The notes under the pieces were generated by a model, which ran no database searches, had not been told where the DNA came from, and saw only the letters and a list, made by a program, of their open reading frames with translations. Made by a program: the position numbers and the translations under genes. 64,000 nt of DNA, from the NCBI GenBank assembly GCA_963747445.1, contig CAVVFI010000007.1, positions 56,935 to 120,934 of the forward strand, in the 5' to 3' direction. How positions within the stretch are numbered: position 1 is the first letter of the stretch; the number at the start of each line of letters is the position of its first letter. Positions 1-64,000 of the stretch are shown one piece after another. The stretch is from an uncultured Gammaproteobacteria bacterium. GTDB taxonomy: Bacteria > Pseudomonadota > Gammaproteobacteria > Xanthomonadales > Xanthomonadaceae.

Positions 1-514
1 CGCTGATGCCGACGAGCATGGCGGTGCCGAAATCAGGCTGCAGCAGCACCAGGCCGGTGGGTGCGGCAATGATCACCGCGGTGGCCATGACCACCCGGAA
101 GCGGGGTGGCAGGACCTCGCGATTCAGATACCAGGCGGCCATCATCGGCAGCGTCAATTTGAGCAGTTCGGCGGGCTGGAAGAAGAACACCTTCAGATCG
201 ATCCAGTGGCGCCCGTGCTTGCCGGTGCCGATCACCAACACCAGCAGCAAGGGCAGCAACGTGATCAGGTAGGCCATTGGCGTGGCGTTGCGCAGCCGGT
301 GCGGCGGGATCCTCGACAGGCCCCACATCGCGGCGAAACCCACCGCATAACGCCCGCCCTGCGCGAAGACCAGGTGCATGGATTCGTTACCGGCGCTGTA
401 TAGCACCGCCAAGCCGATCGCCATCAGTGCGAGCAGCGCCAGGCACAACGACCAATCCAGCGTCCGCGTCAGGCGTCCGGCGATCTCCAGCATCCAGCGC
501 AACAGCAGACTCAT
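1..514 (-). CDS. rodA: Rod shape-determining protein RodA (5' part; runs off window start)
   Basis: Not in the ORF track (truncated). Manual translation from ATG at 514 gives MSLLLRWMLEIAGRLTRTLDWSLCLALLALMAIGLAVLYSAG, a hydrophobic SEDS-type sequence, directly downstream of PBP2. Confidence 0.9.
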   Translation of the reverse strand, partial: MSLLLRWMLEIAGRLTRTLDWSLCLALLALMAIGLAVLYSAGNESMHLVFAQGGRYAVGFAAMWGLSRIPPHRLRNATPMAYLITLLPLLLVLVIGTGKHGRHWIDLKVFFFQPAELLKLTLPMMAAWYLNREVLPPRFRVVMATAVIIAAPTGLVLLQPDFGTAMLVGIS

Positions 515-556
515 GACTGCATGCTCATGGCTGCATGCTCATGGCTGCGTGCTCAT
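512..556 (-). repeat. 14-bp tandem repeat (ATGAGCATGCAGCC-like) x3 at the mrdA/rodA junction
   Basis: Minus strand reads ATGAGCACGCAGCC ATGAGCATGCAGCC ATGAGCATGCAGTC ATG. Confidence 0.9.
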
Positions 557-2649
557 GGTTGCACGCCCGGGGCCGGTTTGCCTGGCGCCGCGGGAGCGGG
601 GTCGGCCGCCGCTGCCGTCCGCGACCTGTCCGCGGCGAGCATCGCCGCTGCCGCGGCCTGCGCCGAGCTGCGGACGCCCGAGCGGACGCGGTCGAAATCC
701 GCGACCACGTCGCCGTTGCCGCCGGTCGGCGCCGCCGGTTCGGGCATGGTGCCCAGCAGCCAGGCGTCCATGATCTTGCGCGCGATGGGCGCTGCGGTAC
801 TGGAGCCGAATCCACCATGCTCGACCGACACCGCGACCGCGATCCTGGGGTCGTTGGCGGGGGCATAGGCGATGAACCACGCCTGGTGGCGCAGGGCCAG
901 CGGCAACGCATGCGGATTGACGCTGACATTGCCCTTGCGGCTGACCTTCTGCGCCGTGCCGGTCTTGCCGGCGATGACATAGGGCGCGTTGCGGCCGATC
1001 GCCCAGTAAGCCGTGCCATGGGGATCGGTGGTGGTGCCGATCATGCCTTCGCGGACCGCGGCCAGGTGCGCCGGGCTGTTGCTGACCAGCGTCGCCGGCG
1101 GTTGCGGCAGCGGCTTCCAGGGCGCCTGGTAGCCGTCGCGCCGTTGCTGCACCAGGTGCAACCGGCGCAACCTGCCGTCGTCGGCCAGCGCGGCGGTCGC
1201 CCGCACGAGCTGCAGGATGGTCGCCTTCCAGAAGCCTTGCCCGATACCGGCGATGACGGTTTCACCCGGGTACCAGGGTTCGCGCCGGTTGGCCGCCTTC
1301 CACTGCCTGGACGGCAGGATGCCGCTGCTCTCGCCCACCAGGTCGATCCCGGTCGGCTGGCCGAAGCCGTACTTGCGCATCCACGTATCGACCCGGTCGA
1401 TCCCCATGTCCAGCGCCAGCTTGTAATAGTAGGTGTTGACCGATTCGGTAATCGACTTGCGCAGGTCGGTCCAGCCATGACCACCACTGTGCGAATCTCG
1501 ATATCCACGACTTTGGCCCGGGATATGGAACTCGCCGGTGGACATCGTCCGGTCCGATGGCGTGCGAAAGCCGCTGTCCAGGCCGGCCAGGCCCATGAAG
1601 GGCTTGATCGTCGATCCCGGCGGTCCGCCACCCAGGACGTTGCGGTTGAAAAGCGGCCGTGAAGGATTGTCGATCAGCGCCCTGTAGTTGGCGTGCGAGA
1701 TGCCGTTGACGAACAGGTTGGGGTCGTAGCTGGGCAGGCTGACCATGGCCAGGATCTCGCCGGTCCTGGGATCGACCGCCACGGCGGACCCGTCGAAATC
1801 GCCGAACGCGGCCACCGCCGCGCGCTGCAGGTCCAGGTCGATCGACAACCGCAGGTCCGCGCCCGAGGTCGCCGGTTCGCGCCCGACGGTGCCCAGCGAA
1901 CGGCCTTCCACGTTGGTCTCGACCTGCTCGTAGCCGATCTTGCCGCGCAGGGCATCGTCGTAGTAGCGCTCGATGCCGGTCTTGCCCACATGGGTGAATG
2001 CGCTACCCGACTCGCCCAGCGACTTGAGGTCGTCCTCGTCGACACGGCCGACGTAGCCCACGATATGCGCAAGCAATGCGCCGTACGGATAACGCCGGTT
2101 GAGGTAGGGCACCAGCTCGACACCGGGGAAGCGCCATTGCTCGACCGCAAAGCGCGCGGCCTCGTCGTCGTCGATGCGCAGCTTCAGCGTGACCGGACGG
2201 ATGCCACCGGTGGCCTTGCGCTCTTCGTTGAAACGGGCGATCTCCTCGTCGCTCAAGGCGACGACCCGCGACAACCCTTCGATCAGCTTGCCCGGGTCGC
2301 CCGCGCGATCGGGCTGGACGTCCAGCCGGTATGCCGGGACGTTGTCGGCCAGGACCCTGCCCTTGCGGTCGAGGATCAGTCCACGCCCGGGCAGCACCGG
2401 CCGCAGCTTGATCCGGTTGGCCTGGGAACGGGTCGCGTAGTCGGCATGCTCGAGTACCTGCAGCCGGAAATACCAGGCGCCAAGGCCGCCGAGCACGAGC
2501 ACCACCACCACGAAACCGATCAGTGCGCGCAACCGGAACTGCGCCGCTTCGGCAGCCTGGTTCTTCATCTGGCGCCTTGCCGGCCCGCGCACGGGCGATC
2601 GTTTGAACAGGGCGCGCAGGGGCGAGCGGGACAGGGGCGGATGCGGCAT
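553..2649 (-). CDS. mrdA: Penicillin-binding protein 2 (alternative start at 2568)
   Basis: N-terminal TM helix, SxxK (GSTIKP), SxN (SVN) and KTG (GKTGTAQ) motifs; position in mre operon. Confidence 0.97.
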   Translation of the reverse strand: MPHPPLSRSPLRALFKRSPVRGPARRQMKNQAAEAAQFRLRALIGFVVVVLVLGGLGAWYFRLQVLEHADYATRSQANRIKLRPVLPGRGLILDRKGRVLADNVPAYRLDVQPDRAGDPGKLIEGLSRVVALSDEEIARFNEERKATGGIRPVTLKLRIDDDEAARFAVEQWRFPGVELVPYLNRRYPYGALLAHIVGYVGRVDEDDLKSLGESGSAFTHVGKTGIERYYDDALRGKIGYEQVETNVEGRSLGTVGREPATSGADLRLSIDLDLQRAAVAAFGDFDGSAVAVDPRTGEILAMVSLPSYDPNLFVNGISHANYRALIDNPSRPLFNRNVLGGGPPGSTIKPFMGLAGLDSGFRTPSDRTMSTGEFHIPGQSRGYRDSHSGGHGWTDLRKSITESVNTYYYKLALDMGIDRVDTWMRKYGFGQPTGIDLVGESSGILPSRQWKAANRREPWYPGETVIAGIGQGFWKATILQLVRATAALADDGRLRRLHLVQQRRDGYQAPWKPLPQPPATLVSNSPAHLAAVREGMIGTTTDPHGTAYWAIGRNAPYVIAGKTGTAQKVSRKGNVSVNPHALPLALRHQAWFIAYAPANDPRIAVAVSVEHGGFGSSTAAPIARKIMDAWLLGTMPEPAAPTGGNGDVVADFDRVRSGVRSSAQAAAAAMLAADRSRTAAAADPAPAAPGKPAPGVQP

Positions 2650-2653
2650 CGCT

Positions 2654-3133
2654 TCAGCCCCTGCGCCGCAGCCGCAACGTGTCCAGCAGTACGTACACCG
2701 GCGGCCACAACACCATGCCCAGCGCCGGTGCCCACCAGAACAGCCACGGCAACTGCGGCTCGCCCAGCGCGACGTGCACGACCATCGCGATCACCCGGTC
2801 GTTGAGCAGCAAACCGCCCACCGCCAGCGCCTGTTGCGGCAACGGGAAGAAACGCAGCCGGGTACGGAAGCGCTGCAGGATGTAGGTCATGACCACCAGC
2901 CGCAGCGCCTGCTCACCGAGCAGGCTGCCGAACACCAGGTCGGCCAGCAGCCCCACCAGGAAGGCGAATCCCAGGCCAAGATGGTCAGGCGACTCCAAGA
3001 CCCAGTAGACCACCACCAGCGCCAGCCAATAGGGCCGCAACGGCAACAGCCACGCCGGCAGCGGCAACAAGCCGAGCAGCAGCGCGATGAAGACGCTGAG
3101 CGGCAGCAGCCAGGAGTTGCCTTGGCGGATCAT
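2654..3133 (-). CDS. mreD: Rod shape-determining protein MreD
   Basis: 159-aa hydrophobic protein between mreC and mrdA. Confidence 0.95.
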   Translation of the reverse strand: MIRQGNSWLLPLSVFIALLLGLLPLPAWLLPLRPYWLALVVVYWVLESPDHLGLGFAFLVGLLADLVFGSLLGEQALRLVVMTYILQRFRTRLRFFPLPQQALAVGGLLLNDRVIAMVVHVALGEPQLPWLFWWAPALGMVLWPPVYVLLDTLRLRRRG

Positions 3134-3143
3134 GGCCGTACCC

Positions 3144-3174
3144 GGGGACTGGGGACCGGGGACCGGGGACCGGG
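3144..3174. repeat. Heptamer tandem repeat (GGGGACC)n; inverted partner at 3275-3301
   Basis: ggggact ggggacc ggggacc ggggacc ggg. Confidence 0.9.
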
Positions 3175-3175
3175 C

Positions 3176-4141
3176 TCAGATGCCGACCTGGCTGGTTGAC
3201 GTTGCGATGGCTGGCCAGCGGGCGCTGAACTCGAGGTCGAGGGTGCCGTTTCCTGACTGGGTTCCGCCCGTTTGCCCGGTCCCCGGTCCCCGGTCCCCGG
3301 TCGTTACCTGCTGCCGCAACAACAACACGTCGCGCCCGCGATCCAGCCGCGCCGCCGGCACCAGGTCGCCGACCAGGAAGGCACGGCTGTCGTCCGGCCG
3401 CAACGCCGTGATCCTTCCCACCGGGAACCCGGCAGGAAAGCGCCCGCCCAGCCCGGAGGTGATGATCTCGTCGCCAACACCGACATCGCCCGACAGCGGG
3501 ATATTGGCCAGAGACAACAGGTCGCTGCGTCCCTTGCCATAGGCGATCAGGCGCACGCCGTTGCGCGCGACCATCACCGGTACCGCATGGTCCGGATCTG
3601 TCAGCAGCAATACCGTGGCGGTACCCGGCTTGACCGAGGTGATCTGCCCCAGCAGTCCGCCGGCATCGATCACGCTCTGGCCCACCTGGACGCCGTCACG
3701 GCTCCCGGCATCGAGTACCAGCCGCTGCCGGGTCGGATCCAGGTCGATATCCAGGATCGGTGCCAGTTGCACGTCCAGTCCACCGCGGCTGGTCGCACCC
3801 AGCAAGCCGCGAAGGCGCGCGTTTTCCGACGCGGCCACCTGCAATCGCGAGAGCCGCGCGCCACTGATCAGCAATGCGTTGCGCAGCGCCTTGTTCTCGT
3901 CGGCCAGGCGTGCGCGGGTTGCAGTGCCTTCCCGCATGCCTTCGCCGATCCGGCCCGGCAGGCCTGCCAGCCACCACAGCGGCTGCACCACGAGCTCGCT
4001 GCGCGTGCGTACCTGCGCAAGCCAGCCTCCGCGATGGTCGAGCACGATCAGCGCGACGGCCAGCGCCAGGTAAGCCAGCAACCGCAAGGTGCCGGCGATG
4101 TCACCGGGACGGGGAGCGGAAGGGTGGGCGTAGGTGGGCAC
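3176..4141 (-). CDS. mreC: Rod shape-determining protein MreC
   Basis: N-terminal TM, coiled coil (ENARLRGLL) and SGLGGRFPAGFPVG motif; GTG start. Confidence 0.95.
   Translation of the reverse strand: MPTYAHPSAPRPGDIAGTLRLLAYLALAVALIVLDHRGGWLAQVRTRSELVVQPLWWLAGLPGRIGEGMREGTATRARLADENKALRNALLISGARLSRLQVAASENARLRGLLGATSRGGLDVQLAPILDIDLDPTRQRLVLDAGSRDGVQVGQSVIDAGGLLGQITSVKPGTATVLLLTDPDHAVPVMVARNGVRLIAYGKGRSDLLSLANIPLSGDVGVGDEIITSGLGGRFPAGFPVGRITALRPDDSRAFLVGDLVPAARLDRGRDVLLLRQQVTTGDRGPGTGQTGGTQSGNGTLDLEFSARWPAIATSTSQVGI
3275..3301. repeat. Heptamer tandem repeat (CCCCGGT)n inside the mreC 3' end
   Basis: cccggt ccccggt ccccggt ccccggt; reverse complement of 3144-3174. Confidence 0.9.
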
Positions 4142-4151
4142 GTCAGGAGCC

Positions 4152-4304
4152 GTGATTGGTGATTGGCGATTGGTGATTGGAAACGGCCAAAGCGTTCCGC
4201 GCCTGGTTGCCGTCCATGGGCCCGGCGACCGTCGGCAGCCGTTTGCATCGATGCGTCGAACGCAATTTACGAATCACGAATCACCAATCACGCATCACCA
4301 ATCA
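4152..4304. repeat. Inverted pair of heptamer arrays, (GTGATTG)4 at 4152-4180 and (CCAATCA/CGAATCA)5 at 4270-4304, in the mreB-mreC spacer
   Basis: Read directly from the sequence. Confidence 0.9.
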
Positions 4305-4309
4305 AGGCA

Positions 4310-5587
<1,278 letters not shown>

Positions 5588-5721
5588 TTATTGTCGCGTC
5601 GTGCGGCAACTGGCCCGGACGGGTGAAGTGCCGCTACCCTATCCCACCGGCGGGCCCTGCCCGGCCCCCCCGCGACACCCTTCCAGCCCGCCGGTCGCGA
5701 CCGGCACCAAGAGGTTTGCCC

Positions 5722-6654
5722 ATGCCTGCGCTGATCTGCGGTTCCCTGGCCTTCGACACGATCATGGTGTTCCAGGACCAGTTCAAGAACCACATCCTCC
5801 CGGACAAGGTCCATATCCTCAACGTGTCGTTCCTGGTACCGGCGATGCGACGCGAGTTCGGCGGCTGCGCCGGCAACATCGCCTACAACCTCAAGCTGCT
5901 GGGCGAGGATCCGATCCCCATGGCCACCGTCGGCCAGGATTTCGCGCCCTACCGCGAGTGGTTCGAGTCGCTGGGCATCCGCCTGGACCAGGTCCGCGAG
6001 CTGCCGGACCTGTTCACCGCGCAGGCGTTCATGACCACCGACCTGGACAACAACCAGATCACCGCCTTCCACCCGGGCGCGATGATGGAAAGCCACAAGA
6101 ACCATGTCCGTGACGTCGACGGCATCGACTTCGGCATCGTCGCGCCCGACGGGCGCGAGGCGATGTTGCAGAACGCGACCGAGTTCGCCGAGCTGGGCAT
6201 CCCCTTCATCTTCGATCCCGGCCAGGCGATGCCGCTGTTCAACGGCGACGAGTTCCGCCACTTCATCGAGCAGGCCGATTACGTCGTCGTCAACGATTAC
6301 GAATCCAACCTGCTGCAGCAACGCACCGGCTGGGATGCGGCAACCATCGCCGGCAAGGTGCGCGCCTACATCACCACGCAGGGACCGCGCGGCTCGGTGA
6401 TCCATGCCGGCGGGGAACAAATCGACATCCCGCCGGCCAACGAGCGCAGCATCGTCGACCCCACCGGTTGCGGCGACGCCTACCGCGCCGGCCTCATCCA
6501 CGGGCTCACGCACGGCAAGGACCTCCCGACCAGCGGCCGCATGGCATCGCTGATGGGTGCGCTCAAGGTCGAGCATCCGGGGACGCAGAACCAGAAGTTC
6601 GACTACGCCGAATTCGCGACGCGTTTCAAGGCCGAGTTCGGTTACGCGCTGTAG
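5722..6654 (+). CDS. PfkB/ribokinase-family carbohydrate (nucleoside) kinase
   Basis: GGCAGNIAY and DPTGCGDAYRAG PfkB signatures; RBS-like GAGG before ATG 5722. Confidence 0.92.
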   Translation: MPALICGSLAFDTIMVFQDQFKNHILPDKVHILNVSFLVPAMRREFGGCAGNIAYNLKLLGEDPIPMATVGQDFAPYREWFESLGIRLDQVRELPDLFTAQAFMTTDLDNNQITAFHPGAMMESHKNHVRDVDGIDFGIVAPDGREAMLQNATEFAELGIPFIFDPGQAMPLFNGDEFRHFIEQADYVVVNDYESNLLQQRTGWDAATIAGKVRAYITTQGPRGSVIHAGGEQIDIPPANERSIVDPTGCGDAYRAGLIHGLTHGKDLPTSGRMASLMGALKVEHPGTQNQKFDYAEFATRFKAEFGYAL

Positions 6655-6662
6655 TGCCCTGC

Positions 6663-6822
6663 GCAGGATCGGCTTCGGCCGGGAGCTCTTGAGCTTGCCG
6701 TTGTCGCCTTTGCAGGATCGACGCCAGTCGCGACCGGGATGTGGGAAAAGGCATCGCGACTGACGTCGCTCCTGCTACGGCAAAGACAAGAACAGGGCCT
6801 CGCGGCTGGAGCCGGTCCCCGC
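6663..6822. repeat. Degenerate nested four-REP cassette (same family as 23239 and 24035)
   Basis: Contains decayed copies of GTAGGAGCGGCTTCAGCCGCGAGCT, GTAGGAGCGACGTAAGTCGCGA and their reverse complements in A-B-B'-A' order. Confidence 0.75.
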
Positions 6823-6841
6823 GCACAGCGCAAGCACGCAC

Positions 6842-7309
6842 TCACATCACGTGCGCCAACCACAGCAACTCGGGCTGGGCCAACATCTCGAACTCGTCGT
6901 AGGGCATCTGCACCAGGTCGGTGTGTGAGCCGGCATTGAATGCGATTTCGGACAGGCCGGCCATGCGCGAGTCGACATACACCTGCATGCCGTACAGGTG
7001 CCCGAACGGCGGCATCGCGCCTACTTCGCAATCAGGGAACGCATCCTTGAACTCGTCCTCCTGCGCCAACTCGACGTCGCGCCCGCCCAGTGCGCGCGAC
7101 AGGCGGGTCAGGTCGACGCGATACGCGGCCGGCATGACCATCATCGCCAGCAAGCCATCGACCTTGAGCATCACGGTCTTGGCGAAATGGCGGTTGGTGA
7201 TGTGCGCGGCCTCGGCGGTCTGCTGCGCGGTGACCGTGCGGGAGTGTCTCAGCGTGTGGTAGGGCGCATGGCGCTCGTCCAGGAACTGGTGCAGGCGTGG
7301 AGAAAGCAT
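6842..7309 (-). CDS. YbaK/EbsC-family aminoacyl-tRNA deacylase-like protein
   Basis: AKTV and GAMPPFG motifs; 155 aa from ATG 7309. Confidence 0.88.
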   Translation of the reverse strand: MLSPRLHQFLDERHAPYHTLRHSRTVTAQQTAEAAHITNRHFAKTVMLKVDGLLAMMVMPAAYRVDLTRLSRALGGRDVELAQEDEFKDAFPDCEVGAMPPFGHLYGMQVYVDSRMAGLSEIAFNAGSHTDLVQMPYDEFEMLAQPELLWLAHVM

Positions 7310-7507
7310 GCTCGCCTCCGTTGGCGCGCGCCGGCTTCCGTGCGCGTCGTCGCCGCTGGTGTGCCGTGGCGCCTGCGTCCGGCAACGCGCCATCGCCTGC
7401 AGCCTACTCCGGGCTTGATAAGTTTTCGTGATGCCGTGCGCACCACCGTGGCCGGCGGAGTCCAGGCGCACCCAGGCGCGACACCCGGGACGCCCTGCGG
7501 ACCTGGT

Positions 7508-8302
7508 TCAATCCCAATCGGGCAGCCGCGTGCCGTCCAGGCCGCCGACCTCGAAGGTCGCGCTGCGTTTTCCGCCCGCGCGCTTGCCGGCGGGCTTGAC
7601 CGGAAACTCGATGGTGATCGACCTGGACTTGCGCACCAGCCGCCACAATGCGCGCTCGTCCTCGATGAACATGGCGATTGCTTCGTCGGTCTTCGGCCGC
7701 GAGGCGGCCATCGAAGCGGGCGCGTTGTCATCGGCCGTGACCTTGACCCTGCAACCGCCGTAGCAGTCGAAATCACCGGCCTTGAGCACCAGGTAGCTGC
7801 TTTTGCCCCACGAAGGATGGTCGCGGAAGATCAGGCGCACCGTCTGCGGCGCATCGCCGCCGGTATCGACAGGTTCGCTGGAAAAAATCGACGCCGACAG
7901 CTGCCGGCCTCCCTTGACCGGTTCGCTGTCGTAGCTCCACAAAGCCGCCAGGCGCGCGTCTTCGCGCTCGGCATCGGCCTTGGCCTTGATGGCGTCGTAT
8001 TGCCCGCGCACGCGCCGCGCGGCGTCGCTGTCGGGGTAGTGCGCGATCAACACGTCGGCTTGCGCCCGCGCGAGCGCCCAGTTTTTCTGGGTGACCGCGG
8101 CGTCGAAATCGGCCGCGCCCTGGCTGGCGGCCTGCTCGGTCGCGGCAGCCTGCGCAGCCGCCTGCTCGGCGAGGCGCTGCTTGCGGTCGCAGGCCGGCAG
8201 GGTCGTGACCAGGGCCAGGAGCAGCAGGCCAGTCAATGCATTGCCCATCTTCATCATCGTCCTCGCCTCCATCGCCCTGGTCCTCGTGGTGCCGTGCTTC
8301 AT
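7508..8302 (-). CDS. Hypothetical lipoprotein (alternative starts 8257/8248)
   Basis: Hydrophobic stretch then LPAC lipobox-like motif and Ala-rich helix; ATG 8302 overlaps the upstream stop (ATGA). Confidence 0.75.
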   Translation of the reverse strand: MKHGTTRTRAMEARTMMKMGNALTGLLLLALVTTLPACDRKQRLAEQAAAQAAATEQAASQGAADFDAAVTQKNWALARAQADVLIAHYPDSDAARRVRGQYDAIKAKADAEREDARLAALWSYDSEPVKGGRQLSASIFSSEPVDTGGDAPQTVRLIFRDHPSWGKSSYLVLKAGDFDCYGGCRVKVTADDNAPASMAASRPKTDEAIAMFIEDERALWRLVRKSRSITIEFPVKPAGKRAGGKRSATFEVGGLDGTRLPDWD

Positions 8303-9285
8303 CCCGGATCATGCGCGATCAACGCATCCACCGCCGCGGCCACCGCGCCGGGCTGCTCGACCAGCGACATGTGGCCGCAGTCGTCGAGCAACACCTTGCG
8401 TGCCTGCGGGATGCTGGCCGCAAACAGATCCATCGCGCTGGGATCGATGACGGCATCGTCGCGTCCCCACAACAGCAGGGTGGGATGGGCGATGCGCGCC
8501 GCGGCGTCCCCGGGCGCGAATCGTTCCGGGCCACGACCAATGCTGTCGAGCACCGATTGCTCGAAACCGGCATCGGCGATGCGCTTGTTGATGAATCCCC
8601 GCGATGCCGGCCATGGGATCCATGGCTTGGCGGCGTCGCGATGGAACACGGTGTCCACGTAACGTCGCAGGCTGGCGCGGTCGTCGACCGCGAACGGGTT
8701 GTCCCCGTCCAGCACCTGCCTGCCAAACAGATTGTCCCGGAAGCGTACGCCGGATGCGTCGAGCAAGCCGAGCCGCGCGACGTCGCGAGGATGGCGCGCC
8801 GTCACCAGCGTGGCGATGCCGCCGCCCATCGAATGCCCAAGCAAGATGACGCCATTGTCTTCAACGGCATCGCCATAACGCGCCGCGACGACATCGCCGA
8901 TGAACGCATCCACGCGCTCGGCCTGCGCGCCATAGCCGTAATCGCCGCCCGGCCTGCGCTCGCTCTCGCCCCAACCGGGCAGGTCGGGCACCAACAGCCG
9001 GTACCTTCCGCGCAGGCGTTTGGCCAGCGGATACCAGTTTTCCTTGCTGCCGGTGAACCCATGCAGCATGACCACGACCGGTGCGCCCGCCGGGGCATCA
9101 TCGCAATAGGCATAGGCCCAACGATGGCCGGCGACCTGGATGCTCGCCTTGTGCAGCCCGGCGACCACGCGCTGGCGCTCGAACTGCGCACGCACCAGCA
9201 GATACGGGTCATGGGCGACGGTCGCCCCCGTGACCAGCACGGCGGTGGCCAGGGTGACCGTCGCGAGACGCGTCCGGCGACGCAT
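8299..9285 (-). CDS. Alpha/beta hydrolase (lipase/esterase-like)
   Basis: HGFTG oxyanion motif, GHSMGG nucleophile elbow, CGH catalytic His. Confidence 0.92.
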   Translation of the reverse strand: MRRRTRLATVTLATAVLVTGATVAHDPYLLVRAQFERQRVVAGLHKASIQVAGHRWAYAYCDDAPAGAPVVVMLHGFTGSKENWYPLAKRLRGRYRLLVPDLPGWGESERRPGGDYGYGAQAERVDAFIGDVVAARYGDAVEDNGVILLGHSMGGGIATLVTARHPRDVARLGLLDASGVRFRDNLFGRQVLDGDNPFAVDDRASLRRYVDTVFHRDAAKPWIPWPASRGFINKRIADAGFEQSVLDSIGRGPERFAPGDAAARIAHPTLLLWGRDDAVIDPSAMDLFAASIPQARKVLLDDCGHMSLVEQPGAVAAAVDALIAHDPG

Positions 9286-9288
9286 CGA

Positions 9289-11349
9289 TCAGGGTTGCTT
9301 TGCGCCGGCAGGCGATACACCGCCCTTGCCGTCAGCGGGCTTGCCGTCAGCGGGCTCGCCCTCCGCGGGCTTGCCCTCCGCGGGCTTGGCCTCCGCGGGC
9401 TTGGCGGCATCGTCTGGGGATTGCGCGGGGTTTGCCTTGGCAATCGTCGACTCCACCGAGCCGGTCGTGATCGGGTGGTACCCCGGGCGCGCCTTGGCGA
9501 AGGTCTCCCTGGCAAACGCCAGGCCAGCGCGCGTTTTCACCAGTGCCTCGTAGATCGGCATGATCAGCTTGCGGCGCCCCACGCGCTGCATGAACTCCGC
9601 CATCGCATCGTCGGCAGCGTGGTAACCACTGCGCACCGCCAGCGGATACCAGCGCTGCGCGATCTCGCCGTTGGCCGTCCCGGTGAAGTGGTAAGCCGCG
9701 TCCAGCGCTTGCATGCGCGACAGGCTCAACTTGTCCGGCAGGCCCTCCAGGAAATGCACCCATTCCTGCGTGCCCCAGGCCGAGGTCAACGACGATGCCG
9801 GCAACTTGTCGCTGCCGTCCCACGCGATCCGCGCGGCATCGACGATGCTGAAACGCTGCGAGCGCACCTTTGGTGCCGTCGCCGGGATGCCCGGCTCCTG
9901 GATCCACTGGTCGAACTCGTCCTGGCTGACCGTGCCCGGATACTTGTCCAGCAGGTGGGCCTTGGCATAGGCGACGAATTGCGCGGTCGAGATGCTCTGG
10001 AACGCGAAGTGGTCGAAATAGCCCCGCAGGAACGCATCGAAGCGGTCGCGTCCGAAGCGTTGCTCCAGGAACTGCAGGAACCATGCCCCCTTGGTGTAGA
10101 CCGTCCCGGTGAGGTTGTCGTCGGGGTCGGGCAGCGCACCGGGCTTGATCGCCAGCGACTGCAGCGGCTTGTTGTCGCCGGTGAACTCGTCGCGCAGCTC
10201 GTCGCGGGCGATCACGCTTTCCATGTTGGCCTGTTCCTGGCCGTACAACGCCTCGATGATGCGGTTCTCGACGTAGCTGGTGAAGCCTTCGTTGAGCCAG
10301 GCGTCGCGCGAGGTCGAAAACGTCACCAGGTTGCCCGACCAGCTGTGCGCCAGTTCGTGCGCGACCAGCGAGACCAGCGACTTGTCGCCGACGATCACGG
10401 TCGGCGTGGCGAAGGTCAGGCGCGGGTTTTCCATGCCGCCGTAAGGGAACGACGGCGGCAGCACCAGGATGTCGTAACGGCCCCAGCGGTACGGGCCGTA
10501 CAGCTTCTCGGCGACCTGCATCATCTTTTCGGTGTCTTCGAACTCCTTGGCCGCCTTGTCCACCATCGCAGGCTCCGCCCAGACGCCGGCGCGATCGGAA
10601 ATCGGCTTGAACACCAGGTCGCCCGCGGCAATCGCCAGCAGGTACGACGGGATCGCCTGCGGCATCTTGAAGGTGTAATCGCCATCGCGCGGCGCATCGG
10701 GATCGTTGTCCGCGCTCATCAGCACCATGGCGTCCGGCGGCGAGGTCACGTGCGCGCTGTAGGTGAAGCGCACCTGCGTGGTGTCCTGCAGGGGAACCCA
10801 GCTGCGCGCGTGGATCTGCTGCGACTGGCTGAACATGAAGGGCTGCTGCTTGCCCTGGGTCATCGCCGGCGACAGCCATTGCAGGCCGGAAGCGTCAGGC
10901 GACGTCGCGTAGCCGACGCGCACGGTGGCATTGCGCTCGGGCACCTGGATGGTCAACTTGCTGCCCAGCAAGGCGTCCTTGTCGGCCAGCGTGTATTGGA
11001 GCGCCGACCACTGGCCATCCTTGCCCGCGCCCTCGACTTTGTCGATGGCCAGGTCGCGGGTGTCGAGCACCAGCGTGCTGGCGTTTGGCTGCAGCCATTC
11101 GAGGGTATAGGTCGCGGTGCCCGCGATCCGCCTGTCGTCGAAGTCGATCCCCAGGTCCAGCGCGATGTCGGTGATCCTGACCTTGTCCGGCTCGGCATAC
11201 GAGAATTCGTCGTGGGTCTCGGCATTGATCACGTGGGAGGCCTCCGGCTTGGTTTCAGGCAACGACGCCGGTTGCGCCGGCGCAGGCGTGCGCGAGCAGC
11301 CCGCGACCAGGGCGGCGGACAGGAAACAGATGGAAAGCAGTGCACGCAT
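9289..11349 (-). CDS. M1-family aminopeptidase (leukotriene A4 hydrolase-like), lipoprotein
   Basis: GGMEN and HELAH...E (HExxH-x18-E) motifs; LVAGC lipobox; C-terminal KPAEG repeats. Confidence 0.96.
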   Translation of the reverse strand: MRALLSICFLSAALVAGCSRTPAPAQPASLPETKPEASHVINAETHDEFSYAEPDKVRITDIALDLGIDFDDRRIAGTATYTLEWLQPNASTLVLDTRDLAIDKVEGAGKDGQWSALQYTLADKDALLGSKLTIQVPERNATVRVGYATSPDASGLQWLSPAMTQGKQQPFMFSQSQQIHARSWVPLQDTTQVRFTYSAHVTSPPDAMVLMSADNDPDAPRDGDYTFKMPQAIPSYLLAIAAGDLVFKPISDRAGVWAEPAMVDKAAKEFEDTEKMMQVAEKLYGPYRWGRYDILVLPPSFPYGGMENPRLTFATPTVIVGDKSLVSLVAHELAHSWSGNLVTFSTSRDAWLNEGFTSYVENRIIEALYGQEQANMESVIARDELRDEFTGDNKPLQSLAIKPGALPDPDDNLTGTVYTKGAWFLQFLEQRFGRDRFDAFLRGYFDHFAFQSISTAQFVAYAKAHLLDKYPGTVSQDEFDQWIQEPGIPATAPKVRSQRFSIVDAARIAWDGSDKLPASSLTSAWGTQEWVHFLEGLPDKLSLSRMQALDAAYHFTGTANGEIAQRWYPLAVRSGYHAADDAMAEFMQRVGRRKLIMPIYEALVKTRAGLAFARETFAKARPGYHPITTGSVESTIAKANPAQSPDDAAKPAEAKPAEGKPAEGEPADGKPADGKGGVSPAGAKQP

Positions 11350-11563
11350 GGCGATGGCGAATCGGCGGAGGGAATCGCGATTGTAGCGCCAGCGGCGTGA
11401 CCAAGGTCGTCGCGACTTCTGGCACTACGACATGTGCTGGTCCCGCGCCATCCTGCATGCATCGCAGGCAGGCACGACGGGGCACCCCTGTCGTTGGTCA
11501 TGGAAACCCATCGGCCCGTCCGCGCATCCCAACCAGTCATTCGACCACCTTCAGGAGCCACGC

Positions 11564-13822
11564 TTGAAATCCATCGCCCTGGCCGCCGTACTGACGGCAT
11601 GCATCCCTTTTGCCCAGGCCCATGCCGGGCAAGACGCGACGACAGGCACCGTGGATTATGTCCCGGGCGGTCGCATCCCGAAGCTGCAGGGCGGGATCAC
11701 GATCGACGGAAAGCTGGACGATAGCGCCTGGCAGGGCGCGCTGGTGCAGGAAATCGCCTACGACACCCAGCCCGGCGACAACACCGCCGCCCCGGTCAAG
11801 ACCGTCGTGCGCATCGGTTACACGGCCGATGCGTTGTACCTGGCCTACCACGCGCTGGATCCGGACCCGGCCTCGATCCGCGCGCACCTGCGCGACCGCG
11901 ATGCGATGTTCAACGACGATTGGGTCGGGGTGTTCCTGGATACCTTCAACGACCACCGTCGCGGCTACGAGCTGGCGGTGAATCCACTGGGCGTGCAGGG
12001 CGACATCATCCGCGACGAATCCAACACCGACAACCAGGAAGACGCAAGCTGGGACGGACTCTGGACCAGCGTCGGACGCATCACCGACATCGGCTACGAC
12101 GTCGAGATCCGCATCCCGTTCTCCACCCTGCGCTTCCCAGGGGGCGGTGGCGACCAGCAATGGGGCATCTCGCTGTACCGCAACTGGCCGCGCGACAAGC
12201 GCCACCAGCTGGCCAGCCACAAGGTGCCGCGCGATTCCAACTGCTTCGAATGCGAGTGGGGCAAGTACACCGGCCTGGCCGGTGCGCAACAGGGCCGAAA
12301 CCTGGAGGTGGTGCCGACGGTCACCATCGGCAAGGAACAGACGCGCGATGCAGCGGGCGAGCCGTGGCGCAGCGGCGACACGGCAATCGAACCGGGCGTG
12401 GACGTGAGTTGGGCGCCGTCGCCAAGCATGACCCTCAACGCGACCATCAATCCCGATTTCTCGCAGGTCGAAACCGACCAGCTGCAGCTGAGCTTCAACG
12501 ACAGCTTTGCGTTGTTCTACCAGGAAAAGCGGCCGTTCTTCCTCGAGGGCGCCGATTACTTCACCACCCAGTTCAACGTGCTCTACACCCGCCAGATCGC
12601 CGATCCCGACTACGGCTTGCGCGTGACCGGACGCAGCGGCGGCGGTACCTATGGCGCGATCGTTGCGCGCGATGCCACCACGCTGGTGCTGGTGCCGGGC
12701 GTGCTGGGTTCGGGCTTCGAGCAACTGGACCAGAAGGCCAACGTGGCGGTCGGCCGCTATCGCTACGACTTCAATACCCATTTAAGCGTCGGCGCGATCG
12801 GCACGTTCCGCCAGGGCGATGACTACGCCAACAACGTGGCCGGCGTCGACGCCCGCTGGCAGCAGGGATCGCACACGGCTACCGCGCAGTTCCTGCACAG
12901 CCAGTCCGAATATCCGACCGATATCGTGGACGTCTACCGCGACGAGCTCGGCGACGACCCGACGCCCTCCGGCAACGCGTGGCGCGCGGAATACGCCTTC
13001 AGCAACCGCAACTGGAACTTCGACGCCTGGCACCTGGACATCGATCCGGGTTTCCGCGCCGACCTGGGCTTCATGGGCCAGGTCGGTTACGACAAATCGC
13101 TGGTCGGCGGCGGACATACCTGGTATCGCGACGACAAGGCGTTCAATCGCGTCAACGTCTACGCCGACTTCGACATCACCCATCGCTTCGACGGGCAGCT
13201 GCTCGAGCGCGAGCTGGAGGCGCAGGCCAGCGTCCAGGGCCCCATGCAGAGCAGCCTCAACCTGCACGGCCTGACCCGGGTGCGCTTCTGGCACGGCGTC
13301 CTGTTCGACGAGCACTACGTCGACCTCAACACCAGCTACCGTCCCGGCGCCAACCTGCAACTGGGCGCCTACGTGCAGGCAGGCACGCTGATCGACCTGG
13401 CCGCGGACAAGACCGGCCGCCGCACGATGCTGGAGCTGTGGGGCAATGCCAGCGTCGGCCGAGGCGTGGCCCTGGACTGGGACCTGATCCGCCAGCGCAT
13501 GCGACGCGACGGCGGCACCGCATTCGAGGCCACGGTGCTCAACGCCGGCGGCAGCTGGCAGTTCGATCCGCGCCAGCGCCTGCGGCTGGTCCTGCAGGGC
13601 AGCGAAGTGCTGCGCGACCAGGCGTTGTATGCCGACCCCGTCGACGCCACCGCGCGCGACTGGGCGGCGCAGCTGGTGTATTCATACAAGGTCAACCCGC
13701 ACACCGCGATCTATGCCGGCGCGTCGTATGGCGCGTTCATGGACGACGACAACCCGGAGCTGTTCGGCAATACCCGCAACGTCTTCATCAAGATGAGCTA
13801 CGGATGGCAACCGCGCCGCTAA
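11564..13822 (+). CDS. DUF5916-like / CBM9-like domain outer-membrane protein
   Basis: TTG start after AGGAG, signal peptide, ITIDGKLDD CBM9-like N-terminus, NPDFSQVE and EKRPFFLEG motifs, beta-strand-rich C-terminus. Confidence 0.8.
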   Translation: MKSIALAAVLTACIPFAQAHAGQDATTGTVDYVPGGRIPKLQGGITIDGKLDDSAWQGALVQEIAYDTQPGDNTAAPVKTVVRIGYTADALYLAYHALDPDPASIRAHLRDRDAMFNDDWVGVFLDTFNDHRRGYELAVNPLGVQGDIIRDESNTDNQEDASWDGLWTSVGRITDIGYDVEIRIPFSTLRFPGGGGDQQWGISLYRNWPRDKRHQLASHKVPRDSNCFECEWGKYTGLAGAQQGRNLEVVPTVTIGKEQTRDAAGEPWRSGDTAIEPGVDVSWAPSPSMTLNATINPDFSQVETDQLQLSFNDSFALFYQEKRPFFLEGADYFTTQFNVLYTRQIADPDYGLRVTGRSGGGTYGAIVARDATTLVLVPGVLGSGFEQLDQKANVAVGRYRYDFNTHLSVGAIGTFRQGDDYANNVAGVDARWQQGSHTATAQFLHSQSEYPTDIVDVYRDELGDDPTPSGNAWRAEYAFSNRNWNFDAWHLDIDPGFRADLGFMGQVGYDKSLVGGGHTWYRDDKAFNRVNVYADFDITHRFDGQLLERELEAQASVQGPMQSSLNLHGLTRVRFWHGVLFDEHYVDLNTSYRPGANLQLGAYVQAGTLIDLAADKTGRRTMLELWGNASVGRGVALDWDLIRQRMRRDGGTAFEATVLNAGGSWQFDPRQRLRLVLQGSEVLRDQALYADPVDATARDWAAQLVYSYKVNPHTAIYAGASYGAFMDDDNPELFGNTRNVFIKMSYGWQPRR

Positions 13823-13909
13823 AAAACCACGCATGCGATAGCAATCAAGCGCGTCGCAACGCGGGAAGTTACCCGCTTGCGTAGGCTTTTCCCCAGCCGC
13901 CTGGCAGCC

Positions 13910-14007
13910 GTAGGGCGGGACTCGACCCGCCATGTCCTGCCTCCGCGGAGCAGGGAATCCAGGCGGGACAGGCGAATTGAAAGACGGCGGGTCGAGACCC
14001 GCCCTAC
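13910..14007. repeat. GTAG-type REP inverted doublet
   Basis: GTAGGGCGGGACTCGACCCGCC (13910-13931) and GGCGGGTCGAGACCCGCCCTAC (13986-14007). Confidence 0.88.
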
Positions 14008-14759
14008 ACTTTGTACCCGGTGTGGATCGCGACGATGCCTGCATTGAGGTTGCGATAGCCGCAGCGCGCAAAACCCGCCGCCTCCATCATCGCCTTGAGC
14101 TCATCCTGCGGCGGATGCTTGCGGATTGACTCGGCCAGGTATTGGTAACTATCGCCGTCGTGCGCAAACAGCTTGCCCAGCCTCGGCAGCACCTTGAACG
14201 AGTGGAAGTCGTACACCGGCCGGAACCACTGGGCCGTCACCTGCGAAAACTCCAGTACCCGTGCCTGTCCGCCGACCTTGAGTACGCGCAGCATCTCGCG
14301 CAGCGCCGCATCCTTGTCGGTGACATTGCGCAGGCCAAAGGCGATCGTGACCAGGTCGAAGCTGGCATCGGGGAACGGCAGCTTCTCGGCATTGCATTGC
14401 ACATACTCAAGCCCGCGCACATTGCCGCGGTCGGTCATGCGGTCGCGGCCGACCGTCAGCATGCCGGCATTGATGTCCCCCAGCACGACCTCGCCCGTGT
14501 CGCCGACGCGATCCTTCAGCAGTGCGGCGATGTCGCCGGTCCCGCCTGCCAGGTCGAGCACGCGGTTGCCCTTGCCGACCTGCGCGGTGGCCACGAAATA
14601 ACGCTTCCACACCCGATGGATGCCCAGCGACATCAGGTCGTTCATCAGGTCGTAACTGCCGGCCACCGACGAGAACACCTCGCCGACGAGCTTCTGCTTG
14701 TCGCCAGTGGGGACTTCGCGGTAGCCGAAGTGGGTGGTGGATTTGCCGGAGTTGTCCAT
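14004..14759 (-). CDS. ubiE: Ubiquinone/menaquinone biosynthesis C-methyltransferase
   Basis: THFGY, YDLMNDLMSLGIHRVWK and VLDLAGGTGD motifs; 251 aa. Confidence 0.98.
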   Translation of the reverse strand: MDNSGKSTTHFGYREVPTGDKQKLVGEVFSSVAGSYDLMNDLMSLGIHRVWKRYFVATAQVGKGNRVLDLAGGTGDIAALLKDRVGDTGEVVLGDINAGMLTVGRDRMTDRGNVRGLEYVQCNAEKLPFPDASFDLVTIAFGLRNVTDKDAALREMLRVLKVGGQARVLEFSQVTAQWFRPVYDFHSFKVLPRLGKLFAHDGDSYQYLAESIRKHPPQDELKAMMEAAGFARCGYRNLNAGIVAIHTGYKV

Positions 14760-15032
14760 GGCCGGATTATCGCATCGCCGCGACGCCACGGGCGGCCGGC
14801 CAGCGGCGGCGCGGCTCGCGACCGGAGCCCTGTCCCGCCCGCCGCGCGTTCATTGGCGTGGGCACGATCGATGGCAACGGTGTCCCAACGCGGCCCGGAC
14901 CGGTGCCCGGCTCGTCGACGTCCGGCACTTTGTCGAGGTAGCCGCCCGGGGCCTTGGCGAGCGTCCGGGCGTCACCCCGCCGGGCATGCGCCGGCCCCGC
15001 GGAGTGCGGGTGCCGACGCCGCGGGAGTGGAC

Positions 15033-16268
15033 TTACTGCGCCGGAACGGGGTTTTCGTGGATGAAGTTGATCACGGCACGTGCGTCGTCGGCCGCCTGGC
15101 TGAACGCGTCCACCTGCGTGCCGGTGTAGTCCGTCCCGCCGAAGATGGCGACCATGATCGGTTCGGTGACCAGCGTATAGGTGCCGTCACCGTTGCTTCT
15201 CAGGTAGGTGACGTCGCCGGTGTAGGTGGCCGCGCGGTCATAGGTGGCCGATGAGAAGTCGAAATAGGTCTTGCCATCCGCGCCCACGATCGGCTGGAGG
15301 CCGTCGACCCCGAGGATGCTGTCCATGTACACCACCATGTCCTGGTTGATCGATCCGGCCTTGTCCGACGCGGCGGCCAGGAACGACGCCGCCATCAACA
15401 GGTCGGCATTGGTCATCGTTGTGTCAGCCAGGAACGACAGCGATCCCAGGGACACACCGTCCTGGAGGTCCAGCCCCGGCAGGTAACCGTTTTCCATCAG
15501 CCTGATGTAGAGGGCGAGGTTTTCCAGCGGCGAGTCGATGGTCTTCTCCACGCCATCGATGGTGACCACGATGCGGCCCGCTTCATCCACACGGATGGCG
15601 GTGGCGGCATTGAGGGTGGCCAGCGCCTCGTCGTAGGACTTGTCGGTGACCTTGTTCGGCGAACGACCAACACTCAAACGCCCGAACTCGACTGCTTGCG
15701 CCAGGTCGGCGTAGCCATCCTCGATCGCGCCTTCCTCGTCGATCGGAATCGGGTTGCCATCGGCATCGACAGGCTGCACGTGACCGAACTCGTCCAGGAT
15801 CGGGACACCGTTGTCGTCGCGCAGGATCACGTAGAGGTCGCCGTAAAGATCGCCCTTCTTGCTGCCGGCTTCCCCGGGCTTGCCCGTGGTCTTGCCACCG
15901 CCATACTTGGGCCCGCGGCGATCGGAATCCTCCTCCTCTTCGGGGCCGACGTCCTCGCGCAGCACTTTCGACTCCACGGACTGGCTGCCGCTGTCGCCCT
16001 GGCCGCGCTTCCCGGCACCCTGGCCGGCATTGCCCTTTTTGCCCTCCTGGGCGGCCGAATCCTGGCCCCCGGAGCCGTGGCTGTCGCCGCTGGCATGGCC
16101 TGAATCGTGAGTATCCTGGGCATGGGCCGATGCGATCGGCGACAACGCCCCGGGATAGGCAGCGCCCAACGCACAGCAGACGGCCAGCGAGAGTGCGGTG
16201 GCGACCAGCCTTCCCCGGTAAGGAGTGGCGCGGCGGGTGAGTGCTGACGGTGTGGTGTTCTTGTTCAT
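15033..16268 (-). CDS. Hypothetical exported acidic protein
   Basis: AGGAG RBS, signal-like N-terminus ending AHA, Gly/His/Ser-rich linker and Asp-rich globular domain; 411 aa. Confidence 0.85.
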   Translation of the reverse strand: MNKNTTPSALTRRATPYRGRLVATALSLAVCCALGAAYPGALSPIASAHAQDTHDSGHASGDSHGSGGQDSAAQEGKKGNAGQGAGKRGQGDSGSQSVESKVLREDVGPEEEEDSDRRGPKYGGGKTTGKPGEAGSKKGDLYGDLYVILRDDNGVPILDEFGHVQPVDADGNPIPIDEEGAIEDGYADLAQAVEFGRLSVGRSPNKVTDKSYDEALATLNAATAIRVDEAGRIVVTIDGVEKTIDSPLENLALYIRLMENGYLPGLDLQDGVSLGSLSFLADTTMTNADLLMAASFLAAASDKAGSINQDMVVYMDSILGVDGLQPIVGADGKTYFDFSSATYDRAATYTGDVTYLRSNGDGTYTLVTEPIMVAIFGGTDYTGTQVDAFSQAADDARAVINFIHENPVPAQ

Positions 16269-16338
16269 GATGTGCTCCTGGAGGGTTTCATCGTGGTGGA
16301 AGCGCACGTTCGGGCTGTTTGCCGAGGGTGCGATGGGT

Positions 16339-18870
16339 TCAGAACCGGATGCCCAGCCCGATGCGGGCCAGGTACTGCTGGTTGTTGAAGCTGATGTCGT
16401 CGGGTTTCGCGTGGGTCGTGCTGAAGGCGATCGAGTCGTAGGCCGTCCGGCTGTAGTCCATCCGGAGGAACAGGTCGCTCGACAGCGGGGTTTCCAGTCC
16501 GACCCCGATCCGGGTGCCCGGGAGGGTGTCGTCACGGTCCACCCACGCGTCCGGGTTCTCGCCTTTTTCGTAGCGGACGTTGAATCGGCCGCGGACCCGG
16601 CCCGCGCGCGCATACAGCAACGCCCCGCCGCGCGTGGCATAGCCCATGCGCAGTGCGACGCCGGCGCTGCTGCGGGACTCGATCGAGAACTGGCGGCCCT
16701 CGGGCAATCGATCGTGGTGCCACGACGCCTTGCTCGAATCGGCTTCCAGTTCGACACCGGCATAGAACGGACCCCATGCCCGCCCGTAGCCGGCAAAGGC
16801 ACCGAAATCGAGTCCGCGCCCGCCGAAATCGGCCTCGAAGTCCGTCAGCGTCGGCGCATTGCCCTGGCGCATCACGGCCTGCAAGGCGCTGTGCACACGG
16901 TCGTCCCCGCCCTGTGCGCCGGCATAGAAGCCGCCCGGGCGGCGCGCATCGCCCGCCAAGGGCAGTGACGGGCCGAAGCGCCAGCCGATGCCCAACTGGA
17001 ACCGGCCCTGGCTGCCGGAGAAACGATCACTTTGGGGAGCGTCGTAGGTCACGTCGTAGCCGGCGTAAGGCGCCACCTCGTAACGGGCCCGCGCAAAGGC
17101 GTGCGCCGATACCGGCACCTCGAGGCCAAGGCCGAAGCTGTTGGCGGAGGTGCGGTCGCCATGTTCGCTGGCCAGGCCTTCATCGGTCACATAGCTGCTG
17201 TCGAAGTCCGCCCGCCGGCGCCCGATGCCCAGGGTCGCCAGCGCATGCTCCGGCAGCACCAGGCCGGCAAGCAGGGTCAGCCCGGTTTCCCGTCCCCCAC
17301 CAGTGGCGAAGATGCGGCTGTCGGGCGACTTGTCATGGCGCCAATCCGCGCGCGAACTTGTGGCGTCGAACTCGGCCGCCAGGTAGAAGCGCCCGAACGA
17401 CCGGCCATAACCGGCAAACAGCGCGCCGGTGCCGCCAGCGCCGCTGAAATCGGCGAGATAGTCTCCGTGCTCCCCGCGCGCCCCCGTCACGCGGGTGCCG
17501 AGCACGTCGTAACCCAGCGACGTCCCGACGTAGAAGCCGGACGGGCCGGTGGACGTAGCGAAAGGACCCGAAGCAGCCGCGGATGGGTCGGCGCCGTCGC
17601 TTGCCGGCAGCAGCGGACTGCCCGCGCCATCCAGGCGCAACCCGACATAGAACATGTTGCGGTCGTACTCGGCACCGGCCTCGTCGGAGCGTCGCTGCAA
17701 CAGGCGATAGTCGGCATCGACCTGCAGGCGACGGCTGAGCCGGTAGCTCAAGCCGATGCTCGGATTGGCGATGTCGTCGGTGCGGTCGATGCCGTTGAAA
17801 TCGCTCCGCGCCAGCGTGATGCCGGCCCGCGCCGACAGCCGCTCGTTGACGCGCCGGTTCACCCGCAGGGCCAGGCTGGTGTCGAGGTAGCCGGAGGCGC
17901 CGGGAATCGTCGTGTCGTAGATCGCCCGTTCCAGCGAGGCCGAGACGAGGGTGGCGGGCGTCACCTGCCAGCGCAGGGTCCCGCCCAGGGTCGGGACGCC
18001 GACATCCTCGAATACCGGGTCGTCGTAGCGCTGCGAGAGCCAGCCGGCGTAGACCTCGCCCTGCACCTTCCCCGCCCCATGGCTGGACAACCCGAGCGCC
18101 CAGGTGGCGCCGGTCGAACCCCGCTCGAACCCGTCGTCATCGATACGCCACTGGTAACGGCGTCCGTCCAAGGTGCCCTGCACGAACAAGTCCGCACGGG
18201 GAAGCAAGGCATAGCCCACCCGTACGCCGAAACCGCTCACATCGCGATTGCGATCCTGGTTGTTGATCCGGATGCCCTGGGCGTCGAGCACGTTTTCGAA
18301 GCGCAAGGCCCGGTAGGTGCCGCCCAGCCGCACCATCCACTGGGCGCCGCGATGGGCGAAGCCGACATGGGCGTTGCGCTCTTCAAAACGCGTGGGCTCG
18401 ATGCCGAAGACATCATCGGGCGACGTGCGATCCTCGTGGTCGCGACCAAAACCCAGGCCGCCGAACAGCTTCGAAGTCGCCGACAGGCCAAGGTTGCCCG
18501 AAGCGTCGATGCGGTAATCCAGGCTGTCTTCGGCATCGTGGTCGCGGTACCGCGTATCAGTGAGCGAGGCATCCACGGTCGCGTCTCCCCATGCGCCGAC
18601 CCTGCGCATGCGCAACGATGGGTTGGTCTCCAGGTACACGTCGCCCTCGGGGGCTGCCGGCGTGGCGAACACGTTGCTATCGTGACCCAGCCCGATGCCC
18701 AGCCCGGGAACGAAGATCCAACCGTCAGGAAGCGAAGCAGGCGGCGTGGGCGGCGTTGACGACGGCAATGGCCCGTTGGCCGACTGCGCGCAGGCGACGG
18801 CTGGTGCGACCAATGCCAGCGCCAGGGCAACGCAAAGCACGCGTCGAGCGAGCCTGCCGCGGACCCTCAT
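16339..18870 (-). CDS. Outer-membrane protein: BBP2-like large barrel plus two tandem OmpA/Omp25-like small barrels (start 18870 or 18918)
   Basis: Signal peptide ending ACA; three beta-signal-like ends (FYVGLRL, FQLGIGWRF, LARIGLGIRF); two GFY(V/A)G repeats; terminal Phe. Confidence 0.8.
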   Translation of the reverse strand: MRVRGRLARRVLCVALALALVAPAVACAQSANGPLPSSTPPTPPASLPDGWIFVPGLGIGLGHDSNVFATPAAPEGDVYLETNPSLRMRRVGAWGDATVDASLTDTRYRDHDAEDSLDYRIDASGNLGLSATSKLFGGLGFGRDHEDRTSPDDVFGIEPTRFEERNAHVGFAHRGAQWMVRLGGTYRALRFENVLDAQGIRINNQDRNRDVSGFGVRVGYALLPRADLFVQGTLDGRRYQWRIDDDGFERGSTGATWALGLSSHGAGKVQGEVYAGWLSQRYDDPVFEDVGVPTLGGTLRWQVTPATLVSASLERAIYDTTIPGASGYLDTSLALRVNRRVNERLSARAGITLARSDFNGIDRTDDIANPSIGLSYRLSRRLQVDADYRLLQRRSDEAGAEYDRNMFYVGLRLDGAGSPLLPASDGADPSAAASGPFATSTGPSGFYVGTSLGYDVLGTRVTGARGEHGDYLADFSGAGGTGALFAGYGRSFGRFYLAAEFDATSSRADWRHDKSPDSRIFATGGGRETGLTLLAGLVLPEHALATLGIGRRRADFDSSYVTDEGLASEHGDRTSANSFGLGLEVPVSAHAFARARYEVAPYAGYDVTYDAPQSDRFSGSQGRFQLGIGWRFGPSLPLAGDARRPGGFYAGAQGGDDRVHSALQAVMRQGNAPTLTDFEADFGGRGLDFGAFAGYGRAWGPFYAGVELEADSSKASWHHDRLPEGRQFSIESRSSAGVALRMGYATRGGALLYARAGRVRGRFNVRYEKGENPDAWVDRDDTLPGTRIGVGLETPLSSDLFLRMDYSRTAYDSIAFSTTHAKPDDISFNNQQYLARIGLGIRF

Positions 18871-19113
18871 GCTGGTGGTGCAAAACAGAAGCGTCGTGCT
18901 TGGTGGTGCCGATGGCATTGCGATCCCCCCGGGAAACAAGTCCAGTCTGGAGGTCGCCTGTGGGGGCGGCATTGATACAGGTCAAACAAGGTGCCGGGCC
19001 TTCCGGCACGACATCAGCGCTTCCAGTTGACTTGCATCAACATGCCACCGTTTCGCCGGGTACAGGCTCGATGCGCCGACAGCAGTCGGCCCCATTCCAT
19101 CGAGGTGGTCATC

Positions 19114-19593
19114 GTGAGCAACACATCCTTCCTGCTGCTGGTCTCGCTATCGTTCGCCGTGTCCCTTCCGGCGATCGCGCACTCCCCACTGGCTGCCGCG
19201 GCGGATTCGGCCAGCATTGCCCAGGACCGGGACCAGGATCGCTCGGTGGACGGGGACCGGGATAGGGACATGGACCAGGACCGTGACCAGCGCAGCGACC
19301 AGGACCGCCTGCAGGACCGGGATCGCGATGGCGTCCAGGTCTACGGGTACGATCTGATGACGCCCGCCGAACGCATCCGCTACCACGCCCAGATGCGCAG
19401 CCTGGCGACCCAGCAGGAACGCGACCGGTTCCGCAAGGAGCACCATGCATTGATGCAAGAGCGCGCCAGGCAACGCGGTGTCAAGATCCCCGACGCGCCG
19501 ATGGAGCCGATGCACCAGCACCCGCAAGCGCCCAGGAACCAGCCGCGCCTGCAGCAGCCAACCCCGCAGGAATCAAGGCGACGCCGCAATTGA
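19114..19593 (+). CDS. Hypothetical exported Gln/Asp/Arg-rich protein
   Basis: GTG after GAGGTGG; signal peptide; QDRD repeats; helical [11 protein letters not shown]...[10 protein letters not shown] segment. Confidence 0.78.
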
Positions 19594-19676
19594 GCGGATG
19601 GCTTCCGGAAATACCACCTGCGTCCGCCTTTCCATGGAGCGCGGACGCCCATCCCATTGCATGATGGCCGCCTGGA

Positions 19677-19822
19677 GGATGTACCGGCCCAGATCCCGAT
19701 TCTGCACCTGCTCGTCCAGGTGGGCGTCGACGTAGGCGCGGTCGATGGTGACGGTGTCGCCGTCGCGGTCCGGGCTTCATAGCCGAGTGTGTCCAGCAGG
19801 CGCTCGCAATGAAGGCGCCGTG
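19677..19822 (-). pseudogene. Degenerate duplicate of the hslU 3' end
   Basis: 19677-19806 aligns to 21775-21905 with about 11 mismatches and a 1-bp gap (manual count); weaker homology continues to RRLH. Confidence 0.9.
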
Positions 19823-20061
19823 GCTGGATGGCCAATCCCTTGTCCGCCTTGGGGAGACGTGGCTGCTCGCCCAGGCTCCGCGCGTACCCGCCGCAGGCCG
19901 GCAGTGCACTACCGGACACGGTTGCCGGCGAATTGCCCGGCAGGCCAGCGGATCAATTTTTTAGCGCGCCCGCGCCTCAAGCAGATCAACCGCGTGCGAA
20001 GCCGGGATCGACACGCAACTTCCCATACCGGTCATACTTGAATTGTCTCGGGGGATCATCC

Positions 20062-21750
20062 ATGACAGCCAGCCACCCATTGCGCGAGCAGCCCCTGTTG
20101 ATTGCCGACGAGGCCACGCTCACCCACTACCTGGAAGGCTATCCCCGCGATAGTTTTGCCTCCCTCCGAGGCAGCGAGGGGATCGACGAGCAAGCCTGGG
20201 CGGCACTGGACAGCGACACCACCCAGGAAACCTACGACCGGGCACGACAGCTGGGGTTACCCTTGGTGCGCCTGGGCGCGCTCGGCCCCGACCCCAAGGC
20301 CACCGCCTTGATCACGCCCCAGGTGGCACGCCAGTTCCGCGCCGTGCCACTGCGCGCCAACAACGGTGTGGTCGCGATGGCGATGGAGGATCCGGGCGCC
20401 AGCAATGTCCACGCGATGCTGGATTTCCTCAGCCGCGAGCGTGTCATCGCGATGGTCGCGACGCCGCGCGACATCCGCGAATGCATCGCCCGCTGCTACG
20501 ATCGGGTCGAAGACGGCCAAATGTTGCGGCAGCTCGGGCTTGATCCACTGGCACGCACCGTCGAAGCCTCGGAGGAGGAAGCCCGGCGCCTGGCGGCAGA
20601 AAAGCCCGTGGTCGGCCTGGTGCATGCCCTGATTACCAACGCCGCCGCACGCCGCGCATCGGACATCCATTTGCGGCCGGGTGAGGACGGCACCGATGTC
20701 CTCTACAGGATCGACGATGAAATGATCCCGGTGCGCCATCTCCTGCGCGCCCTGCATCCGGCGGTGGTGAGTCGCATCAAGGTGCTTGCCAACATGAACC
20801 TGGCCGAGCATCGCAAGCCCCAGGATGGCCGCACCACGTTCACCATGCCCGACGGCAGGAATGTCGACTTGCGCATCTCGGTCCTGCCAGCCGTGTTTGG
20901 CGAGAGCGTGGTGGTGCGCCTGCTGGACACGCTGGAGGGGCTGTGGAACCTGGACCAGCTTGGTCTTTCCGACAAGGATCGGCAGCGTATCGATGACGTG
21001 ATGTCCCGCGACCACGGCATGTTCCTGACCACGGGACCGACCGGGTGCGGCAAGTCGACGACGCTGTACGCAATGCTGCTGGAACTGCGCAAGCAGCGCA
21101 TCAACATCCTCACCATCGAGGACCCGGTCGAGTTCCACATCGCCGACCTGCAGCAGATGCAGGTCAATCGCGCGGCTGGCTTCACCTTTGCCACGGCGAT
21201 GCGCAACTTCCTGCGTCACGACCCGGACGTGATCATGGTGGGCGAAATACGTGACGAGGAGACCGCGCAGATCGCAGTGGAGAGCGCGCTTACCGGTCAC
21301 CTCATGCTCAGCACCCTGCACACCAATACCGCGGCCACCACGGTCACGCGGCTGCTCGACCTGGGCGTGGAAGCCTACCTGCTGCGCGCATCGCTGCTGG
21401 CAGTGATGTCGCAGCGGCTGGTGCGGTTGACCTGCGAACATTGCCGCCAGGTCGAAACGGCCGATCCGCACATGCGCGAGGTGCTTGGCGTCGGCGCGGA
21501 TGAAGTCTTCTACTCAGGGGCAGGCTGTCCGCTATGCGAGGGACTCGGCGTGAAACGACGACGCGCGGTCTATGAGTTGATGGTGATATCGCCGCGCTTG
21601 CGCACGCTGATCGTGCGCGACGCCGAAGCGGACAGGATCCACGAGGCAGCGCTCGAGGAAGGCATGGTGCCGCTCACCCAGGCAGCCATCACGTTGGCGC
21701 GTACCGGGGTGATTTCACTTGCCGAAGCATGGCGGGTGCGCGCGGACTGA
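20062..21750 (+). CDS. GspE/PilB-family secretion ATPase (orphan)
   Basis: ASDIH, RIKVLANMNLAEHRKPQDG, Walker A GPTGCGKST, Walker B VIMVGEIRD, two CxxC motifs. Confidence 0.95.
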   Translation: MTASHPLREQPLLIADEATLTHYLEGYPRDSFASLRGSEGIDEQAWAALDSDTTQETYDRARQLGLPLVRLGALGPDPKATALITPQVARQFRAVPLRANNGVVAMAMEDPGASNVHAMLDFLSRERVIAMVATPRDIRECIARCYDRVEDGQMLRQLGLDPLARTVEASEEEARRLAAEKPVVGLVHALITNAAARRASDIHLRPGEDGTDVLYRIDDEMIPVRHLLRALHPAVVSRIKVLANMNLAEHRKPQDGRTTFTMPDGRNVDLRISVLPAVFGESVVVRLLDTLEGLWNLDQLGLSDKDRQRIDDVMSRDHGMFLTTGPTGCGKSTTLYAMLLELRKQRINILTIEDPVEFHIADLQQMQVNRAAGFTFATAMRNFLRHDPDVIMVGEIRDEETAQIAVESALTGHLMLSTLHTNTAATTVTRLLDLGVEAYLLRASLLAVMSQRLVRLTCEHCRQVETADPHMREVLGVGADEVFYSGAGCPLCEGLGVKRRRAVYELMVISPRLRTLIVRDAEADRIHEAALEEGMVPLTQAAITLARTGVISLAEAWRVRAD

Positions 21751-21769
21751 TCGGCGTGGCCAACAGCGA

Positions 21770-23155
21770 TCAAAGGATGTAGCGGCTCAGGTCCGGGTCC
21801 TGCACCAGCTCGCCCAGGTGGGCGTCGACGTAGGCACGGTCGATGGTGACGGTGTCGCCGTCGCGGTCCGGGGCTTCATAGCTGAGCGTGTCCAGCAGGC
21901 GCTCGAGCACCGTATGCAGCCGCCGCGCGCCGATGTTCTCCTGGCGCTCGTTGACGGTGGCGGCGATGTCGGCCAGTCGTTCGATCGCGTCCTTGTCGAA
22001 GGACAGCGTGACGCCCTCGGTCTTCATCAGCTCAAGGTACTGCGTGGTCAGCGCGGCCTTGGGCTCGGTCAGGATGCGAACGAAATCGTCCTTGCTCAGC
22101 GCCGACAACTCGACCCGGATCGGGAACCGGCCCTGCATCTCCGGGATCAGGTCCGAGGGCTTGGCCAGGTGGAACGCGCCCGAGGCGATGAACAGGATGT
22201 GGTCGGTGCGGATGGTGCCGTACTTGGTGCTGACGGTGGAGCCCTCGACCAGCGGCAGCAGGTCGCGCTGCACGCCTTCGCGAGACACGTCCGCGCCCAT
22301 CCCCTCGCTGCGCTTGGCGACCTTGTCGATCTCGTCGATGAAGACGATGCCGTGCTGCTCGCAGGCCTCGATGGCGGCTTCGCGCACGTCGTCCTCGTTG
22401 ACCAGCTTGCCGGCCTCGTCCTCGGTCAGCTGCGGACGCGCAGCGGAAATCTTCATGCGCTTGCGCTGGGTCTTGTTGCCGCCGACCTGGGAAAACATCT
22501 GCCGCAGCTGCTGGCCCATCTCCTCCATGCCAGGCGGCGTCATGATGTCGACCCCGGCGTTCTGGGCCAGGTCGATTTCGATCTCGCGGTCGTCGAGTTC
22601 GCCGGCACGCAATTGCCGGCGCAGCTTGATGCGGGTGTCCGAGTCCTGCTGCGCGGACGGCTCGTTGGCGATGTCCTGCGCGCTGGGGTTGAAGCCGAAC
22701 CCGCTGCCGCCGCCGGTGCGCCTTGGCAGCAGCGCATCGAGGATGCGCTCCTCGGCGTTTTCCTCGGCCCGGGTGCGCACGTGCTGCTTGGCCTGCTCGC
22801 GATAGAGCTTGACCGCCGTGTCGGCCAGGTCGCGGATGATCTGCTCGACATCCTTGCCGACGTAGCCGACCTCGGTGAAGCGCGTGGCTTCGACCTTGAC
22901 GAAGGGCGCATTGGCCAGGGTCGCCAACCGGCGCGCGATCTCGGTCTTGCCGACGCCAGTGGGGCCGATCATCAGGATGTTCTTGGGCATGACCTCGTTG
23001 CGCAGCTCGGGCGCCAGCTGCATCCGGCGCCAGCGGTTGCGCAGCGCGATCGCGACCGCGCGCTTGGCGTCGGCCTGGCCGATGATGTGCTTGTCGAGCT
23101 CCTGCACGATTTCGCGCGGGGTCATGGAAGCGGACGTGTTTTCGAGTTTCTGCAT
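21770..23155 (-). CDS. hslU: ATP-dependent protease ATPase subunit HslU
   Basis: [33 protein letters not shown]; ends YIL. Confidence 0.99.
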
Positions 23156-23173
23156 GGAATCGTTTCTTCGAGA

Positions 23174-23244
23174 CGGGCTGTTGTATGCGGGCTGTTGTAT
23201 GCGGGATGTTGAATTCGGGATGTTGAATGCCGGGCTGTTGTAGG
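23174..23244. repeat. 14-bp tandem repeat (CGGGCTGTTGTATG / CGGGATGTTGAAT[T/G]) x5
   Basis: Read directly; last unit merges into the TGTAGG start of the adjacent REP. Confidence 0.85.
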
Positions 23245-23397
23245 AGCGGCTTCAGCCGCGAGCTCTTGATTTTGATTTTGACGTTTTGTAGGAGCGACGT
23301 AAGTCGCGATCAGTCGCTCCGCCTGCTTTGTTATCGCGACTTACGTCGCTCCTACAAGAGCCAACATCAAGCGCTCGCGGCTGAAGCCGCTCCTACA
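23239..23397. repeat. Nested four-REP cassette (BIME-like, GTAG family) between hslV and hslU
   Basis: TGTAGGAGCGGCTTCAGCCGCGA ... TGTAGGAGCGACGTAAGTCGCGA ... TCGCGACTTACGTCGCTCCTACA ... TCGCGGCTGAAGCCGCTCCTACA. Confidence 0.93.
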
Positions 23398-23411
23398 GGG
23401 CTCTGCAGCGG

Positions 23412-23963
23412 TCAAAGCTCCTCGACCACCACGTTGCGGTTGGTGTAGATGCAGACATCGCCGGCGATGTGCAAGGCTTCGGTTGCGACGGTCCTCGCAT
23501 CGAGCTGCGTATGCGCCAGCAACGCACGTGCGGCGGACAGGGCATACGGTCCACCAGAGCCGATCGCCACCAGCCCGTCCTCCGGCTCGATCACGTCTCC
23601 GGTCCCGGAGATGATCAGCGAGGTTTCCTTGTCGGCGACCGCCAGCAGGGCTTCAAGCTTCCCGAGACGGCGCTCGGTGCGCCAGTCCTTGGCCAGCTCG
23701 ACCGCGGCCCGGATCAGCTGGCCGTGCTTCTCGAGCTTGGCCTCGAACAGTTCGAACAGCGTGAACGCATCGGCGGCGGCTCCTGCAAAACCGGCCACGA
23801 CCTGGTTGTCGCGGCCAAGGCGGCGCACCTTGCAGGCGTTGGACTTCATCACCGTATTGCCCAGGGTGACCTGGCCGTCGCCGGCGACCGCGACGCGGCC
23901 GTTGCGGCGCACGGACACGATGGTGGTGGCGTGGAAGGTGTTGGGGTTCTGGCTGGGATCCAT
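23412..23963 (-). CDS. hslV: ATP-dependent protease peptidase subunit HslV
   Basis: [10 protein letters not shown] (catalytic Thr), GDGQVT and GSGG motifs. Confidence 0.99.
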
Positions 23964-23991
23964 GCGGACCTCCGTGGAAGCTGTCCTTCGG

Positions 23992-24019
23992 AGGTGGGGG
24001 CGATCCGGCGCGTCGCAAG
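23992..24019 (-). promoter_or_regulatory. Putative sigma-32 promoter of hslVU
   Basis: Minus strand CTTGCG-N14-CCCCACCT, resembling CTTGAA-N13/14-CCCCATNT; fits a heat-shock operon. Confidence 0.5.
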
Positions 24020-24034
24020 GGCGGCCGCCGCCGT

Positions 24035-24199
24035 TGCAGGAGCGGCTTCAGCCGCCAGCTATTGATCCCGGCCTTGGTTTTTTTGTAGGAGCGACGTAAG
24101 TCGCGATAGCAAAGCAGGCGGAGCTTCTGATCGCGACTTACGTCGCTCCTACAAAACCAAAGCCAAAGCGAAGAGCTCGCGGCTGAAGCCGCTCCTACA
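24035..24199. repeat. Second nested four-REP cassette, inverted relative to 23239-23397
   Basis: Same REP units; central spacer gatagcaaagcaggcggagcttctgatc is the near reverse complement of the first cassette's spacer. Confidence 0.93.
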
Positions 24200-24220
24200 A
24201 GAACAAATGCGAAAAAGCCG

Positions 24221-25099
24221 CTAAGAAGAGCTGCCTGGCTTGCGCTTGGCACGCGGATGCGCGGCGTCGTAGACCTTGGCCAGGTGCTGGAAGTCCAGGT
24301 GGGTATAGATCTGGGTCGTTGCGATGTCGGCATGTCCCAGCAACTCCTGCACGCCGCGCAGGTCGCCGGACGATTCCAGCACGTGGCTGGCAAAGCTGTG
24401 CCGCAACAGATGCGGGTGCACACGCTTGAACAGGCCTTGGCGCTGGGCGAGCTTGCGCATGCGCAGTTGCACGGCGCGCGGGGTGATCGGGCCGTTACGC
24501 CCCGGGAAAACAGGATCCTTCTCGCCAGCGCTGCCGTCCTTTCGCCATGCCTGCAGCGCATTGCGCGCATGCGACCCCACCGGCACCGTCCGCTGCTTGC
24601 CGCCCTTGCCCAACACCGTGACCAGCCCGCCGTCCAGGTCGAGGTCGCGCCAGCACAGTGCGCACAGTTCACTCAGCCGCAGGCCCGAGGAGTAAAACAG
24701 CTCCAGCAATGCGCGATCACGCAATCCAAGCGGTGCATCGGTGGGCACTTCGACAAGTGCCTTGGCCTCGTCGGGATCGAGCACTTGCGGCAGCTTTCGC
24801 GGCGCCTTGGGCGCGCGAATGCCTTCGGCAGGACTGGCCTTGATGCGACCGTGCCTGAGCAGCCAGCGATAGAAGCTTCGGCAGGCGGACAGCCGGCGTT
24901 GCAGGCTCTTGGCAGCAAGCCCGCGACGGTGCTCGGCGGCGATGAAGCCACGCAGGTCTTCGGTCTTGAGGTCGATGAGGTCGCGGCCTTGCGCCTGCGC
25001 CCAATCCGACAAGGTGGACAGGTCGCGACGATAGGCGTCCAGGGTGTGTGCCGACATGCGGCGCTCGACCTGCAGGTGGGAGAGGAAGTCGTCGATCAC
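24221..25099 (-). CDS. xerC: Tyrosine recombinase XerC
   Basis: [35 protein letters not shown] and TTQIY motifs; dapF-DUF484-xerC context. Confidence 0.97.
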
Positions 25100-25208
25100 G
25101 ACGGCTGCCCCTTGCCCGTCGTTCGCGCCCAGGTGGGCGTGCCCGGGGCATGCCGATCATCGCTCATCGTGTCCAGGTCAATGGACGCCAGGCCTGAAGT
25201 CCAGGACG

Positions 25209-25237
25209 CTGGATTCCCGCTTGCGCGGGAAGGACGG
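25209..25237. repeat. CGTC-type REP (single)
   Basis: ctggattcccgcttgcgcgggaaggacg palindrome. Confidence 0.75.
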
Positions 25238-25258
25238 GCAAAAGCAGGGGGCCGTCGA

Positions 25259-25954
25259 TCAGCCATCGAACCTTTGCAAGGCCGTCGCCAACGACTCGCC
25301 CATCATCCGCAGGAACAGCGTGCCCATGCCGGGATAGAAGCGGTTGGGTTCGCGACTGCCGATCGCGATCACGCCGCGACCAGGCATCGGCAGCAATGCG
25401 CTGGACTGCACCTCGTCGACGCGGTCCCCGTACAGCAGTGCATTCTTTTCCGGCTGCAGGCGACCACACAGCGGCTCGCCATCGGCCAGGCAGTCGCGGA
25501 ACGGGACCAGCCTGTCGTCGCCTTCGGCGATGACCTGCAACCAGTCGTCCGCGGCCATGCCGTCGATCGGTTCCAGCAGCACCACTCGCACCAGGTCGCC
25601 CTGGAAATCCTCGGCCAGTGACGCGGCCATCGCGCGCACCGTGTCCGCGGCGCTGTCCTGCTTGAGCAACGCCAGGGTCAGCTGATGGGTGCGCACGGCC
25701 AGGCGCTCGTTGTCCTGCGCGTTGCCGAACAACTCGTGCAGCCGCCGCGTCAGCTCGCGGTTCTTGTCGCGCAACACCTCCAGCTGGTAGCTGGCCAGCG
25801 AGGCGGCCGGACCGTCATCACGCGGCACCACCATGCTGATCGCCAGGTCGGGGAACTGCTGCAGGAACTTCGGGTGCCGCCGCAGGAAGGCCGCGACCTC
25901 GTGCGTACCGAGCTTTTCGCCGTGGGTATCGCTGTCGCCCAGTTTGCTGCTCAC
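25259..25954 (-). CDS. DUF484 (YigA-like) family protein
   Basis: [19 protein letters not shown] and GMGTLFL motifs; between dapF and xerC. Confidence 0.93.
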
Positions 25955-26811
25955 GCTGGAAATTCTCCTTCAAAGACAAATGCCGCCGGCCCGGCCATTG
26001 TGATCGGCTCGTGGTCGGCTTGCCAGCCGATCTGCAGCTCGCCGCCCGGCAGCGCCATCGTGACCTGGCGATCGACGCGCCCGCGCCGGACCAGGATGGC
26101 AGCGGCCGCACAAGCCCCGCTGCCGCAGGCGAGGGTTTCGCCGGCACCGCGCTCGTGGACGCGCAACTCGACGCGATCGCGTGCGCTGACGTGGGCGAAG
26201 CCGACGTTGACCGAATCGGGGAACGCCGGGCTTGCCTGCAGCGCCGCCCCCAGTCGGGCAACCGGGGCAAGCGCGATATCGTCGACCTCGACCAATGCAT
26301 GGGGGTTGCCCATCGACACCGCACCGCAACGGATCGCGCATCCGTCCGCATCGATCGTGTATTCATCCTGGGCGGCGTCGAAACCCGCCAACGGGATCGC
26401 GCGCGGCGCGAACTCGGGCACGCCCATGGCAATCCGGTAGCGACCGTCCGCCAGGCAGGCGACCCAGTGGCTGCCCCCGGGGCTGTCCACGACGAACTCC
26501 CTGCCGGCCACGGCGCCATCGCGCACCAGCCAGGCCGCGATGCAACGTGCTCCGTTGCCGCACTGCCCCGCCGCGCTGCCATCGGCATTCCAGATGCGAT
26601 AGGCGGCGATCGAGCCAGGCACGCGCGGCGGCTCGATGGTCAGTATCTGGTCGCAGCCGATGCCGGTATGGCGATCGGCCAAGGCCCGGCAGCGTGATGG
26701 CACCGGTGGCAATCCGCCATCACGCAGGTCCAGCACGACGAAGTCGTTGCCGGCGCCGTGCATCTTGGTGAAGCGCAGCGACGCAGGTGCCGGAAGCGGC
26801 GCTTCGGTCAT
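25951..26811 (-). CDS. dapF: Diaminopimelate epimerase
   Basis: [23 protein letters not shown] and GETLACGSG motifs. Confidence 0.98.
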
Positions 26812-26814
26812 GGC

Positions 26815-27051
26815 TCAGTCGTTGCCGGCGGCGTCGCCATCGTCCGCAGGTGGCGGAAGCGCTTCGTCCGATGACACCGGCGCTGCCGGCTCGGCGACCG
26901 GTTCCACCGGCGTGGCGTCTTGCGGCGCCGCCTCCTCCGGTGTCTGGGTCTCCGGAATCTGGGATGGTTTGACCAGTGGACCCTTGTTGCCGCAGGCGGC
27001 CAGGGTGGCCAGCAGTGCGGCGGCGATCAACGTGCGCGTGATGGGATTCAT
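26815..27051 (-). CDS. Small lipoprotein, LppL/LptM (YifL) family
   Basis: LAACGNKGPL lipobox and signature; immediately upstream of dapF. Confidence 0.88.
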   Translation of the reverse strand: MNPITRTLIAAALLATLAACGNKGPLVKPSQIPETQTPEEAAPQDATPVEPVAEPAAPVSSDEALPPPADDGDAAGND

Positions 27052-27070
27052 CGGTCGAGTATAGCCCCGC

Positions 27071-29176
27071 TCAGGGGCCGGCTGCCGGTGCATCGACGCC
27101 GAGCTGGTCGAGCAGGAAGGCATACATCTCGGCCAGTTCGCGGTAGCGCCGGAAGCGCCCGGACTTGCCCCCGTGCCCGGCATCCATGTTGGTCCGCATC
27201 AGCACCGGATGGGACGACGTGTCCAGGTCGCGCAGGCGCGCCACGTATTTGGCTGGCTCCCAGTACTGCACCTGCGAGTCCCACAGCCCGGTACCGATGA
27301 ACATCGCCGGATACGCTTGCGCCACGAGGTTGTCGTAGGGCGAGTAGGACAGCATGTAGTCGTAGTACTGCTCCTGCTCCGGATTGCCCCACTCGTCGTA
27401 CTCGTTGGTGGTCAGCGGGATGCTGGCATCGAGCATGGTGGTGACCACGTCGACGAATGGCACCTGCGACAGGATCACGCGGTAAGTGTCGGGCGCCATG
27501 TTGGCGATCGCGCCCATCAGCAAGCCGCCGGCACTGCCGCCGAAGGCACCGACGCGATCGGGCGCGGCATAGCCCTGCTCGACAAGGAACCGTGTGACGT
27601 CGATGAAATCGTTGAACGTGTTCTGCTTGTGCAGCAGCTTGCCCTCGTCGTACCAGGCGCGACCCATCTCCTGGCCGCCGCGGATGTGCGCGATGGCATA
27701 GACCATGCCGCGATCGAGCAGGCTGACGATCGGGCCATTGAAGGCCGGATCCATCGACAAGCCGTAGCTGCCGTAGGCGTACTGCAGCAACGCTGCAGTG
27801 CCATCACGCCTGAAACCTTTCCGGTAGACGATGGAAACCGGCACCTTGGTGCCGTCGCGCGCGGTGGCCCACTGGCGCTCGGTGACGTACTTGTCCGGGT
27901 CGTAGCCCAGCACCGGTTCGCGCTTGAGCAGCTTGCGCTCTCCGGTCTGCGTATCGACTTCGTAAGTGGTGCCCGGGGTGGTCAGCGAGGTGTAGCTGTA
28001 ACGCAGCCAGGATGTATCGGGCTCGCTGTTGATCGACAGGCCGATCGAATACGCGGGCTCGTCGACCTCGACGAATGCATCATCGCTACCGTCGCGCAGC
28101 AGCCGGATGCGCTCCAGGCCGCCGGAACGCTCCTCGACAGCAGTGAAGTCGTCGAACAATTCGAAACCTTCGATGTAGACGTCGTCGCGGACCGGGACCC
28201 ATTCACGCCACTGTTCGCGCGACGTGGCGTCGTCGGCTGCGGTCACCAGCTTGAAGTTGGATGCCGGCTTGCCGTCGGCACCGGGGGCGTTGGTGCGGAT
28301 GACCCAGCGGTCGCCGAGGTGGTCGGCGTCGTATTCGACATCGCGTTCGCGTGGCGCCAGGACGGTGAACGCTTGCGGGTCTGCAGCAGGCGCGAAGCGC
28401 ATCTCACTGGTGACGGTGCTCTCCACGCCGATGCAGATGTACCTGTCGTCCCGGGTGCGCTCGATGCCCATGTAGAAGCTGTCGTCGTGCTCCTCGTAGA
28501 CCAGCACGTCATCGGCCACGGGCGTGCCCAGGACGTGCTTCCTGACCCGCACCGTAAGCAGCGTGTCGGGATCGTTTTCGACGTAGAACAGCGTCCGGTC
28601 GTCGTCGGCCCAGACCAGGTTGGCGGCGACGCCGGTGATCGTGTCGGGATGGAGCTCGCCGGTGGCCAGGTCGCGGAACCGGATGGTGTATTGCCGCCGC
28701 CCGACGGCATCTTCGGCCCAGGCCAGTTGCGTGTTGTCCTGGCTGATCGCGTAATCGCCGACGCTGAAATAGTCCTTGCCTGCCGCCATCGCGTTGACGT
28801 CGAGCAGGACTTCCTCCGTCGCCCGCATATCGCCTTTGCGGCGCGCATGGATCGGATAGTCCTGGCCGGTTTCGTAACGCGCGTAATACCAGTAGCCGCG
28901 CTCGCGATAAGGCACCGAACTGTCGTCCTGCTTGATGCGCGCGACGATCTCTTCGTAAAGCTGGTCCTGCAACGGCTTGAGCGGTGCCATGAATGCGTCG
29001 GCGTAGGCATTCTCAGCCGAGAGGTACGCCAGCACCTCCGGCGCCTTCCGGGTGTCGTCGCGCAGCCAGTAGTACTCGTCGGTGCGGCTGGCGCCGAAGG
29101 GGGCGCTGACTTCGTGCGCTCTCTTCGCGGCGTCCGGCGGTGCTGGCAGGTCGATGGGTTGGGACTTTTCGGTCAT
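27071..29176 (-). CDS. ptrB: Oligopeptidase B (S9A, PtrB-like)
   Basis: RTDEYYWLRD, GGSAGG, DSQVQYWEPAK and AGHGG motifs; start MTEKSQ at 29176. Confidence 0.92.
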   Translation of the reverse strand: MTEKSQPIDLPAPPDAAKRAHEVSAPFGASRTDEYYWLRDDTRKAPEVLAYLSAENAYADAFMAPLKPLQDQLYEEIVARIKQDDSSVPYRERGYWYYARYETGQDYPIHARRKGDMRATEEVLLDVNAMAAGKDYFSVGDYAISQDNTQLAWAEDAVGRRQYTIRFRDLATGELHPDTITGVAANLVWADDDRTLFYVENDPDTLLTVRVRKHVLGTPVADDVLVYEEHDDSFYMGIERTRDDRYICIGVESTVTSEMRFAPAADPQAFTVLAPRERDVEYDADHLGDRWVIRTNAPGADGKPASNFKLVTAADDATSREQWREWVPVRDDVYIEGFELFDDFTAVEERSGGLERIRLLRDGSDDAFVEVDEPAYSIGLSINSEPDTSWLRYSYTSLTTPGTTYEVDTQTGERKLLKREPVLGYDPDKYVTERQWATARDGTKVPVSIVYRKGFRRDGTAALLQYAYGSYGLSMDPAFNGPIVSLLDRGMVYAIAHIRGGQEMGRAWYDEGKLLHKQNTFNDFIDVTRFLVEQGYAAPDRVGAFGGSAGGLLMGAIANMAPDTYRVILSQVPFVDVVTTMLDASIPLTTNEYDEWGNPEQEQYYDYMLSYSPYDNLVAQAYPAMFIGTGLWDSQVQYWEPAKYVARLRDLDTSSHPVLMRTNMDAGHGGKSGRFRRYRELAEMYAFLLDQLGVDAPAAGP

Positions 29177-29298
29177 CGGATGGTGGGGGCCGTCATGGAG
29201 GTGGGATGTTCTGGATCCGGGGGCAGGATCTTGGGTAGCTGCTTCTCGATGCATCCATTCTAGGAGCATCCGCCTGTTGCCGCGGCACACCCGGCGTT

Positions 29299-29370
29299 GT
29301 CGTTCCGGCGAAAGCCGGAACCCATCTTGATCCTGAAGACACTGGGTCCCTGCTTTCGCAGGGATGACGG
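29299..29370. repeat. CGTC-type REP doublet
   Basis: gtcgttccggcgaaagccggaaccca ... tgggtccctgctttcgcagggatgacgg. Confidence 0.8.
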
Positions 29371-29436
29371 CAAGGCGATTGGACAACGCCAAGCCTGGCG
29401 ATGGATGGATCAAGGCGCCACAAACCAAGCTACAAG

Positions 29437-29571
29437 GCTTCGTGCTTCGTGCTTCGTGCTTCGTGCTTCGTGCTTTGCGCTTTGTGCTTTGGGCTTTGGA
29501 CTTTGGCTTTGGACTTTTGGCTTTTGGCTTTTGCCTTTTTGCTTTTGGCTTTTGGCTTTTGGCTTTTGGCT
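29437..29571. repeat. Heptamer array drifting from (GCTTCGT)5 to (CTTTTGG)n
   Basis: About 19 units read directly. Confidence 0.92.
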
Positions 29572-29909
29572 CTACGTGCCAACCCAACCACCGACATCAT
29601 CCGGAAACCCGGCGGGCGGCGGGCATGGATGCGGCCGTTTTCGGATCGAGCCAAGGGTGAGTCGGTGCGGCTTGCGAGCCATTGGCTTGCGCACCGGCGA
29701 ACGCACGCGCCGCTGGCGCGGGCCGGTCTTTGGCGGCGTTGCCGTCAAAGGCGAGTCCGGAAATCGCGATACAGCTGCCGATCGTGGAGGCGCCGTGTCG
29801 GGGAAAGGCGTTTTCTTTGGTTCGTTTCTTTTGCGCCTTTCCAAAAGAAATGTGCCCGGCCGCGGAGCGGTCGGAAGCATTTGATCTTGCGGACAAAGGG
29901 CAACGTCCT

Positions 29910-29999
29910 TGGATTCCCGCTTTCGCGGGAATGACGGGGCGGGGTGGAACGCCGCTCGCCCTGATAGTCACTGGATTCCCGCCAGCGTGGGCATGACGG
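29910..29999. repeat. Two same-orientation CGTC-type REPs
   Basis: tggattcccgctttcgcgggaatgacgg (29910-29937) and ctggattcccgccagcgtgggcatgacgg (29971-29999). Confidence 0.8.
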
Positions 30000-30131
30000 T
30001 TCGGGTTGGATCGCCTGGCCGGAAAGCCGCTGCATTCCAGAAGCACGCGCCCTCATGGGGAGGACGCATCCGCGAAGGGCTGCCGACCGCGGCTGCGGCC
30101 CGCCCGGCCGCAACTCCAACGGATCGAACCC

Positions 30132-32306
30132 CTACTCCGCCAACTCCTTCCACAGGAACCGATAAGTCAGCGCCCACAGATGCGCCGCCTGCTCGTTGGT
30201 GGCGCCCACCCCGTGACCGCCCTCGGTGTTCTCGTAATAGCGCACGTCCTTGCCGGCCGCCAGCATCTGCGCCGCCATCTTGCGGGCATGTCCCGGATGC
30301 ACGCGGTCGTCGCGGGTCGTGGTCCAGATGAAGGTCGGTGGATAGTCCTTGCTCGCGTCGAACAGCTGGTACGGCGAGAAGGTCTTGATGTAGTCCCAGT
30401 CGGCGGTATCCGGATCGCCGTATTCCGCCATCCACGACGCGCCGGCCAGCAGGTGGCTGTAGCGCTTCATGTCCAGCAGCGGCACCTGGATCACCAGCGC
30501 GCCGAACAGGTCCGGGTACTGGGTCAGCATGTTGCCAACCAGCAGCCCGCCATTGCTGCCGCCCATGGCGCCCAGGTGCTGCGGCGAAGTGATGCCATGG
30601 TCGACCAGATCCCGCGCCACCGCGGCGAAATCCTCGTAGGCCTTGTGCCGGCTGGCCTTGAGCGCGGCCTTGTGCCAGCGCGGGCCGTATTCGCCGCCAC
30701 CACGGATGTTGGCAACGGCGTAGACGCCGCCCTTCTCCAGCCAGCCCTTGCCGACGATGCCCGAGTACCCGGGGGTTAGCGACACTTCGAAACCGCCGTA
30801 GCCGTACAGCAGCGTCGGCGCCTTGCCGTCATGGGCCAGGCCCTTGGGGTGGACGATGAAGTACGGCACGCGGGTGCCGTCCTTGCTGGTGGCGAAGCGT
30901 TGTTCGACGACATCCTTCGAGGCATCGAAGAACGCCGGCATGGTCTTGAGCACTTCCGGCGCCTTGCCCGCTTCGGCCAGCGCCAGCGTGCTCGGCGTCA
31001 GGTAGCCGGTGGCGGTCAACCAGACCGCGTCGCTGTCCTGGGCATCGACCGCGCTGACACCCAGCGTGCCGATATCGGGCGCACCGACGAAGTCCGCCTT
31101 GGCCCAGCCATCGGCGCCAGGCGTCAGCACGCTGAGCCTGTTCTTGACGTCATCGAGCACGTTCAGGATCAAACGCGACCGGGTCCATGTGGCGTTTTCC
31201 AGGGACGTGTGTTCGTCCGGCATGAACAACACGTCGAAGTCGCGCTTGCCGGCCATGAAGTCGTCGAAGCGCGTCGCGATCAACGCGCCGGCGGGCCAGG
31301 TCTTGCCGCCGGCCTCGTAAGGCTCGCGCAGCTGCAATGTCAGCCAATCGCGATGCACGCCCTTGTCGGCCGAGTTGGGGGCATCGACCTGGACCAGGCG
31401 GCCATCCTTGCCACGCAGGAACAGCTCGTCGTTCCAGAACGCGATGGTGCGGCTGACGAAGTCGCGCTCGTACCCGGGCGTGTCGTCGTGGAAGGCCGCG
31501 ATGTACATGTCCTTGGGCTGGCCTTCGTACACGGTCGTCGCGTCGGCCAGTGGAGTGCCGCGCGTCCATTCCTTGACGATGCGCGGGTAGCCCGACGGGG
31601 TCATCGAGCCATCGCCGAAATCGGTGAACACGAACACGTGGTCGCGATCGATCCAGCCCAACCCGCCCTTGGCCTCCGGACGCACGAAACCGTCGCGCAC
31701 CCACTGCCTGGTGGACAGGTCGAACTCGCGGGTCACGTCGGCATCGCTGCCGCCGCGCGACAATGCGATCAGGCAGCGGCTGTAATCCGGACGCAGGCAG
31801 TCGGCGCCATGCCAGACCCACTTCTCGCCCTCGTCCTTGGCCAGCGCATCCAGGTCGATGATGGTGTCCCACTTCGGATCGGCCTTGCGGTATTCCTCCA
31901 GCGTCGTGCGCCGCCACAGGCCGCGCTCGTGCCGGGCGTCCTTCCAGAAGTTGTAGTAGTAATCGCCGATCCTGGTGACGTCGGGGATCTTGGCATCCGA
32001 ATCGAGGATCGCGCGCATATCGCGCTGCAATGCCTTGAACGCGTCACCTGAGGCCAGCTCGGCGTCGGTGCGTGCATTCTGCTGCGTCACCCAGGCCATC
32101 GACTTGTCGCCGGTGACGTCTTCCAGCCACTGGTAGGGATCGGCGGGGGTCGATGCGGGCATGGCGTCCTCGGTCTGTTGGGCGTTGCCGCCGGCATGGT
32201 CGCCTGGCATGGCGGCGGCAGTTGCGGCTCCGGCCGTGGCCATCCATGCCAGCCCGATGGCCAGGCCGCGCCACGCAGTCGGGCACCTTGATCCAGTCTG
32301 GTTCAT
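30132..32306 (-). CDS. Prolyl oligopeptidase-family serine peptidase (S9), secreted
   Basis: Signal-like N-terminus; DPYQWLED, GGSNGGLL, DDRVHP and EGGHG motifs. Confidence 0.95.
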   Translation of the reverse strand: MNQTGSRCPTAWRGLAIGLAWMATAGAATAAAMPGDHAGGNAQQTEDAMPASTPADPYQWLEDVTGDKSMAWVTQQNARTDAELASGDAFKALQRDMRAILDSDAKIPDVTRIGDYYYNFWKDARHERGLWRRTTLEEYRKADPKWDTIIDLDALAKDEGEKWVWHGADCLRPDYSRCLIALSRGGSDADVTREFDLSTRQWVRDGFVRPEAKGGLGWIDRDHVFVFTDFGDGSMTPSGYPRIVKEWTRGTPLADATTVYEGQPKDMYIAAFHDDTPGYERDFVSRTIAFWNDELFLRGKDGRLVQVDAPNSADKGVHRDWLTLQLREPYEAGGKTWPAGALIATRFDDFMAGKRDFDVLFMPDEHTSLENATWTRSRLILNVLDDVKNRLSVLTPGADGWAKADFVGAPDIGTLGVSAVDAQDSDAVWLTATGYLTPSTLALAEAGKAPEVLKTMPAFFDASKDVVEQRFATSKDGTRVPYFIVHPKGLAHDGKAPTLLYGYGGFEVSLTPGYSGIVGKGWLEKGGVYAVANIRGGGEYGPRWHKAALKASRHKAYEDFAAVARDLVDHGITSPQHLGAMGGSNGGLLVGNMLTQYPDLFGALVIQVPLLDMKRYSHLLAGASWMAEYGDPDTADWDYIKTFSPYQLFDASKDYPPTFIWTTTRDDRVHPGHARKMAAQMLAAGKDVRYYENTEGGHGVGATNEQAAHLWALTYRFLWKELAE

Positions 32307-32431
32307 GACGATGCCTCCCCGCGGCGTTGTGGTCGAACCTGCAAGCCGAAAACACTAGCACAAGGCCGTCACTGTCCAACCCGGCATGCGCGCGCCGCAT
32401 GCAATCGGCCGCGGCGCCCGCGGACCAGGCA

Positions 32432-32821
32432 TTACGCAACGTGCACCACGTTGCCTTTGCGCAGGCGCGCTGCGCCGGTCCAGCGTCGCGCCTGCGGCTT
32501 GCCTGCACGTCGTCGCGATGCGCCAGCCTGCCGGGTTGCGATGTCGCGATCGTCCGATGCCTGCCGCATGGGAAGGCGGAACCGGTGCAGCGCCCACCAG
32601 CTGGCCAGCGGCATCCCGACCAGCCACAACGGCAATGCACCCAAGAGGTCACTACTGCCACGGGCCGCAGGCAGTGCGACCACAAGCACCGCACCGAGCC
32701 AGACCGTCCGGCGCAAGAGCAGGTCGAGGAAAGGATTGGTGGCGACGCGGCAAGCGCCGTTGCGGCCGTGGAAGCATCCGCTACCGGCACGTCCATCGCG
32801 AAAACTGTGCTGCAGGCGCAT
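32432..32821 (-). CDS. Hypothetical small membrane protein
   Basis: Two hydrophobic segments (VWLGAVLVVALP; LPLWLVGMPLASWWAL); start uncertain. Confidence 0.55.
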   Translation of the reverse strand: MRLQHSFRDGRAGSGCFHGRNGACRVATNPFLDLLLRRTVWLGAVLVVALPAARGSSDLLGALPLWLVGMPLASWWALHRFRLPMRQASDDRDIATRQAGASRRRAGKPQARRWTGAARLRKGNVVHVA

Positions 32822-32963
32822 GGCAAGGTCCTCGTTGATCGGGAGGACAGCCTCGTATGCCGCCATCTCACCGACTGCGACATGGCCCGGCGCAGCACTC
32901 ATGCGTCCTTGACGCGCCCATCGCCCGTATCTGCGAAGCTATCGCCAGACACACGGAGCCTCC

Positions 32964-33545
32964 ATGTCCCGACCCTTCCCCGGCTTGCGCCCCCTGCTGC
33001 CCATCGCCGCCCTGTTCATGTTGGCAGGCTGTGCCACGCCACCGATGCCCGCGGCGGTCAAGGACACCCCGATCGACCTCAACCGCTACATGGGCGACTG
33101 GTACGTCATCGCCAACATCCCTTACTTCGCCGAGCGCGGCAACGTCGCCAGCGTGGACAGTTACACGCTGCGCGAGGACGGCAGGATCGACGTGCATTTC
33201 GCCTATCGCACGGGATTTTCCCAGCCCGTGAAGACGATTGACTCCGTGGCCAAGGTCGAGCCCGGCACCGACAACCGCCTGTGGTCCCAGCGCTTCTTCA
33301 AGGTGGTACCGGCCAAGTACCGGATCCTGGAAGTGGCGCCGGATTACTCATGGGCGCTGGTCGACTACCCGGGACGCGAGATGGCCTGGATCCTCGCGCG
33401 TTCGCCGGCCATGGACGACGCGCAGTACCAGCAGTTGCTGGAGAAACTTCGCGGCTTCGACGTCAACAGCGACAAGTTGTGGCGCGTGCCGCAGACGGCA
33501 GACCAGGTCGGCAAGCTCGGTTTCGACCATCCCGACGATCCCTGA
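32964..33545 (+). CDS. Lipocalin-family lipoprotein (Blc-like)
   Basis: LAGC lipobox; YMGDWYVIA, YSWALV and WILAR lipocalin motifs. Confidence 0.93.
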   Translation: MSRPFPGLRPLLPIAALFMLAGCATPPMPAAVKDTPIDLNRYMGDWYVIANIPYFAERGNVASVDSYTLREDGRIDVHFAYRTGFSQPVKTIDSVAKVEPGTDNRLWSQRFFKVVPAKYRILEVAPDYSWALVDYPGREMAWILARSPAMDDAQYQQLLEKLRGFDVNSDKLWRVPQTADQVGKLGFDHPDDP

Positions 33546-33583
33546 GGCGCCTAGATCGGCGGGTGCCCACGGGTGGGCCGGGC

Positions 33584-34481
33584 TCAGTAGCCGGCGGCAT
33601 CCAATGCCTTCTCGGCTTCCTGGCGGCCGATATCGACCAATTCCCCGGCTCGCCAGAATTCATAGAACTGGCAGGCATCACGCGGTATCCGGATCACCAG
33701 CTCCGGCGGGTCCAGCGCCAGTTCCACCCGGGAAATCTGCGCCTGCATGGTGTCCAGCGAGCGCGACATGGTCTCGACCATGCCAAGGTGGTCCCGGGCC
33801 AGGCCCGGCGCGTCGCCGTCGATGCCCAGTTTGCCTTGCACCCAGTCGCCCAGGCGGCTGCGCAAGGACGTCTGTCCAGGATCGACCGCGGCATCGGCCG
33901 GCTTCCCGGCCGGGCGCCTGGGATACCCGTGCATGTCGACCGCGATCAGGCGCTGTGCATCGGACAGGCGGGTGGCGGCGATGGGCAGCGGCGCCAGCAA
34001 ACCGCCATCGACCAGTTCGCGGCCGTGCACCTGGTGCGGCGTGAACAGCCCCGGGATCGCAAACGAGGCGCGCAGCGCATCCCACAAGGGTCCATCGCGC
34101 AGCCAGACCAGGCGCTGGCGCTGCAGGTCGACCGCGACCGCGGTGAACTGGACCGGCAGCGTCTGGATCTCCGGGTCCCCGACCACCTCGCGCATGGCTT
34201 CGACCAGCCGCCTGCCGCCGAACAGACCCGGACTGGCCGAAGACGGGGTCCAGCAGCCGCAGGAAATGGCTGCGTCTCATGCGCAACAGGTGCTCACGGA
34301 ACTGCGGCAGCTTGCCGGCTGCGTAGATGCCTCCCACCAGCGCTCCACTGGACGCGCCCGCGACGGTGATGACCTCGATCCCGCGCGCCTCAAGCGCCTC
34401 GATCACGCCGATCTGCGCGAACCCGCGCGCGCCGCCCGCGCCCAGCGCCAGGGCGACTTTCTCGTTGCGCCGGCTTTGCAT
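33584..34481 (-). pseudogene. Patatin-like phospholipase (RssA-like), frameshifted near 34227-34229
   Basis: LALGAGGARG and GASSG in one frame, DGG motif in another; removing one base from TCCGGGTCTG restores ...GQSGLFGGRRLVEAMREVV. Confidence 0.85.
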
Positions 34482-34519
34482 CGGCCCGTCCGCCAGCCCG
34501 TGCGGCTGTCCGCTGCTGC

Positions 34520-35488
34520 TCACTTGTCGTAATTGCTCAACGCCAGGGACAACAACGTGCGCACCTGCTCGCGCAGCACGGGCGGCTCGACGATCTCGGC
34601 ATCGCTGCCGTAATGCAAGACGTCCATCAGCAGCTCGCGCGAGGAGCTGTAGGGCACCTTCAGTTCGTAGCGACCGTCGGGCAGGAAGCGGCCCTTCTGT
34701 TGCGAATGCCAACGCTCGTCGGCCACCCAACGCGCGGATTTGGCGCTGAACAGGATCGTCGCCCAATGCTTCGGGGCACCGGAAAAGATGCCATAGCTGC
34801 CGGCCAGGTGGGCATCGAGATCGGTCTCCTCGACATCGCGCGCGCCGGCATCGAGTACCTTTGCCGCGCTGATGCGGTCGACCGAAAAACTGCGCAACGC
34901 CTCGCGGTCGTTGTCCCAGGCATCCAGGTACCAGTTGTCGCGGTAATGGGTGATGCGTTGCGGCGACACCGTGCGGCGGGTTTTTTCGTCGGTCGAGCGC
35001 GCCCGGTATTCGAAACCCAGTTGCCTGCGCTCGAGCACCGACGAGCAGACGCTGCGGAAGGCGTGCTCGTCCATGTGCCGCAGCCGGTGCGGGATGACGC
35101 GCACGCGCTCGACCGGCCAGCGCTTGCCGGCCGCGTGCTCGTCGAGCAGTTTTTCGATCCGCCCCTGCAGTGGTGCCAGCGCGCTGGACAGCATGCTGCC
35201 GCCGCTGCGCGAGAGCAGTTGTTGCGCGGTCAACAGTGCATGCAGCTCTTCCGAGCTCATCCACAAGCCCGGCAGCTCGAAGCGCCCGACCTCCTGGGGG
35301 TCGTAACGGAACCCGGCCTCGCCGTCGCCGACCACCGGCGCCATCAACCCATCGCGCAGGAACGCCAGGTCGCGATACACGGTGGCGCGCGAGCACCCCA
35401 GCTCCTCCTGCAGTCGCGGCACGGTCACCGGATAGCGGGCGGCCTTGAGAGTGCGGTGCAGTGCGGTGATGCGTTCGTAACGGTCCAT
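34520..35488 (-). CDS. WYL-domain (YafY/PafB-like) HTH transcriptional regulator
   Basis: N-terminal wHTH (SRATVYRDL), RTVSPQRI...NWYLDAW...FSVDRI WYL domain and WCX-like C-terminus. Confidence 0.93.
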   Translation of the reverse strand: MDRYERITALHRTLKAARYPVTVPRLQEELGCSRATVYRDLAFLRDGLMAPVVGDGEAGFRYDPQEVGRFELPGLWMSSEELHALLTAQQLLSRSGGSMLSSALAPLQGRIEKLLDEHAAGKRWPVERVRVIPHRLRHMDEHAFRSVCSSVLERRQLGFEYRARSTDEKTRRTVSPQRITHYRDNWYLDAWDNDREALRSFSVDRISAAKVLDAGARDVEETDLDAHLAGSYGIFSGAPKHWATILFSAKSARWVADERWHSQQKGRFLPDGRYELKVPYSSSRELLMDVLHYGSDAEIVEPPVLREQVRTLLSLALSNYDK

Positions 35489-36125
35489 GCACCAAAGTGT
35501 GCCGGATTGGAGAAGCCAGGGCGAGCGCCTTCCCGGGGAGGTCATGGCAGCCGCCCCGCGCACCCGGCAGGCTTGGCCGGGTCACTGGATCGCCTGGAAG
35601 GACGGACGCTGCGCCAGGAAGGCTGGCCTTGCCCCCCCGGCCGGCAGGCCCTGCCCAGGGCCGCCTTGGAGCACCGCTGTTTTCCTTTCCGCCACGCCAT
35701 CCCCGCACGAGCGGACCCGAACACGACCCGACCAGCTCGACGCGAAGGAGCAGATCGATGCGTGGCCGGAGCGGACATGGTGGTTGCGTGCGCAGTGTCA
35801 TGGCTGCATCGGCCGTGATCCGGTGGCGGCACCAGGTGGCGCTGCACGCACCGCAGCGACTTGCGGACCAGGCGCCTAGCTGCGTTGCTGGGTGCCCGCG
35901 CCGGGCCGCCTTGCCGTCGCCGGGCCGGGGATCACGATCACTGGAAAGTCGCTGCGGGCAATCCCGGCGATACCGGCCACGCCACGCACCGCGCGATGCC
36001 ATGCTCCAACGGGTTTACGCATGGCCGGCAGGCGCCCGGACAATGCCGAGTGCGCACCAGGACGTGTCCGCTTTGACGGCAATGACGCGTTACCCACGGC
36101 AACCCATTCGAAGGCAAGAGCCACC

Positions 36126-36758
36126 ATGACGATTTCCGCGCACGCCAGCATTGTCCGATCAAGCGCCCCGGGTAACGCGGGCCGCGGCTTCCTGTTTGCC
36201 GCAACCCTGCTTGTCGCCATCGTGCTCCTCGCAAGCGGACTGGCCCATGCGGGCGCACGCGAGGATATCGAGGCGTCGATGCAGAAATTCGTCGCCGCCA
36301 AAAGCTGGCACGCCACGATGCGGATCGATGGCAAGCGACCGATGACCAATGAGCTCGACTTCACCGCACCGGACCGTTACCGGATACAGATGGCCGGCAT
36401 GGGCACCCAGTACATCATCGGCGACAGCATGACCATCAGCATGCAGGGCCACACCATGAAGGTGCCCATGCCCAAGGGCACGCTGAGCAGGTACCGCGAC
36501 CCGGTGCAACTGCATGAAAACGCCAAGTCGATCACCGCTGAAGCCCTGGGCAAGGACACCATCGACGGCAAGCAGGCCCGCAAATACAGCATCCATAACC
36601 GGGAGCAGCCCGATGCGGACATGCTCATGTGGATCGGCGGCGACGATTACCCCGTCCAGATCAAGGTGGCCAACAAGGGCAAGGGGGCGGCGGCCGGCAC
36701 CGTGACTTTCCGTTACTCACGCTTCAACGATCCGACGATCCGCGTGCAGGCTCCATGA
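36126..36758 (+). CDS. Hypothetical exported protein (possible LolA-like fold)
   Basis: Signal peptide ending AHA; FTAPDRYRI and MWIGGDDYPVQ patterns reminiscent of LolA/LppX-like proteins. Confidence 0.7.
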   Translation: MTISAHASIVRSSAPGNAGRGFLFAATLLVAIVLLASGLAHAGAREDIEASMQKFVAAKSWHATMRIDGKRPMTNELDFTAPDRYRIQMAGMGTQYIIGDSMTISMQGHTMKVPMPKGTLSRYRDPVQLHENAKSITAEALGKDTIDGKQARKYSIHNREQPDADMLMWIGGDDYPVQIKVANKGKGAAAGTVTFRYSRFNDPTIRVQAP

Positions 36759-36900
36759 CCGGCGCGACCATCGCGCACGCTCCCCGCGTACACGCGTCAG
36801 CCGACACGGCATCACCACCACGCAGGAATTTAATGCCTGCGTAACCGGGAAATAACCCTGCGCCGCACAGAATCCGCGCCTGGTCACGGATGGGACGGGC

Positions 36901-37507
36901 ATGCAGACAAGGATGTGGCGCGAACGGGGTCTCGCCTGGAGCGTGGTGCTGGCGTGGCATCTGTCGGCGGGTTGGTGGCTGTTGCATGCCTTGCCCGTGG
37001 TGCCGCGCGAGATCGGTGGCGGCGCCTTGCGCGTCGTGTATGTACCGATACCGCTGCCTTCTCCACCGCCGCCACCCTTGCAGTCCCATAGCGCGCCTGT
37101 TGCCAAGCACCGGGGCGGCGCGAGTCGCGCGCAGGCAGCGCAGACGTCCACGGCCGGCTTGGTCGTCGCGAGGGAGACGGCGCTGCTCATCGGCACCATC
37201 GCTGGTCGACCAGGCGCGCGGCCTGGTGCGGCGACATGCCGACGCAGCGACGACCTTCGCCAGAGATCCATTGGCCGACCGTCCCGCACGGCTACCGGCG
37301 GCGGACACGGGCCGTTTCCGGATGCGGGCCGCGATCACCCCCGCCAGCGCGATTGCCTGGGTCGGCAAGCACCTGACGGCACCGGCCGGCTACGAGCAGG
37401 ATCCCTGCCCGCGCAACCAGCGCAATATCGCCGGGCTGCTGGCGCAAGGAGACTCGGCGCGCCTGCAGATCGAACTCGACTTCGAACGACGCCACTGCCG
37501 ACCCTGA
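36901..37507 (+). pseudogene. Hypothetical membrane-anchored protein, apparently frameshifted near 37140-37195
   Basis: N-terminal TM plus Pro-rich linker in one frame; protein-like C-terminus (SLVDQARG...DPCPRNQ...ERRHCRP) in the next frame. Confidence 0.55.
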
Positions 37508-37551
37508 GGCCCCCGCGTGCGGGCCACCGCGCGCCACGGCACAATGCGCGC

Positions 37552-40443
37552 ATGCGCCAGCCCAAGCTCAACACTTCGCCTTCGCCCGGGGACGAGGTCA
37601 AGACCACCACCTGCTACATGTGCGCCTGCCGCTGCGGCATCAAAGTGTGGCTACACGACGACGGGTCGCAGGGAAAAAAAATCCGCTACATCCAGGGCAA
37701 CCCCGCGCACCCGGTCAACCGGGGCGTGCTGTGCGCGAAGGGCTCGGCCGGGATCATGCAGCACTACTCGCCGGCGCGCTTGGCCAAGCCGTTGCTGCGC
37801 GTGGGCGAGCGCGGCAAGGGCGAGTTCAGGGAAATCGAGTGGGACGAGGCCCTGCAGATCGCCACCGACTGGCTCAAGCCGATCCGGGACCGCAATCCCG
37901 ACGAACTGGCCTTCTTCACCGGTCGCGACCAGTCGCAGGCGTTGACCGGCTGGTGGGCGCAGCAGTTCGGCACCATCAACTACGCCGCGCACGGTGGCTT
38001 CTGCTCGGTCAACATGGCGGCCGGCGGGCTGTACACGCTGGGCGGCAGCTTCTGGGAGTTCGGCGAGCCGGACTGGGACCACACGCAGTACCTGATGCTG
38101 TGGGGCGTGGCCGAGGACCACGACTCCAACCCGATCAAGCTCGGGCTTGGAAAACTGAAAGAGCGCGGCGCCAAGATCGTCGCGGTCAACCCGGTGCGCA
38201 GTGGTTATGGCGCGATCGCCGACGAGTGGATCGGGATCCGGCCCGGGACCGACGGGCTGTTCGCGTTCGCACTGATCCATGAGCTGTTGCGCGCCGACCG
38301 CATCGACCTGGACTACCTGGTGCGGTATGCGAATGCGCACTGGCTGGTGGTGAAGAACCCGGGCGGGGCCGATGACGGGTTGTTCGCGCGCGATGCCGAT
38401 GGCAATCCATTGTGCTGGGCTGTTGCCCCTCCGTTTTCGCGAAGCGAAGGGGAGGGGGCAACGGCCCGGGCCGACGCCATCGATATTTCTCCCGCCGTCG
38501 TCGGTGAATACGCCCTGCCCGATGGCCGCAAGGCCGTCCCGGTCTTCCAGCTGATCGCCGAGCGCTACCTCGACGCGCAATACGCGCCCGACAACGTCAG
38601 CGAGCGTTGCGGCATCCCCGCAGACACCATCCGACGCATCGCGCGCGAGCTGGCCGAGGCTGCTTTCGACAGCAAATTGTCCCTGCCGATTGCGTGGACC
38701 GACAGCTGGGGCCGCAAGCACGACGAGATGATCGGCCGCCCGGTATCGATGCATGCCATGCGCGGGATCAGCGCGCACAGCAACGGCTTCCACACCTGCC
38801 GCGCGCTGCACCTGCTGCAACTGTTGCTGGGCGCGGTTGATGCGCCCGGATCGTTCCGCTACCAGCCGCCGTATCCGAAACCGATCCCGCTGCCCAACCG
38901 CCCCGGCAAGACCCGCAAGGACAACGGCGCGCTCGACGCCGCCCCGCTGGGTTACGTGCACGGACCCGAGGACCTGCTGGTCGATGCCGACGGCAACCCG
39001 CGCCGCATCGACCACGCGTTCTCCTGGGCCTATCCGCTGTCCGCGCACGGGATGATGCATACCGTCATCCGCAATGCCTGGGCCGGAAACCCATACAAGA
39101 TCGACACGTTGATGATGTTCATGGCCAACATGGGCTGGAACTCGTCGATGAACACCGCGCAGACCATGCACTGGCTGACCGACAAGGACGACGACGGCGA
39201 ATACCGCATCCCGCACATCATCTATTCCGACGCGTACGCCAGCGAAACCGTCGCCTACGCCGACCTGGTGTTGCCGGACACGACCTACCTGGAACGCTTC
39301 GACGCGATCAGCATGCTCGACCGCCCGATCGGCGATGCCGACGGCGCCGCCGATGCGATCCGCCACCCGGTCCTGGACCCGGAAACGCAGGACGTCGAAG
39401 GCAAGCCGCGTGACGTGCGCGGCTTCCAGTCCGTGTTGCTGGACCTCGGCGCGCGCCTGGGCCTGCCCGGCATGGTCGATGCCGATGGCGCGCCGGTCTA
39501 CAAGGACTACGCCGACTACATCGTCAACCACGAGCGCGCGCCCGGGGTCGGCCTGCTCGCCGGCTGGCGCGGCGCTGACGGCACGCAATCGGGCAAGGGC
39601 GCTCCCAACCCGGCGCAGCTGGATGCCTACATCGCCAACAACGACTACTGGCGCGAGGAGATTCCCCAATCCGCGCGCTATTACAAGATGGCCAACCGGG
39701 ATTACCTGCGGTGGGCGCAACGGCTGGGGATGGCCGGCAGCACCGATCCGATCGTTTTGCAGCTGTATGCCGAACCGCTGCAGAAGTTCCGTCTGGCGGC
39801 GCAGGGCCATGGCGACATCCAGCCACCAGAGCGCGATCGCGAACGCGTCGCCACCTACTTTGATCCGTTGCCGCTGTGGTACGAACCGTTCGAGCACGAC
39901 CAGACCAGCCGCGAGCAGTACCCGCTCAACGCCATCACCCAGCGACCGATGTTCATGTACCACGCCTGGGGCTCGCAGAACGCCTGGTTGCGGCAGATCA
40001 CCGCGCGCAACTACCTGTACCTGCATCCGGACACGGGCATGGCCCACGGCATCGGCGACGAGGACTGGATCGACGTGACCTCGCACAACGGCAGCATCCG
40101 GGTGCAGGCCAAATTCGCGCGCAACGTGCAACCCGGCACCGTCTGGAGCTGGAACGCGATCGGCAAGCGCAAGCGCGCCTGGCGTCTGGCCCCGGATGCC
40201 CCGGAAGCGGAAAAAGGCTTCCTGCTCAACCACCTGATTTCCGACATCACTCCGCGCGGCGACTACGCCAACGCCGACCCCGTCACGGGGCAGGCGGCGT
40301 GGTTCGACCTGCGGGTGGCGATCGGCAAGGCCCAGGGCGATGGCGTCGCGACCAGCCAGCCCCAGTTCGAGCCGCTGGCCTTCAGCGAGGCCGACGAACG
40401 TCCGCTACGCTATGGTGCGCGCATGCGGGCCGGACGCGACTGA
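37552..40443 (+). CDS. soeA: Molybdopterin oxidoreductase, SoeA-like sulfite dehydrogenase catalytic subunit
   Basis: TTTCYMCACRCG...NRGVLC Fe-S motif, no Tat signal, MHAMRGISAHSNGF and MYHAWGSQN motifs; soeB/C-like genes downstream. Confidence 0.85.
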   Translation: MRQPKLNTSPSPGDEVKTTTCYMCACRCGIKVWLHDDGSQGKKIRYIQGNPAHPVNRGVLCAKGSAGIMQHYSPARLAKPLLRVGERGKGEFREIEWDEALQIATDWLKPIRDRNPDELAFFTGRDQSQALTGWWAQQFGTINYAAHGGFCSVNMAAGGLYTLGGSFWEFGEPDWDHTQYLMLWGVAEDHDSNPIKLGLGKLKERGAKIVAVNPVRSGYGAIADEWIGIRPGTDGLFAFALIHELLRADRIDLDYLVRYANAHWLVVKNPGGADDGLFARDADGNPLCWAVAPPFSRSEGEGATARADAIDISPAVVGEYALPDGRKAVPVFQLIAERYLDAQYAPDNVSERCGIPADTIRRIARELAEAAFDSKLSLPIAWTDSWGRKHDEMIGRPVSMHAMRGISAHSNGFHTCRALHLLQLLLGAVDAPGSFRYQPPYPKPIPLPNRPGKTRKDNGALDAAPLGYVHGPEDLLVDADGNPRRIDHAFSWAYPLSAHGMMHTVIRNAWAGNPYKIDTLMMFMANMGWNSSMNTAQTMHWLTDKDDDGEYRIPHIIYSDAYASETVAYADLVLPDTTYLERFDAISMLDRPIGDADGAADAIRHPVLDPETQDVEGKPRDVRGFQSVLLDLGARLGLPGMVDADGAPVYKDYADYIVNHERAPGVGLLAGWRGADGTQSGKGAPNPAQLDAYIANNDYWREEIPQSARYYKMANRDYLRWAQRLGMAGSTDPIVLQLYAEPLQKFRLAAQGHGDIQPPERDRERVATYFDPLPLWYEPFEHDQTSREQYPLNAITQRPMFMYHAWGSQNAWLRQITARNYLYLHPDTGMAHGIGDEDWIDVTSHNGSIRVQAKFARNVQPGTVWSWNAIGKRKRAWRLAPDAPEAEKGFLLNHLISDITPRGDYANADPVTGQAAWFDLRVAIGKAQGDGVATSQPQFEPLAFSEADERPLRYGARMRAGRD

Positions 40444-40576
40444 CGGCAGGCCTGGTCCCGGGAAGGCCACAGTCGCAGCGGGCCGCCGCCGGTCAAGCCA
40501 CGCGCGCACCGCACCGCATCGCACCGCAAGATTCCAGCGTCCTCCAACACCGCAGCACACAGGGAAACCCCACTAC

Positions 40577-42343
40577 ATGGCATGGCAAGCATGGGCGACC
40601 ATCGCCATCATCGTCGGCGCGATGGTCGTATTCGCCAGCGAAAAGGTAAGGATCGACCTGGTGGCACTGGTGGTGCTGGGCCTGTTGCTCATCCTTGGCA
40701 TCGTCGACGTCCACGAGGCACTGAGCGGTTTCAGCAACGAGGCCACGATCACGGTGGCGGCGATGTTCGCGTTGAGCATGGGCATCGAACGCTCCGGGGC
40801 GCTGGAGCCACTGGGCGACTGGCTGGCGACGATCAAGAATCCCTGGCTGCTGACGCTGGCGCTGATGGTGACGATCGCGCCGATGGGGGCGTTCGTGAAG
40901 AACATCGCCCTGGTCGCGACCTTCCTGCCGCTGGCATTGCGCGTGTGCGCGCGTTCGGGCACGTCGCCGGCGCGGGTGCTGATGCCGATGGCCTACGCCG
41001 CGCAGATGGGCGGGGTATGCACGCTGATCGGCACCTCGTCCAACCTGCTCACCGATACCCTGGGACAGAAGTACGGATTGGCGCCGATCGGCGTGTTCGA
41101 GTTCACCAGGCTCGGCGCGGTCCTGGCCGTCGCCGGCATCGTCTACCTGATGGTGGTCGGGCGCTGGTTGCTGCCCAAGCAGGTCGATGCCGAGATGCCG
41201 GTCGAGCAGGACATCGGAAAATACGTCGCGGAACTGCGCATTACCGATGATTCAACCATCCTGGACAAAACCATCGCCGACGTCCGCATGGGCGACAAAT
41301 ATGGTGTGTACCCACTGGAACTGCTGCGCGGCGACGAGCAGCAATGGTCGCCCAGGTCGCAGCAACTCTCGCGCGGCGACGTCCTGCTGGTGCGCGGCGA
41401 CTGGGAAAAGATCGAGGCGTTCCGCAAGAGCGCCAAGCTCGAGTTCGCTCCCGAGCACCACTACGAGCAGGACGGCGACGACCCACGCGTGCTCATGGAG
41501 ATGATGGTCGCCCCGGCCAGCCAGGTGGAAGGTCGCACGGTCTCCGAGCTCGGCCTGAAATGGCGCTACGACGCCAACGTGCTGGCGATCCACCGGCGCG
41601 GCCACATCCTGCGCGAATCCATCAAGTCGGTCGAGCTGGCACTTGGCGATGTATTGCTGACCCTGGTCGACGAGGATGTGGTCAAGGACCTGCGTGGCGA
41701 CGACCGGTTCATCGTACTCAGCGAGCGCGAGGAAAAGCGCAAGACGCCGCTCAAGGCGATCCTGGCCATTGCGATCATGGCCGGCGTCGTGGTCGTGTCC
41801 GGGATGCATTGGCTGCCAATCCCGGCGGCCGCGATCGTGGGCGCCATCGCCATGGCCTTTGCCGGCTGCTACGGCCGCAAGGACGTGTACGAGGCGATGG
41901 ACTGGAAGATCATCATCCTGCTGGGCGCGATCCTGCCGCTGGGGATCGCGATCGAAAAGACCGGGCTGTCCGACACCGTCGTGGCGGCCAGCATGGGGCT
42001 GGTGGGTGGCCACGGACCCATCGTCGCTTTGCTGGTGATCTACCTGCTGACCGCATTGCTGACGGAGTTGATGGGACACAATCCGTCGGTGGTGCTGATG
42101 GTGGGGATCGCGGTGTCGGTGGCGCATTCCGTCGGCGCCGACCCGCGACCGTTCGTGGTGGCGGTGGCATTTGCCGCGGCGACGTCGTTTGCAACGCCGG
42201 TCGGCTATCCCACCAACACGATGGTCTATTACGCCGGTGGTTATCGCTTCACCGACTTCATGAAAGTCGGCATCCCGCTGATCGCGCTGTTCTGTGCGTT
42301 GTCGATGTACCTGATCCCGCAGTTCTGGCCGTTCCATCCCTGA
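40577..42343 (+). CDS. SLC13-family permease with TrkA-C domains
   Basis: TLIGTSSNL and FATPVGYPTN motifs; about 588 aa with a central soluble duplicated region. Confidence 0.9.
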   Translation: MAWQAWATIAIIVGAMVVFASEKVRIDLVALVVLGLLLILGIVDVHEALSGFSNEATITVAAMFALSMGIERSGALEPLGDWLATIKNPWLLTLALMVTIAPMGAFVKNIALVATFLPLALRVCARSGTSPARVLMPMAYAAQMGGVCTLIGTSSNLLTDTLGQKYGLAPIGVFEFTRLGAVLAVAGIVYLMVVGRWLLPKQVDAEMPVEQDIGKYVAELRITDDSTILDKTIADVRMGDKYGVYPLELLRGDEQQWSPRSQQLSRGDVLLVRGDWEKIEAFRKSAKLEFAPEHHYEQDGDDPRVLMEMMVAPASQVEGRTVSELGLKWRYDANVLAIHRRGHILRESIKSVELALGDVLLTLVDEDVVKDLRGDDRFIVLSEREEKRKTPLKAILAIAIMAGVVVVSGMHWLPIPAAAIVGAIAMAFAGCYGRKDVYEAMDWKIIILLGAILPLGIAIEKTGLSDTVVAASMGLVGGHGPIVALLVIYLLTALLTELMGHNPSVVLMVGIAVSVAHSVGADPRPFVVAVAFAAATSFATPVGYPTNTMVYYAGGYRFTDFMKVGIPLIALFCALSMYLIPQFWPFHP

Positions 42344-42369
42344 GGATCGACAAGCTACTCCCAACCCAC

Positions 42370-42458
42370 CTGTCATCCTGAGCGTAGCGAAGGATCTGTT
42401 GTCGTGCATTCAAGCGGCACAAATACAAGCAGATCCTTCGCTACGCTCAGGATGACAG
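42370..42458. repeat. REP doublet, GTCATCCTGAGCGTAGCGAAGGATCT family
   Basis: Inverted arms around a variable spacer; relatives at 54451 and 62551. Confidence 0.9.
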
Positions 42459-42522
42459 TTTTGCGAATGCCAGCGAAGGCAACACAGGCTGCACCACGCA
42501 CTGGCGTATCATCGACCCCGCC

Positions 42523-43425
42523 ATGACCGCCCTGCCGCCACCGTCGAAGAAGAAACTCGGCCTGGTCATCGACCTGGACACCTGTGTCGGCTGCCATGCC
42601 TGCGCGGTCAGCTGCAAGGAATGGAATGCCGGCGGCATCGCCGGCCCGCTCACCGACGAGCATCCTTATGGCAAGGATCCCAGCGGCGTCTGGTTCAACC
42701 GCGTGCACAGCTACGAGGTCGCGCCGGAAGCCGCGCATTCGCCACCAACCGATGCCCGCCAGGCGCGTCACTCCCACGCAGGCGCGGATCCAGCGATCTT
42801 GCCGTTGGCGGAAAACGAGCCCTCCCTGGATCCGCGCTTCCGCGGGACTGCCGTCGCCGCGACGGATGGGGCCGTCCCCGCACCGGTACCGCCGCAGCCG
42901 GCAATGACCCTGCACTTCCCCCGCAGCTGCCTGCACTGCGACACCCCCGCCTGCGTCACCGTCTGCCCCACCGGGGCCAGCTACAAGCGCGCCGAGGACG
43001 GCATCGTGCTGGTCGACGAGGACAAGTGCATCGGCTGCAAGCTGTGCAGCTGGGCTTGTCCCTATGGCGCCCGCGAGTACAGCGAAGTCGAAGGCGTGAT
43101 GAAGAAATGCACCCTGTGCGTGGATCGCATCTACAACGAACACTTGCCGGAAGAAGAACGCCAGCCCGCCTGCGTGCAGGCCTGCCCGACCCGCGCGCGC
43201 CACTTCGGCGACCTGGGCGACCCGGAATCGGACGTGTCGAAGCTGGTGGCCGAGCGTGGTGGCGTCGCGCTGCTGCCGGAGCTGGGTTATGCGCCCGTCA
43301 ACCGGTACCTGCCGCCGCGGCCGCGCCGGGGCAACGATGCCTCCTGCGACATCGCCGCCGTGCAGACCCAGGTGGAGAGCCGTACCGTCGTATCGCGCTG
43401 GCTCGACCGCCTCGTCAAACGCTAG
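42523..43425 (+). CDS. soeB: 4Fe-4S dicluster protein, SoeB/DmsB-like, with an internal insertion
   Basis: CVGCHAC, CLHC...CVTVCP, CIGCKLCSWACP and KKCTLC...CVQACP motifs. Confidence 0.87.
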   Translation: MTALPPPSKKKLGLVIDLDTCVGCHACAVSCKEWNAGGIAGPLTDEHPYGKDPSGVWFNRVHSYEVAPEAAHSPPTDARQARHSHAGADPAILPLAENEPSLDPRFRGTAVAATDGAVPAPVPPQPAMTLHFPRSCLHCDTPACVTVCPTGASYKRAEDGIVLVDEDKCIGCKLCSWACPYGAREYSEVEGVMKKCTLCVDRIYNEHLPEEERQPACVQACPTRARHFGDLGDPESDVSKLVAERGGVALLPELGYAPVNRYLPPRPRRGNDASCDIAAVQTQVESRTVVSRWLDRLVKR

Positions 43426-43436
43426 GACCCACCACC

Positions 43437-44051
43437 ATGCGATATGCAGGGCGCATCACCGAATGGAACGACGACAGGGGGTTTGGCTTCGTCGTGCCCA
43501 ATGGTGGAGGTGACCGCGCCTTCGTCCACGTCACGGCCTTCGCGCGTCAGCCGAGCCGTCCAGCCACCGGACTGCCCGTTTCCTACGAGCTGGTCCGGGA
43601 TGGAAAAGGGCGGCTCAATGCCTGCGCTGTCCGCCCGGCCACCGCGTCGTCGAACCGGCGCAATCGCTCCGGCGATGGCACTCCAAGGACGGTCATCGCC
43701 GCCTTGTTCCTTGGCGTGTTGGCGACCGGATGGCTGTTCAACAAGGTCCCCGCCATCCTGGTGCTTGCCTATGCCTTGATGAGCGCCCTGGCCCTGCTCA
43801 TCTACGGGATCGACAAGTCCGCCGCACGGAACAATCGTTGGCGCACGCAGGAAAGTACATTGCACCTGGTCGCGCTGTTCGGCGGTTGGCCAGGCGCTTT
43901 GCTTGCGCAGTCCGCCTTTCGCCACAAGTCGAGCAAAGCGGAATTCCAAAGCACCTTCTGGATCACGGTTGTCCTCAATTGCGCCGGATTGGCATGGTTG
44001 CTCGCATCCGGCGCTGCCACCACCGCCAACCAGGCCATCCTTGGTCCATAG
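43437..44051 (+). CDS. Cold-shock domain plus DUF1294 membrane protein
   Basis: WNDDRGFGFV/AFVH RNP motifs; YGIDKSAA...WRTQESTLH...GGWPGA...FRHKSSK DUF1294 pattern. Confidence 0.9.
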   Translation: MRYAGRITEWNDDRGFGFVVPNGGGDRAFVHVTAFARQPSRPATGLPVSYELVRDGKGRLNACAVRPATASSNRRNRSGDGTPRTVIAALFLGVLATGWLFNKVPAILVLAYALMSALALLIYGIDKSAARNNRWRTQESTLHLVALFGGWPGALLAQSAFRHKSSKAEFQSTFWITVVLNCAGLAWLLASGAATTANQAILGP

Positions 44052-44137
44052 ACGCTTCGCCCGAAAGCGCTTGGCCCCGATTCGACCAAGTACAGGGCAA
44101 ACAACCTCGACACGCTGACCTGGCATCACACGCGCCC

Positions 44138-45130
44138 ATGCATCCCGCCCTCTCCGTCATCTTCTTCACCACCCTTTCCGGCGCCGGCTACGGCCTGCTG
44201 GCCTGGCTCGGCGTGTTGTTGGCCACCACCGGCAACAACCTGCCGGCCTCGCTGCCTGCCAGTGCACCGACGCCACGCTGGATGATCCTGGTGCTGGTGT
44301 TGTTGCTGCTGGGGGGCGTGCTGACCAGCGTCGGGCTGCTGCTGTCGATGCTGCACCTGGGCAAGCCGCAGCGGGCGTGGCGGGCGTTGTCGCAGTGGCG
44401 CACGTCGTGGCTCTCGCGCGAGGGGGTCATGGCACTGGTGTGTTTCGTCCCGCTGGTGCTGATGCTGTGGCTGGTCTCGACGGGATTCGTCGATGGCAGC
44501 TACGACCCGCGCCGGTTCGCGAGCGCGGCACCCGTGCTCGGCATCGCGCTGGCCGTGCTGTCGCTGTCCACCGTGGCCTGCACGGGCATGATCTATGCGT
44601 CGTTGAAGCCGATCCCGGCATGGCGGCACGGGCTGGTCGTGCCGGCCTACCTGCTGTTCGCGTTGCTGTCCGGCGGGCTGCTGCTGGTCGCGGTCGTTTC
44701 GTTCTGGGGGTACGGCGGCAACAAGCCGATCGCAACGATGGCGGTGGTCGCTGCCGTCGTGGTGGTCGCGACCAAGCTCAAGTACTGGCGCGACATCGAT
44801 GCGGCCGGATTGCCGGCGACGCGTGGAGAAGCGGTCGGCCTGCCGGGGCGCGAGGTCGACGTGTTCGAACGCCCGCATACCGAGGCCAACTACCTGACCC
44901 GCGAAATGGCGTTCGTGGTGGCCCGCAAGCATGCCACGCGCTTGCGCTGGCTGGCAGTGGCCCTGTTTGGCCTGGTACCGGTGGCGTGCATGGCGACGGC
45001 CTGGTGGCCGGGGCATGGCGGCACGAGCGCGTGGTGGGTGGTCGCGGCGGTGTCGGTGCTCGGCGGCGCCTTCGTCGAGCGTTGGCTGTTCTTCGCGCAG
45101 GCCAGGCACATGGTGACGTTGTACTACTGA
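44138..45130 (+). CDS. soeC: DmsC/YnfH-family membrane anchor, SoeC-like
   Basis: MHPALSVIFFT, HLGKPQRAWRALSQWRTSWLSREG and ERWLFFAQARH motifs. Confidence 0.87.
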   Translation: MHPALSVIFFTTLSGAGYGLLAWLGVLLATTGNNLPASLPASAPTPRWMILVLVLLLLGGVLTSVGLLLSMLHLGKPQRAWRALSQWRTSWLSREGVMALVCFVPLVLMLWLVSTGFVDGSYDPRRFASAAPVLGIALAVLSLSTVACTGMIYASLKPIPAWRHGLVVPAYLLFALLSGGLLLVAVVSFWGYGGNKPIATMAVVAAVVVVATKLKYWRDIDAAGLPATRGEAVGLPGREVDVFERPHTEANYLTREMAFVVARKHATRLRWLAVALFGLVPVACMATAWWPGHGGTSAWWVVAAVSVLGGAFVERWLFFAQARHMVTLYY

Positions 45131-45322
45131 GGTTGGTGGACACGATGCGCGGGGTGCGCGTTGCCTGCCCGGGCTGCGATGTCCGGATCCGGCGGAAGGT
45201 CCACGCACAGGGCGGACACGCACCTGCGTTGCAATGGCGCATGTGCAGACGGGACGCGCCACGACTTGGAGCGGCACGGTCCTGACGACATAATGGCCGC
45301 AATCCCTTGACCTGGATGACCG

Positions 45323-45976
45323 ATGCTCGCGGCCTGGTGGTTTGCCGTGCTTGGCCCGCCCGTGTTCGCCCTGCCATTGCCGCAGGCTGCGGACCGGCCG
45401 TCGGTGCTCGCGGTCGCCGGCGCTGACGACCGGCTCAGGCGGCCTTGCCGGAGCCTGCGCTGCCTGCGCGATGGTTGGGACCTGCCGCCTGCACTGGCCG
45501 TGACCGCCACCGCCGCGCCATCCCCGTTTTCCAGGCCGCAGGCACTGCCTGGCCCGCTGTCCCACGGCCTGCATGCCCCTGCCTCGGGTCGCGACTGGAT
45601 CGCCAGCGAAGGCCACGACTGGCGCGTGGGCACGCGTTATGGATTCGAACCGATCCGGCAGCCGCAGACGCAGCTCAAGGTCGAGGTTGGTGGCGGTTAC
45701 CGCCTGCAGCCTTTCGTGGACGATGGCACGGCCGCATCGGGTCCGGTGGCGCGTGGCCATGTCGAATTGGTCCAGCAGCTGGGCCAGCGGGCATCGCTGC
45801 GCCAGCAGTTGCGCGTCGAAAGCGGTCGCAACGATACCTACGTCCGTAATTCCGTGGCGCTGGATATCCAGTTGCAGCCACGCTGGCTGCTGCGCTCGCG
45901 ACTCGAAGCCAGGCACGACAGCGCGACCAGCGATACCGCGGCCACCGGTTCACTGGAGCTGCATTACACGTTCTGA
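45323..45976 (+). CDS. DUF481-like outer-membrane beta-barrel protein
   Basis: Alternating beta strands ending LELHYTF; VEVGGGYR pattern. Confidence 0.65.
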   Translation: MLAAWWFAVLGPPVFALPLPQAADRPSVLAVAGADDRLRRPCRSLRCLRDGWDLPPALAVTATAAPSPFSRPQALPGPLSHGLHAPASGRDWIASEGHDWRVGTRYGFEPIRQPQTQLKVEVGGGYRLQPFVDDGTAASGPVARGHVELVQQLGQRASLRQQLRVESGRNDTYVRNSVALDIQLQPRWLLRSRLEARHDSATSDTAATGSLELHYTF

Positions 45977-46106
45977 ACCGCGCGCCTGCGCTCGGGTGCC
46001 TTGGCGCCCACGCCGCGATCGAGATGCGATGTTCCGGGCGCTTCCAGGTGCGCCGCGCGATCCGGCGCGACCCATGCCCGGACACGCCTTGAAGCTTGCT
46101 GCAGGC

Positions 46107-47024
46107 CTAGAGCACGGCAGAGATCAACGCGCCAGCCCCTTGCGCCAGCAGCCGTTGGGCCACCGCCACGCCGATCCCTTCGGCGCGTCCACGCTGGCCT
46201 TGCTCCCGCGCCTCGACCAGGTGGCCATCGCCAGCCGAGCCGACCAATCCACGCAACAGGAGCAGCTCGCCGTCGATCGTGGCCAATGCCGCGACGGGCA
46301 CGTGACAGCTGCCATGCAACGCCCGGTTCATGGCGCGCTCGGCATTGGTGCAAGTGCGGGTGTCGGGGTCTTCAAGGGCAGCGCAAATGGCTTGCACGGC
46401 TGCATCGTCGTCACGACATTCAATGGCAATCGCGCCCTGGGCGGGCGCAGGCAGCCATTGCGGCGCATCCAGGCGCTCGCGGATGCGTCCGCCCATGCCC
46501 AGCCGTTGCAGGCCGGCGCAGGCCAGCACGATGGCGTCGTAATCGCCCGCATCAAGTTTGGCCAGGCGGGTATTGACGTTGCCGCGCAGGTCCAGCAGTT
46601 GCAGGTCGGGCCGGCGCGCACGCAGCTGCGCCTGGCGACGCAGCGACGACGTCCCGACGCGCGCGCCTTGCGGCAAGGCCTCCAGGGCGGCGAAATCGTT
46701 GCTGACGAAGCCGTCGGCATGGTCGGCACGCGCCAGCACAGCGGGCAGCACGAAGCCCGGCTCCAGTGCCATCGGCACGTCCTTGAGCGAGTGCACGGCA
46801 CAGTGGGCCCGGCCATCCTGCATGGCCACTTCCAGCTCCTTGAGGAACAGGCCCTTGCCACCGATCGCCGCCAGCGAGCGATCCAGCACTTCGTCGCCAC
46901 GCGTGCTCATCGGTACCAGCTCGACCTGCAGCCCGGGATGCGCTTCACGCAATCGTCGGGCGACGTGCTCGGTCTGCCACAAGGCGAGCGGGCTCTTGCG
47001 CGTGGCGATGCGTAGGACGTCCAT
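46107..47024 (-). CDS. hemC: Hydroxymethylbilane synthase
   Basis: [26 protein letters not shown] and LRGNVNTR motifs. Confidence 0.99.
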
Positions 47025-47309
47025 GCGCGCATTATCCCCGGACTTGCAAGCCTTCGCATGTCCGCGGGGAAACAGAGGCCGTGGCGCACATCGCCAACGC
47101 TTCCATCGCGGTGGGCCGGGGACGGGAGCGCTTGCGGGCAAGGGTCCGCGTGACGCTGCATGTCCTGGCACCGCGCGCGCAGGCGGGTGACGCAGCGAGG
47201 CGACCCGGTGGGCGACGCGATCGGCCATCCCGGAGCATCGCGAAAGCACGCCACCGCCCTGCCTTGCCGGTGCAAGGCCGTCCGCCTGCCCCCGTCGCGT
47301 GGCGATGCG

Positions 47310-48038
47310 CTACCGCCGTTTCAACGTCTCGCGCAATCCCGCCACGCAGCGACGGCTGACTTCCAGCGGATGCGCGCCGTGGCGCAGCACCGCATATACG
47401 TGACCGTCGGGATTGCGCTTGATTTCGACCAGTTCGTGCCGTGCCACCAGGCAATTGCGGTGGATGCGCACGAAACGCTCGCCAAACTCCTCTTCCAGCG
47501 ATTTGAGCGATTCCTCGATCAGGTCTTCGCCCCGCGCATGGTGGACGACGACGTACTTTTCCTCCGCCTGGAGGTAATGCACGTCGTCCACCGGGATCAG
47601 GCGCAGGCTGCCGCGCATGCGGGCGCAAAGATGGGTGCGCTCGCCGCCTCCATGCGCATTGCCGGCGTGTTCGCGACCGGCGGCGAAGGTCCGCACACGG
47701 TCCAGCGCAGCGGCCAGCCGCTCGGCACGCACCGGCTTGACCAGGTAGTCGATCGCCTGCGCCTCGAAGGCCGACAGCGCATGCGCGTCGAAGGCCGTGC
47801 AGAACACCACCGCCGGGCGTGGTTCGAAGGCAGCCAGGTGGCGTGCGGTTTCCAGTCCATCGATGCCGGGCATGGCGATGTCCAGCAGCACCAGGTCCGG
47901 CGCATGTTCGGCGCAGGCGTGCAGGGCCGCGTGTCCATCGGCGGCTTCGGCGACGATCTCGACGTCGGCCTCGGCATCGAGCAGGCTGCGCAGGCGTTCG
48001 CGTGCCAGCGGCTCGTCGTCCACGATCACGATCTTCAC
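47310..48038 (-). CDS. algR: LytTR-family response regulator AlgR
   Basis: REC domain (DDE, LDI, KP) plus LytTR (RIHRNCLV); GTG after GGAGG; upstream of hemC. Confidence 0.9.
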   Translation of the reverse strand: MKIVIVDDEPLARERLRSLLDAEADVEIVAEAADGHAALHACAEHAPDLVLLDIAMPGIDGLETARHLAAFEPRPAVVFCTAFDAHALSAFEAQAIDYLVKPVRAERLAAALDRVRTFAAGREHAGNAHGGGERTHLCARMRGSLRLIPVDDVHYLQAEEKYVVVHHARGEDLIEESLKSLEEEFGERFVRIHRNCLVARHELVEIKRNPDGHVYAVLRHGAHPLEVSRRCVAGLRETLKRR

Positions 48039-48091
48039 GTCGCCTCCCCTTCGTCGAGCCGCCGCCGGCTGCCCCGGGACCGCGCCAGGAC

Positions 48092-49207
48092 CTACTTGGA
48101 CGCTTCCTTGCCCAGCGGTACGCGCACTTCGCAACGATAGTAGCCCGCATCCCACGCGGACGTCATGCCTGCTTGCTGGCCGAAGGCGTACGCGAGCCGA
48201 TCGCCGATGCTGCGTTGCGCATGGCGTGCGCCGTTGCCTTCACCGTCCTGCGCACGCGGTGCTGGTGCCGGATTGCGCACGACGATGCGCAATTGCGCCT
48301 CATCGGCCGTCATCGCAACCTCCACGCAGCCGCCTTCGTGCAAACGCGAGATGCCATGCAAGACGGCGTTCTCTACCAGCGGCTGCAGCAGCAGGCGTGG
48401 CAGCGGCAACGACCAGGGCAGCGGCTCGACCTTGTCCCAGGCAACCCGCAGGCGGTCGCCCAGGCGCAACGACTCGATATCCAGGTAGCGCTCGGCCAGG
48501 TCGACCTCCTCGCGCAGTGTCGAATCCGACTGCCCGGCACCCAGCGCCGCGCGGAACAAATCGGACAGATCAAGCAACGCACGCTCGGCGACGACCGGAT
48601 CGCGTCGCACCAGGCTGGTGATCGCATTGAGGCTGTTGAACAGGAAATGCGGACGGATCCTCGCCTGCAGCGCGTCGGCCTGCGCGCGCGCGCTGGCTTC
48701 CACCTGTGCCTGCCAGCCGTCCAGGACATACAGGTAGCGCAACACGACCGCCGTGATCAGCGCGGCGATCGCAGCACTGCCAAACGCAAATTGCGACAAG
48801 GCGACGCCGGCTGGCACCAGGTCGAAACCGATGTTGCGATCGAGTTGGTGCACCAGCGCCGCGCCAAATGCCGCAACCCATGCCGACCCGACGACCGCGA
48901 CCAGCGACCCCAGTGCCACCGGCAGTCGCGAGACGTGCTTGCGCGACACGCACAACAGCACGGCGATGGTCAGTGCCAGCCACAGCGCGAATCCGCTGGC
49001 CGAGGCGAAGCGCTGCAGGTTCCAGCGCGTGCCGCCATCCGGGGACAACGCCAGCACCAGCACGACCAGCTCGGCGACCACGAACATCATCGCCAGGCGC
49101 GGCAATCGGCACAGGTCCGGAAGCCATGTGTCCCGCGAGCGCCCGCCCCCCAGGCCGGTGCGTTCGCCACCAGGCTGTTTGCTGCTTGCTTCATTGTTCA
49201 CAGCCAT
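48092..49207 (-). CDS. algZ: LytS-family sensor kinase AlgZ/FimS
   Basis: QARIRPHFLFNSLN and LQPLVENAVLHG motifs; N-terminal TM helices. Confidence 0.88.
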   Translation of the reverse strand: MAVNNEASSKQPGGERTGLGGGRSRDTWLPDLCRLPRLAMMFVVAELVVLVLALSPDGGTRWNLQRFASASGFALWLALTIAVLLCVSRKHVSRLPVALGSLVAVVGSAWVAAFGAALVHQLDRNIGFDLVPAGVALSQFAFGSAAIAALITAVVLRYLYVLDGWQAQVEASARAQADALQARIRPHFLFNSLNAITSLVRRDPVVAERALLDLSDLFRAALGAGQSDSTLREEVDLAERYLDIESLRLGDRLRVAWDKVEPLPWSLPLPRLLLQPLVENAVLHGISRLHEGGCVEVAMTADEAQLRIVVRNPAPAPRAQDGEGNGARHAQRSIGDRLAYAFGQQAGMTSAWDAGYYRCEVRVPLGKEASK

Positions 49208-49241
49208 GCTCACCCCAACCGTGCCCAGCCAGGCCACATCA

Positions 49242-49316
49242 CCCCGACGAGAACCGCCCCGACGAGCATCACCCCGACGAGAATCACCCCGATGAGTATC
49301 GCCCCGACGAGAATCG
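49242..49316. repeat. 15-bp VNTR (CCCCGACGAGAATCR) x5
   Basis: Five units read directly; spans the esterase stop codon. Confidence 0.92.
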
Positions 49317-49994
49317 CCGTCCCATCCATGCACTGATATCACGGATTTCCTCGGGACAAACCGCATGCGGCATGGGGTAGTGGTGCCAGTCGACATCGAA
49401 ACCCAGCTCGCGCAGTAATCCCGCGCTGCGCTCGCCCGCGGCAAACGGCACGACTGGATCGTGGTCGCCATGGGCCAGGAAAAGCGGTTGCACGCTGGCG
49501 CCCGGGTGCAGGTCCGAGGCTGCTCGCGGCGCCATGGGCAGATAGGTCGACAAACCCACCAGTCCCGCCAGCGGCGTATCCCGCCGCAAGCCGCACGCCA
49601 GCGCCACCGCGCCACCTTGCGAGAAGCCCGCCAGGATCAAGCGTTGCGGCGGCACCCCTCGCCCGGCCTCGCGCGCGATCAGTGCTTCGACCTGCGCGAC
49701 CGACTCCAGCACCCCGGCGCTGTCGGCGCGCTCGCCGCCAGCCAGTTCATCGGCACTGAAGTTGCGGATGTCGTACCAGGCACGCATGCGCATGCCATTG
49801 TTGATCGTGATCGCCCGCATCGGCGCATGCGGAAACACGAAACGCAAGGCCGGCCAATCCGGCCGCACCAGCTCGGGCACGATCGGCGAAAAGTCATTGC
49901 CATCGGCCCCCAGGCCATGCAGCCACAGCACGGTCCATTGCGGGTCGGGGGCGGTTTCGTGTTCGACGGTTTCAAGGAGTTGGGCATTGGTCAT
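49284..49994 (-). CDS. Phospholipase/carboxylesterase (YpfH/EstB-like)
   Basis: LHGLGADG, GFSQGG, HGDHDPVV and PMPH motifs. Confidence 0.93.
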   Translation of the reverse strand: MTNAQLLETVEHETAPDPQWTVLWLHGLGADGNDFSPIVPELVRPDWPALRFVFPHAPMRAITINNGMRMRAWYDIRNFSADELAGGERADSAGVLESVAQVEALIAREAGRGVPPQRLILAGFSQGGAVALACGLRRDTPLAGLVGLSTYLPMAPRAASDLHPGASVQPLFLAHGDHDPVVPFAAGERSAGLLRELGFDVDWHHYPMPHAVCPEEIRDISAWMGRRFSSGRYSSG

Positions 49995-50052
49995 GCCCCA
50001 TTGTCGCCAGATTTGCGCCCGGGTGCCGGCCGGGACATCCCGCACGCCGCCG

Positions 50053-50835
50053 TCAGACCGCCGTGTAGCCACCATCGACCGCCAGCACCTGGCCGGTGAT
50101 GTGGCTGCCCGCATCCGAAGCAAACAGCAACGCAGCCCCCTTGAGGTCCTGGTCGCCGCCAAGCCGCCTGAGCGGTGCGTTGCCGATCAAGGCCTGCTCA
50201 CCGAGGTGGTCGATCACATCCCGGGTCATCCTGGAGGGAAAGAAACCCGGCGCCAATGCGTTGACGGTGATGCCCAGCGGCCCCCACTCGGCAGCCAACG
50301 CGCGCGTGAAGTTGACCACCGCGCCCTTGGCACTGTTGTAAGCGATGGTCTGCAGCGTGCCTGGCGGATTGCCACGCAGGCCCGCGATGGATGCGATGTT
50401 GACGATGCGACCATGGCCGTTGGGGATCATCGACCGCCTGGCGATCTGCTGGCTGAGCAGGAACAGCCCGCGCACGTTGACGTCGAAGACCTTGTCCCAG
50501 GCCTGCAGCGGGTAATCCTCGGCCGGCGCCCCCCAGCTGGTGCCGGCATTGTTGACCAGCACATCGATGCGACCCATGCGTTCGAGTGCCGCATCCGCCA
50601 GCGCGACCACGCCATCCGGGCTGGCCACGTCGGCGGCCACCCAGTCGACGTCTATCCCGCGCGCCTGCAGGTGCGCCTGCGCGTGTTGCAGCTCTTCGGA
50701 CTTGCGTGCCGACAGCAGCACGCGTGCGCCGTAGTCACCCAGGGCCTCGGCGATTTGCAGGCCAAGGCCACGCGATCCGCCGGTGACCAGCACCGTGCGA
50801 CCGTCCATGTCGAACAACCTGCGTTCGGGGTTCAT
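50053..50835 (-). CDS. Short-chain dehydrogenase/reductase
   Basis: TGGSRGLG, NNAG and YNSAK motifs. Confidence 0.95.
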   Translation of the reverse strand: MNPERRLFDMDGRTVLVTGGSRGLGLQIAEALGDYGARVLLSARKSEELQHAQAHLQARGIDVDWVAADVASPDGVVALADAALERMGRIDVLVNNAGTSWGAPAEDYPLQAWDKVFDVNVRGLFLLSQQIARRSMIPNGHGRIVNIASIAGLRGNPPGTLQTIAYNSAKGAVVNFTRALAAEWGPLGITVNALAPGFFPSRMTRDVIDHLGEQALIGNAPLRRLGGDQDLKGAALLFASDAGSHITGQVLAVDGGYTAV

Positions 50836-50852
50836 GCGACAGTCGCTCCATT

Positions 50853-50891
50853 CAATCCTGGCCGGCAATCCTGGCCGGCAATCCTGGTCGG
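50853..50891. repeat. 13-bp tandem repeat CAATCCTGGCCGG x3
   Basis: Read directly, between the tRNA 3' end and the SDR start. Confidence 0.85.
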
Positions 50892-50950
50892 GTGCATGGC
50901 CGTGCAGGCAATGGCCCTGGCAGACGCTTGCACCTGCGGCAACCGGAGTT

Positions 50951-51272
50951 TGGTGGGCCCACCAGGACTCGAACCTGGAACCAAGGGATTCGCATGTCCC
51001 GGGGGTTTCCCTCCGGTGCGGACTATCTCTTCACCCTTCGACGATGCGGATGGGGTGCGGGACGCTCGAGCCTGTGATCAAGGGCACTGCAGCCCTCAGG
51101 TAGTCTCTGCACCTTCCGGCGGTGTACCGCCGGCTTGGCTCAGGGTTGCCACCGCCCGCGCCAGGCGCGTCGCTGAGGTTTCCCTGAATTCATCCCGATC
51201 CCGTCCGTGCATTCCGGCACGGCGGCACCTTCTCGATGAGTCCCCTGCTCTAACCAATTGAGCTATGGGCCC
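50951..51272 (-). tRNA. ileX: tRNA-Ile2 (anticodon CAU), intron-split; exons 51272-51236 and 50990-50951
   Basis: Joined exons GGGCCCATAGCTCAATTGGTTAGAGCAGGGGACTCAT|AATCCCTTGGTTCCAGGTTCGAGTCCTGGTGGGCCCACCA fold into a 77-nt cloverleaf with encoded CCA; resembles E. coli ileX; located downstream of rpoD. Confidence 0.95.
50991..51235 (-). ncRNA. Group I self-splicing intron (IC3-like core), 245 nt
   Basis: IGS GUG pairs with exon CAU (U-G wobble); P3 GGGAUG/CGUCCC; P/Q AAUUCAGGGAAAC and GGCAACCCUGAGCCAAG; R GAAGGUGCAGAGACUA; S AAGAGAUAGUCC; GAAA-capped P9; terminal G. Confidence 0.95.
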
Positions 51273-51341
51273 GTGAAACGATCTTACCCAATCCCCGCCG
51301 CCTTGCAGCAGTTGCACAACAATCCGGATTATCCTTATTTG

Positions 51342-51761
51342 ATGAAATCCGATCTACGCTGCGTGGGTTGCGCACGACCACTGTCCGGCCGGCAGCGGCG
51401 GTTCTGTTCGCTGGCATGCAAGAACCGGGATACCAACCACCGACACCAGAGCTATGCGAGCCAGCAGGCCCGGGGCCTGCGGCGGAAAATGCAGCTGATC
51501 GAGGAGGCCGGTGGCTGCTGCAGCCAGTGCGGTTACAGGCGCAACATCGCCGCCCTCAGCTGGCACCACCGGGACCTGGCCGGCAAGGCCTTCAACATCG
51601 ACGTGCGCGCCATCTCCAATCGCAGCGAGTGCGAGGTCAGGTCCGAGATCTCGAAGTGCACGCTGCTTTGTGCCAACTGCCACGCCGAAGCGCACCACCC
51701 GCACCTGTCGATCCCCACGCCGGTACGCAGAAACGACAACGGCCGCAAGCGCGACCGTTGA
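51342..51761 (+). CDS. Free-standing HNH endonuclease with N-terminal Zn finger
   Basis: CVGC...CSLAC; GGCCSQCGY...LSWHH...LLCANCHAEAH; 139 aa from ATG 51342, no obvious SD. Confidence 0.88.
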   Translation: MKSDLRCVGCARPLSGRQRRFCSLACKNRDTNHRHQSYASQQARGLRRKMQLIEEAGGCCSQCGYRRNIAALSWHHRDLAGKAFNIDVRAISNRSECEVRSEISKCTLLCANCHAEAHHPHLSIPTPVRRNDNGRKRDR

Positions 51762-51800
51762 GGCAGGGCTGGCCGGCGGAGTGTCGCCGGTTGCAGGGGC

Positions 51801-53699
<1,899 letters not shown>

Positions 53700-53730
53700 C
53701 AGGCGTGTCACCGGGTTGGAATGGTAAGGA

Positions 53731-53779
53731 GTTGGCACCAGGAACGGTGCCGGTAACGCGTTGGCACCAGGAACGGTGC
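53731..53779. repeat. 20-bp direct repeat GTTGGCACCAGGAACGGTGC x2 upstream of rpoD
   Basis: Copies at 53731-53750 and 53760-53779, each with a GCACC-N6-GGTGC palindrome. Confidence 0.88.
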
Positions 53780-53791
53780 AGGGAACCGTGC

Positions 53792-53797
53792 ATTATA
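53792..53797 (-). promoter_or_regulatory. Putative -10 box (TATAAT) of the rpoD promoter
   Basis: Exact TATAAT on the minus strand about 93 bp upstream of the ATG; no convincing -35. Confidence 0.45.
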
Positions 53798-53970
53798 CTG
53801 CGCCGCGCCAAAATCCGCTTGTGGAGCGGATGGCAACGGGTTGCTGATGGCCTTGAAAAGCCGTCATGCGGGCCTTCTCGGTGTCGTCCATCGGGCGGGT
53901 CTTGGCCCCCTGATCGAGAGAACCAGGGTTTCACGATAGCTGGGGCGCGATGGCGGCCCAGCCCCCCGTC

Positions 53971-54411
53971 CTACGCTCTGAGCAGGAAGGTCACCGGCCC
54001 GTCATTGACCAGGCTCACGACCATATGGGCGCCGAAGCGGCCGATTTCCACCCCCGGCGGGTGCATTTGTCGACATTTTTCCACCAGCCCGGCAAACGTG
54101 CGTTCAGCCTTGGCCGGCTCGGCGGCGGTACTGAAGCCCGGGCGCATGCCCGAGGACGTGTCGGCAGCCAATGTGAACTGGCTGACCAGCAACAGTCCGC
54201 CCCCGGTCTGCGTCAATGAACGGTTCATGCGGCCCTGGTCATCCGCAAACACGCGGTAGCCCAGCAGCCGCTGCGCCATGCGCTCGACCTGCGCCGCCTC
54301 GTCCCCCGGCTCGACGCCCACCAGGGCCAGCAGGCCCGGCCCAATCGCACCGACGCACTCGCCATCGACATGGACGGCGGCTTCGATGGCGCGCTGGATC
54401 AGTGCGAGCAT
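53971..54411 (-). CDS. dtd: D-aminoacyl-tRNA deacylase
   Basis: LIQR, SQFTL and NDGPVT motifs. Confidence 0.97.
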   Translation of the reverse strand: MLALIQRAIEAAVHVDGECVGAIGPGLLALVGVEPGDEAAQVERMAQRLLGYRVFADDQGRMNRSLTQTGGGLLLVSQFTLAADTSSGMRPGFSTAAEPAKAERTFAGLVEKCRQMHPPGVEIGRFGAHMVVSLVNDGPVTFLLRA

Positions 54412-54450
54412 GCGGGGTTCCCGAATTTGGACATGGCCTGCCCCTCCTGA

Positions 54451-54553
54451 CTGTCATCCTGAGTGCAGCGACGTATGTATTGGCTGGTTGTTTGCTTCTG
54501 CAGGAGCCAAAGCGCAGGTGTAACAGACCCTCGATCTGCGCGCAGGATGACAG
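54451..54553. repeat. Degenerate GTCATCCTGAG-family REP doublet
   Basis: ctgtcatcctgagtgcagcga ... gcgcaggatgacag. Confidence 0.75.
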
Positions 54554-54647
54554 AGTCCAGGCCATGGAGTGCATTGCAGCCCTTGCGCCAGCTTCGCCAT
54601 CCATGCCCCAGGATCAAGTCCACGCTCGTCACCGCTAGACTGGCCCC

Positions 54648-55574
54648 GTGACCGCCTTCGCCGCCAACCTGTTGTACCTGCTCGCATCCGCGCTGGGCCG
54701 GCTGCCATGGAGCGTGCTGAACCGCATCGGCGACGCGGCGGCGGTGCTGTGGCGCTGGCTGGACGCACGCGAAGCGCGGGTATCGCGGCGCAATCTCGAG
54801 CTGGCTTACCCGGCACTCCCCGACGACGAGCGCGACCGGCTGCAGCGCGCGATCCTGCGCACCACCGCCAGCCAGGCGCTGGAAACCATGCGCTTCTGGA
54901 CCCGCCCGCACGCCGACAACCTGGCATTGATCCGCGAAACCCACGGCATCGAACTGTTCGATGCCGCCTGCGCCAGCGGTCGCGGACTGATCGTCGCCGC
55001 ACCGCATTACGGCAACTGGGAGCTGCTCAACCAGTGGTTGGCCGCACACACCGCGTTGTCGATCCTGTACCGGCCGCCGGAGTCTGCCGTCGGCGAAGCT
55101 TTCCTGCAGCGCGTGCGTGCCGACGGCGGTGGCCAGGTCACGCAGATCCCGGCCGAAGGCGCGGCGGTACGGCAACTGTTGCGGTTACTGCAGGGCGGCG
55201 GCGTCGCCGGCATCCTGCCGGACCAGCAACCCAAGGCCGGCGATGGATTGTTCGCACCGTTCTTCGGGCGGCAGGCGCTGACCATGACGCTGCTGCCGCG
55301 ATTGGCGCAACGGACCGGCGCGACCGTGTTGTTTGCCTACTGCGAACGCATCACTACACCCGCTGCCCGACCTGCCTTCGCCTTGCGGTTCGACGCAGCA
55401 CCCGCCGATATCGGCGATCGCGACCCAGTCGTCGGCACGGCCGCGCTCAACGCTGCCGTCGAGCGGATTGCGCGCCGCGATCCCACGCAATACCAGTGGA
55501 CCTACAAGCGTTTTACCCTGCGACCACCCGATAGCGGTGAAACCAACCCCTATCGCGACCTGGAACGTCATTGA
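54648..55574 (+). CDS. Lipid A acyltransferase (LpxL/HtrB family)
   Basis: PHYGNWE (H-x4-E), LPDQ and QYQWTYKRF motifs. Confidence 0.93.
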   Translation: MTAFAANLLYLLASALGRLPWSVLNRIGDAAAVLWRWLDAREARVSRRNLELAYPALPDDERDRLQRAILRTTASQALETMRFWTRPHADNLALIRETHGIELFDAACASGRGLIVAAPHYGNWELLNQWLAAHTALSILYRPPESAVGEAFLQRVRADGGGQVTQIPAEGAAVRQLLRLLQGGGVAGILPDQQPKAGDGLFAPFFGRQALTMTLLPRLAQRTGATVLFAYCERITTPAARPAFALRFDAAPADIGDRDPVVGTAALNAAVERIARRDPTQYQWTYKRFTLRPPDSGETNPYRDLERH

Positions 55575-55713
55575 TGGCGCCTGTCGATTGCGATGTCCTG
55601 CCGGACAGGTGGCAATGGCCGCCTGCGCGCGCATGCCTGCGGCAGGAAGTCGCCGACGCGGCCCTCGTGCTGGCATCGCCTTTGCGACTGCGTGCCTTGC
55701 ACAAGCGCATCGC

Positions 55714-56526
55714 ATGCCAGGTCGCGCGGCGGTCTTTACGCTGGTGAACACCTTGCCGGACACATTGCCGATCAGTGGCGTCGTGATCACGAAGGACGAG
55801 GCCGACCGGATCGGGCGCTGCGTCGCCAGCATGGTGCCCGTCTGCCGGGAAGTCATCGTGCTGGACTCCGGATCCACGGACGCCACCACGAACATCGCGA
55901 CGGCGGCCGGCGCACGCGTGGAACATCAACCCTGGCTGGGGTTCGCTGCCCAGAAGAACGCGGCGATCGCGCTCGCGACCCAACCCTGGGTGCTCCTGCT
56001 GGACGCCGATGAATGGCTGGCCGACGACGCGGCGCCGACATTGCGTGCCTTGTTCGCCGCCGGCCGGGCCGGGCGCGCCGACGTCTGGCGACTGTCCCGG
56101 CGCACCCACTTCCTCGGCGCGGCGCTGGATCACGGCGGCTGGGGCAACGAGCAGGTCGAGCGCCTGTTCCGCCCGGACCTGCGATACCTCCCTGCCCAGG
56201 TGCACGAGAAGCTGGACCTGGACAACAAGCGCGTGGCCGCCTTGCGCGCCCGCATCGAGCACGACACCGCGCGCAACGAGGCCGAATACGCCCGCAAGCT
56301 GGAGCGCTATGCCGAGCTCTGGGCCCGGCAGCGGCATGGGTCCGGAAGACGGGCGGGCCCGCTGGCGCCGGTACTGCACGCCGCCGGCTACTGGCTGAAG
56401 AACTTCATCCTGCGCGGCGGTTTCCTCGATGGCCCCTTGGCGCGGCGCTACCACCGCCTGCATGCCCGCTACGTCTACCGGAAATATCGCCTGCTGCGTG
56501 CATCGCACGTGGCTACCGGCGAATAA
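55714..56526 (+). CDS. Glycosyltransferase family 2 (KdtX/WaaE-like); start uncertain
   Basis: VVITKDE, DSGSTD, LDADE and VHE motifs. Confidence 0.9.
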   Translation: MPGRAAVFTLVNTLPDTLPISGVVITKDEADRIGRCVASMVPVCREVIVLDSGSTDATTNIATAAGARVEHQPWLGFAAQKNAAIALATQPWVLLLDADEWLADDAAPTLRALFAAGRAGRADVWRLSRRTHFLGAALDHGGWGNEQVERLFRPDLRYLPAQVHEKLDLDNKRVAALRARIEHDTARNEAEYARKLERYAELWARQRHGSGRRAGPLAPVLHAAGYWLKNFILRGGFLDGPLARRYHRLHARYVYRKYRLLRASHVATGE

Positions 56527-57875
56527 GACCGCCAGCCCACGACGCGGCGGTCGTAGCGCTGCGCCGCAAGCCCATCATCGGCCCGGGCGACGCCGCCGCC
56601 TCGACCACGGCGTTCGGCTTGCCCGGCGATGGTGGCTGCGGGCGTTCGCGCCTCACGCAGCGCCATGCCCATCAGGATGCCGACCAGGATCGCGTACAGG
56701 CCGGCGGTGAGCTGATGGGCGAACATCGACTGGGTGAGTCCACACAGCGTATAGGCGGCCACCACCATCGCACCGGCCCAGGCCGCGCCGACGGGTCGGC
56801 GGCGCAATCGTGCCGCGCCGATCAAGCGCACGAACCAACCCAGCGGCAAGCCGTACAGGGCGATGATCGCCAGGATGCCGGGCAGACCCATCGTCGCGGC
56901 CCATTCGGCCAGGTCATCGTGCGCATGGCCTAGATGGCACAGCTGCTGCTTCGCCCCATCGCGGCATTCGGGTTCGTCGCCGATCGCCTGGTTGAAGTTG
57001 CCGACCCCGACGCCGGCCAGCGGATGATGCAGGAAGGTCTTGCCCGCGATCGTCAACAGCTCCAGGCGTGCACCCATCGACGTATCCATGTCGCCAAGCT
57101 CGTAGCGATCAAGGTCCTGCTGCAACTCCTCCACGCGCGTCTGTTCGCTCAGTGCGGGGACGACGAGCACCAGCACCGTCGCGGCAGTGAACATCAGCGC
57201 AATCACCAGCAGCCGCGACCGACCGGTGCGCCAACCGTACCCAAGGGCGAGGACCACCGCCAACGAAGCCAGGCCGGGCACGACCCCGCGACTGCCGCTC
57301 ATGACGATGCATGCCACGCCAAGCAACAGTGCGCCCATGGTCCAGGCCCATCGTCGCGCCGGCGAGCAGAATGCGGCCAGGACCATGAGGACCAGGACGA
57401 CATCGGCGAACACGATGGCATTGCTCCACCCGTCGGCTCGTTGCGCCCCGCCCAGCACCTGCCATGAGGCCAGCACGCATGCCGCCGCCAGGCCGGCCAG
57501 TGCGCCCAACCACAGCGCAGTGCGCGGCACCCGCAGAGCGTATGCCCACAATGCGCAGCAGGGCAGCACCAACAATCGCGTGCGGGTATCGATGGCATCC
57601 CAACCCTGGCCGGACAGGTGCATCGAGGCCACGACCAGCGCCACTACCCCCAGCGCGAGCAATACCAAACTTGAAAGCGGCGCTGCGATGCGCCTGGCTT
57701 CGGCAAGAACGGCCTTGGGTTGCAACAGCGTGGAGGCAATCATCAGGATCGCGAATGGCAACAAACCAGCGGGCATCGTCAATGCCAACGCCGGCAGGCA
57801 GAACAGCGCCGCCGCAGCGATCGCCCGGGACGCGCTGCGCCGGTTCCCGGGGGAGCGCATCACCATGGAAGGCAT
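56475..57875 (-). CDS. O-antigen ligase family protein (WaaL-like)
   Basis: Multi-TM protein; SGSRG, SMGARLEL, GVGVGNF and HAHDD Wzy_C-like motifs. Confidence 0.88.
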   Translation of the reverse strand: MPSMVMRSPGNRRSASRAIAAAALFCLPALALTMPAGLLPFAILMIASTLLQPKAVLAEARRIAAPLSSLVLLALGVVALVVASMHLSGQGWDAIDTRTRLLVLPCCALWAYALRVPRTALWLGALAGLAAACVLASWQVLGGAQRADGWSNAIVFADVVLVLMVLAAFCSPARRWAWTMGALLLGVACIVMSGSRGVVPGLASLAVVLALGYGWRTGRSRLLVIALMFTAATVLVLVVPALSEQTRVEELQQDLDRYELGDMDTSMGARLELLTIAGKTFLHHPLAGVGVGNFNQAIGDEPECRDGAKQQLCHLGHAHDDLAEWAATMGLPGILAIIALYGLPLGWFVRLIGAARLRRRPVGAAWAGAMVVAAYTLCGLTQSMFAHQLTAGLYAILVGILMGMALREARTPAATIAGQAERRGRGGGVARADDGLAAQRYDRRVVGWRSYSPVATCDARSRRYFR

Positions 57876-57926
57876 CTACCCGTGCTATTGCCCCGCGTGG
57901 CGGGAATCGCCCCCGTCGCGCCTGGG

Positions 57927-59688
57927 TCAATCCGGCCCATCACGGACATCTTCCGCCGGCGGCTGCGCGATGCAGCCGGGAATGACCGCGCCCGCCGGCA
58001 CCAGCCACCAGATCCGGCGGTTGGCGCGACCGACGAGCTCGGCACGGGTCCGGTCGATGCACGACGACAGCGCCGGCTCCTGTACAAACAACCAGCGCCG
58101 CCCGGGGGCAGCGCGCTGCCAAGCCAGGCCCCGCTCGAGCTGCTCGCGCCAGGGAGCGACGAATCCGAACTCCACAGGCGGCCGCCGCGGCATTTCCATC
58201 TGCGCCATCAACAGGTTCTGCTCCTTCCACGCCACCAGCCCAAGCTCCGCATCGGGCGGCAGGCGCAGTGCGACCTGATGCATCAGTCCGCGTGCGGAAC
58301 CCGAATCGTTGAGCAATGGGTAACCGACCAGTCCGTACAGGACCCATATCCCGGACAGCGTCGATAGCAGGGCCATGACCGCGCGCCGCCGGCCGGACCA
58401 CAACAGGCTGCCGAACCCCCAGGTACCCATCGCCACCAGCAACCATGCCAGCGGCGTGGCACCGCCAGCGAACCCCCGCTCGACGCTGAAGCTTGCCTCG
58501 AATGCGGGATCGCCCAGCAACATCGCCAGGCCAGCCCCCGACGCCAAGGCAGCCAGCAGGCATGCAAACGCAAGCGCCAGGCGCCTGGGCCAACGCCGGC
58601 GCAGGATCCCGGGCAGCAGCGGCGCCAGCGCCAGGCACATCATCGGCAGCGCCGGCATGATGTAGACGTCGCGCTTGCCGCTGGGAATCGAGAAAAACAA
58701 CACCACCAGCACCCACCACGCCAATGGCAACAGGTAGCGTGGATCGCGGCGGCGCAGGCGGCGGCGCCACGCCGGCAGCGCCCATGGCAATGCCAGCGTG
58801 ACCGGCAACCAGGCCGTCGCCATCACCCCGAACTGGTACCACCATGGTTGGGGGTGGTCCCAGGAGCTGGCGTAGCGTCCCGCTGTCTGGTGCAACAGGA
58901 TGTCGTCAAGGTACGCGCGGTAGGCCGGATCCGCACTGGACAGCGCGACGCTGACCATTGGCACCAGCCACAGTGCGATCGCCGCGATCAGCGCCAGCGG
59001 CCCCAGCCAGAACCGGCCATCGCGCACCGGAAACCCGATGCCGCGCCACCCCCGCATCGCTGCGTACGCAGCAGGCAACAGCATCGCCAGCGCCAGCACG
59101 CCCACGCCCTTGGTGATCACGCCCAACCCGGCGGCGAACCAGCCCAGCGTCCACATCCGCCAGTCCGGCCCCTGGTCGCTGCGCGTGGACAACAGATGGC
59201 GCAGGAGTCCGTAGTTGGCCAGCGTGATCCAGAACATGACCAACGGGTCGATCTGCGCTTTCTTGGCCTGGTAGGTGAACTGCACCGCCAGCAGCAAGGC
59301 CCAACCGGCATGCAAGCCGACCTTGCGCGTCCACAACCGCGTGCCCAGGTCGACCACGCACCACAGCGTGCCCAGCGCAGCGAGCAACGATGGCAGCAGG
59401 AATGCAACGCGCCAGTTGCCGAAGGCCGCATACGCGACTGCCTGCAGCCACATGAACAGCGGTGGCTTGTCCGAATACAACTCGGCGCCGCGATGCGGGA
59501 ACAGCCAATTGCCGCTGTCGATCATGTGCCTGGCGACCAGCGCGAAGCGCGGCTCGTCGGCCGGCCAGGGGTCGCGCAGGCCCAGGCCGGCACCAAGCAC
59601 CAGCAGGGTGACGACCCAGAACAGCCAGGTCTCGCGCGAGGCGCGGGTCTTTGGGATCAGGGCACTCGGGATCAGGGTGTCGTGGCAT
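57927..59688 (-). CDS. ArnT/GT39-family glycosyltransferase; probable frameshift near 59650
   Basis: DEPRF, YSDKPPL, KGVG and GKRDVY motifs. The frame is open upstream of 59600 (KTRASRETWLFW) with no in-frame ATG; ATG 59688 joins it if one A is removed. Confidence 0.8.
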
Positions 59689-59879
59689 GTGGCGATGATA
59701 GCCGTGCGGTCCGTGGGCGCGGTTAATTGTCGAGCCGGGCTTGTGGATTGTTGCCGTTTGGAGACTGCGCATCAGGCCCCTGGCACCCGGGTTGCTGCCT
59801 GGCCTGACATGCCAGCGACAGACATCGGGAGAGACTCCAGCCGCCACCCACACCCATCCGTCATCCTCGCGCAGGCCAT

Positions 59880-59968
59880 CCGTGATCCCGGCGAAAGCCG
59901 GGATCCACTTTGACTTTGCGCGTCGTGATCAAGATCAAGATGGATCCCGGCTTTCGCCGGGATGACGG
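59880..59968. repeat. CGTC-type REP doublet
   Basis: ccgtgatcccggcgaaagccgggatcca ... tggatcccggctttcgccgggatgacgg. Confidence 0.9.
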
Positions 59969-60039
59969 GAATGGGAAGTCGGGAAGTCGACAGGCAGGCT
60001 GGTGTCCAAGTGCCCTGCGTCGAAGACAACGCAATTGCG

Positions 60040-61438
60040 TCAGCGTGTTTTCCGCATCCGCGCATAGAAGAATCCATCCATGCCGTCTTCGCCCGGCAAG
60101 CGCTGATGGCCAAGGCCACCGTCGTCATCGGGTACGCCGTGCCCGAAGCGTGCGTCCAGCGGTACGACTTGTGCATCTGCGCGTACGTGCGAGGAACGCT
60201 TCGATCTGCGCGTCGTTTTCGTCACGCAAAATCGAGCAGGTCGCATACAGCAACGTACCGCCCGCTGCGAGGGTCGGCCACAGCGCATCAAGCAATCGCG
60301 CCTGCGTCGCCACCAGCGTGGCCAGGTCGGATTGGCGCCGGTGCAGCAGGATGTCCGGCTGCCGGCGCACGATGCCGGTGGCGCTGCACGGTGCGTCGAT
60401 CACGATCGCGTCGAACGGCGTGCCGTCCCACCATGTATCGGGCTCGGCGGCATCGGCGGCACGGGCGTCGGCTTCGAGACCGAGCCGATCGAAGGTCTCA
60501 CGCATGCGCCGGACGCGGCGCGCATCGATATCCAGTGCAGTCAGTTGCAGTGACGGATCGCGTTCGAGCAGGTGTGCGGCTTTGCCGCCGGGTGCGGCGC
60601 AGGCGTCCAGCACGCGCTTTCCGGATGCGCGCGTACCGGGTGCATGTTTTCCCGAATCCGGCGCGGCGTGCAATGGCAGCAATGCATCGGCAACGTGCTG
60701 CGCGCTGCCGTCCTGCACCGAGACATCGCCGGCGTCGAAGCCGGGCAGCGCGGATACCGGCAGTGACGTTTCCAGCCGCAATGCATCGGGCAGATCGTCG
60801 GGCGGCGCGGTTGCCTCGATATCCACCGCTTCAAGTCGCTGCAGGTAATCGTCGCGCTGACAGCGTTGGGCATTGACCCGCAACCACAGCGGCGCGGCTT
60901 GCGCGCTGGCGGCCAGGATCGCGTCGCGCTGCCCTGGCCAGTCATGGCCGATCCGTTGCAACAGCCACGCCGGCCAGTCCGCCGCCGGGTCCGCGGGAGG
61001 CAGGCCGTCGCGCGCCGCGCGCCGCAGCAACGCATTGACCAGGCCCGCCTGGTGCGCGCGCCCCAGGGCACGCGCGGCGTCCACGCTCGCAGCGACGGCG
61101 GCGTGCGGGGGCAGCCGCAGGGCATCGAGCTGCGCGAAGCCGGCATACAGCAATGCGCGCAATGCCCCATCGCGCTTGTCCGGCGGCCTGGGCATCCAGG
61201 CGGTCAGTGCCGCGGCATAGGCCGAGCGCCGCCGCAGCGCGGCAAAGACGATCGCCTCGACCAGCGCGCGATCGCGCAGATCCGCAATCTTCGGCAAGCG
61301 GGTCGCGAACGCGGCCTTCAGCGAGCGATCGTCATGCAACACCGCATCCAGCACCCGCGCGGCGGCCACCCGGGCAGCCACGCCGGCCGGCAGGCTTGCC
61401 TGGTCGCCTTCAGGCGGTGCGGAGCTGCGGGTGCGCAT
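60040..61438 (-). CDS. rsmB: 16S rRNA m5C967 methyltransferase RsmB/Sun; frameshift near 60181
   Basis: [24 protein letters not shown] and YATCS motifs; the conserved DGFFYAR end lies in another frame (60040-60291 ORF). Confidence 0.88.
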
Positions 61439-62330
61439 TGAGGTAATCGGCGGCGGACACCGGCTTGCCACCGGCGCGTTGCACGGTGCGCAGGCGCAGC
61501 GCGCCTTCGCCGCAGGCGACGTCGATGCCCGCGCGGGTCGCCAGCAGGACGGTGCCGGGGCTGGCTGCGTGCGCCAGGGGCATGGCAGTGGCGGCGTGGA
61601 TCCGCACGCGCTCGCCTTCGACAACGGCTTCGGCCACCGGCCAGGGATTGAACGCGCGCACCTTGCGGGCCAGCGCGTCCGCCGGTTGCGACCAGTCGAG
61701 CCGGGCTTCGGACTTGTCCAGCTTGTGCGCGTACGTCACGCCGGCTTCGGGCTGCGGCGTGGGTGCCGGACGGATCCCGGCGCGCAGCAGGCCCAGGCCG
61801 TCGGCTAGCGTTCGCGCGCCGAGTTCGGCCAGCAGGTCGTGCAATTGGCCGCCGGTCATGCCCGGGCCGATCGGGACTTTCTGGGACAGCAGCACCGGGC
61901 CGGTATCCAGGCCTTTTTCCATTTGCATCAGGCAGACGCCGGTCTCCTTGTCGCCGGCTTCGATGGCGCGCTGGATCGGTGCCGCACCACGCCAGCGTGG
62001 CAGCAGCGAGGCGTGGACGTTCCAGCAGCCGTCTTCGGGGATGTCCAGAACCCTCTGGGGCAGCAACAGGCCGTAGGCCACCACGACCATCAGGTCGGGT
62101 TTCAGCGCGCGCAGGGCATCGCGTGTGCTTTCGTCCTTGAGCGAGGCGGGTTGCAGGACCGGAATGCCGCGCTGGATGGCTTCCAGCTTGACCGGCGAGG
62201 CCTGCAAACCCCGGCCACGCCCGGCCGGGCGGTCGGGCTGGGTGTAGACGGCCACCACTTCGGCGCGCATGGTCGCGGCGCGCAGCGAGGGCACGGCGAA
62301 TGCGGGGGTCCCGGCGAAAACAATCCTCAA
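61410..62330 (-). CDS. fmt: Methionyl-tRNA formyltransferase
   Basis: [24 protein letters not shown] and MEKGLDTG motifs; TTG start. Confidence 0.97.
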
Positions 62331-62550
62331 GGCCTGATGCTCAAAAACGTGGCTCCCGAAAGGGGTGGAAATTGCAGCCCGAGCACAACCGATTGGAGCG
62401 CGCCGGACTGAAACGAGTCGGTCGAAACAGATGGCACGACAAACATCTCGCCAGTGCCACGCCACACCGTCGCACCAACGCGGTCGTCCTGCCAACACAG
62501 TCGCCTTTGCCCACGCGGCTGCCCCGCCAAGACTGTCATCCCAACAACAT

Positions 62551-62633
62551 TGTCATCCTGAGCGCAGCGAAGGATCTGCTGGTTGCGTGACTCACCGAAG
62601 GACAACAGATCCTTCGCTGCGCTCAGGATGACA
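62551..62633. repeat. GTCATCCTGAG-family REP doublet between def and fmt
   Basis: tgtcatcctgagcgcagcgaaggatct ... agatccttcgctgcgctcaggatgaca. Confidence 0.9.
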
Positions 62634-62756
62634 GTGCTGGAAGGATGGCAAATCACCCTGGGCCATTGCGCAACGCCCGGTTAAAGCCCAGCTGCAGAAG
62701 TGATCGCGCAAACGATCACGCAAACCACCCGACAACGCTGCCGCGCCCATCAGCGC

Positions 62757-63272
62757 CTAGGCTGCTGCCTGCTTGCGCTGCTTGGCCAGCTTCTTGCGCA
62801 CCATCTCGCGCTTGAGCGGCGACAGGTAATCGACAAACAGCTTGCCGACCAGGTGATCCATCTCGTGCTGGATGCATACCGCGAGCAAATCGTCCACGTC
62901 CAGCTCGAAACGCTCGCCATGGCGATCCAGCGCCGTGACCGTGATGCGGTCGGCCCGGGCGACGTCGGCAAAGATGTTGGGTACCGACAGGCAGCCCTCC
63001 TGGCAGACCTGTTCGCCGGTGCGCTGCGTGATTTCGGGATTGACGAAGACCAGCGGCCGGTTCTTTTCCTCGGACACGTCTATGACCATGAACCGGCGAT
63101 GGACGTCGACCTGGCTGGCCGCCAGGCCGATGCCAGGGGCGGCGTACATGGTCTCGAACATGTCGTCGATCAGGCGCTGGGTGGCCGGCTCGGCCAACCA
63201 GGCCGGGTCGGCCGGGGTCGCCACGGTGCGCAACCGGGGGTCGGGGAACTCAAGGATCGGGAGCAGGGACAT
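62757..63272 (-). CDS. def: Peptide deformylase
   Basis: [13 protein letters not shown] and HEMDH motifs. Confidence 0.99.
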
Positions 63273-63419
63273 GGCAGTCAAAAATGGGGGCGGCGGTCAC
63301 ATCTGCAAGCACTTGCGTGCGCAGATTCGGCATTGTAACGCCGCCTGCTTGCAAAGACCCGTGGATTCTGGGCTATATTGACCCCGCTTTACGGGGAAAT
63401 TCTCAAGGGGAGCGGGCAC

Positions 63420-64000
63420 ATGGCCGCCAAGTTTAAGCGCCTTTCTCAAGGCCTGCGTGTGGTTTTCATCGTTGCGATGCTGACCGTCGCGACCTATGCG
63501 GTTGCGGCAGAAATGCGCGCTGACCACCCTGATACGTACGTCGTCAAACGCGGCGATACGTTGTGGGACATCGCCGGTCGCTTCCTGAACAAGCCGTGGC
63601 TATGGCCGGAAATCTGGCAGGCCAACCCGCAGATCCAGAACCCGCACCTGATCTACCCGGGCGACGTGATCTCGCTGGCCTACCTCAACCGGGTCACGCT
63701 GCAGCCGGGTCCGCGCCAGGGCGCGCCGATCAACGCGATCCCGCTGTCCGACATCGAGCCCTTCCTCAGGGACCTGAGCGTGGTCGACAGCTTCGACCAG
63801 CTGCCGCACGTCGTCGGCCTTGAAGGCGACCACCTGCGCAGCAGCCAGGGCCAGCTTGCCTATATCCGCGGCTTGTCCGGCGCCCAGCCCGGCCAGCGCT
63901 TCACCGTGGTGCGCCCGACCCAACGCTTCACGCACCTGGATCGCAGCGGCATGTGCTGCGACCTGTTCCACCAGGACGACCTGGATTTCCGCGGCCGTCG
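63420..64000 (+). CDS. LysM peptidoglycan-binding protein (5' part; runs off window end)
   Basis: Manual translation MAAKFKRLSQG...YVVKRGDTLWDIAGRFLNKPWLWPEIWQANPQIQNPHLIYPG; divergent from def. Confidence 0.92.
   Translation, partial: MAAKFKRLSQGLRVVFIVAMLTVATYAVAAEMRADHPDTYVVKRGDTLWDIAGRFLNKPWLWPEIWQANPQIQNPHLIYPGDVISLAYLNRVTLQPGPRQGAPINAIPLSDIEPFLRDLSVVDSFDQLPHVVGLEGDHLRSSQGQLAYIRGLSGAQPGQRFTVVRPTQRFTHLDRSGMCCDLFHQDDLDFRGR

Follow-up and report, generated by a model that had tools for sequence, protein, structure and literature searches.

A conserved gene pair for a predicted triple-barrel outer-membrane protein and an acidic exported partner in an uncultured member of the Xanthomonadaceae

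The genes for an outer-membrane barrel protein and an acidic exported protein, which lie between ubiE and hslU in the 64,000-nt stretch of DNA analysed here (the window), are a conserved two-gene cassette. The two genes adjoined each other in 68 of 82 genome loci, which amounts to 68 of 78 informative loci when four on truncated contigs are left out. The barrel gene was upstream on the same strand in 57 of the 68, downstream on the same strand in 10 and on the opposite strand in one, and the pair was found in Gammaproteobacteria, several alphaproteobacterial orders and Nitrospirota. In all, hundreds of bacterial species keep the two genes together. A reverse search from the full-length barrel found the partner in 7/7 informative metagenome loci, and other single BBP2_2 barrels were accompanied by a partner in only 1 of about 50 loci. 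The barrel was the only conserved neighbour of the partner. An initial annotation had proposed that the two proteins form a functional pair, and their co-occurrence in genomes and metagenomes, in both gene orders, bears this out. That they are neighbours merely by descent or chance is extremely improbable: nothing favours it beyond the general caveat that gene order is common to related genomes, and against it stands adjacency in both orders, across all of these groups and amid unrelated flanks, which differ among Dyella, Sphingorhabdus, wastewater and other contigs. The percent identities of barrel and partner were also correlated (r = 0.88), partly as a trivial outcome of phylogeny. In 10 genome loci (Rhodobacterales, Roseibium) the partner had no barrel within 10 kb, so it can exist without an adjacent barrel, which may be located elsewhere in those genomes.

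Both genes are on the minus strand of the window. The barrel gene does lie directly upstream of the partner gene on the same strand, as annotated at first, with its start corrected to 18870 and its product shortened from 877 to 843 aa. The 70-nt spacer from the barrel stop to the partner start (16269 to 16338, minus strand) holds no terminator-like site, so co-transcription of the two genes is likely, and a GGAG sits 8 nt ahead of the partner ATG. The source sequence occurs only in soil and sediment metagenome DNA runs.

The barrel protein and its partner

The barrel gene (16339 to 18870, minus strand; gene call P0121) encodes a signal peptide, a predicted 18-strand barrel, a disordered 30-aa linker and two predicted 8-strand OmpA-like barrels, in that order. 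Its N-terminal part belongs to BBP2_2 (PF10082; 256 bits against a gathering cut-off of 23.7, with ORF residues 84 to 447 matching profile positions 12 to 376 of 378), and the other Pfam matches were to OMP_b-brl, in three stretches, and OmpA_membrane. Strands were counted from the DSSP assignment of an AF2 model (built on 18 sequences; mean pLDDT of 82), with three short breaks each taken as a single strand, giving 18 strands at mature residues ∼50 to 414, 8 at 445 to 632 and 8 at 646 to 842. Predicted strands (from DSSP strings alone) and Pfam matches together agree with the 18-8-8 architecture described by Solan et al. (2021). The protein ends in a Phe, the model has short loops and no plug domain, and about 45 residues ahead of the first strand are disordered in the DSSP assignment. 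A Foldseek search with the model returned generic outer-membrane barrels only, including MtrCAB (6r2q). Barrels with the 18-strand part only still pair with the partner in two lineages (L071 and L096), which suggests that the two 8-strand barrels are dispensable.

The partner gene (15033 to 16268, minus strand) was confirmed as an ORF for an acidic exported protein of 411 aa (mature pI of 4.24) that carries a Sec-type signal peptide, and an identical gene call (P0001) is present in the protein collection. The signal peptide spans about residues 1 to 51, with cleavage after AHA; the site is of the AxA signal peptidase I type, the partner has no lipobox, no Cys is conserved in its family alignment, and the window protein has no Cys. 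Residues ∼52 to 140 are disordered, rich in Gly, Ser, Asp, Glu, His and Lys, and close with the conserved motifs EEDSDRxGP and GDLYGDLYVILRD, and residues ∼140 to 411 are predicted to fold into an alpha/beta core domain of ∼270 aa (AF2 pLDDT of >90 at residues 150 to 410 and <50 over most of residues 1 to 140). The family is sizeable (665 clusters at 50% identity; 248 species genomes), and 25 columns are invariant across 94 homologues, many of those in the core being Asp, Arg, Lys, Tyr, His and Asn. Searches of Pfam and NCBIfam assigned the partner to no family, nor any of 22 homologues at E ≤ 1; a PDB sequence search gave no match, and the best Foldseek E values for the model (0.4 in the PDB and 0.46 in BFVD) point to no relative. 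The family is thus one with no Pfam model and no solved relative and with a confidently predicted fold. In distant relatives the core is fused to SLH, RTX repeats, PKD, DUF11/CARDB, DUF4214 and Golvesin_C. Because SLH, RTX, PKD and CARDB modules are among these fusions, the core is an extracellular domain, one that other lineages reuse and that is widespread and missed by current annotation. The window partner itself, according to domain searches, contains none of the modules known for anchoring or secretion, SLH and RTX included.

A composite block between ubiE and hslU

The initial annotation had grouped four genes into one accessory block; they are not one unit. Comparison with L083, the closest relative found (∼87% DNA identity in the flanks), delimits a variable stretch that is absent from that genome (14779 to 20284, from blastn collinearity and junction sequences): window positions 13998 to 14778 match L083 positions 8936 to 9719, and 20285 to 27000 match 9767 to 16521. 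The stretch contains the three module genes (barrel, partner and a divergent accessory gene), a remnant of hslU and the beginning (∼74 codons) of the gene for a GspE/PilB-like ATPase. A foreign-DNA signature was sought in the composition of the block and its flanks and none was found, GC being 0.64 to 0.71 inside the block against 0.63 to 0.68 in most flanking bins. A xerC gene farther along (24221 to 25099) encodes the housekeeping recombinase and belongs to the conserved gene row hslVU-xerC-dapF.

The ATPase gene (20062 to 21750, plus strand; start corrected to 20062) encodes 562 aa with MshEN/T2SSE_N and T2SSE domains and scored below the NCBIfam equivalog cut-offs (GspE, 468 against 630; PilB, 458 against 676). 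Its description as a lone enzyme holds: no GspF/PilC platform, (pseudo)pilin or secretin genes were found within 8236 to 27000, a stretch that holds no type II secretion or type IV pilus machinery. The assertion that none of the four genes is explained by the flanking core genes was not borne out, the ATPase gene being one that Lysobacteraceae conserve in this neighbourhood. Its orthologues across that family are 560 to 562 aa long with 70 to 83% identity, and they form a distinct conserved subfamily. The gene keeps its ubiE/hslU surroundings in three relatives (L083, L084 and L086) and, in relatives without the module, adjoins ubiE or hslU; conversely, it was in none of the 90 loci that carry the pair (0/82 genome and 0/8 metagenome loci). 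The ATPase is a resident gene unrelated to the module. That the whole block is one export machine, with the ATPase driving the acidic protein out through the barrel, has a negligible probability, since physical proximity in this window is all that speaks for it; besides the absence from pair loci and the orthologues in module-less relatives, a cytoplasmic ATPase of this type needs an inner-membrane platform, and none is present. This corrects an annotation trap, in that the adjoining “secretion ATPase” lies outside the system.

The duplicated hslU end reported earlier was found again, with the last ∼43 codons, carrying a 1-nt deletion, at 19676 to 19806 (minus strand; direct repeat families D2 and D5) and the intact 3′ end at 21774 to 21905 (minus strand), within the intact gene at 21770 to 23155 (120 of 131 positions identical, plus one 1-nt gap). 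The initial annotation had read the duplication as a sign that at least part of the block was inserted; for the ATPase-bearing part this finds no support, given the conservation of the ATPase in module-less relatives. The remnant marks an old rearrangement joint between module and ATPase, at the right-hand boundary of the module. It is 91.6% identical to hslU of the window, 86.3% to that of L084 and 82.4% to that of L083, and it may stem from another genome along with the module because the two copies diverge by 8.4%, like hslU between genera. A rival view takes the repeats as att-like ends of a small island, so that the ATPase and not the module was inserted at the hslU 3′ end. The ATPase gene does lie exactly between two direct copies of that end, 2,098 bp apart, the arrangement that remains when an element has integrated at the 3′ end of a gene; however, in L083 and L084 the ATPase adjoins hslU although hslU has no second copy there, the whole family conserves the ATPase, and the copies differ as much as hslU does between genera here (88.6 to 90.9%), which makes the island very improbable. 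An integrative island at this site was rejected: the repeats are present, but they enclose one conserved resident gene and no integrase.

An accessory protein and metal-related neighbours

The divergent exported protein of the initial annotation is also present, as a DR/Q-rich protein of 159 aa (19114 to 19593, plus strand) whose likeliest start is the GTG at 19114, with a GAGGTGG Shine-Dalgarno sequence ahead. The divergent intergenic region between it and the barrel gene (18871 to 19113) is the presumed promoter region, and a scan of it for the sigma-70 consensus gave 0 sites. The protein has a signal peptide and ∼45 aa of D-R/D-Q repeats, followed by a conserved helical motif in a single copy. 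An alignment of 17 members from module loci defines a family with a signal peptide, DR repeats and one or two copies of the helical “LMTxxER...EH...MQxRA” motif. No family was found for the window protein in Pfam (E ≤ 1) or NCBIfam, and a PDB profile search returned RD-repeat low-complexity proteins only. The LMTxxER element resembles LTXXQ, and a homologue in L071 had an insignificant NCBIfam CpxP match (E = 0.12); assignment to CpxP/Spy/ZraP was rejected, there being no LTXXQ or Metal_resist match. Among genome loci, 16 to 17 of 82 had a DR-repeat protein within a few kilobases of the pair, as had 5 of 8 from metagenomes, about a quarter overall, and the protein is therefore an optional, lineage-specific accessory of the pair. 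The suggestion that it is a partner of the pair, putatively in the periplasm, stands insofar as the family is real and recurrent, and falls insofar as it is no core part. It may act as a chaperone in the periplasm or serve to buffer cations. Comparable accessories in other lineages are small His/Asp-rich proteins and a lipoprotein of the CC0125 family.

Some neighbours raise the prospect of an envelope cation or metal module, with the barrel as a channel and with the partner and accessories, whether periplasmic or at the outer membrane, binding or buffering Cu, Zn or Ca beside inner-membrane efflux pumps. Over 94 homologues, His makes up 6.2% of the disordered region of the partner, Asp plus Glu 15% and Gly 30%. 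The small proteins encoded immediately downstream in Rhodobacterales have an extremely high content of His and Asp (e.g., HGDDHGDDHGDEHTDDH in L067). In Dyella and its relatives the module borders on a MerR gene and a YHS/HMBD P1B ATPase, and in Paracoccus on DUF411 with a YHS/HMBD ATPase. P1B-ATPase domains (3) and CDF cation efflux (2) were the sole recurrent Pfam families among 122 immediate neighbours, and FeoAB and Ferric_reduct genes were near the module in single loci. Metal genes, however, flank only ∼5 to 8 of 90 loci, three of these from one related lineage, and the window copy has no such neighbour. The tract of the window partner is modest in His (3 of 61 residues), the conserved part of the protein is the folded domain (0.8% His) and not the His-bearing tract, and Pfam and NCBIfam searches gave no known metal-binding domain. 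We consider a metal module unlikely as the main explanation, although it would fit a surface location and does not strictly exclude the display reading set out below; the neighbours with metal functions and the accessories rich in His and Asp may point to some other primary role.

Proposed role and comparison with known systems

Barrel and partner very probably work together physically in the outer membrane, to judge from the conservation of the pair. In a plausible though tentative reading, the 18-strand barrel would be an ATP-free route or anchor that brings the partner to the cell surface. Delivered to the periplasm by the Sec system, the partner would place its disordered N-terminal segment in the plug-less 18-strand pore, or thread it through, and then display its folded domain outside (an orientation that is a guess), with the two 8-strand barrels as additional membrane anchors. 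With a Sec signal peptide as its sole export signal and no lipobox, the partner would need a route across the outer membrane in a diderm. Against an export route counts that the barrel lacks POTRA and any other periplasmic domain by which it could recognise the partner. The initial proposal of a transporter and its cargo, or of an anchor and its surface protein, has gained support from the fusions of the core to SLH, RTX, PKD and DUF11/CARDB modules, and such a relation may be what links the two. Broader still, and doubtful, is the view that the cassette represents a previously unrecognised ATP-independent pathway of outer-membrane export or display, a new “two-partner” class built on a BBP2-type barrel (usually 18+8+8) and a new extracellular fold; it is equally doubtful that, as part of the same view, this pathway occurs in at least ∼250 species of Proteobacteria and Nitrospirota. 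Were the barrel to export or anchor the partner, the pair would be a compact two-gene surface-display system and a new entry in the short list of surface-protein routes of diderms.

Export or anchoring of a polymer (exopolysaccharide or another non-protein), with a barrel like EpsL or the 18-strand Wzi/AlgE and the partner as an extracellular enzyme or lectin, is improbable. The N-terminal barrel is weakly similar to EpsL (TIGR03014; 52.3 bits, E = 4 × 10−14) and TIGR03016, the invariant Asp, Arg, Lys, Tyr, His and Asn of the partner core might suit an enzyme or lectin site, and a glycosyltransferase adjoins the module in one relative (L147). Yet the EpsL score is far under the 275-bit cut-off, no glycosyltransferase, Wza/Wzc, exosortase or PEP-CTERM genes recur among the neighbours, and the single-barrel BBP2_2 loci, which are likely of the EpsL type, lack the partner. 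The window barrel shares the Pfam BBP2_2 N-terminal barrel with the BBP2_2/EpsL barrels of PEP-CTERM exopolysaccharide loci; membership of EpsL was rejected on this score and on the absence of EPS or exosortase genes nearby or among recurrent neighbours.

Several known systems offer comparisons. Two-partner (type Vb) secretion is alike in joining an outer-membrane barrel and a Sec-exported cargo, in two genes, with an ATP-free logic; in contrast, TpsB, with its POTRA domains and 16-strand barrel, belongs to the Omp85 family, whereas the barrel here is of the BBP2_2 type with no periplasmic domain, and TpsA has a TPS domain and a beta-helix, neither of which was detected in the partner. Membership was rejected on finding no POTRA, ShlB or Bac_surface_Ag in the barrel (Pfam, E ≤ 0.01) and no TPS domain in the partner or 22 homologues. 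Slam (type XI) systems are alike in having a dedicated barrel gene beside the gene of a surface protein; the barrel has no DUF560 (Pfam) or TPR and the partner no lipobox, and membership was rejected. GspE, PilB and MshE share a T2SSE core and MshEN/T2SSE_N with the window ATPase, which differs as an orphan gene with no platform, pilins or secretin. RcsF, a lipoprotein, sits in the lumen of OmpA, OmpC or OmpF, and MtrA, a decahaem cytochrome, sits with MtrC in MtrB. These are likewise polypeptides in the lumen of a plug-less barrel; the threading of the partner is hypothetical, and neither RcsF nor MtrA is related to it in sequence or fold. The nearest likeness is to the computationally defined 18-8-8 multibarrel family, with all barrels in one chain, of Solan, Pereira, Lupas, Kolodny and Ben-Tal (PNAS 2021; PMC8346858), which comprises 48 proteins from 14 orders across Alpha-, Beta- and Gammaproteobacteria; the main text of that paper deals with architecture and gives no function or partner gene for the family. 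The window barrel resembles that family in predicted architecture and taxonomic spread, the two features compared. To the account in that main text, the present analysis adds a conserved partner and accessory genes of the barrel, and the partner offers a first testable functional handle on the 18-8-8 family.

Gene order between ubiE and hslU

The flanks of this region were collinear with Lysobacteraceae contigs, with DNA identities of ~87% to L083 (a 1.3-Mb metagenome-assembled ENA/NCBI contig, the closest relative found) and ~79–86% to Cognatiluteimonas weifangensis (L084). The row of genes begins with an M1 aminopeptidase, a CBM9/DUF5916 protein and ubiE (14004–14789, minus strand), followed by the gene for a 411-aa exported protein (15033–16268, minus strand; the “partner”) and the open frame of a triple-barrel outer-membrane protein (16339–18972, minus strand; the “barrel”), whose start was refined to 18870 (843 aa) by a collection gene call. 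Divergent from the barrel lies the open frame of a DR/Q-rich exported protein (18991–19593, plus strand), refined to a GTG start at 19114 (159 aa) with GAGGTGG upstream, and then that of a GspE-like ATPase (19828–21750, plus strand; start refined to 20062, 562 aa, by a collection gene call), before hslU (21770–23155, minus strand), hslV, xerC, DUF484 and dapF. The three starts were refined from public-collection gene calls together with the sequence itself. Barrel and partner are referred to below as the pair, and with the DR/Q-rich gene as the module. As initially annotated, 70 nt separate the barrel and partner genes, a gap containing no terminator-like hairpin, and the 411-aa protein is acidic (mature pI 4.24, no Cys). 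Genome GC content is 65%, and the block did not contrast with its surroundings, hence giving no compositional sign of foreign DNA; promoter and terminator scans of the block yielded background levels only, and a search for RNA evidence found the sequence in soil and sediment metagenome DNA runs only.

Repeats were also seen near the neighboring core genes. Between the DUF5916 gene and ubiE, whose ends converge, a 22-nt inverted repeat at 13910–14007 (95% complementary, with 54 nt separating the arms) is probably a terminator shared by both. Seven palindromic REP-like units (TGTAGGAGCG-N5-AG-N-CGCGA; chance expectation 0.01 copies) at 23239–23397 and 24084–24199 form nested inverted repeats flanking hslV on both sides. 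We consider these units similar to REPs of the GTAG type from Stenotrophomonas and Xanthomonads; related elements of roughly 165 nt occur several times in L083.

The initial annotation had counted the ATPase as one of four genes of an accessory export block, a membership refuted by its distribution. Its closest relatives (“GspE/PulE family,” 560–562 aa, 70–83% identity) occur in Cognatiluteimonas/Luteimonas, Lysobacter, Aerolutibacter, Arenimonas and Dokdonella, and across Lysobacteraceae its neighbors are usually ubiE, the M1 peptidase gene or hslU. L083, from which the module is absent, has the order M1 peptidase, DUF5916, ubiE, ATPase, hslU, hslV, xerC, DUF484, dapF; Cognatiluteimonas has ubiE, two small genes, ATPase and hslU; in Arenimonas aestuarii the ATPase has the M1 peptidase gene on one side and ubiE on the other, with hslU a few genes away, and in Dokdonella it sits at another location (ATPase copies: window, 20062–21750; L083, 9739–11230; L084, 10001–11689; L086, 8001–9683). 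None of the 82 genome loci and none of the 8 metagenome loci bearing the other block genes contained it. A four-gene, ATPase-driven machine is contradicted by both co-occurrence and synteny, and we give it practically no credence; on the same data the ATPase was rejected as the power source of the system. The protein scored below the NCBIfam equivalog cutoffs of both GspE and PilB, had no platform, pilin or secretin genes nearby and represents an orphan, conserved subfamily.

A copy of the hslU 3′ end at 19676–19806 (131 nt, the last roughly 43 codons, with a 1-nt deletion) had been read as a mark of insertion. The order of remnant, ATPase and hslU does have the geometry of an ATPase island at the hslU 3′ end, but synteny in relatives speaks against an insertion carrying the ATPase and makes such an island very unlikely; for this part of the block the duplication argument fails, and the repeat was rejected as proof of ATPase insertion. 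Nor was it upheld as proof of recent intragenomic duplication, as its 91.6% identity to the window’s own hslU end is no higher than hslU identities between genera (87–91% among the intact genes of the window, L083 and L084 in the same stretch). The remnant may therefore go back to an old duplication within this genome, or the module may have brought it in from a related one. Relative to L083, the window has 14779–20284 as extra sequence, which contains the remnant, all three genes of the module and the first ~74 ATPase codons. The ATPase of L083 is accordingly 5′-truncated; its frame is in addition broken into two ORFs (83 and 409 aa), and it may be a pseudogene or an assembly error. Because L083 has suffered a deletion here, it does not depict the pre-insertion state, and the difference may reflect gain of the module by the window or its loss by L083.

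Conserved adjacency of barrel and partner

The barrel and partner genes are conserved neighbors, independent of gene order. The set comprised 82 genome loci, namely the 80 best and those of Dyella thiooxydans and Sphingorhabdus sp. M41. In 68 of them the partner adjoined a full-length barrel homolog, which lay upstream on the same strand in 57, downstream on the same strand in 10 and on the opposite strand in 1. The other 14 comprised 4 contigs ending at the partner gene and 10 loci, from Rhodobacterales and Roseibium, without a barrel within 10 kb. In the reverse test, a metagenome scan seeded with barrel motifs returned eight loci with a full-length homolog of the same 18-8-8 strand architecture; the partner was directly downstream in seven, and the eighth contig stops 166 nt past the barrel. 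Only 1 of ~50 loci with other single-barrel BBP2_2 proteins had a partner. The co-occurrence expected from the initial annotation is therefore borne out for these two genes in genomes and metagenomes, and adjacency by chance, contradicted by the same data, is extremely unlikely. Flanks of the pair were unrelated between lineages: a Pfam census of 122 immediate neighbors gave 106 families, nearly all single occurrences, and neither clustering nor this census revealed a universal third gene. Apart from accessories specific to particular lineages, a few genes for metal efflux were all that emerged. Barrel and partner very probably act together at the outer membrane.

Among the solo partner copies (L034, L038, L043, L045, L051, L058, L068, L075, L076 and L078), for which no related barrel lies within 10 kb, several have N-terminal Gly-rich tracts of greater length. 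A shorter paralog, whose match to the partner is confined to the C-terminal half (residues ~190–407, 27–34% identity), was found between partner and barrel or beside them in Nitrospirota and in some further loci (L013, 1693–2163; L014, 11455–11925; L081, 9423–9887; L094, 5963–6340).

Predicted structures of the two proteins

Among the candidates scored, 986 were significant relatives of the partner; every one was unnamed or labeled “hypothetical,” and no Pfam domain was assigned to any of them. When one genome per species was scanned, 248 species had a relative; these belong to Rhodanobacteraceae and other families of Xanthomonadales, to many orders of Alphaproteobacteria and to Nitrospirota. 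An alignment of 94 homologs resolved four parts. The signal peptide is followed by a variable tract with a median length of 59 residues (Gly 30%, Ser 15%, Asp+Glu 15%, Gln 6.6%, His 6.2%, Lys 6%) and then by conserved motifs (EEDSDRxGPxWAGG and GDLYGDLYVILRDxNGVPIL). The fourth part, the core, is well conserved, and 25 of its positions are invariant, among them TIDSPLENL, AAxDK, YDR and DDARAVIxFxH. AlphaFold2 predicted a mixed alpha/beta fold for residues ~150–410 (pLDDT >90) and disorder in the first 140. Pfam and NCBIfam searches with the partner, and Pfam with 22 homologs, gave nothing consistent; a PDB sequence-profile search gave no match, and Foldseek gave a best E value of 0.4 (TM ≤0.12) against PDB and nothing better against BFVD. 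The core alone (relatives of window 15036–15851) matched 665 clusters at E ≤ 1e-3 among 1.84 billion representative proteins, and in some longer relatives it is joined to SLH (P0315), RTX calcium-binding repeats (P0386), PKD (P0385), DUF11/CARDB (P0399), DUF4214 (P0403) or Golvesin_C (P0368), or tandemly repeated (P0319, P0347, P0406). Such companion modules are typical of cell-surface and secreted proteins, and we therefore take the core to be an unannotated extracellular domain, one which, by these architectures, other lineages evidently use outside the cell. It would merit its own domain-family definition.

Pfam assigned the barrel to BBP2_2 (256 bits), with stretches of OMP_b-brl after it and OmpA_membrane as a weak match. 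In its AlphaFold2 model (18-sequence, shallow alignment; mean pLDDT 82), the signal peptide gives way to a disordered segment, 18 strands at 50–414, a disordered 30-residue linker, and then two sets of 8 strands (445–632 and 646–842); in these counts, three strands with short breaks in DSSP were each taken as one. The loops are short, a plug domain is absent, and the C-terminal residue is Phe. We infer closure of the predicted barrels from the secondary-structure string. Foldseek returned generic barrels only (TonB-dependent receptors, porins, MtrB), none of them a specific relative. The 18-8-8 architecture has been predicted for 48 proteins from 14 orders of Alpha-, Beta- and Gammaproteobacteria, for which the main text names neither function nor partner (Solan et al. 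PNAS 2021, PMC8346858). Our literature search on PF10082/BBP2/multibarrel proteins found no functional study, only Solan et al. and TCDB-style listings. In two lineages (L071, 6858–7931; L096, 5761–7179) the partner is paired with a BBP2_2 barrel of 18 strands lacking the two 8-strand barrels, so it is on the 18-strand domain that pairing depends.

Accessory genes and a proposed role for the pair

The DR/Q-rich protein belongs to a genuine family, whose members have a signal peptide, D-R/D-Q repeats and, once or twice, a motif of roughly 50 residues (YGxxLMTxxERxxxRxxMRxAxTxxERxRIRxEHxxxMQxRARExGV); the family had no Pfam or NCBIfam relative, and a PDB profile search gave RD low-complexity matches only. 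Members occur no more than a few kb from the pair in 16–17 of the 82 genome loci (Gamma- and Alphaproteobacteria) and 5 of the 8 metagenome loci. In Xanthomonadales their genes diverge from that of the barrel; in Alphaproteobacteria they lie downstream of the partner gene. Other lineage add-ons occupy the same positions relative to the pair. A CC0125/CC1285-family lipoprotein (NCBIfam NF047637) directly follows the partner in 13–14 Sphingomonadales and Caulobacterales loci (L002, 11326–11919; L041, 12912–13505; 12 further loci), and Sphingorhabdus has a divergent Ser-Asp-repeat protein. Small, very His/Asp-rich exported proteins (e.g., HGDDHGDDHGDEHTDDHTDDEH) were found in roughly 13 loci, mainly Rhodobacterales, directly downstream of the partner there and in some other Alphaproteobacteria (L067, 4088–4558; L064, 10900–11397; L080, 10926–11489; L049, 7614–8060); they share a “SLEDRVL”-like motif with the partner’s disordered region. 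A YHS/HMBD-type P1B (copper-type) ATPase adjoins the module in two unrelated lineages, with MerR in Dyella and relatives (Rhodanobacteraceae) and with DUF411 in Paracoccus (L001, 3906–6877; L009, L011 and L012; L080, 12289–15347), and CDF cation-efflux genes are immediate neighbors in two more loci. These recurring metal-cation efflux genes, in several independent contexts, hint at cation handling. They favor the main rival explanation, an envelope complex with a cation- or metal-handling role, which we consider unlikely overall and which could coexist with a surface location.

We prefer surface display, mainly because the partner core appears to be an extracellular domain. Sec would deliver the partner to the periplasm, and the plug-less 18-strand barrel would either conduct it to the cell surface or hold it there. 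The disordered acidic segment would occupy the 18-strand pore with the folded domain outside the cell, the 8-strand barrels would add anchorage, and no ATPase would take part in the export or anchoring step. The transporter/cargo or anchor pairing of the initial annotation thus gains from conserved adjacency and the putatively extracellular core, while its export or anchoring role, by way of a partner segment in the pore, is a tentative reading that may well prove correct. That the pair constitutes a distinct export route is rather doubtful, and polymer export, for which there is little support, is improbable.

The barrel falls within BBP2_2 by its Pfam match and within the 18-8-8 multibarrel class by its architecture. 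It does not qualify as an equivalog of Omp85/TpsB, Slam or EpsL, and the partner belongs to no described family. The pair lacks every membership feature tested for the two-partner secretion and lumen-threaded families, but its proposed mode of action resembles both two-partner secretion and lumen-threaded complexes such as RcsF-OmpA and MtrCAB. On this reading, by analogy, the pair would be rated as a dedicated barrel with its own exported partner, as in those known systems.

Follow-up and report, generated by a model that had tools for sequence, protein, structure and literature searches.

The three-barrel gene and its modules

The gene at 16339–18870 on the minus strand of the window (the whole 64-kb stretch of DNA analysed) encodes an outer-membrane protein of 843 amino acids, which very probably carries three β-barrels of 18, 8 and 8 strands in a single chain. 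These coordinates include the stop codon and lie within an open reading frame covering 16339–18972, with the start at 18870; the assignment draws on the translation, Pfam matches, homologues and an AlphaFold2 (AF2) model. The chain begins with a canonical signal peptide (residues 1–28, 18787–18870, minus strand), MRVRGRLARRVLCVALALALVAPAVACA, read directly from the sequence. It ends in an A-x-A motif (A-C-A, with cleavage before Q) and is modelled as a helix at residues 4–21 with low pLDDT. The signal peptide, even strand counts, amphipathic belts and C-terminal β-signal are those of outer-membrane barrels in general.

The first module (residues 51–413, 17632–18720, minus strand) is an 18-stranded barrel of the BBP2_2 type. 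Pfam BBP2_2 (PF10082) matches residues 50–413 with 256 bits (cut-off 23.7, E = 6e-76), covering positions 12–376 of the 378-position profile, and DSSP assigns 18 strands in the confident AF2 model, a predicted count that agrees with that of EpsL/Wzp-type porins. These strands are 12–15 residues long, as against 18–25 residues in the 8-stranded modules (AF2/DSSP). The module terminates in NMFYVGLRL, its last residue being leucine and not an aromatic; translation and Pfam match thereby confirm the signal peptide and strand-rich first part with this ending that the preliminary description had reported. Its comparison of this part to the BBP2/EpsL/VpsM-type barrels of polysaccharide loci stands only as regards the BBP2/EpsL-like fold, which Pfam supports. 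EpsL orthologue identity was rejected, as the EpsL equivalog model TIGR03014 scores 52.5 bits on the three-barrel protein, far under its cut-off of 275, and the polysaccharide locus falls away with the lack of an OPX gene, as described below. The nearest single-barrel relatives show 23–32% identity. Searches of both protein halves against the PDB with phmmer returned no match at E ≤ 1, the best partial Foldseek matches were the 18-stranded OccK/OpdK and AlgE (TMt ~0.46), and a literature search on PF10082, BBP2_2 and DUF2320 found no relevant paper.

The remainder of the chain consists of two units of ~200 residues, each with eight long DSSP strands: the first (residues 445–632, 16975–17538, minus strand) ends in GIGWRF and the second (residues 646–843, 16342–16935, minus strand) in GLGIRF. 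Alignment of the two units shows 32% identity over 199 residues (E = 5e-25), which marks them as homologues. The second unit alone matches OMP_b-brl (PF13505) with 38.8 bits against a cut-off of 28.7, and the first alone has no Pfam match at E ≤ 1; on the whole protein, OMP_b-brl reaches 78.8 bits in three stretches. OmpA_membrane (PF01389) scores 27.2 bits on the whole protein, with no single stretch passing, and 15.2 bits on the second unit alone, below its threshold of 21. The homology, the PF13505 match and the eight strands in each unit bear out the earlier view of two repeats of the 8-stranded Omp25/OmpA-like type. Both units start with G-F-Y-V/A-G, in which GFYxG is almost invariant among 36 homologues, and their ends read LGIGWRF in the first, which finishes in W-R-F, and IGLGIRF in the second, where the terminal R-F is present in 36 of 36 homologues. 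The eight strands, the G-F-Y-x-G start and the terminal aromatic β-signal are shared with proteins of the OMP_b-brl kind (OmpA-TM, Omp25 and OmpX/Ail). Here, however, the barrels stand in tandem behind a large barrel and without a periplasmic OmpA_C domain, and the hairpin tip, W-x-H-D-(K/R)-x-P-x-x-R, is conserved rather than variable, as are the extracellular tips of both barrels. Because the strands are long, an OmpX/Ail-like protrusion above the membrane is suggested for both.

The modules are joined by two linkers. Linker 1 (residues 414–444, 31 residues, 17539–17631, minus strand) is rich in Ala, Gly, Pro and Ser and predicted to be disordered, with pLDDT <50 at residues 419–435, and linker 2 (residues 633–645, 13 residues, 16936–16974, minus strand) is free of strands in the AF2 model. 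Within the family, the linkers measure 22–31 and 12–17 residues, respectively, in agreement with the 22 ± 13 residues published for multi-barrel proteins (Solan et al. 2021, PMC8346858). Conservation is lowest in the linkers, at 0.19 (linker 1) and 0.30 (linker 2) compared with ~0.5 in the barrels. The whole chain was modelled with a pLDDT of 85.4 and a pTM of 0.79 as 18+8+8 strands interrupted by two low-confidence linkers, and each of the 34 strands has a 9-residue amphipathic belt that lies within 0–5 residues of its periplasmic end.

The fusion of the three modules is genuine. The reading frame is also intact in a separate soil-metagenome assembly, and both module junctions are spanned by independent metagenome contigs with 12 substitutions and no stop, indel or frameshift, linker 1 being crossed without indels and linker 2 with zero differences. 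A search for homologues sharing the full-length architecture, as the preliminary description had advised, yielded at least 115 with the same uninterrupted layout. A frameshift or misassembly joining separate genes is therefore largely refuted, and so is the other form of this explanation, one giant 34-stranded barrel; it would be most surprising if either proved correct. A giant barrel might be expected from the observation that experimental fusion of two barrels can yield a single larger one (cited in PMC8346858), and the mutual-information score for such a closure is moderate; against it stand the disordered, poorly conserved linkers, the unequal strand lengths, the existence of autonomous 18-only relatives and the absence of covariation across the linkers. 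In an analysis of 133 sequences by MI-APC and mean-field DCA strand-ladder scores, which at Meff ~115 is underpowered and weakly informative, closure of the first 8-stranded barrel (b19–b26) ranked at the 89th (MI) and 98th (DCA) percentiles, that of the second (b27–b34) at the 99th and 95th, and that of the 18-stranded barrel (b1–b18) at the 91st and 81st; cross-linker strand pairs ranked at the 20th–54th percentiles, and the giant closure b1–b34 at the 92nd by MI and the 4th by DCA. Foldseek with the whole chain against the PDB matched no single large barrel (TMq ≤ 0.26), returning partial low-TM matches only. We infer that the three barrels close separately. Three barrel-sized modules in one chain, the central claim of the preliminary description, are thus upheld by the Pfam matches per segment, the repeat homology and the 18+8+8 strands of the AF2 model, in which nothing indicates a single barrel, and the independent contigs hold no stops or frameshifts that would separate the units.

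A partner gene conserved next to the barrel gene

The neighbouring gene (15033–16268, minus strand), which adjoins the barrel gene across loci, encodes a Sec-exported protein of 411 amino acids whose family is unassigned. The two genes are separated by a spacer of 70 nt (16269–16338, minus strand) carrying an AGGAG ribosome-binding site 8 nt ahead of the partner ATG. No terminator-like site lies between them, and a promoter and terminator scan of 14700–19900 gave nothing exceeding shuffled expectation. In a search for transcription evidence, only DNA runs of soil metagenome were found to contain the locus.

The partner is predicted to comprise a disordered N-terminal region (residues 50–144, 15837–16121, minus strand) and a conserved remainder (15036–15836, minus strand). 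The former is rich in Gly, Ser, Asp, Lys and His (G 27%, S 14%, D 10% and H 5% across the family), and the AF2 model has pLDDT <50 over residues 17–144. Run X1 differs in length by 9 nt, in frame, at position 16208; this polymorphism falls in the His/Gly-rich stretch at the mature N terminus, just outside 15837–16121. The conserved region, where invariant residues cluster, is modelled as a β-rich segment (residues 145–200) followed by a confident α/β domain (residues 205–405). The most conserved stretch, residues 139–200, has moderate confidence in the AF2 monomer, a combination expected of a segment that folds on binding and here taken as a hint in that direction. All 986 homologues of the partner are unnamed or ‘hypothetical’. 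It has no match in Pfam or NCBIfam, none in a profile search of the PDB (best E 1.1) and no Foldseek fold match at E < 0.1 (best E 0.14 in the PDB and 0.15 in BFVD). The possibility of a cryptic OPX/Wza relative was rejected, hhalign of the partner alignment against 12 OPX neighbours giving a probability of 0.45%.

The full-length homologues of the three-barrel protein are distributed over gamma- and alpha-proteobacteria, 36 of them being close, and 18-only and permuted 8-8-18 relatives also occur. Cultured hosts include Dyella thiooxydans, Dyella lutea, Rhodanobacter aciditrophus, Guyparkeria, Sphingorhabdus sp. M41 and Roseovarius. Of 32 18-8-8 loci, 31 have the partner next to the barrel gene. 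It also adjoins the barrel gene at three 18-only loci and at one of two 8-8-18 loci, there with the two genes in reverse order; none of 38 more distant single-barrel loci has it. As the flanking genes vary between taxa, only the barrel–partner pair is conserved. Synteny of this kind establishes a functional linkage but no mechanism.

Such retention bears on the view that the three barrels do not function jointly, the barrel protein being a structural or general-porin protein born of chance fusion and its neighbour merely syntenic. Solan et al. (PMC8346858) argue that multi-barrel proteins are non-essential and arise by frequent lineage-specific fusions, and the 18-only versions would suit that origin. 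We nevertheless regard it as highly unlikely here: the pair persists in both alpha- and gamma-proteobacteria amid flanking genes that otherwise all change, it survives both permuted barrel order and reversed gene order, and conserved extracellular hairpin tips would be unusual for surface loops free of ligand.

The layout as such is not new in kind. The preliminary description did not recognize the architecture, which has a precedent in the computational catalogue of 34 multi-barrel architectures by Solan, Pereira, Lupas, Kolodny and Ben-Tal (2021, PNAS 118:e2104059118; PMC8346858), where an ‘18-8-8’ family comprises 48 proteins from alpha-, beta- and gamma-proteobacteria. That family was presented without a contact-map test (fewer than 50 sequences), function or gene context, and the main text makes no mention of a partner gene, the 8-8-18 permutation or 18-only forms with a partner (PMC8346858). 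The protein described here agrees with the catalogued multi-barrel proteins in its non-overlapping BBP2_2 and two OMP_b-brl-type units split by linkers, and is likened to the 18-8-8 family by architecture and taxonomic spread (scattered, Proteobacteria), not by listing. A literature search on multibarrel or multi-barrel proteins found no follow-up on 18-8-8. What appears to be new is the gene context, namely the conserved partner.

Locus context and its bearing on polymer export and metal handling

The N-terminal module clearly belongs to BBP2_2, and its conserved loop motifs HEDRTSPDD and DRDRD are also found in polysaccharide-type single-barrel relatives; being common to those relatives, they are not specific to the partner. 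Downstream of the distant single-barrel genes lie Poly_export+SLBB and Wzz/GNVR/AAA_31 genes, with OPX at 27 of 33 such loci, and Saidi et al. (2022, PMC9603273) ascribe to 18-stranded barrels of this kind a role in secreting polysaccharides together with truncated OPX proteins. By extension, the three-barrel protein could still be an export porin for a polymer (exopolysaccharide), with the partner as a periplasmic adaptor replacing OPX and the cargo genes elsewhere. The single-barrel kin (23–32% identity, HEDRTSP and DRDRD), which immediately precede Poly_export+SLBB and Wzc-like genes, the published tie to truncated OPX (PMC9603273) and the placement of the partner immediately downstream of the barrel gene, in the gene position of OPX, all point this way, although a periplasmic adaptor and a translocated client fit that position equally. 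We consider polymer export unlikely. The OPX and co-polymerase neighbours of a polysaccharide locus are lacking at the three-barrel gene: none of the 31 module loci has a conserved OPX, co-polymerase or glycosyltransferase neighbour, and the 64-kb window is devoid of OPX homologues. The partner has no OPX profile similarity, TIGR03014 scores far under its cut-off, and OPX proteins have nothing that corresponds to the long, disordered Gly/His-rich leader. The three-barrel protein thus differs from the EpsL/Wzp porins in carrying two additional barrels and in being paired with an unrelated protein of ~400 residues, not with OPX, co-polymerase or sugar genes.

A role in metal handling, in which the His/Asp-rich region of the partner would bind Cu, Zn or Ni and the barrel would serve as a route or anchor for uptake, efflux or sequestration, is raised by the partner’s composition. 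Histidine occurs in 38 of 41 partner sequences, and His-x-x-Gly-His-like repeats are found at the mature N terminus in most; acid- and metal-tolerant genera are among the hosts. In Dyella and at three other Lysobacterales loci, the genes next to the module include those for a MerR regulator and a Cu-type P-type ATPase; in Guyparkeria, CopD is encoded ~5 kb from the module. This adjacency of the ATPase is limited to one clade (4–5 of 31 loci) and absent in the window, however, three partners are entirely devoid of His, and no known metal-binding domain was detected, which makes a metal function decidedly unlikely.

A possible channel or dock for the partner protein

As the best explanation of the whole, we cautiously favour a conserved two-gene module in which the three-barrel protein acts as channel or dock and the partner as its client. 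It builds on the observed domain composition, conservation, synteny and absence of polysaccharide-export genes; physical contact between barrel and partner, where the partner finally resides and what the small barrels do are proposed more freely. In N-to-C order, the protein would consist of an 18-stranded BBP2_2-type barrel and two paralogous OMP_b-brl barrels with flexible periplasmic linkers in between, each barrel having an even number of strands, a belt of hydrophobic residues at its periplasmic end and a C-terminal β-signal of its own. The nearest single-barrel kin of the 18-stranded barrel are presumed to be polysaccharide-export porins working with a docked Wza-like protein. More tentatively, the barrel may have been re-paired with the ~400-residue partner as a cognate client that enters the periplasm via Sec and either docks to the 18-stranded channel or threads its disordered leader (~100 residues) through it. 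The partner would then be retained at the cell surface or exposed on it, with no dedicated inner-membrane component involved.

The 8-stranded barrels, with strands of ~20 residues predicted to protrude ~10 residues past the membrane, may be accessory modules fused in cis that stabilize the pore or provide a surface platform for the partner. They would be helpful and not obligatory, because the partner also accompanies 18-only barrels and the barrels can be arranged as 8-8-18. The most far-reaching version, an undescribed self-contained display or secretion system in which a polysaccharide-barrel family has been re-purposed for a protein client, the leader being threaded and the 8-stranded barrels forming a docking platform, is speculative and, in our estimate, rather doubtful.

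Pairs of a barrel with a Sec-exported protein are known in TpsB/TpsA, Slam with surface lipoproteins and FapF/FapC, which likewise have no conserved inner-membrane component. They offer a functional analogy only: no kinship in sequence or domains is found here, and POTRA, DUF560, TPS and Fap domains are absent. Translocation of the partner by the barrel is a hypothesis.

To our knowledge, multi-barrel outer-membrane proteins have no solved structure and no demonstrated function, and are known only from the 2021 computational catalogue. With its confident model and cultured hosts, the 18-8-8 family is a well-defined example, in which the 18-only and 8-8-18 forms serve as natural ‘experiments’ and the co-inherited partner gene provides a ready way into function. 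Should the partner be the client of the barrel, the module would show a polysaccharide-porin scaffold re-used for a protein and supply a reason for fusing barrels in cis. Were display or secretion confirmed, it would give the first functional rationale for any multi-barrel outer-membrane protein, and a new partner family of new fold, with ~1000 homologues, would gain a role. If the partner is not a client, the annotation still improves from ‘outer membrane beta-barrel protein / hypothetical protein’ to a recognizable two-gene module.

Among the 31 loci, no further conserved neighbours turned up besides a small secreted protein and the clade-limited Cu ATPase; the remaining neighbour ‘clusters’ were rejected as antisense shadow open reading frames in GC-rich DNA. 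The small secreted protein is encoded divergently at 18991–19593 on the plus strand and has no match in Pfam or NCBIfam. Of the 31 loci, 9 have its C-terminal motif (an 11-residue stretch...RG) close to the module, and the protein is taken as a putative facultative third component.

Three barrel modules in one chain

The barrel gene lies in a minus-strand open reading frame spanning positions 18972 to 16339 of the window, and the ATG at 18870, the start taken in the preliminary description, gives an 843-residue product. Its signal peptide, as read from the sequence, has a basic n-region, a hydrophobic core and A-C-A ahead of Q29. The first part of the protein, previously likened to BBP2-type barrels, is matched nearly end to end by BBP2_2 in Pfam (PF10082; residues 50–413, profile positions 12–376 of 378, 256 bits, E = 6e-76), and OMP_b-brl (PF13505) matches in the C-terminal part. 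Scanned alone, unit 3 (residues 633–843) scores 38.8 bits against an OMP_b-brl cut-off of 28.7, and unit 2 (residues 414–632) has no Pfam match of its own; the two align with each other at 32% identity across 199 residues (E = 5e-25), bearing out the homology proposed for them. G-F-Y-x-G is near-invariant at the start of both units and the terminal R-F is present in 36 of 36 homologues; the landmarks NMFYVGLRL, GFYVG/GFYAG, LGIGWRF and IGLGIRF, all noted initially, were found and are conserved in the family. The feature as first observed is confirmed: it is real and was correctly read.

The AlphaFold2 model, built with a 36-sequence alignment, has a mean pLDDT of 85.4 and a pTM of 0.79. Strand assignment by DSSP defines 18 strands of 12–15 residues each (residues 51–413), a gap (residues 414–444, with pLDDT below 50 at 419–435), eight strands of 19–23 residues each (residues 445–631), a second gap (residues 632–645) and eight strands of 18–25 residues each (residues 646–842), and the layout is therefore 18-8-8, in line with the triple barrel first proposed. 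As a whole the chain has no counterpart among solved structures (TMq ≤ 0.26), and no PDB chain is detectably related to it by sequence; over part of its length the best fold matches are to the 18-stranded barrels OccK/OpdK and AlgE and to PgaA (TMt approximately 0.45–0.47).

The chain very probably forms three separate barrels. The modules correspond over their whole length to families of barrels that occur singly, unit 2 through its homology to unit 3, and both linkers are periplasmic because the strand count of each module is even. All 34 strands (b1–b34) carry a 9-residue amphipathic window 0–5 residues from the periplasmic end, conservation is lowest in the linkers (0.19 and 0.30, versus about 0.5 elsewhere), and relatives consisting of the 18-stranded barrel only occur naturally. 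Covariation among 133 full-length sequences (Meff approximately 115), a weak test, agrees weakly with this: closure of the second 8-stranded barrel (b27–b34) ranks at percentile 99 by MI-APC and 95 by DCA, that of the first (b19–b26) at 89 and 98, and that of the 18-stranded barrel (b1–b18) at 91 and 81, with the cross-linker pairs b18–b19 and b26–b27 at 20 and 24 by MI-APC and at 26 and 54 by DCA. Closure of one giant barrel through b1–b34 ranks at percentile 92 by MI-APC and 4 by DCA, and an artefact or a single barrel is extremely unlikely. In an independent soil-metagenome run, contigs extend over the gene and through both linker 1 (17539–17631) and linker 2 (16936–16977) with zero indels; they differ from the window gene at 17 nucleotides, corresponding to 12 amino-acid changes and no stops, so the junctions are intact and stops do not separate the units.

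Distribution and relation to known multi-barrel proteins

A word-indexed search returned 36 full-length homologues with the identical Pfam combination (33–70% identity), whose hosts are Rhodanobacter, Dyella thiooxydans, Xanthomonadaceae and Guyparkeria. When 1.84 billion cluster representatives were searched exhaustively with a profile, at least 115 proteins matched it over its full length with the modules in 18-8-8 order, sharing the full-length architecture first described. Scanning species-representative genomes added Porticoccus, Roseovarius/Thalassovita, Rhodospirillales and Sphingorhabdus as hosts, along with one 4.9-kb contig binned, perhaps wrongly, as Thermoanaerobaculales. In one metagenome-assembled genome (L065) the 18-8-8 gene is split by frameshifts into several overlapping ORFs, a pseudogene or a long-read assembly error. 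Three relatives (P0194, P0238 and P0244, from loci L075 and L076) are circularly permuted, with the order 8-8-18, and five proteins (P0298, P0281, P0276, P0258 and P0290) are other fusions on the same 18-stranded barrel, some of which may be gene-calling fusions. Some fusions join it to a C-terminal module of about 650 residues resembling another large barrel; one, of 2103 residues, has a long repetitive N-terminal region ahead of 18-8-8, and another a TolC-like N-terminal half ahead of the 18-stranded barrel.

To our knowledge, no multi-barrel protein has been characterised. The three-barrel architecture, initially unfamiliar, is less novel than it seemed: the predictions of Solan et al. (2021, PMC8346858) comprise 34 architectures and 12,643 multi-barrel proteins, the majority joining 8-stranded barrels to one larger barrel through linkers of 22 ± 13 residues, and the authors name an 18-8-8 family, with 48 members from 14 orders of alpha-, beta- and gammaproteobacteria. 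In that study's account of the family there is no contact-map test, such tests being limited to families of more than 50 sequences, and no functional or genomic-context analysis. The 843-residue protein agrees with the family in architecture and distribution and is a well-documented addition to a known kind of protein. A multi-barrel protein as such would not surprise a specialist; the apparent novelty lies in the gene for the partner, in the variants with a permuted or 18-only layout and in the contrast to relatives linked to the Wza-like polysaccharide export (OPX) proteins, and the conserved two-gene module renders this multi-barrel protein directly testable.

The partner protein and its linkage to the large barrel

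The partner ORF (16268–15033, minus strand, 411 residues) starts 70 nt past the barrel gene stop and is preceded by AGGAG; no terminator-like site was found between the two genes. The product is a Sec-exported protein with a signal peptide ending A-H-A|Q, and it has no match in Pfam or NCBIfam; its 986 homologues are all unnamed or 'hypothetical'. In an AlphaFold2 model from 41 sequences, residues 17–144 are disordered, residues 145–200 are beta-rich with moderate confidence, and residues 205–405 form an alpha/beta domain with high confidence. No similar fold was found in the PDB (best E = 0.14) or BFVD (best E = 0.15), and searching PDB sequences with a profile gave zero matches. Across the family the disordered region comprises 27% Gly, 14% Ser, 10% Asp, 7% Lys and 5% His. 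Invariant residues cluster in 139–200 and in the motifs IDSPLENLALY, SDK, YDR and DDARAVIxFxH. A 9-nt in-frame deletion polymorphism at window position 16208, within the disordered region, was seen in a Logan contig of soil-metagenome run X1 and is consistent with length variation of a low-complexity region.

A full-length partner adjoins the barrel gene at 31 of 32 18-8-8 loci (distinct loci are slightly fewer, since one contig or protein is sometimes represented more than once, as in L003 and L016). It lies directly downstream on the same strand in 30 and divergently upstream in one (L025); at the sole locus lacking it, the contig stops 204 nt past the barrel gene. Guyparkeria carries two partner paralogues in tandem. 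Among the 8-8-18 loci, L076 has a partner (40% identity) directly upstream, and at L075 the opposite strand carries two shorter paralogues of the partner domain (262 and 306 residues). The pair is a conserved unit. In three 18-only loci from gammaproteobacterial metagenome-assembled genomes (L029–L031), where the barrel is about 35% identical to the 18-stranded module of the window, the partner gene follows in 3 of 3, which shows that the partner is tied to the large barrel rather than to the 8-stranded units. It is found at 0 of 38 more distant 18-only BBP2_2 loci (23–32% identity). A lack of functional coupling between the two proteins appears very improbable.

Genomic neighbourhood and possible function

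Downstream of the barrel gene, the 38 distant loci conserve genes for a short OPX protein (Poly_export and SLBB) and for a co-polymerase of the Wzc-like type (Wzz, GNVR, AAA_31), and sugar-nucleotide enzymes are often encoded there as well. The same arrangement has been reported for 18-stranded polysaccharide porins that act with truncated OPX proteins (PMC9603273). The large barrel descends from a family that docks a periplasmic partner and passes a polymer, ancestry that would suit a polysaccharide porin with a novel adaptor. The 64-kb window holds no OPX homologue and no inner-membrane or sugar genes are conserved with the pair, and we regard such a porin as rather unlikely. The partner was also considered as a hidden OPX protein, and this was ruled out (hhalign probability 0.45%).

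Beyond the pair, only two neighbours recur. The first is a small secreted protein (18991–19593, plus strand) whose repeat region is rich in Asp, Arg and Gln (DRDQDR...) and whose conserved C-terminal helix motif ends RQRG. It has no family match; the motif, found again no more than about 2 kb from the module at 9 of 31 loci, Porticoccus included, may loosely recall LTxxQ-type periplasmic stress proteins. The second is a MerR-type regulator paired with a P-type ATPase of the Cu type (YHS/HMBD/E1-E2); at L001, L010, L011 and L013 both lie directly upstream of the module. A metal-handling role would draw on this adjacency and on the H-x-x-G-H-like repeats that follow the partner cleavage site in most members; the adjacency is confined to Dyella and other Lysobacterales, being found neither in the window nor in other clades, three partners lack His altogether, and the role is improbable.

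What the analysis establishes is a barrel protein of three modules and a Sec-exported partner that is strictly co-inherited with it and has a long disordered leader. As the leading reading, though a less than even one, we tentatively propose that the large barrel has been re-paired with the partner, which may dock to it or thread through it and would thereby be held at, or exposed on, the cell surface, the small barrels perhaps serving as an accessory platform. The most conserved stretch of the partner is the part that AlphaFold cannot fix in isolation. The strands of the 8-stranded barrels are about twice membrane length, and their extracellular hairpin tips bear a conserved W-x-H-D-(K/R)-x-P-x-x-R motif; surface loops are normally variable. 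In some relatives the small barrels are absent or lie ahead of the large one. These features fit a client or dock role.

The rest of the neighbourhood in the window is made up of housekeeping genes; Pfam confirmed two of them, ubiE and an MshE/GspE-type ATPase, and hslU, hslV, xerC and dapF were identified by eye from translations. The ATPase (19828–21750, plus strand; T2SSE and MshEN domains) sits between hslU and the barrel operon, has no other genes for type II secretion or for type IV pili next to it, and is not kept near the module elsewhere; nor is a 796-residue CBM9_1/DUF5916 protein (11432–13822, plus strand), two genes off beyond ubiE. A 14-nt tandem repeat, CGGGCTGTTGTATG, is present in 4.9 copies at 23174–23242 between the hslV-like and hslU-like genes. 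At 29436–29571, a heptanucleotide tandem repeat (GCTTTGT-like, about 16–19 copies) lies just upstream of a large ORF (27071–29587, minus strand), by eye S9 prolyl oligopeptidase or oligopeptidase B-like; on both strands the repeat extends ORFs spuriously, with Lys/Pro/Ala-rich and Phe/Trp/Leu-rich sequence.

Follow-up and report, generated by a model that had tools for sequence, protein, structure and literature searches.

A chromosomal ileX gene of a Lysobacterales bacterium, found in the window (the whole stretch of 64,000 nucleotides that was analysed), is very probably split between tRNA positions 36 and 37 by a 245-nt group I intron that lacks an ORF and is predicted to be self-splicing (Table 1). 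Judged by its sequence, the intron is a member of the Ile2.5Ug class, and so of a kind already known; its sub-lineage is gammaproteobacterial and carries an additional hairpin, placed between P7 and P3. The HNH gene that lies beside the intron is a more unusual part of the locus than the intron itself.

Table 1. Features of the split tRNA locus, with positions in the window
Feature	Position	Strand	Basis and remarks
Split tRNA-Ile2(CAU) gene (putative ileX orthologue), whole	50951..51272	minus	ARAGORN on joined exons; E. coli match; rpoD synteny
Exon 1, 37 nt	51236..51272	minus	tRNA positions 1-36, ends ...GACUCAU; U36 is the -1 base
Predicted group I intron, 245 nt, without own ORF	50991..51235	minus	Rfam RF00028 and covariation
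Exon 2, 40 nt, AAUCCC...CCA	50951..50990	minus	tRNA positions 37-76; encoded CCA at 50953..50951
P1	51226..51238	minus	exon C-A-U plus intron C pair with intron G-G-U-G; 4 pairs invariant in 19/19
P2 hairpin	51201..51225	minus	9/9 pairs changed on both sides
P3, 5' strand	51191..51197	minus	pairs with 51058-51064, pseudoknot with P7; 7 pairs, 100% paired, 2 compensatory
P3, 3' strand	51058..51064	minus	same helix as 51191..51197
P4-P5-P6-P6a domain	51111..51187	minus	P4, P6 and P6a 100% paired; P6a 5/6 compensatory; P5 71% paired
P7, 5' strand, with bulged A (guanosine-binding helix)	51101..51107	minus	pairs with 51020-51025; 6 pairs invariant in 19/19
P7, 3' strand, UAGUCC	51020..51025	minus	same helix as 51101..51107
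Extra P7.1-like hairpin between P7 and P3'	51071..51100	minus	asymmetric conserved loop UUGAUNA
P8 hairpin	51032..51057	minus	5 pairs, 99% paired, 2 compensatory
P9.0 (2 bp) enclosing P9, GAAA tetraloop	50992..51019	minus	covariation
Terminal guanosine (omega G), predicted 3' splice site	50991..50991	minus	G in every homologue examined
Possible -10 element TAAGAT	51281..51286	minus	8 nt upstream of tRNA 5' end; from alignment of relatives
Putative HNH endonuclease gene, 139 aa	51342..51761	plus	divergent from tRNA, 70 bp from tRNA 5' end; PHROG match
Terminator-like hairpin after rpoD	51737..51760	minus	sequence
rpoD (sigma-70)	51801..53738	minus	NCBIfam RpoD equivalog, 880.6 bits; marks orthologous ileX locus; synteny across loci

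Identity of the split tRNA gene

The original prediction placed a split tRNA-Ile2(CAU) gene at 50951-51272 without naming a strand; the coordinates proved to be exact and the gene lies on the minus strand. When the exons (51272..51236 and 50990..50951) were joined, ARAGORN returned a cloverleaf of 77 nt whose anticodon is CAU and whose CCA is encoded in the gene, the perfect tRNA that had been claimed. The intron, whose 5' end is CGAGAAGGUG and whose 3' end is ...ACAUGCG (minus-strand reading), is inserted directly 3' of the anticodon, again as predicted.

The identity of the host gene as tRNA-Ile2(CAU), orthologous to ileX, is supported by two observations. The closest full-length match of the joined tRNA among 5,426 E. 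coli genomes is an annotated tRNA-Ile (82% identity), and the split gene is the neighbour of rpoD, downstream of it, as ileX is in E. coli. ARAGORN labels any CAU tRNA as Met, so that an elongator or initiator tRNA-Met(CAU) has to be considered as the host. It is highly improbable, as the best matches across all E. coli genomes are annotated as tRNA-Ile, the rpoD-ileX synteny is kept, the gene is homologous to the tRNA-Ile gene of Azoarcus, and the joined tRNA has C4-G69, C5-G68 and the discriminator A73. C4-G69 and C5-G68 are determinants for TilS in E. coli.

The warning that standard tRNA callers can miss this gene was justified. Default ARAGORN reported zero tRNAs in the 64-kb window and, when introns were allowed (a check that had been proposed), it found the split gene but set the junction 2 nt upstream and labelled it Arg(CCG). 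Taken literally, the label would move the intron upstream by 2 nt and make its host a tRNA-Arg(CCG), and the boundary implied by it also ends in G (...ACAUG). However, this boundary gives C at -1 and breaks the invariant CAU/GUG P1, and the junction called by ARAGORN floats among relatives, in which the homologous gene is labelled Gln, Ser, Met or Arg. The full-length resemblance of the joined CAU form to E. coli tRNA-Ile also speaks against tRNA-Arg, as does position 20, which is U in the joined tRNA, whereas bacterial tRNA-Arg, to our knowledge, carries A20. Ambiguity of ARAGORN junctions has been described by Williams (2020; bioRxiv 10.1101/2020.01.27.920355) and is settled there by the U-1/omega-G rule. 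The probability of a tRNA-Arg host is negligible. Unless group I introns are modelled, genomes of the Lysobacterales group seem to lack a tRNA for AUA or are given a false Arg, Gln or Ser gene.

The locus was also present in a public soil DNA run, as an 875-nt contig matching 50866-51740 with 1 mismatch. An ORF on the plus strand (49762..51261, 499 aa) that overlaps the tRNA gene was rejected as an artefact of G+C-rich sequence.

The intron and its relatives

The Rfam family Intron_gpI (RF00028) matched the minus strand at 50999-51290 over the full model (1-253; 54.4 bits, E 4.9e-11). This covariance-model match, the check suggested in the original prediction, is about 4 bits above the gathering score of 50 bits, is far beyond chance and is the sole Rfam match within the 64-kb window. 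Nine relatives with RF00028 scored 50.9 to 71.5 bits.

Covariation was measured in 19 homologues on a hand-drawn group I structure (69 pairs, 1271 cells). Of the cells, 94.1% were paired, against 34 to 44% when the partners were slid by 1 to 3 columns. Compensatory changes, on both sides of the pair, occurred at 31 of 69 pairs, and none of 500 shuffles reached any of these measures. Both pairs of P9.0 are compensatory (GC/GC to AC/GU), as are 5 of 6 in P9, and P7 agrees with the Rfam consensus GAGACUA...UAGUC. Minimum free energy folding of the intron sequence gave -106.1 kcal/mol, no better than shuffles (z -1.17), and did not recover the core helices. Such an outcome is expected of a ribozyme that is pseudoknotted and G+C-rich, and covariation was relied on instead. 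By its predicted structure, the 245-nt insert is a group I intron, with the core elements that had been read in it.

The predicted splice sites are conserved as well. The GUG internal guide, predicted earlier together with the terminal G, is at intron positions 8-10 and pairs with CAU, and the U36·G wobble marks the 5' splice site. U at -1 and the omega G are invariant in all homologues examined. CUCAU abuts the intron in 19/19 aligned and in all listed homologues, and AAUCC follows the terminal G in all of them. A P10 pairing with the 3' exon was not evident in the window intron.

The intron of the Azoarcus pre-tRNA-Ile (PMC13168695; seed row Aol6.Ile2.5Ug) has the same host gene and the same 36/37 site, and here too the original prediction was right. 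The two introns also have in common the CAU/GUG P1 with its U·G, the terminal G, the order of P2 to P9, a GAAA loop on P9 and the lack of an ORF. They are, however, only 56% identical in a global alignment, and the window intron is 245 nt long rather than 205. Its P7 is joined to P3' by a 37-nt insert made up of a 30-nt hairpin and a linker, in place of the GAC of Azoarcus. The hairpin is missing in Azoarcus-type sequences, while in 16 gammaproteobacterial sequences its 9 pairs are 100% paired, with compensatory changes in the distal stem. The J8/7 and P3 sequences are also unlike those of Azoarcus, and P5 (CCUCAG/CGGUGG) is without the 11-nt receptor motif CCUAAG/UAUGG; relatives vary in this respect. 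The 11-nt motif in P5 of the Azoarcus intron is the tetraloop receptor for L9. The window intron thus has neither the short P7-P3' linker nor the 11-nt P5 receptor that strictly define the Azoarcus-type IC3 introns; by its site it is a member of the Ile2.5Ug class, and by its predicted structure it is outside the Azoarcus subtype. The extra hairpin and different P5 make it a natural variant to set against Azoarcus, structurally the best-known small group I ribozyme.

Four classes of bacterial tRNA introns count as classical, and Ile2.5Ug is among them (bioRxiv 10.1101/2020.01.27.920355); the window intron agrees with it in tRNA-Ile2 as host, position 5 of the anticodon loop, U-1 and omega G (Williams 2020). 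Neither this source nor PMC8450103 describes the gammaproteobacterial sub-lineage or its HNH neighbour. A hairpin in the same place between P7 and P3 occurs in the seed rows Mga42.Leu.1Ug, Pam37.Asn.4Ug, Mba55.Phe.2Ug and Dba165.Lys.2Ug, and in the tRNA-Leu of locus L037. The segment GACUA-ccug...uaauaa-c-agg...AGCGUCC of Mga42 closely resembles CCUG...UUGAUCACAGG...AGCGUCCCG of the window intron. All of these introns differ from the window intron in host tRNA and in insertion position.

The core pattern retrieved 23 independent genome loci with the same layout (CUCAU, intron ending in G, AAUCC), and 13 further loci that share it were fetched through the neighbouring HNH protein. Carriers of the split gene include Lysobacter, Luteimonas, Rhodanobacter and Thermomonas, as well as other gamma- and betaproteobacteria and numerous metagenomes. 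For over 20 complete genomes, tRNAscan-SE has been reported to give no Ile2 gene, which was ascribed to a possible group I intron within it (PMC8450103). The genomes listed there (File S5) are from betaproteobacteria, Planctomycetes and Desulforudis, with none from Xanthomonadales or Lysobacterales. The belief that such an intron was undescribed in Xanthomonadaceae can be kept in part, as no paper found by literature search names an Ile2 intron in Xanthomonadales or Lysobacterales; on the other hand, the class is a classical one and public Lysobacterales genomes already contain the split tRNA-Ile2 gene.

Transcription and apparent dependence on splicing

The presence of a terminator-like hairpin after rpoD implies that the tRNA gene has its own promoter. 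A scan for consensus sigma-70 promoters gave no match for the tRNA gene; TAnnAT is aligned at the -10 position in about 9 of 12 related loci.

The tRNA gene and the intron are both covered by metatranscriptome RNA contigs, whose depth runs from tens to approximately 1200 and is zero outside 50944-51279. The contigs show that the gene is transcribed; splicing is not provable from them. Some cross the 3' splice site, so that either unspliced RNA exists or the libraries contain DNA. Contigs with an exact 245-nt skip (three metatranscriptomes, X22-X24) were considered as spliced RNA and rejected, as they are 250 to 290 nt long with flanks unlike those of the window. Most simply, they are intron-less ileX genes of other species. 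Other apparent skips were also rejected, since their anticodon arms differ and they come from other tRNAs. In run X36, a 222-nt contig lies wholly within the intron and there is no exon depth, a weak hint of excised intron RNA in a relative. The coded-organism runs X26, X27 and X37 are mixtures, because each contains several sequence variants.

The splicing chemistry proposed here is that of the Azoarcus pre-tRNA-Ile intron, taken by homology. Transcription would begin at the gene's own promoter, immediately past the rpoD terminator; the intron would then fold to its P3-P9 core, with exon CAU paired to intron GUG to form P1. Free guanosine held in P7 would attack the 5' splice site at U36·G; its place in the pocket would then be taken by the terminal G (50991), and U36 would attack the 3' splice site with its 3'-OH. 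CAU would thereby be joined to AAUCC, restoring the anticodon loop, and the ends would be trimmed. TilS would finally make lysidine from C34 of the CAU anticodon, giving an isoleucine tRNA that reads AUA.

AUA is present in rpoD and in the neighbouring SDR gene, and no second CAU tRNA or exon copy was found within the 64-kb window. It is reasonable to regard splicing as essential if the split gene is the only copy. Alternatively, the split gene could be a dead copy, with AUA read by a tRNA encoded at another place in the genome, either a tRNA-Ile2 whose gene is intact or a UAU tRNA-Ile3. The search for other copies covered the 64-kb window, a pair of ileX-type genes is present in some bacteria (for E. 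coli genomes the median is 2 matches) and the metatranscriptomes apparently contain unspliced RNA, all of which would fit a dead copy. However, compensatory changes among gamma- and betaproteobacteria have preserved every core helix, which is unexpected of dead sequence. The exons are intact and nearly invariant, it is the orthologous ileX locus beside rpoD that is occupied, the window has no other CAU tRNA or exon copy, and tRNAscan-SE gives no further Ile2 gene in the complete genomes, over 20 in number, with a possible Ile2 intron (PMC8450103). A dead copy is therefore very unlikely.

With a functional ileX, the essential decoding of AUA would apparently depend on self-splicing in Lysobacter, Luteimonas, Rhodanobacter, Thermomonas and other gammaproteobacteria. 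Genera such as these four are cultivable, so the need for splicing could be examined in vivo; Thermomonas brevis (CP060711.1) and Lysobacter sp. F6437 are cultured carriers whose genomes are complete.

The neighbouring HNH gene

The 139-aa product of the gene divergent from the tRNA matches HNH endonuclease families in PHROG (E 4.9e-17 and 3.6e-16). The pattern CxxC...HH...N...CxxCH..H is conserved in 13 aligned homologues, and two members of the family bear Pfam PF01844. For the window protein itself, Pfam and NCBIfam gave no HNH match, a sequence search of the PDB gave only chance-level matches and an exact look-up of the product found no record. Together with its position, the protein points to a candidate free-standing homing endonuclease.

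In many Lysobacterales the intron is accompanied by this gene. We hypothesize that the gene drives, or once drove, the spread of the intron by cutting intron-less ileX, as in collaborative homing. Intron and HNH gene would then form one mobile unit: the nuclease would cut intron-less ileX at or near the insertion site in the anticodon loop, and repair would copy in both. Such a unit is a tentative and somewhat doubtful reading. An HNH gene unrelated to the intron, either selfish or domesticated and present by chance between rpoD and ileX in a single order, is quite possible, if short of probable. All named carriers are from Lysobacterales or Nevskiales, which would allow for vertical inheritance; many intron-bearing loci lack the gene; and in E. 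coli the same spacer is filled by a different gene, mug, on the opposite strand. Against an unrelated gene, the same split tRNA lies 65 to 110 nt away in 13 of the 13 loci that were fetched through the HNH protein and have readable upstream DNA, and this linkage holds even with rpoD missing or at a distance of 2.5 kb (L121, L125, L127, L129, L133 and L134).

Distant homologues also argue for an association with introns. They are encoded within group I introns of tRNA genes, in the sense direction in tRNA-Thr of Patescibacteria (L113, L096 and L026) and antisense in the P1 loop of a tRNA(CAU) intron of Bdellovibrionales (L019). Decayed copies occur as well (L025 has a remnant of 47 aa, and the L026 gene contains an internal stop), which fits the cycle of gain and decay of homing endonucleases. 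Like the intron-resident relatives and the decayed copies, the patchy presence of the gene among intron-bearing loci is an indirect sign of homing. The family has three arrangements: free-standing beside the exon in Lysobacterales, antisense in the intron and sense in the intron. If the mobile-unit reading is true, these would be natural snapshots of a free-standing endonuclease becoming intron-encoded and, if the system is functional, one family would offer all stages of endonuclease-intron association for comparison.

Collaborative (trans) homing is known from phages, for F-CphI and the psbA intron of cyanophage S-PM2 (PMC6083498) and for mobE and the nrdB intron of T4 (PMC2790892; reviewed in PMC3984707). 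As in these systems, the intron has no ORF of its own and the nuclease gene lies close to, but not within, the gene that is interrupted; mobE is likewise an HNH enzyme. The phage systems concern protein-coding genes and are experimentally proven, whereas the present one concerns a tRNA gene of a bacterial chromosome and is known from sequence alone. If functional, the present system would extend collaborative homing, known for protein genes of phages, to tRNA genes on bacterial chromosomes. No paper on a free-standing nuclease beside a bacterial tRNA intron was found by literature search. A homing endonuclease tied to a group I intron in a tRNA anticodon loop is on record for the tRNA-fMet of cyanobacteria (Bonocora and Shub 2001, as cited in PMC3984707). 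The HNH gene described here, unlike that of the tRNA-fMet enzyme, is outside the tRNA gene and on the opposite strand. The cyanobacterial endonuclease is reportedly encoded inside the intron and is said not to be of the HNH type.

The window's own record seems to carry a 90-aa version of the HNH protein, with a later start.

The split tRNA-Ile2(CAU) gene

The Rfam covariance model Intron_gpI matched the split tRNA gene over its full model length (50999-51290 (-), 54.4 bits against a gathering score of 50, E 4.9e-11), bearing out the original prediction of a group I intron. It was the only Rfam family at gathering score within the window, and nine homologous loci also scored above that level (50.9 to 71.5 bits). 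A structure with P1, P2, P3, P4, P5, P6, P6a, P7, an extra hairpin, P8, P9.0 and P9 was drawn by hand on the window sequence, and its pairs were counted across 19 tRNA-Ile2 introns aligned with MAFFT. Standard pairs made up 94.1% of 1271 cells, compared with 34 to 44% when the 3' partners were slid by one to three columns. Changes on both sides were seen in 31 of 69 pairs, and on every measure none of 500 column shuffles reached the observed value. P1 (C-G, A-U, U·G, C-G), P6 and P7, including its bulged A, were invariant, and compensatory variation was found in P2, P6a, P8, P9 and the two-pair P9.0. The group I core elements read from the sequence are thus backed by covariation, and in every homologue the base at -1 is U and the intron ends in G. 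The single-sequence MFE fold of the intron gave no useful signal (z -1.17). The element is confirmed as a group I intron in ileX, at the site used in Azoarcus.

The predicted coordinates and insert length were correct (table), as were the position of the insert directly 3' of the anticodon, its terminal G and the GUG guide (intron bases 8-10). When joined, the exons form a proper tRNA, a 77-nt cloverleaf (ARAGORN) with anticodon CAU and encoded CCA, in which the acceptor, D, anticodon and T stems have 7, 4, 5 (one G·U) and 5 pairs. Standard callers can indeed miss the gene, since default ARAGORN reported zero tRNAs in the whole 64-kb window. With introns allowed (ARAGORN -i) the split gene was detected as proposed, with its junction misplaced 2 nt upstream and the label tRNA-Arg(CCG). 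This label was rejected, as it requires C at -1, which breaks the invariant P1, and position 20 is U, not A. Homologous split genes in relatives were named Gln, Arg, Ser or Met; because the isotype label varies in this way, the ARAGORN junction floats.

Features of the window and of homologous loci (L-numbers, from other genomes or metagenomes)
Feature	Position	Strand	Description
Exon 1 of split tRNA	51272..51236	-	GGGCCCAUAGCUCAAUUGGUUAGAGCAGGGGACUCAU (5'->3')
Intron in split tRNA	51235..50991	-	245 nt
Exon 2 of split tRNA	50990..50951	-	AAUCCCUUGGUUCCAGGUUCGAGUCCUGGUGGGCCCACCA
Extra hairpin formed by insert	51100-51071	-	Helices 10-11 of hand-drawn structure
rpoD	51801..53738	-	Same strand, upstream of tRNA; NCBIfam equivalog, 880.6 bits; all six sigma-70 Pfam regions
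HNH ORF, 139 aa	51342..51761	+	Between rpoD and tRNA, divergent; start 70 bp from tRNA 5' end
Tandem repeat	50853-50891		13-nt unit CAATCCTGGCCGG, three copies, third with one change
ORF, 499 aa (rejected)	49762-51261	+	Opposite SDR gene and tRNA/intron
Patescibacteria tRNA-Thr(UGU)	L113 74-734		Intronic HNH, sense; introns 546-586 nt in the three loci
Patescibacteria tRNA-Thr(UGU)	L096 3568-4202		Intronic HNH, sense
Patescibacteria tRNA-Thr(UGU)	L026 3814-4432		Intronic HNH, sense
Bdellovibrionales MAG tRNA(CAU)	L019 4747-5441	-	Split after U33; roughly 620-nt group I intron
HNH ORF in L019 intron	L019 5034-5381		In P1 loop, antisense

Among all complete E. coli genomes, the best full-length match to the spliced sequence (82%) was to genes annotated tRNA-Ile, which are of the CAU-anticodon ileX/ileY type. 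The matched E. coli gene likewise sits a short way downstream of rpoD, and this linkage was maintained in most gamma- and betaproteobacterial loci fetched. C4-G69 and C5-G68, the TilS identity pairs in E. coli, are both present in the acceptor stem. On the match, the rpoD synteny and these two pairs, the split gene is taken as the ileX orthologue, in agreement with the predicted tRNA-Ile2(CAU) host. No second copy of either exon was found within the 64-kb window, and AUA codons are rare yet used (one in rpoD, one in the SDR gene past the tRNA 3' end). The split gene is the probable sole source of tRNA-Ile2, and as such its intron is probably essential.

The spacer from the tRNA 3' end to the SDR gene start holds a short tandem repeat. 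The 499-aa ORF on the opposite strand was dismissed as a product of 67% G+C and not a gene.

Expression and splicing

Four metatranscriptomes and another four RNA runs contained contigs 80 to 100% like the window that covered both the tRNA gene and the intron. Depth over this region ranged from tens to about 1200 and was zero outside 50944-51279, as would be expected of a discrete stable RNA rather than genomic DNA. Some of the contigs spanned the 3' splice site, pointing to the presence of precursor, and one run yielded a 222-nt contig entirely within the intron. The exact 50990|51236 junction occurred in three RNA runs, on contigs with foreign flanks, and was attributed to intron-less ileX of other bacteria. 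The case for splicing therefore comes from homology and conservation, by which the window intron is almost certainly self-splicing. A terminator-like hairpin follows the rpoD stop and a TAnnAT element, aligned in about 9 of 12 relatives, lies 6 to 9 nt before the tRNA 5' end; together these suggest that the tRNA has its own promoter.

Relatives and structural subtypes

A search with the core pattern GAGCCAAG...GAAGGTGNAGAGACTA, limited to one genome per species, gave at least 120 loci, nearly all of them group I introns that interrupt the anticodon loop of tRNAs of many isotypes and from many phyla. At least 23 have the same split tRNA-Ile2, including a Lysobacter sp. MAG (88%), Lysobacter (now Aerolutibacter) daejeonensis (85%), Luteimonas aestuarii (85%) and a Rhodanobacteraceae MAG (81%). 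Other carriers are Steroidobacteraceae, Woeseiaceae, Pseudomonadales and other gammaproteobacteria, as well as Burkholderiales, Polynucleobacter and Neisseriaceae. The neighbouring protein led to the split gene in Lysobacter sp. F6437 (90%), Rhodanobacter umsongensis, Thermomonas brevis (complete genome) and an Algiphilus MAG, and an 875-nt contig from a soil DNA run differed from the window by one base. The C-terminal 398 aa of RpoD showed 86% identity to Luteimonas and 84% to L. daejeonensis, and the closest named relatives of the HNH protein were all Lysobacterales, placing the DNA in Xanthomonadaceae, as assigned, to about family or order level.

Williams located 5292 split tRNA genes across about 80,000 genomes and lists Ile2.5Ug (Azoarcus type), the tRNA-Ile(CAU) intron at the predicted site, as one of four classical classes (bioRxiv 10.1101/2020.01.27.920355). 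According to the tRNAscan-SE 2.0 paper, Ile2 is seemingly absent from complete genomes owing to group I introns, which fall outside what the program was designed to detect; its File S5 names Azoarcus, Acidovorax, Burkholderia, Polynucleobacter, Rhodoferax, Isosphaera, Desulforudis and others, without Xanthomonadales (PMC8450103). A full-text literature search for 'group I intron' with Xanthomonadales, Lysobacter or Luteimonas returned no linking paper, as the original prediction had supposed for Xanthomonadaceae. From these records, the window intron is an undescribed member of a well-known class and no new kind.

What goes beyond the known includes a gammaproteobacterial structural subtype. 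The tRNA-Ile2 introns sort into three types. In the Azoarcus type (204-223 nt; Azoarcus, Polynucleobacter, Neisseriaceae) GAC links P7 to P3', whereas the gammaproteobacterial type, including the window, has a conserved insert, CCUG-RGGRC...GYCCU-UGAUNA-CAGG, and a linker ahead of AGCGUCCCG. In the Burkholderiales type another insert occupies this position. The Azoarcus and window introns share 56% global identity, and the window P5 is CCUCAG/CGGUGG, without the CCUAAG/UAUGG motif of the Azoarcus sequence. The distal stem of the extra hairpin covaries (GGGC/GCCC, GAGC/GCUC, GAAC/GUUC, GCGC/GCGC, GGAC/GUCC). This P7-P3 hairpin is also present in the Williams alignment seeds Leu.1Ug, Asn.4Ug, Phe.2Ug and Lys.2Ug, and a Myxococcota tRNA-Leu intron has it too; it is therefore a module that recurs among bacterial tRNA introns, not one specific to the window.

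Three archaeal-labelled bins, L011, L040 (Pacearchaeota) and L062 (Methanosarcinaceae MAG), contained the tRNA-intron core pattern, L062 with a P7-P3 hairpin of window type; in similar archaeal cases mis-binned bacterial contigs have been suspected (Williams 2020, bioRxiv 10.1101/2020.01.27.920355). In L003 (Polynucleobacter) and L038 (Burkholderiales) the split gene is preceded, about 190-230 nt upstream, by a second tRNA-Ile2 5' half, which spans an uninterrupted anticodon loop and then ends (…GACUCAUAAUC in L038, …GACUCAUAA in L003). This half resembles a piece of an allele without the intron and may be the trace left by recombination or by an integrated element. In L033, L095 and L099 (Pseudomonadales, a Gammaproteobacteria MAG) the split tRNA-Ile2 is turned around so that it converges with rpoD, and the introns have an additional hairpin of about 40-70 nt in the P1 loop.

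The neighbouring HNH gene

Also beyond the known, and above all, is a constant free-standing HNH partner. The 139-aa protein matched PHROG HNH-endonuclease families (E 4.9e-17 and 3.6e-16) and has the motifs CxxC...HH...N...CxxCH..H and an N-terminal zinc-ribbon-like CxxC...C..C; no direct match was found in Pfam, NCBIfam or PDB. The window's own record seemingly holds just a 90-aa version (P0010). The family comprises at least 132 clusters, with named members in Lysobacter, Rhodanobacter, Thermomonas, Oleiagrimonas and Algiphilus.

Linkage was assessed on ten metagenome contigs and four genomes fetched via the HNH protein, not the intron. A divergent split tRNA-Ile2 lay 65-110 nt upstream of the HNH gene in all 13 loci with readable upstream DNA. 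Shared ancestry within one order could account for much of this linkage; the pairing holds even at loci that lack rpoD or have it displaced by other genes. Many intron-bearing loci have no HNH gene, such as that of Luteimonas, where the spacer is 130 nt, and L025 retains a 47-aa HNH remnant. Three Patescibacteria tRNA-Thr(UGU) group I introns encode more distant homologues in sense orientation within their 5' portion, the L026 copy having an internal stop, and a further homologue lies within the Bdellovibrionales intron (table). The linkage, the patchy presence and decay, and the homologues in other tRNA introns make a pattern as expected of a homing endonuclease gene, and we hypothesize that the HNH gene is a candidate free-standing one. 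The pairing resembles phage introns with free-standing nucleases and collaborative homing (PMC3984707, PMC2790892, PMC6083498); a literature search returned no description of collaborative homing for a bacterial tRNA intron.

In L133 (Thermomonas brevis) and L125/L127 other genes lie between the HNH gene and rpoD, the HNH-tRNA pair being intact; those in T. brevis include a GH92 glycosidase. On a JGI contig the same HNH protein has a phage-type integrase in its vicinity.

Follow-up and report, generated by a model that had tools for sequence, protein, structure and literature searches.

A candidate for collaborative homing at a bacterial chromosomal tRNA gene: a free-standing HNH endonuclease gene beside an intron-split tRNA-Ile2 gene

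Introduction

Collaborative homing, also called trans homing, is understood in detail from two phage systems; according to the leading model, it is the process by which ORF-less ribozymes come to be combined with free-standing nucleases as mobile introns (review PMC3984707). In cyanophages, collaborative homing joins the endonuclease F-CphI to the psbA group I intron (Zeng, Bonocora & Shub 2009, in review PMC3984707). In phage T4, trans homing joins MobE to the nrdB intron of the defunct I-TevIII (PMC2790892). Free-standing nuclease genes also occur among phage tRNA genes. For example, the tRNA cluster of phage Felix O1 contains the free-standing HNH ORFs 44, 45 and 47 (PMC3185647), and experiments with SegB of T4, a GIY-YIG enzyme, show preferential inheritance of the tRNA region (PMC2330249). 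Two kinds of tRNA intron in bacteria are relevant as well: the group I intron in the Synechocystis tRNA-fMet(CAU) gene, which contains I-Ssp6803I (Bonocora & Shub 2001, cited in PMC3984707), and the tRNA-Ile-type introns of Azoarcus, which are known to self-splice (review PMC3984707).

Here, we describe a locus in a 64,000-nucleotide stretch of DNA from an uncultured Gammaproteobacteria bacterium of the family Xanthomonadaceae (contig CAVVFI010000007.1, positions 56,935 to 120,934; “the window”), in which a free-standing HNH endonuclease gene lies beside a tRNA-Ile2 (ileX) gene split by a group I intron. The HNH gene and the intron probably spread together as a selfish pair, of a kind previously documented only in phages. 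The pair resembles F-CphI and psbA in that cleavage is proposed to occur at the insertion site in alleles without the intron, that the intron would shield the allele carrying it and would be co-converted along with the nuclease gene, and that the nuclease gene lies outside the intron, in the window at 69 bp from the tRNA 5′ end. By contrast, F-CphI, as summarized in the review, is a phage enzyme that acts at a protein-coding gene during co-infection and is not an HNH protein of the family found here, whereas the window pair is chromosomal, sits at a single-copy essential tRNA gene and is kept across many genera. The likeness to MobE is that a free-standing HNH-family endonuclease mobilizes itself and a neighboring intron that has no working nuclease, as we propose for the window. 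However, MobE is a phage enzyme with its target in a protein-coding gene, nrdB, and the intron is moved by co-conversion of flanking DNA rather than by virtue of insertion-site immunity. One HNH ORF of the Felix O1 cluster, situated between tRNA genes, is related in sequence to the window protein, with 40% identity across residues 27–118; the Felix O1 ORFs and SegB differ in being phage genes beside intronless tRNAs with no immunity-giving intron, and SegB has another fold. I-Ssp6803I differs in being encoded by the intron in the sense orientation, in being a PD-(D/E)xK enzyme rather than an HNH enzyme, and in acting on an initiator tRNA. The Azoarcus intron shares its host gene type with the window intron, and both are small and ORF-less, but the open literature searched deals with the Azoarcus intron as a model ribozyme and mentions no partner nuclease. 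The original prediction knew of no nuclease–intron partnership of this kind at a bacterial chromosomal tRNA, and our search of the open-access literature likewise found no precedent.

Layout of the locus

The features of the locus are listed in Table 1. The original prediction of an intact Zn-finger/HNH gene close to the tRNA 5′ end, divergent from the tRNA and convergent with rpoD, holds, as does the claim that the intron within the tRNA gene is too short for an ORF of that size.

Table 1. Features of the rpoD–HNH–ileX locus, in window coordinates
Feature	Position	Strand	Basis
tRNA(CAU), ileX type, intron-split	50951–51272	−	ARAGORN with introns allowed
tRNA-Ile2 (CAU) 3′ exon, AAUCCCUUGGUUCCAGGUUCGAGUCCUGGUGGGCCCACCA, CCA encoded	50951..50990	−	ARAGORN -i; junctions across 60+ loci
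ORF-less group I intron, 245 nt	50991..51235	−	Rfam RF00028; junction motifs kept in relatives
tRNA-Ile2 5′ exon, GGGCCCAUAGCUCAAUUGGUUAGAGCAGGGGACUCAU	51236..51272	−	ARAGORN -i; junction comparison
Divergent spacer, 69 bp	51273..51341	.	tRNA–HNH gap
Free-standing gene for a 139-aa HNH endonuclease (start codon ATG at 51342, last base of stop codon at 51761, no internal stops)	51342..51761	+	PHROGs match; invariant residues; omega
GC-rich hairpin in last HNH codons, downstream of rpoD stop	51737..51760	−	terminator-like scan
rpoD (sigma-70), conserved anchor gene, same orientation as tRNA	51801..53738	−	

With its default settings (no introns), ARAGORN found no tRNA anywhere in the window. When introns were allowed, the program placed the intron 2 nt off, and the splice sites were reset from conserved features of the exons and the guide sequence. 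The resulting 5′ exon (37 nt) ends in ...GGGGACUCAU and the 3′ exon (40 nt) reads AAUCCC...CCA, such that the exon sequences put the insertion point after anticodon nucleotide 36. The intron starts with CGAGAAGGUG, its guide GUG pairs with the exon CAU, and it ends in ...CAUGCG. As in other group I introns, the 5′ splice site has a U.G pair and the last intron nucleotide is a G; the ...GCG/AAUCCC junction is kept across loci, and intronless tRNAs in metagenome DNA contigs have their exons joined exactly at 51236. The intron matches Rfam RF00028 with 54.4 bits (gathering score 50; E=1e-12), and its relatives score 50–102 bits. It is a group I intron that is predicted to splice itself. The Azoarcus intron has the same insertion point after the anticodon, with the exon CAU likewise paired with a GUG guide. 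Compared over 77 nt, the spliced tRNA shares 82–83% identity with annotated tRNA-Ile genes of E. coli, and by its sequence is of the bona fide ileX type rather than a tRNA-Met; in tRNAs of this type, the CAU anticodon is read after lysidine modification. The gene sits downstream of rpoD, a position that ileX also takes in other gammaproteobacteria.

The HNH protein begins with a treble-clef zinc ribbon (C7, C10, C22, C26), followed by an HNH domain of the form CxxC...HH...N...CxxCH...H. It matches HNH-endonuclease families in PHROGs (E=5e-17 and 4e-16). The window protein itself does not reach Pfam PF01844; of the 17 relatives in the alignment, 15 match it at E<=1 (best E 5.5e-5, below the gathering score); there was no usable match in NCBIfam and no match at E<=0.1 among the anti-phage defence families of PADLOC. 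Alignment of the 17 diverse relatives gives 40 invariant columns, every one of which is present in the window protein. They include all of the putative metal-binding and catalytic residues (C60/C63, H75-H76, N93, C110/N112/C113/H114 and H118). Among the best 80 relatives, about 75 keep both an intact ORF and the His...Asn...His motif with the metal ligands of the HNH superfamily. An AF2 model of the protein (pLDDT 84) has strands at residues 73–76 and 106–109, followed by a helix at 111–118. The top Foldseek matches to this model are nearly all HNH nucleases, such as Cap5, the Gme HNH nickase, T4 endonuclease VII and the Cas9 HNH domain, at non-significant values (E>=0.2), and the sole match in a sequence search of the PDB is 9qgx, a “nicking endonuclease” (E=0.14).

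The divergent spacer is expected to hold both the tRNA promoter and the signals for starting HNH translation. We infer the position of the tRNA promoter, because a scan of the 69 bp with a strict consensus found no sigma-70 promoter. Spacings of 47–74 bp between tRNA and HNH recur in dozens of genomes with Lysobacterales-type loci. At the other end of the HNH gene, the hairpin is a candidate rpoD terminator that would be common to the convergent rpoD and HNH genes. In most HNH-less relatives, the rpoD stop codon lies 55–200 bp from the tRNA 5′ end. A search across all kinds of sequencing runs listed no RNA-seq runs for this sequence, its matches all being DNA runs from soil and sediment metagenomes. 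DNA contigs from related metagenome samples cover the HNH part far less than the tRNA–intron part, and also contain intronless tRNA(CAU)-like genes.

Distribution of the HNH gene and the intron

How tightly is the HNH gene tied to the intron? In GTDB genomes, 503 relatives of the HNH were found, and the best 80 of these were examined. Independent distribution of the HNH and the intron, which the original prediction would have counted against the pairing, was not seen: an intron-bearing tRNA(CAU) is present in 76 of the 79 informative HNH-carrying genomes among the best 80, and the intronless alleles sampled from the family of the window are free of the HNH. The more specific expectation that the HNH accompanies only intron-plus alleles at rpoD–ileX was borne out in 62 of 62 gammaproteobacterial loci (two with an extra intronless copy), a count uncorrected for linkage and shared ancestry. 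These 62 loci, again from the best 80 of 503, share the window layout of rpoD, an HNH gene on the opposite strand and an intron-split tRNA(CAU), with the HNH located 47–138 bp from the tRNA. The position is kept across many gammaproteobacterial orders, including lineages with an RpoD only ~58–63% identical to that of the window.

The HNH gene is placed within the intron at 14 loci, all from other phyla. Thirteen of them, from Chloroflexota, Armatimonadota and Rhodothermales, have the gene antisense in the P1 loop of a 575–636-nt tRNA(CAU) intron, with P1 backed by a compensatory exon/guide change; the remaining locus, from Bacteroidota, has the gene in the sense orientation. Taken with the phages, relatives thus lie within tRNA(CAU) group I introns in phages and four other phyla. 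Intron-encoded homing enzymes have the insertion site of their intron as target.

The reverse association is much looser. Only 12 of 97 sampled intron-plus alleles have the HNH, and decayed remnants of it are seen in four more; for rpoD-linked intron-plus alleles, the fraction with the HNH is 8/44. Most intron-plus alleles do without the HNH, and therefore the intron does not need the protein. Intronless ileX is common in Lysobacteraceae, the family of the window, and none of the sampled intronless alleles there has the HNH. Indeed, nine rpoD-anchored Lysobacteraceae genomes have neither intron nor HNH at 12 loci, three of which place an intronless ileX 85–290 bp after rpoD with exons identical to those of HNH-plus alleles. 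An example of an intronless ileX with such identical exons is the allele of Novilysobacter spongiicola (L286). This rpoD-anchored sample rules out mere fixation of the intron in the clade as the source of the association. The association is clearly dependent and one-way, with the HNH found with the intron and the intron often found without the HNH, and therefore the test of independence does not refute the pairing. Nonetheless, linkage over 69 bp would by itself yield much of the co-occurrence, with no functional dependence.

Phage relatives and exchange of the cassette

Phage relatives of the HNH sit in tRNA clusters, where their median distance from a tRNA is 8 bp. In 23 of 52 phage loci, the closest tRNA is tRNA(CAT), as compared with a background of 11.5% (p = 3e-9). 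Some phage relatives are inside or beside tRNA(CAU) introns, and some are beside intronless tRNA(CAU) genes. A rough neighbor-joining tree, made without bootstraps from a poorly resolving 120-aa protein, suggests that the cellular HNHs nest within a more diverse phage radiation. Clusters of tRNA genes in large phages commonly carry both tRNA(CAU) and the same HNH family.

The HNH gene is under purifying selection (omega 0.09–0.19). In three pairs of close hosts, with rpoD 96–98% identical, dS is 1.56 to ~3 or saturated for the HNH, as compared with 0.22–0.24 for rpoD. Saturation between hosts with near-identical rpoD indicates exchange of the cassette. The divergent block has one border at the rpoD stop codon, where sequence identity falls abruptly, and the other at the spacer; the intron core holds 80–93% identity where the HNH drops to 60–70%. 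HNH identity tracks intron identity beyond what host relatedness predicts (partial r = 0.40). Three traits of free-standing homing genes are found here: sporadic occurrence at one locus among close relatives, a history decoupled from the host, and decay.

Decay is seen as remnants or pseudogenes at seven loci (L161, L114, L173, L170, L057, L064 and L039), the first four of which are the remnant-bearing intron-plus alleles counted above. Some loci depart from the general pattern. At L057, an HNH lies beside an intact intronless copy of ileX, and this HNH is dead (C113W, H118P, N-terminus lost); at L030, which likewise has an HNH plus an intronless copy, four bases of the anticodon stem are changed in that copy. 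Both exceptions fit a model of intron-given immunity. In addition, L073 has an HNH beside an intronless tRNA(CAU), and L058 has an HNH without an intact tRNA. The phage relatives beside intronless tRNA(CAU) genes, together with L073, indicate that members of the family need not kill a neighboring uninterrupted tRNA.

A model of collaborative homing and its alternatives

The reading we favor, with a probability of roughly 55%, is that the HNH acts as a free-standing homing endonuclease against uninterrupted ileX, and that the intron confers immunity and is co-converted. As a member of a family specialized for tRNA(CAU), the HNH would recognize the DNA of the uninterrupted ileX anticodon stem-loop and cut or nick it near the intron position. 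In its own chromosome, the 245-nt intron would split the target site and render the host allele immune, and tRNA-Ile2 would stay functional as the intron splices itself out. An allele with both intron and HNH could meet an intronless allele via transformation, conjugation or transduction, and repair of the break would then copy both the intron, located at the break, and the HNH cassette, located ~105 bp away. Homology for repair would come from the conserved rpoD and the tRNA exons; outside close relatives, homology past the tRNA 3′ end would be limited to the 40-nt exon, because synteny is lost there. Since an intron-plus allele would leave no target, the nuclease may then decay or be deleted, and ORF-less introns would remain. 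The cleavage site, the immunity given by the intron, and co-conversion are the parts of this model that we infer.

What else could account for the locus? The HNH may home independently of the intron, targeting an HNH-less rpoD–ileX spacer or a site elsewhere in or near the tRNA gene whatever the intron status, with the intron being only a closely linked hitchhiker, carried along on some occasions (as with mobE and the I-TevIII intron in trans homing) and having no role in immunity. One observation relevant to this alternative is a comparison of L074, which has the HNH, with L103, which does not. Their introns are 99.6% identical and their flanks 97–98% identical, and they differ by a clean ~520-bp indel of the HNH cassette, and both keep the corresponding ~70 bp on the upstream side of the tRNA. 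The cassette must therefore have been gained or lost alone in an intron-plus background. If it was gained, the enzyme homes into an intron-plus allele, and its target is outside the intron insertion site; the decayed remnants at other loci make loss the simpler reading of L103. Homing regardless of the intron would also agree with the sharp bounds of the divergent block and the conserved intron core, with the relatives beside intronless tRNAs in phages and at L073, and with co-occurrence that the 69-bp linkage explains. On the other hand, none of the 62 gammaproteobacterial loci has the HNH beside a sole intronless ileX, despite intronless alleles being common; the relatives within tRNA(CAU) introns, in several phyla and geometries, point to a target in the region of the anticodon loop; and, of the two exceptions with tandem copies, one has a dead HNH and the other an altered anticodon stem. 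We consider intron-independent homing rather unlikely, albeit a reading to be taken seriously.

Much less probable is a domesticated protein kept by host selection, be it as a maturase-like splicing cofactor, a tRNA-processing factor or a regulator. Purifying selection, a position kept across many orders, and an N-terminal zinc ribbon that could bind nucleic acid would suit such a role, but 85 of 97 intron-plus alleles are without any HNH, which rules out a maturase or splicing cofactor, and introns of this type self-splice (PMC3984707). Moreover, the putative nuclease metal-binding and catalytic residues are invariant. Sporadic presence among near-identical strains, decay of remnants in place, and the allele replacement seen as saturated dS are signatures of a selfish element rather than of a housekeeping gene. 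We give slightly less credence again to the idea that the intron/HNH pair goes beyond a selfish element to act as a restriction-like device for distinguishing self from non-self. If it did, uninterrupted tRNA(CAU) genes that arrive on incoming DNA would be cut by the HNH, with large-phage tRNA clusters and foreign ileX alleles as candidate targets, and the self-splicing intron would serve as the immunity determinant that shields the essential host ileX. This would explain why an intact HNH is under purifying selection across distant gammaproteobacteria. Lastly, it is very improbable that the HNH is an inactive relic or an unrelated gene placed there by chance. It is true that tRNA genes often serve as hot spots for insertion, that synteny at this one breaks at its 3′ end, that mobile DNA frequently carries HNH genes, and that the Pfam and fold matches of the window protein are weak. 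Chance, however, sits poorly with the same gene at the same 47–138-bp position in 62 genomes, with all 40 invariant residues in the window protein, with omega well below 1, and with the enrichment of the family beside tRNA(CAU) in phages.

Implications

If the HNH and the intron do home collaboratively, what would follow? The HNH family offers hundreds of natural loci around one type of target gene, tRNA(CAU), that span every proposed stage in the merging of a nuclease with an intron: free-standing beside intronless tRNAs (phages and L073); free-standing beside an intron-split tRNA (the 62 gammaproteobacterial genomes, including the window); embedded in the intron, antisense or sense (Chloroflexota, Armatimonadota, Rhodothermales, Bacteroidota and phages); and, lastly, remnants in decay and introns with no ORF. 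How mobile group I introns arise and pass through their life cycle could thereby be studied by comparative genomics, and by simple biochemistry in cultured carriers of the HNH such as Rhodanobacter (R. spathiphylli B39), Dyella (D. ginsengisoli), Lysobacter (L. daejeonensis GH1-9) and Thermomonas (T. brevis). The pairing would also explain the sporadic scatter of the nuclease-less Azoarcus-type tRNA-Ile intron among proteobacteria.

There is a practical side as well, as default tRNA finders overlook split ileX genes and the HNH genes go under uninformative annotations. For example, ARAGORN with introns allowed names the split tRNAs Arg, Gln, Ser or others, and HNH genes of this family at present bear the labels “hypothetical protein” or “YacG/DUF329”.

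The ileX-rpoD region

Since the split tRNA gene and rpoD share an orientation, the HNH gene lies head-to-head with the former and tail-to-tail with the latter. This is the arrangement given in the original prediction, and the coordinates bear it out.

Features of the ileX-rpoD region of the window
Feature	Position	Strand	Remarks
Tandem repeat	50853-50891		three 13-mers, CAATCCTGG(C/T)CGG; between tRNA 3' end and start of a short-chain dehydrogenase gene
Split tRNA(CAU), ileX type	50951-51272	-	ARAGORN with introns allowed; interrupted in anticodon loop
tRNA 3' exon	50951-50990	-	starts AAUCCC
tRNA intron	50991-51235	-	245 nt; splice sites from exon/guide features
tRNA 5' exon	51236-51272	-	ends ...GGGGACUCAU
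HNH ORF	51342-51761	+	139 aa; ATG 51342, stop ends 51761; 69 bp from tRNA 5' end
GC-rich hairpin	51737-51760	-	within last HNH codons; could be rpoD terminator
rpoD	51801-53738	-	same orientation as tRNA; HNH converges on it

Run with default settings, ARAGORN reports no tRNA in the whole 64-kb window; allowing introns recovers the split gene, with splice points 2 nt off. The exon triplet CAU can pair with a guide GUG 7 nt into the intron, and the terminal intron base is G. Because both features, which are kept in more than 60 relatives, fix the splice sites, the intron is placed after nucleotide 36 of the CAU anticodon, which is the insertion point of the Azoarcus tRNA-Ile intron as well. The Rfam group I intron model scores it at 54.4 bits (gathering score 50). 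E. coli genes annotated as tRNA-Ile share 82-83% identity with the spliced tRNA, which justifies the label "ileX type".

The HNH protein matches PHROGs HNH-endonuclease families (E=5e-17 and 4e-16) and has no match at threshold in Pfam or NCBIfam. Among 17 aligned relatives, 15 have some match to PF01844 and 11, in their N-terminal part, to treble-clef zinc-ribbon models. The alignment has 40 invariant columns, including two CxxC pairs, an HH dyad, N93, N112 and CH..H, the pattern of a predicted zinc-bound HNH site after a zinc ribbon (C7, C10, C22, C26). The best fold matches of an AF2 model (pLDDT 84) are nearly all HNH nucleases, none of them significant. By motif and profile evidence the protein is accepted as an HNH nuclease of predicted activity. 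Its C-terminal tail, ..(D/I)(N/K)GR(K/M)Rx(R/L), encoded at the hairpin, is common to the window and relatives L001, L002, L005, L006 and P0002. The public gene call (window 51342-51761; P0010) gives only a 90-aa product from an internal start, and relatives are named "hypothetical protein", "YacG/DUF329" or "Zn-ribbon protein". With the split tRNA invisible to default finders, both members of the pair are therefore systematically mis-annotated.

The nuclease nearly always accompanies the intron, and not the reverse

Across GTDB species, each represented by one genome, a scan returned 503 HNH relatives, and layouts were scored on the best 80. The window layout (rpoD, opposite-strand HNH, and tRNA(CAU) with a 233-270-nt intron) occurs in 62, including L080, which is cut at a contig end. 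Hosts include Lysobacterales, Steroidobacteraceae, Sulfurifustis/Sulfuricaulis and Woeseiaceae. Lysobacterales-type loci have 47-74 bp between tRNA and ATG, and most of the remaining gammaproteobacterial loci have 100-138 bp. In 13 loci from Chloroflexota, Armatimonadota and Rhodothermales, the HNH is antisense within a 575-636-nt tRNA(CAU) intron at the U33/C34 site, and separates the 5' exon from the ribozyme core. Exon/guide pairing across this ~400-nt loop is supported by a compensatory change (exon GGCU/guide GGCUG versus exon GACU/guide GGUUG). Single loci have a sense HNH with a premature stop within the intron (L064, Bacteroidota), an HNH adjoining an intronless tRNA(CAU) (L073) or a tRNA with a 49-nt hairpin insert (L065), and an HNH without an intact tRNA (L058); one more, L051, is cut by a contig end and uninformative. 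The HNH is joined to a group I intron in tRNA(CAU) in 76 of 79 informative loci (best 80 of 503 relatives).

Two of the exceptions have further features. The insert in the anticodon loop of the L065 tRNA(CAU)-like gene (L065:3839-3960 (-), Armatimonadota) is far too short for a group I intron, and an intact HNH lies ~40-50 bp from the tRNA 5' end; the insert may be what a deletion left of the intron, or the tRNA may be non-functional. Upstream in L058:3200-4400, two inverted fragments look like the 3' half of a tRNA (T arm and acceptor), and Rfam has no matches in that interval.

A sample anchored on RpoD instead (12 loci from nine genomes of Luteimonas, Cognatiluteimonas, Novilysobacter, Lysobacter and Thermomonas, RpoD 80-84% identical to that of the window) has neither intron nor HNH at any of the 12 loci, and co-occurrence from mere intron fixation in clades was rejected on this basis. 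In three of the 12, rpoD is followed at 85-290 bp by an intronless tRNA(CAU); in two more, the distance is 1.3-2 kb. The intronless loci L286 and L291 have the same exon sequences as the intron-bearing alleles of HNH-plus genomes, e.g., L009, so natural "empty" homing sites exist within the same bacterial family.

An HNH-blind scan of metagenome contigs with the exon-intron junction pattern TAGAGCAGNGGACTCATC returned 120 intron-plus loci. The HNH is present in 12 of the 97 whose contig extends 600 bp or more upstream of the tRNA, and in 8/44 rpoD-linked ones. In most HNH-less rpoD-linked loci the rpoD stop and the tRNA are 55-200 bp apart; with the HNH directly between them, they are ~510-610 bp apart. 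The distributions of HNH and intron, whose independence would have spoken against the original prediction, are thus dependent, in one direction: the nuclease is nearly always with the intron, but the intron is usually without the nuclease. A maturase-type role of the HNH is ruled out by this one-way dependency. Such a pattern is expected of a nuclease whose self-immunity requires an interrupted target, and a homing-gene cycle of invasion and decay predicts it too.

The HNH gene is an exchanged cassette, decayed in some loci

HNH identity barely follows host relatedness: it averages 55% at RpoD identities of 55-65%, and pairs at 96-98% still have only 60-65%. The closest genome relative, L010 (RpoD 97%), has an HNH just 60-66% identical to that of the window.

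HNH and rpoD divergence in five pairs (NG86)
Pair	HNH dS	HNH omega	rpoD dS
Window, L010	1.56	0.19	0.22
L001, L002	2.97	0.09	0.24
L031, L038	saturated (pS 0.79)	not computable	0.23
L017, L021	~ rpoD	0.12	0.12
L004, L039	~ rpoD	0.34	0.12

Nearby genes of the window and L010 have dS of ~0.4-0.6. In sliding windows, identity is 91-97% for rpoD, 51-75% for the HNH, 47-64% for the spacer and 80-94% for the tRNA-intron, with a break exactly at the rpoD stop codon. The dS contrast and this break therefore indicate a cassette swapped among lineages while itself under purifying selection. With RpoD controlled, HNH and intron identity correlate at partial r = 0.40, which suggests partial co-inheritance, short of proof. 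Synteny between the window and L010 stops exactly at the tRNA 3' end, suggesting that the tRNA is a recombination or integration boundary. L010 also has ~400 extra bp between the HNH and rpoD stops (L010:4414-4831) that are absent from the window.

Decay is directly visible. The catalytic core is lost by internal deletion in L161, the HNH is reduced to a scrambled fragment in L114, just 21-23 N-terminal residues are left in L173 and L170, and L064, L039 and L057 have damaged copies. Introns with and without the HNH are interleaved: 17 of 65 HNH-minus introns have an HNH-plus intron as their nearest relative.

Phage relatives

IMG/VR holds 375 HNH relatives, and 226 GenBank phage records have an HNH match. 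Among the best 79 distinct loci of the 375, from which phage layouts were taken, 72 have tRNA genes within 3 kb of the HNH, at a median of 8 bp to the nearest. That tRNA is tRNA(CAT) in 23 of the 52 loci with a tRNA within 150 bp, against a background of 11.5%, its share of all tRNAs in the same loci (p = 3e-9). Some phage loci repeat cellular geometries: L225 and L227 have an antisense HNH within a tRNA(CAU) group I intron at the 33/34 site, and in L204 the HNH is convergent with an intron-bearing tRNA(CAU). The family meets tRNA(CAU) in at least four geometries, which argues for target specificity over one inherited arrangement. In a rough NJ tree with weak support, the cellular proteins fall within a more diverse phage radiation.

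HNH-bearing phage clusters also include intron-split genes called by ARAGORN for Leu(UAA) (L218:3617-3909, L253:3632-3915) and SeC(UCA) (L258:2630-2921). L218 and L258 have Rfam-confirmed group I introns, and phage tRNA introns may be commoner than annotated. In another cluster, an 82-nt Rfam tmRNA match beside an HNH relative (L201:3805-3886 (-); 51 bits, gathering 47) is probably a tRNA-like element.

What is the function of the pair?

Nuclease-intron partnerships are known in phages, namely F-CphI with the psbA intron and MobE with I-TevIII (PMC3984707, PMC2790892), whereas the window pair is a chromosomal HNH with an ileX intron. Homing genes of tRNA clusters are known from SegB (PMC2330249) and Felix O1 (PMC3185647), whose matched relative is an annotated HNH ORF between tRNA genes. 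Also known are I-Ssp6803I, an endonuclease specific for the CAU-tRNA anticodon region, and the ORF-less tRNA-Ile intron of Azoarcus (PMC3984707). A search of open-access text gave no report of a chromosomal HNH partnered with an ileX intron, in line with the claimed novelty for a bacterial chromosomal tRNA, or of the window HNH family within tRNA introns.

The favored reading, with a probability of about 0.55, is that of a free-standing homing nuclease. The HNH would cut the uninterrupted anticodon stem-loop of ileX, and the intron, by splitting this target, would make its own allele immune. Repair of the cut intronless gene would copy intron and HNH cassette together, and the nuclease would decay after conversion. 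Between them, bacteria and phages display, in one protein family and at one target gene type, the whole path by which a free-standing nuclease is proposed to become a mobile intron.

The main rival, distinctly less probable, is a free-standing homing gene that acts independently of the intron and is associated with it by linkage only. Both readings meet in two loci, L074 (HNH-plus) and L103 (HNH-minus), which are 97-98% identical on both sides, have introns 99.6% identical, and differ by a clean ~520-bp block from the rpoD terminator hairpin to ~70 bp upstream of the tRNA. If the block was gained, the HNH entered an intron-plus allele and must have a target other than the intron insertion site; if it was lost, the pair fits the decay phase. 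Loss is the simpler reading because decayed HNH remnants occur elsewhere. Domestication to another function is unlikely, and a relic or chance neighbor more unlikely still. The pair could conceivably act like a restriction system on incoming DNA that carries uninterrupted tRNA(CAU) genes, the intron providing self-immunity, though we consider this improbable.

Immunity by the intron also predicts what may be seen, as an anecdote from a single lineage, in L030:3380-4010 and L057:1300-1930 (-). In both, the HNH is followed by an intron-bearing tRNA(CAU) with a broken 3' acceptor strand, and an intact intronless tRNA(CAU) lies ~130 nt beyond. The L057 HNH is degenerate: its first CxxC is gone, and so are H118 and, by C113W, a zinc-ligand cysteine. 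The L030 HNH looks intact, and the intronless copy there differs from the intron-bearing exons by four anticodon-stem changes.

In DNA runs X2-X4, matched to window 50977-51236, metagenome contigs of the same or related samples run from the T-arm side straight into 51236. They represent tRNA(CAU)-like genes without an intron, which belong to other organisms and co-occur with the intron-plus allele. The same runs cover the HNH part far less than the tRNA-intron part.
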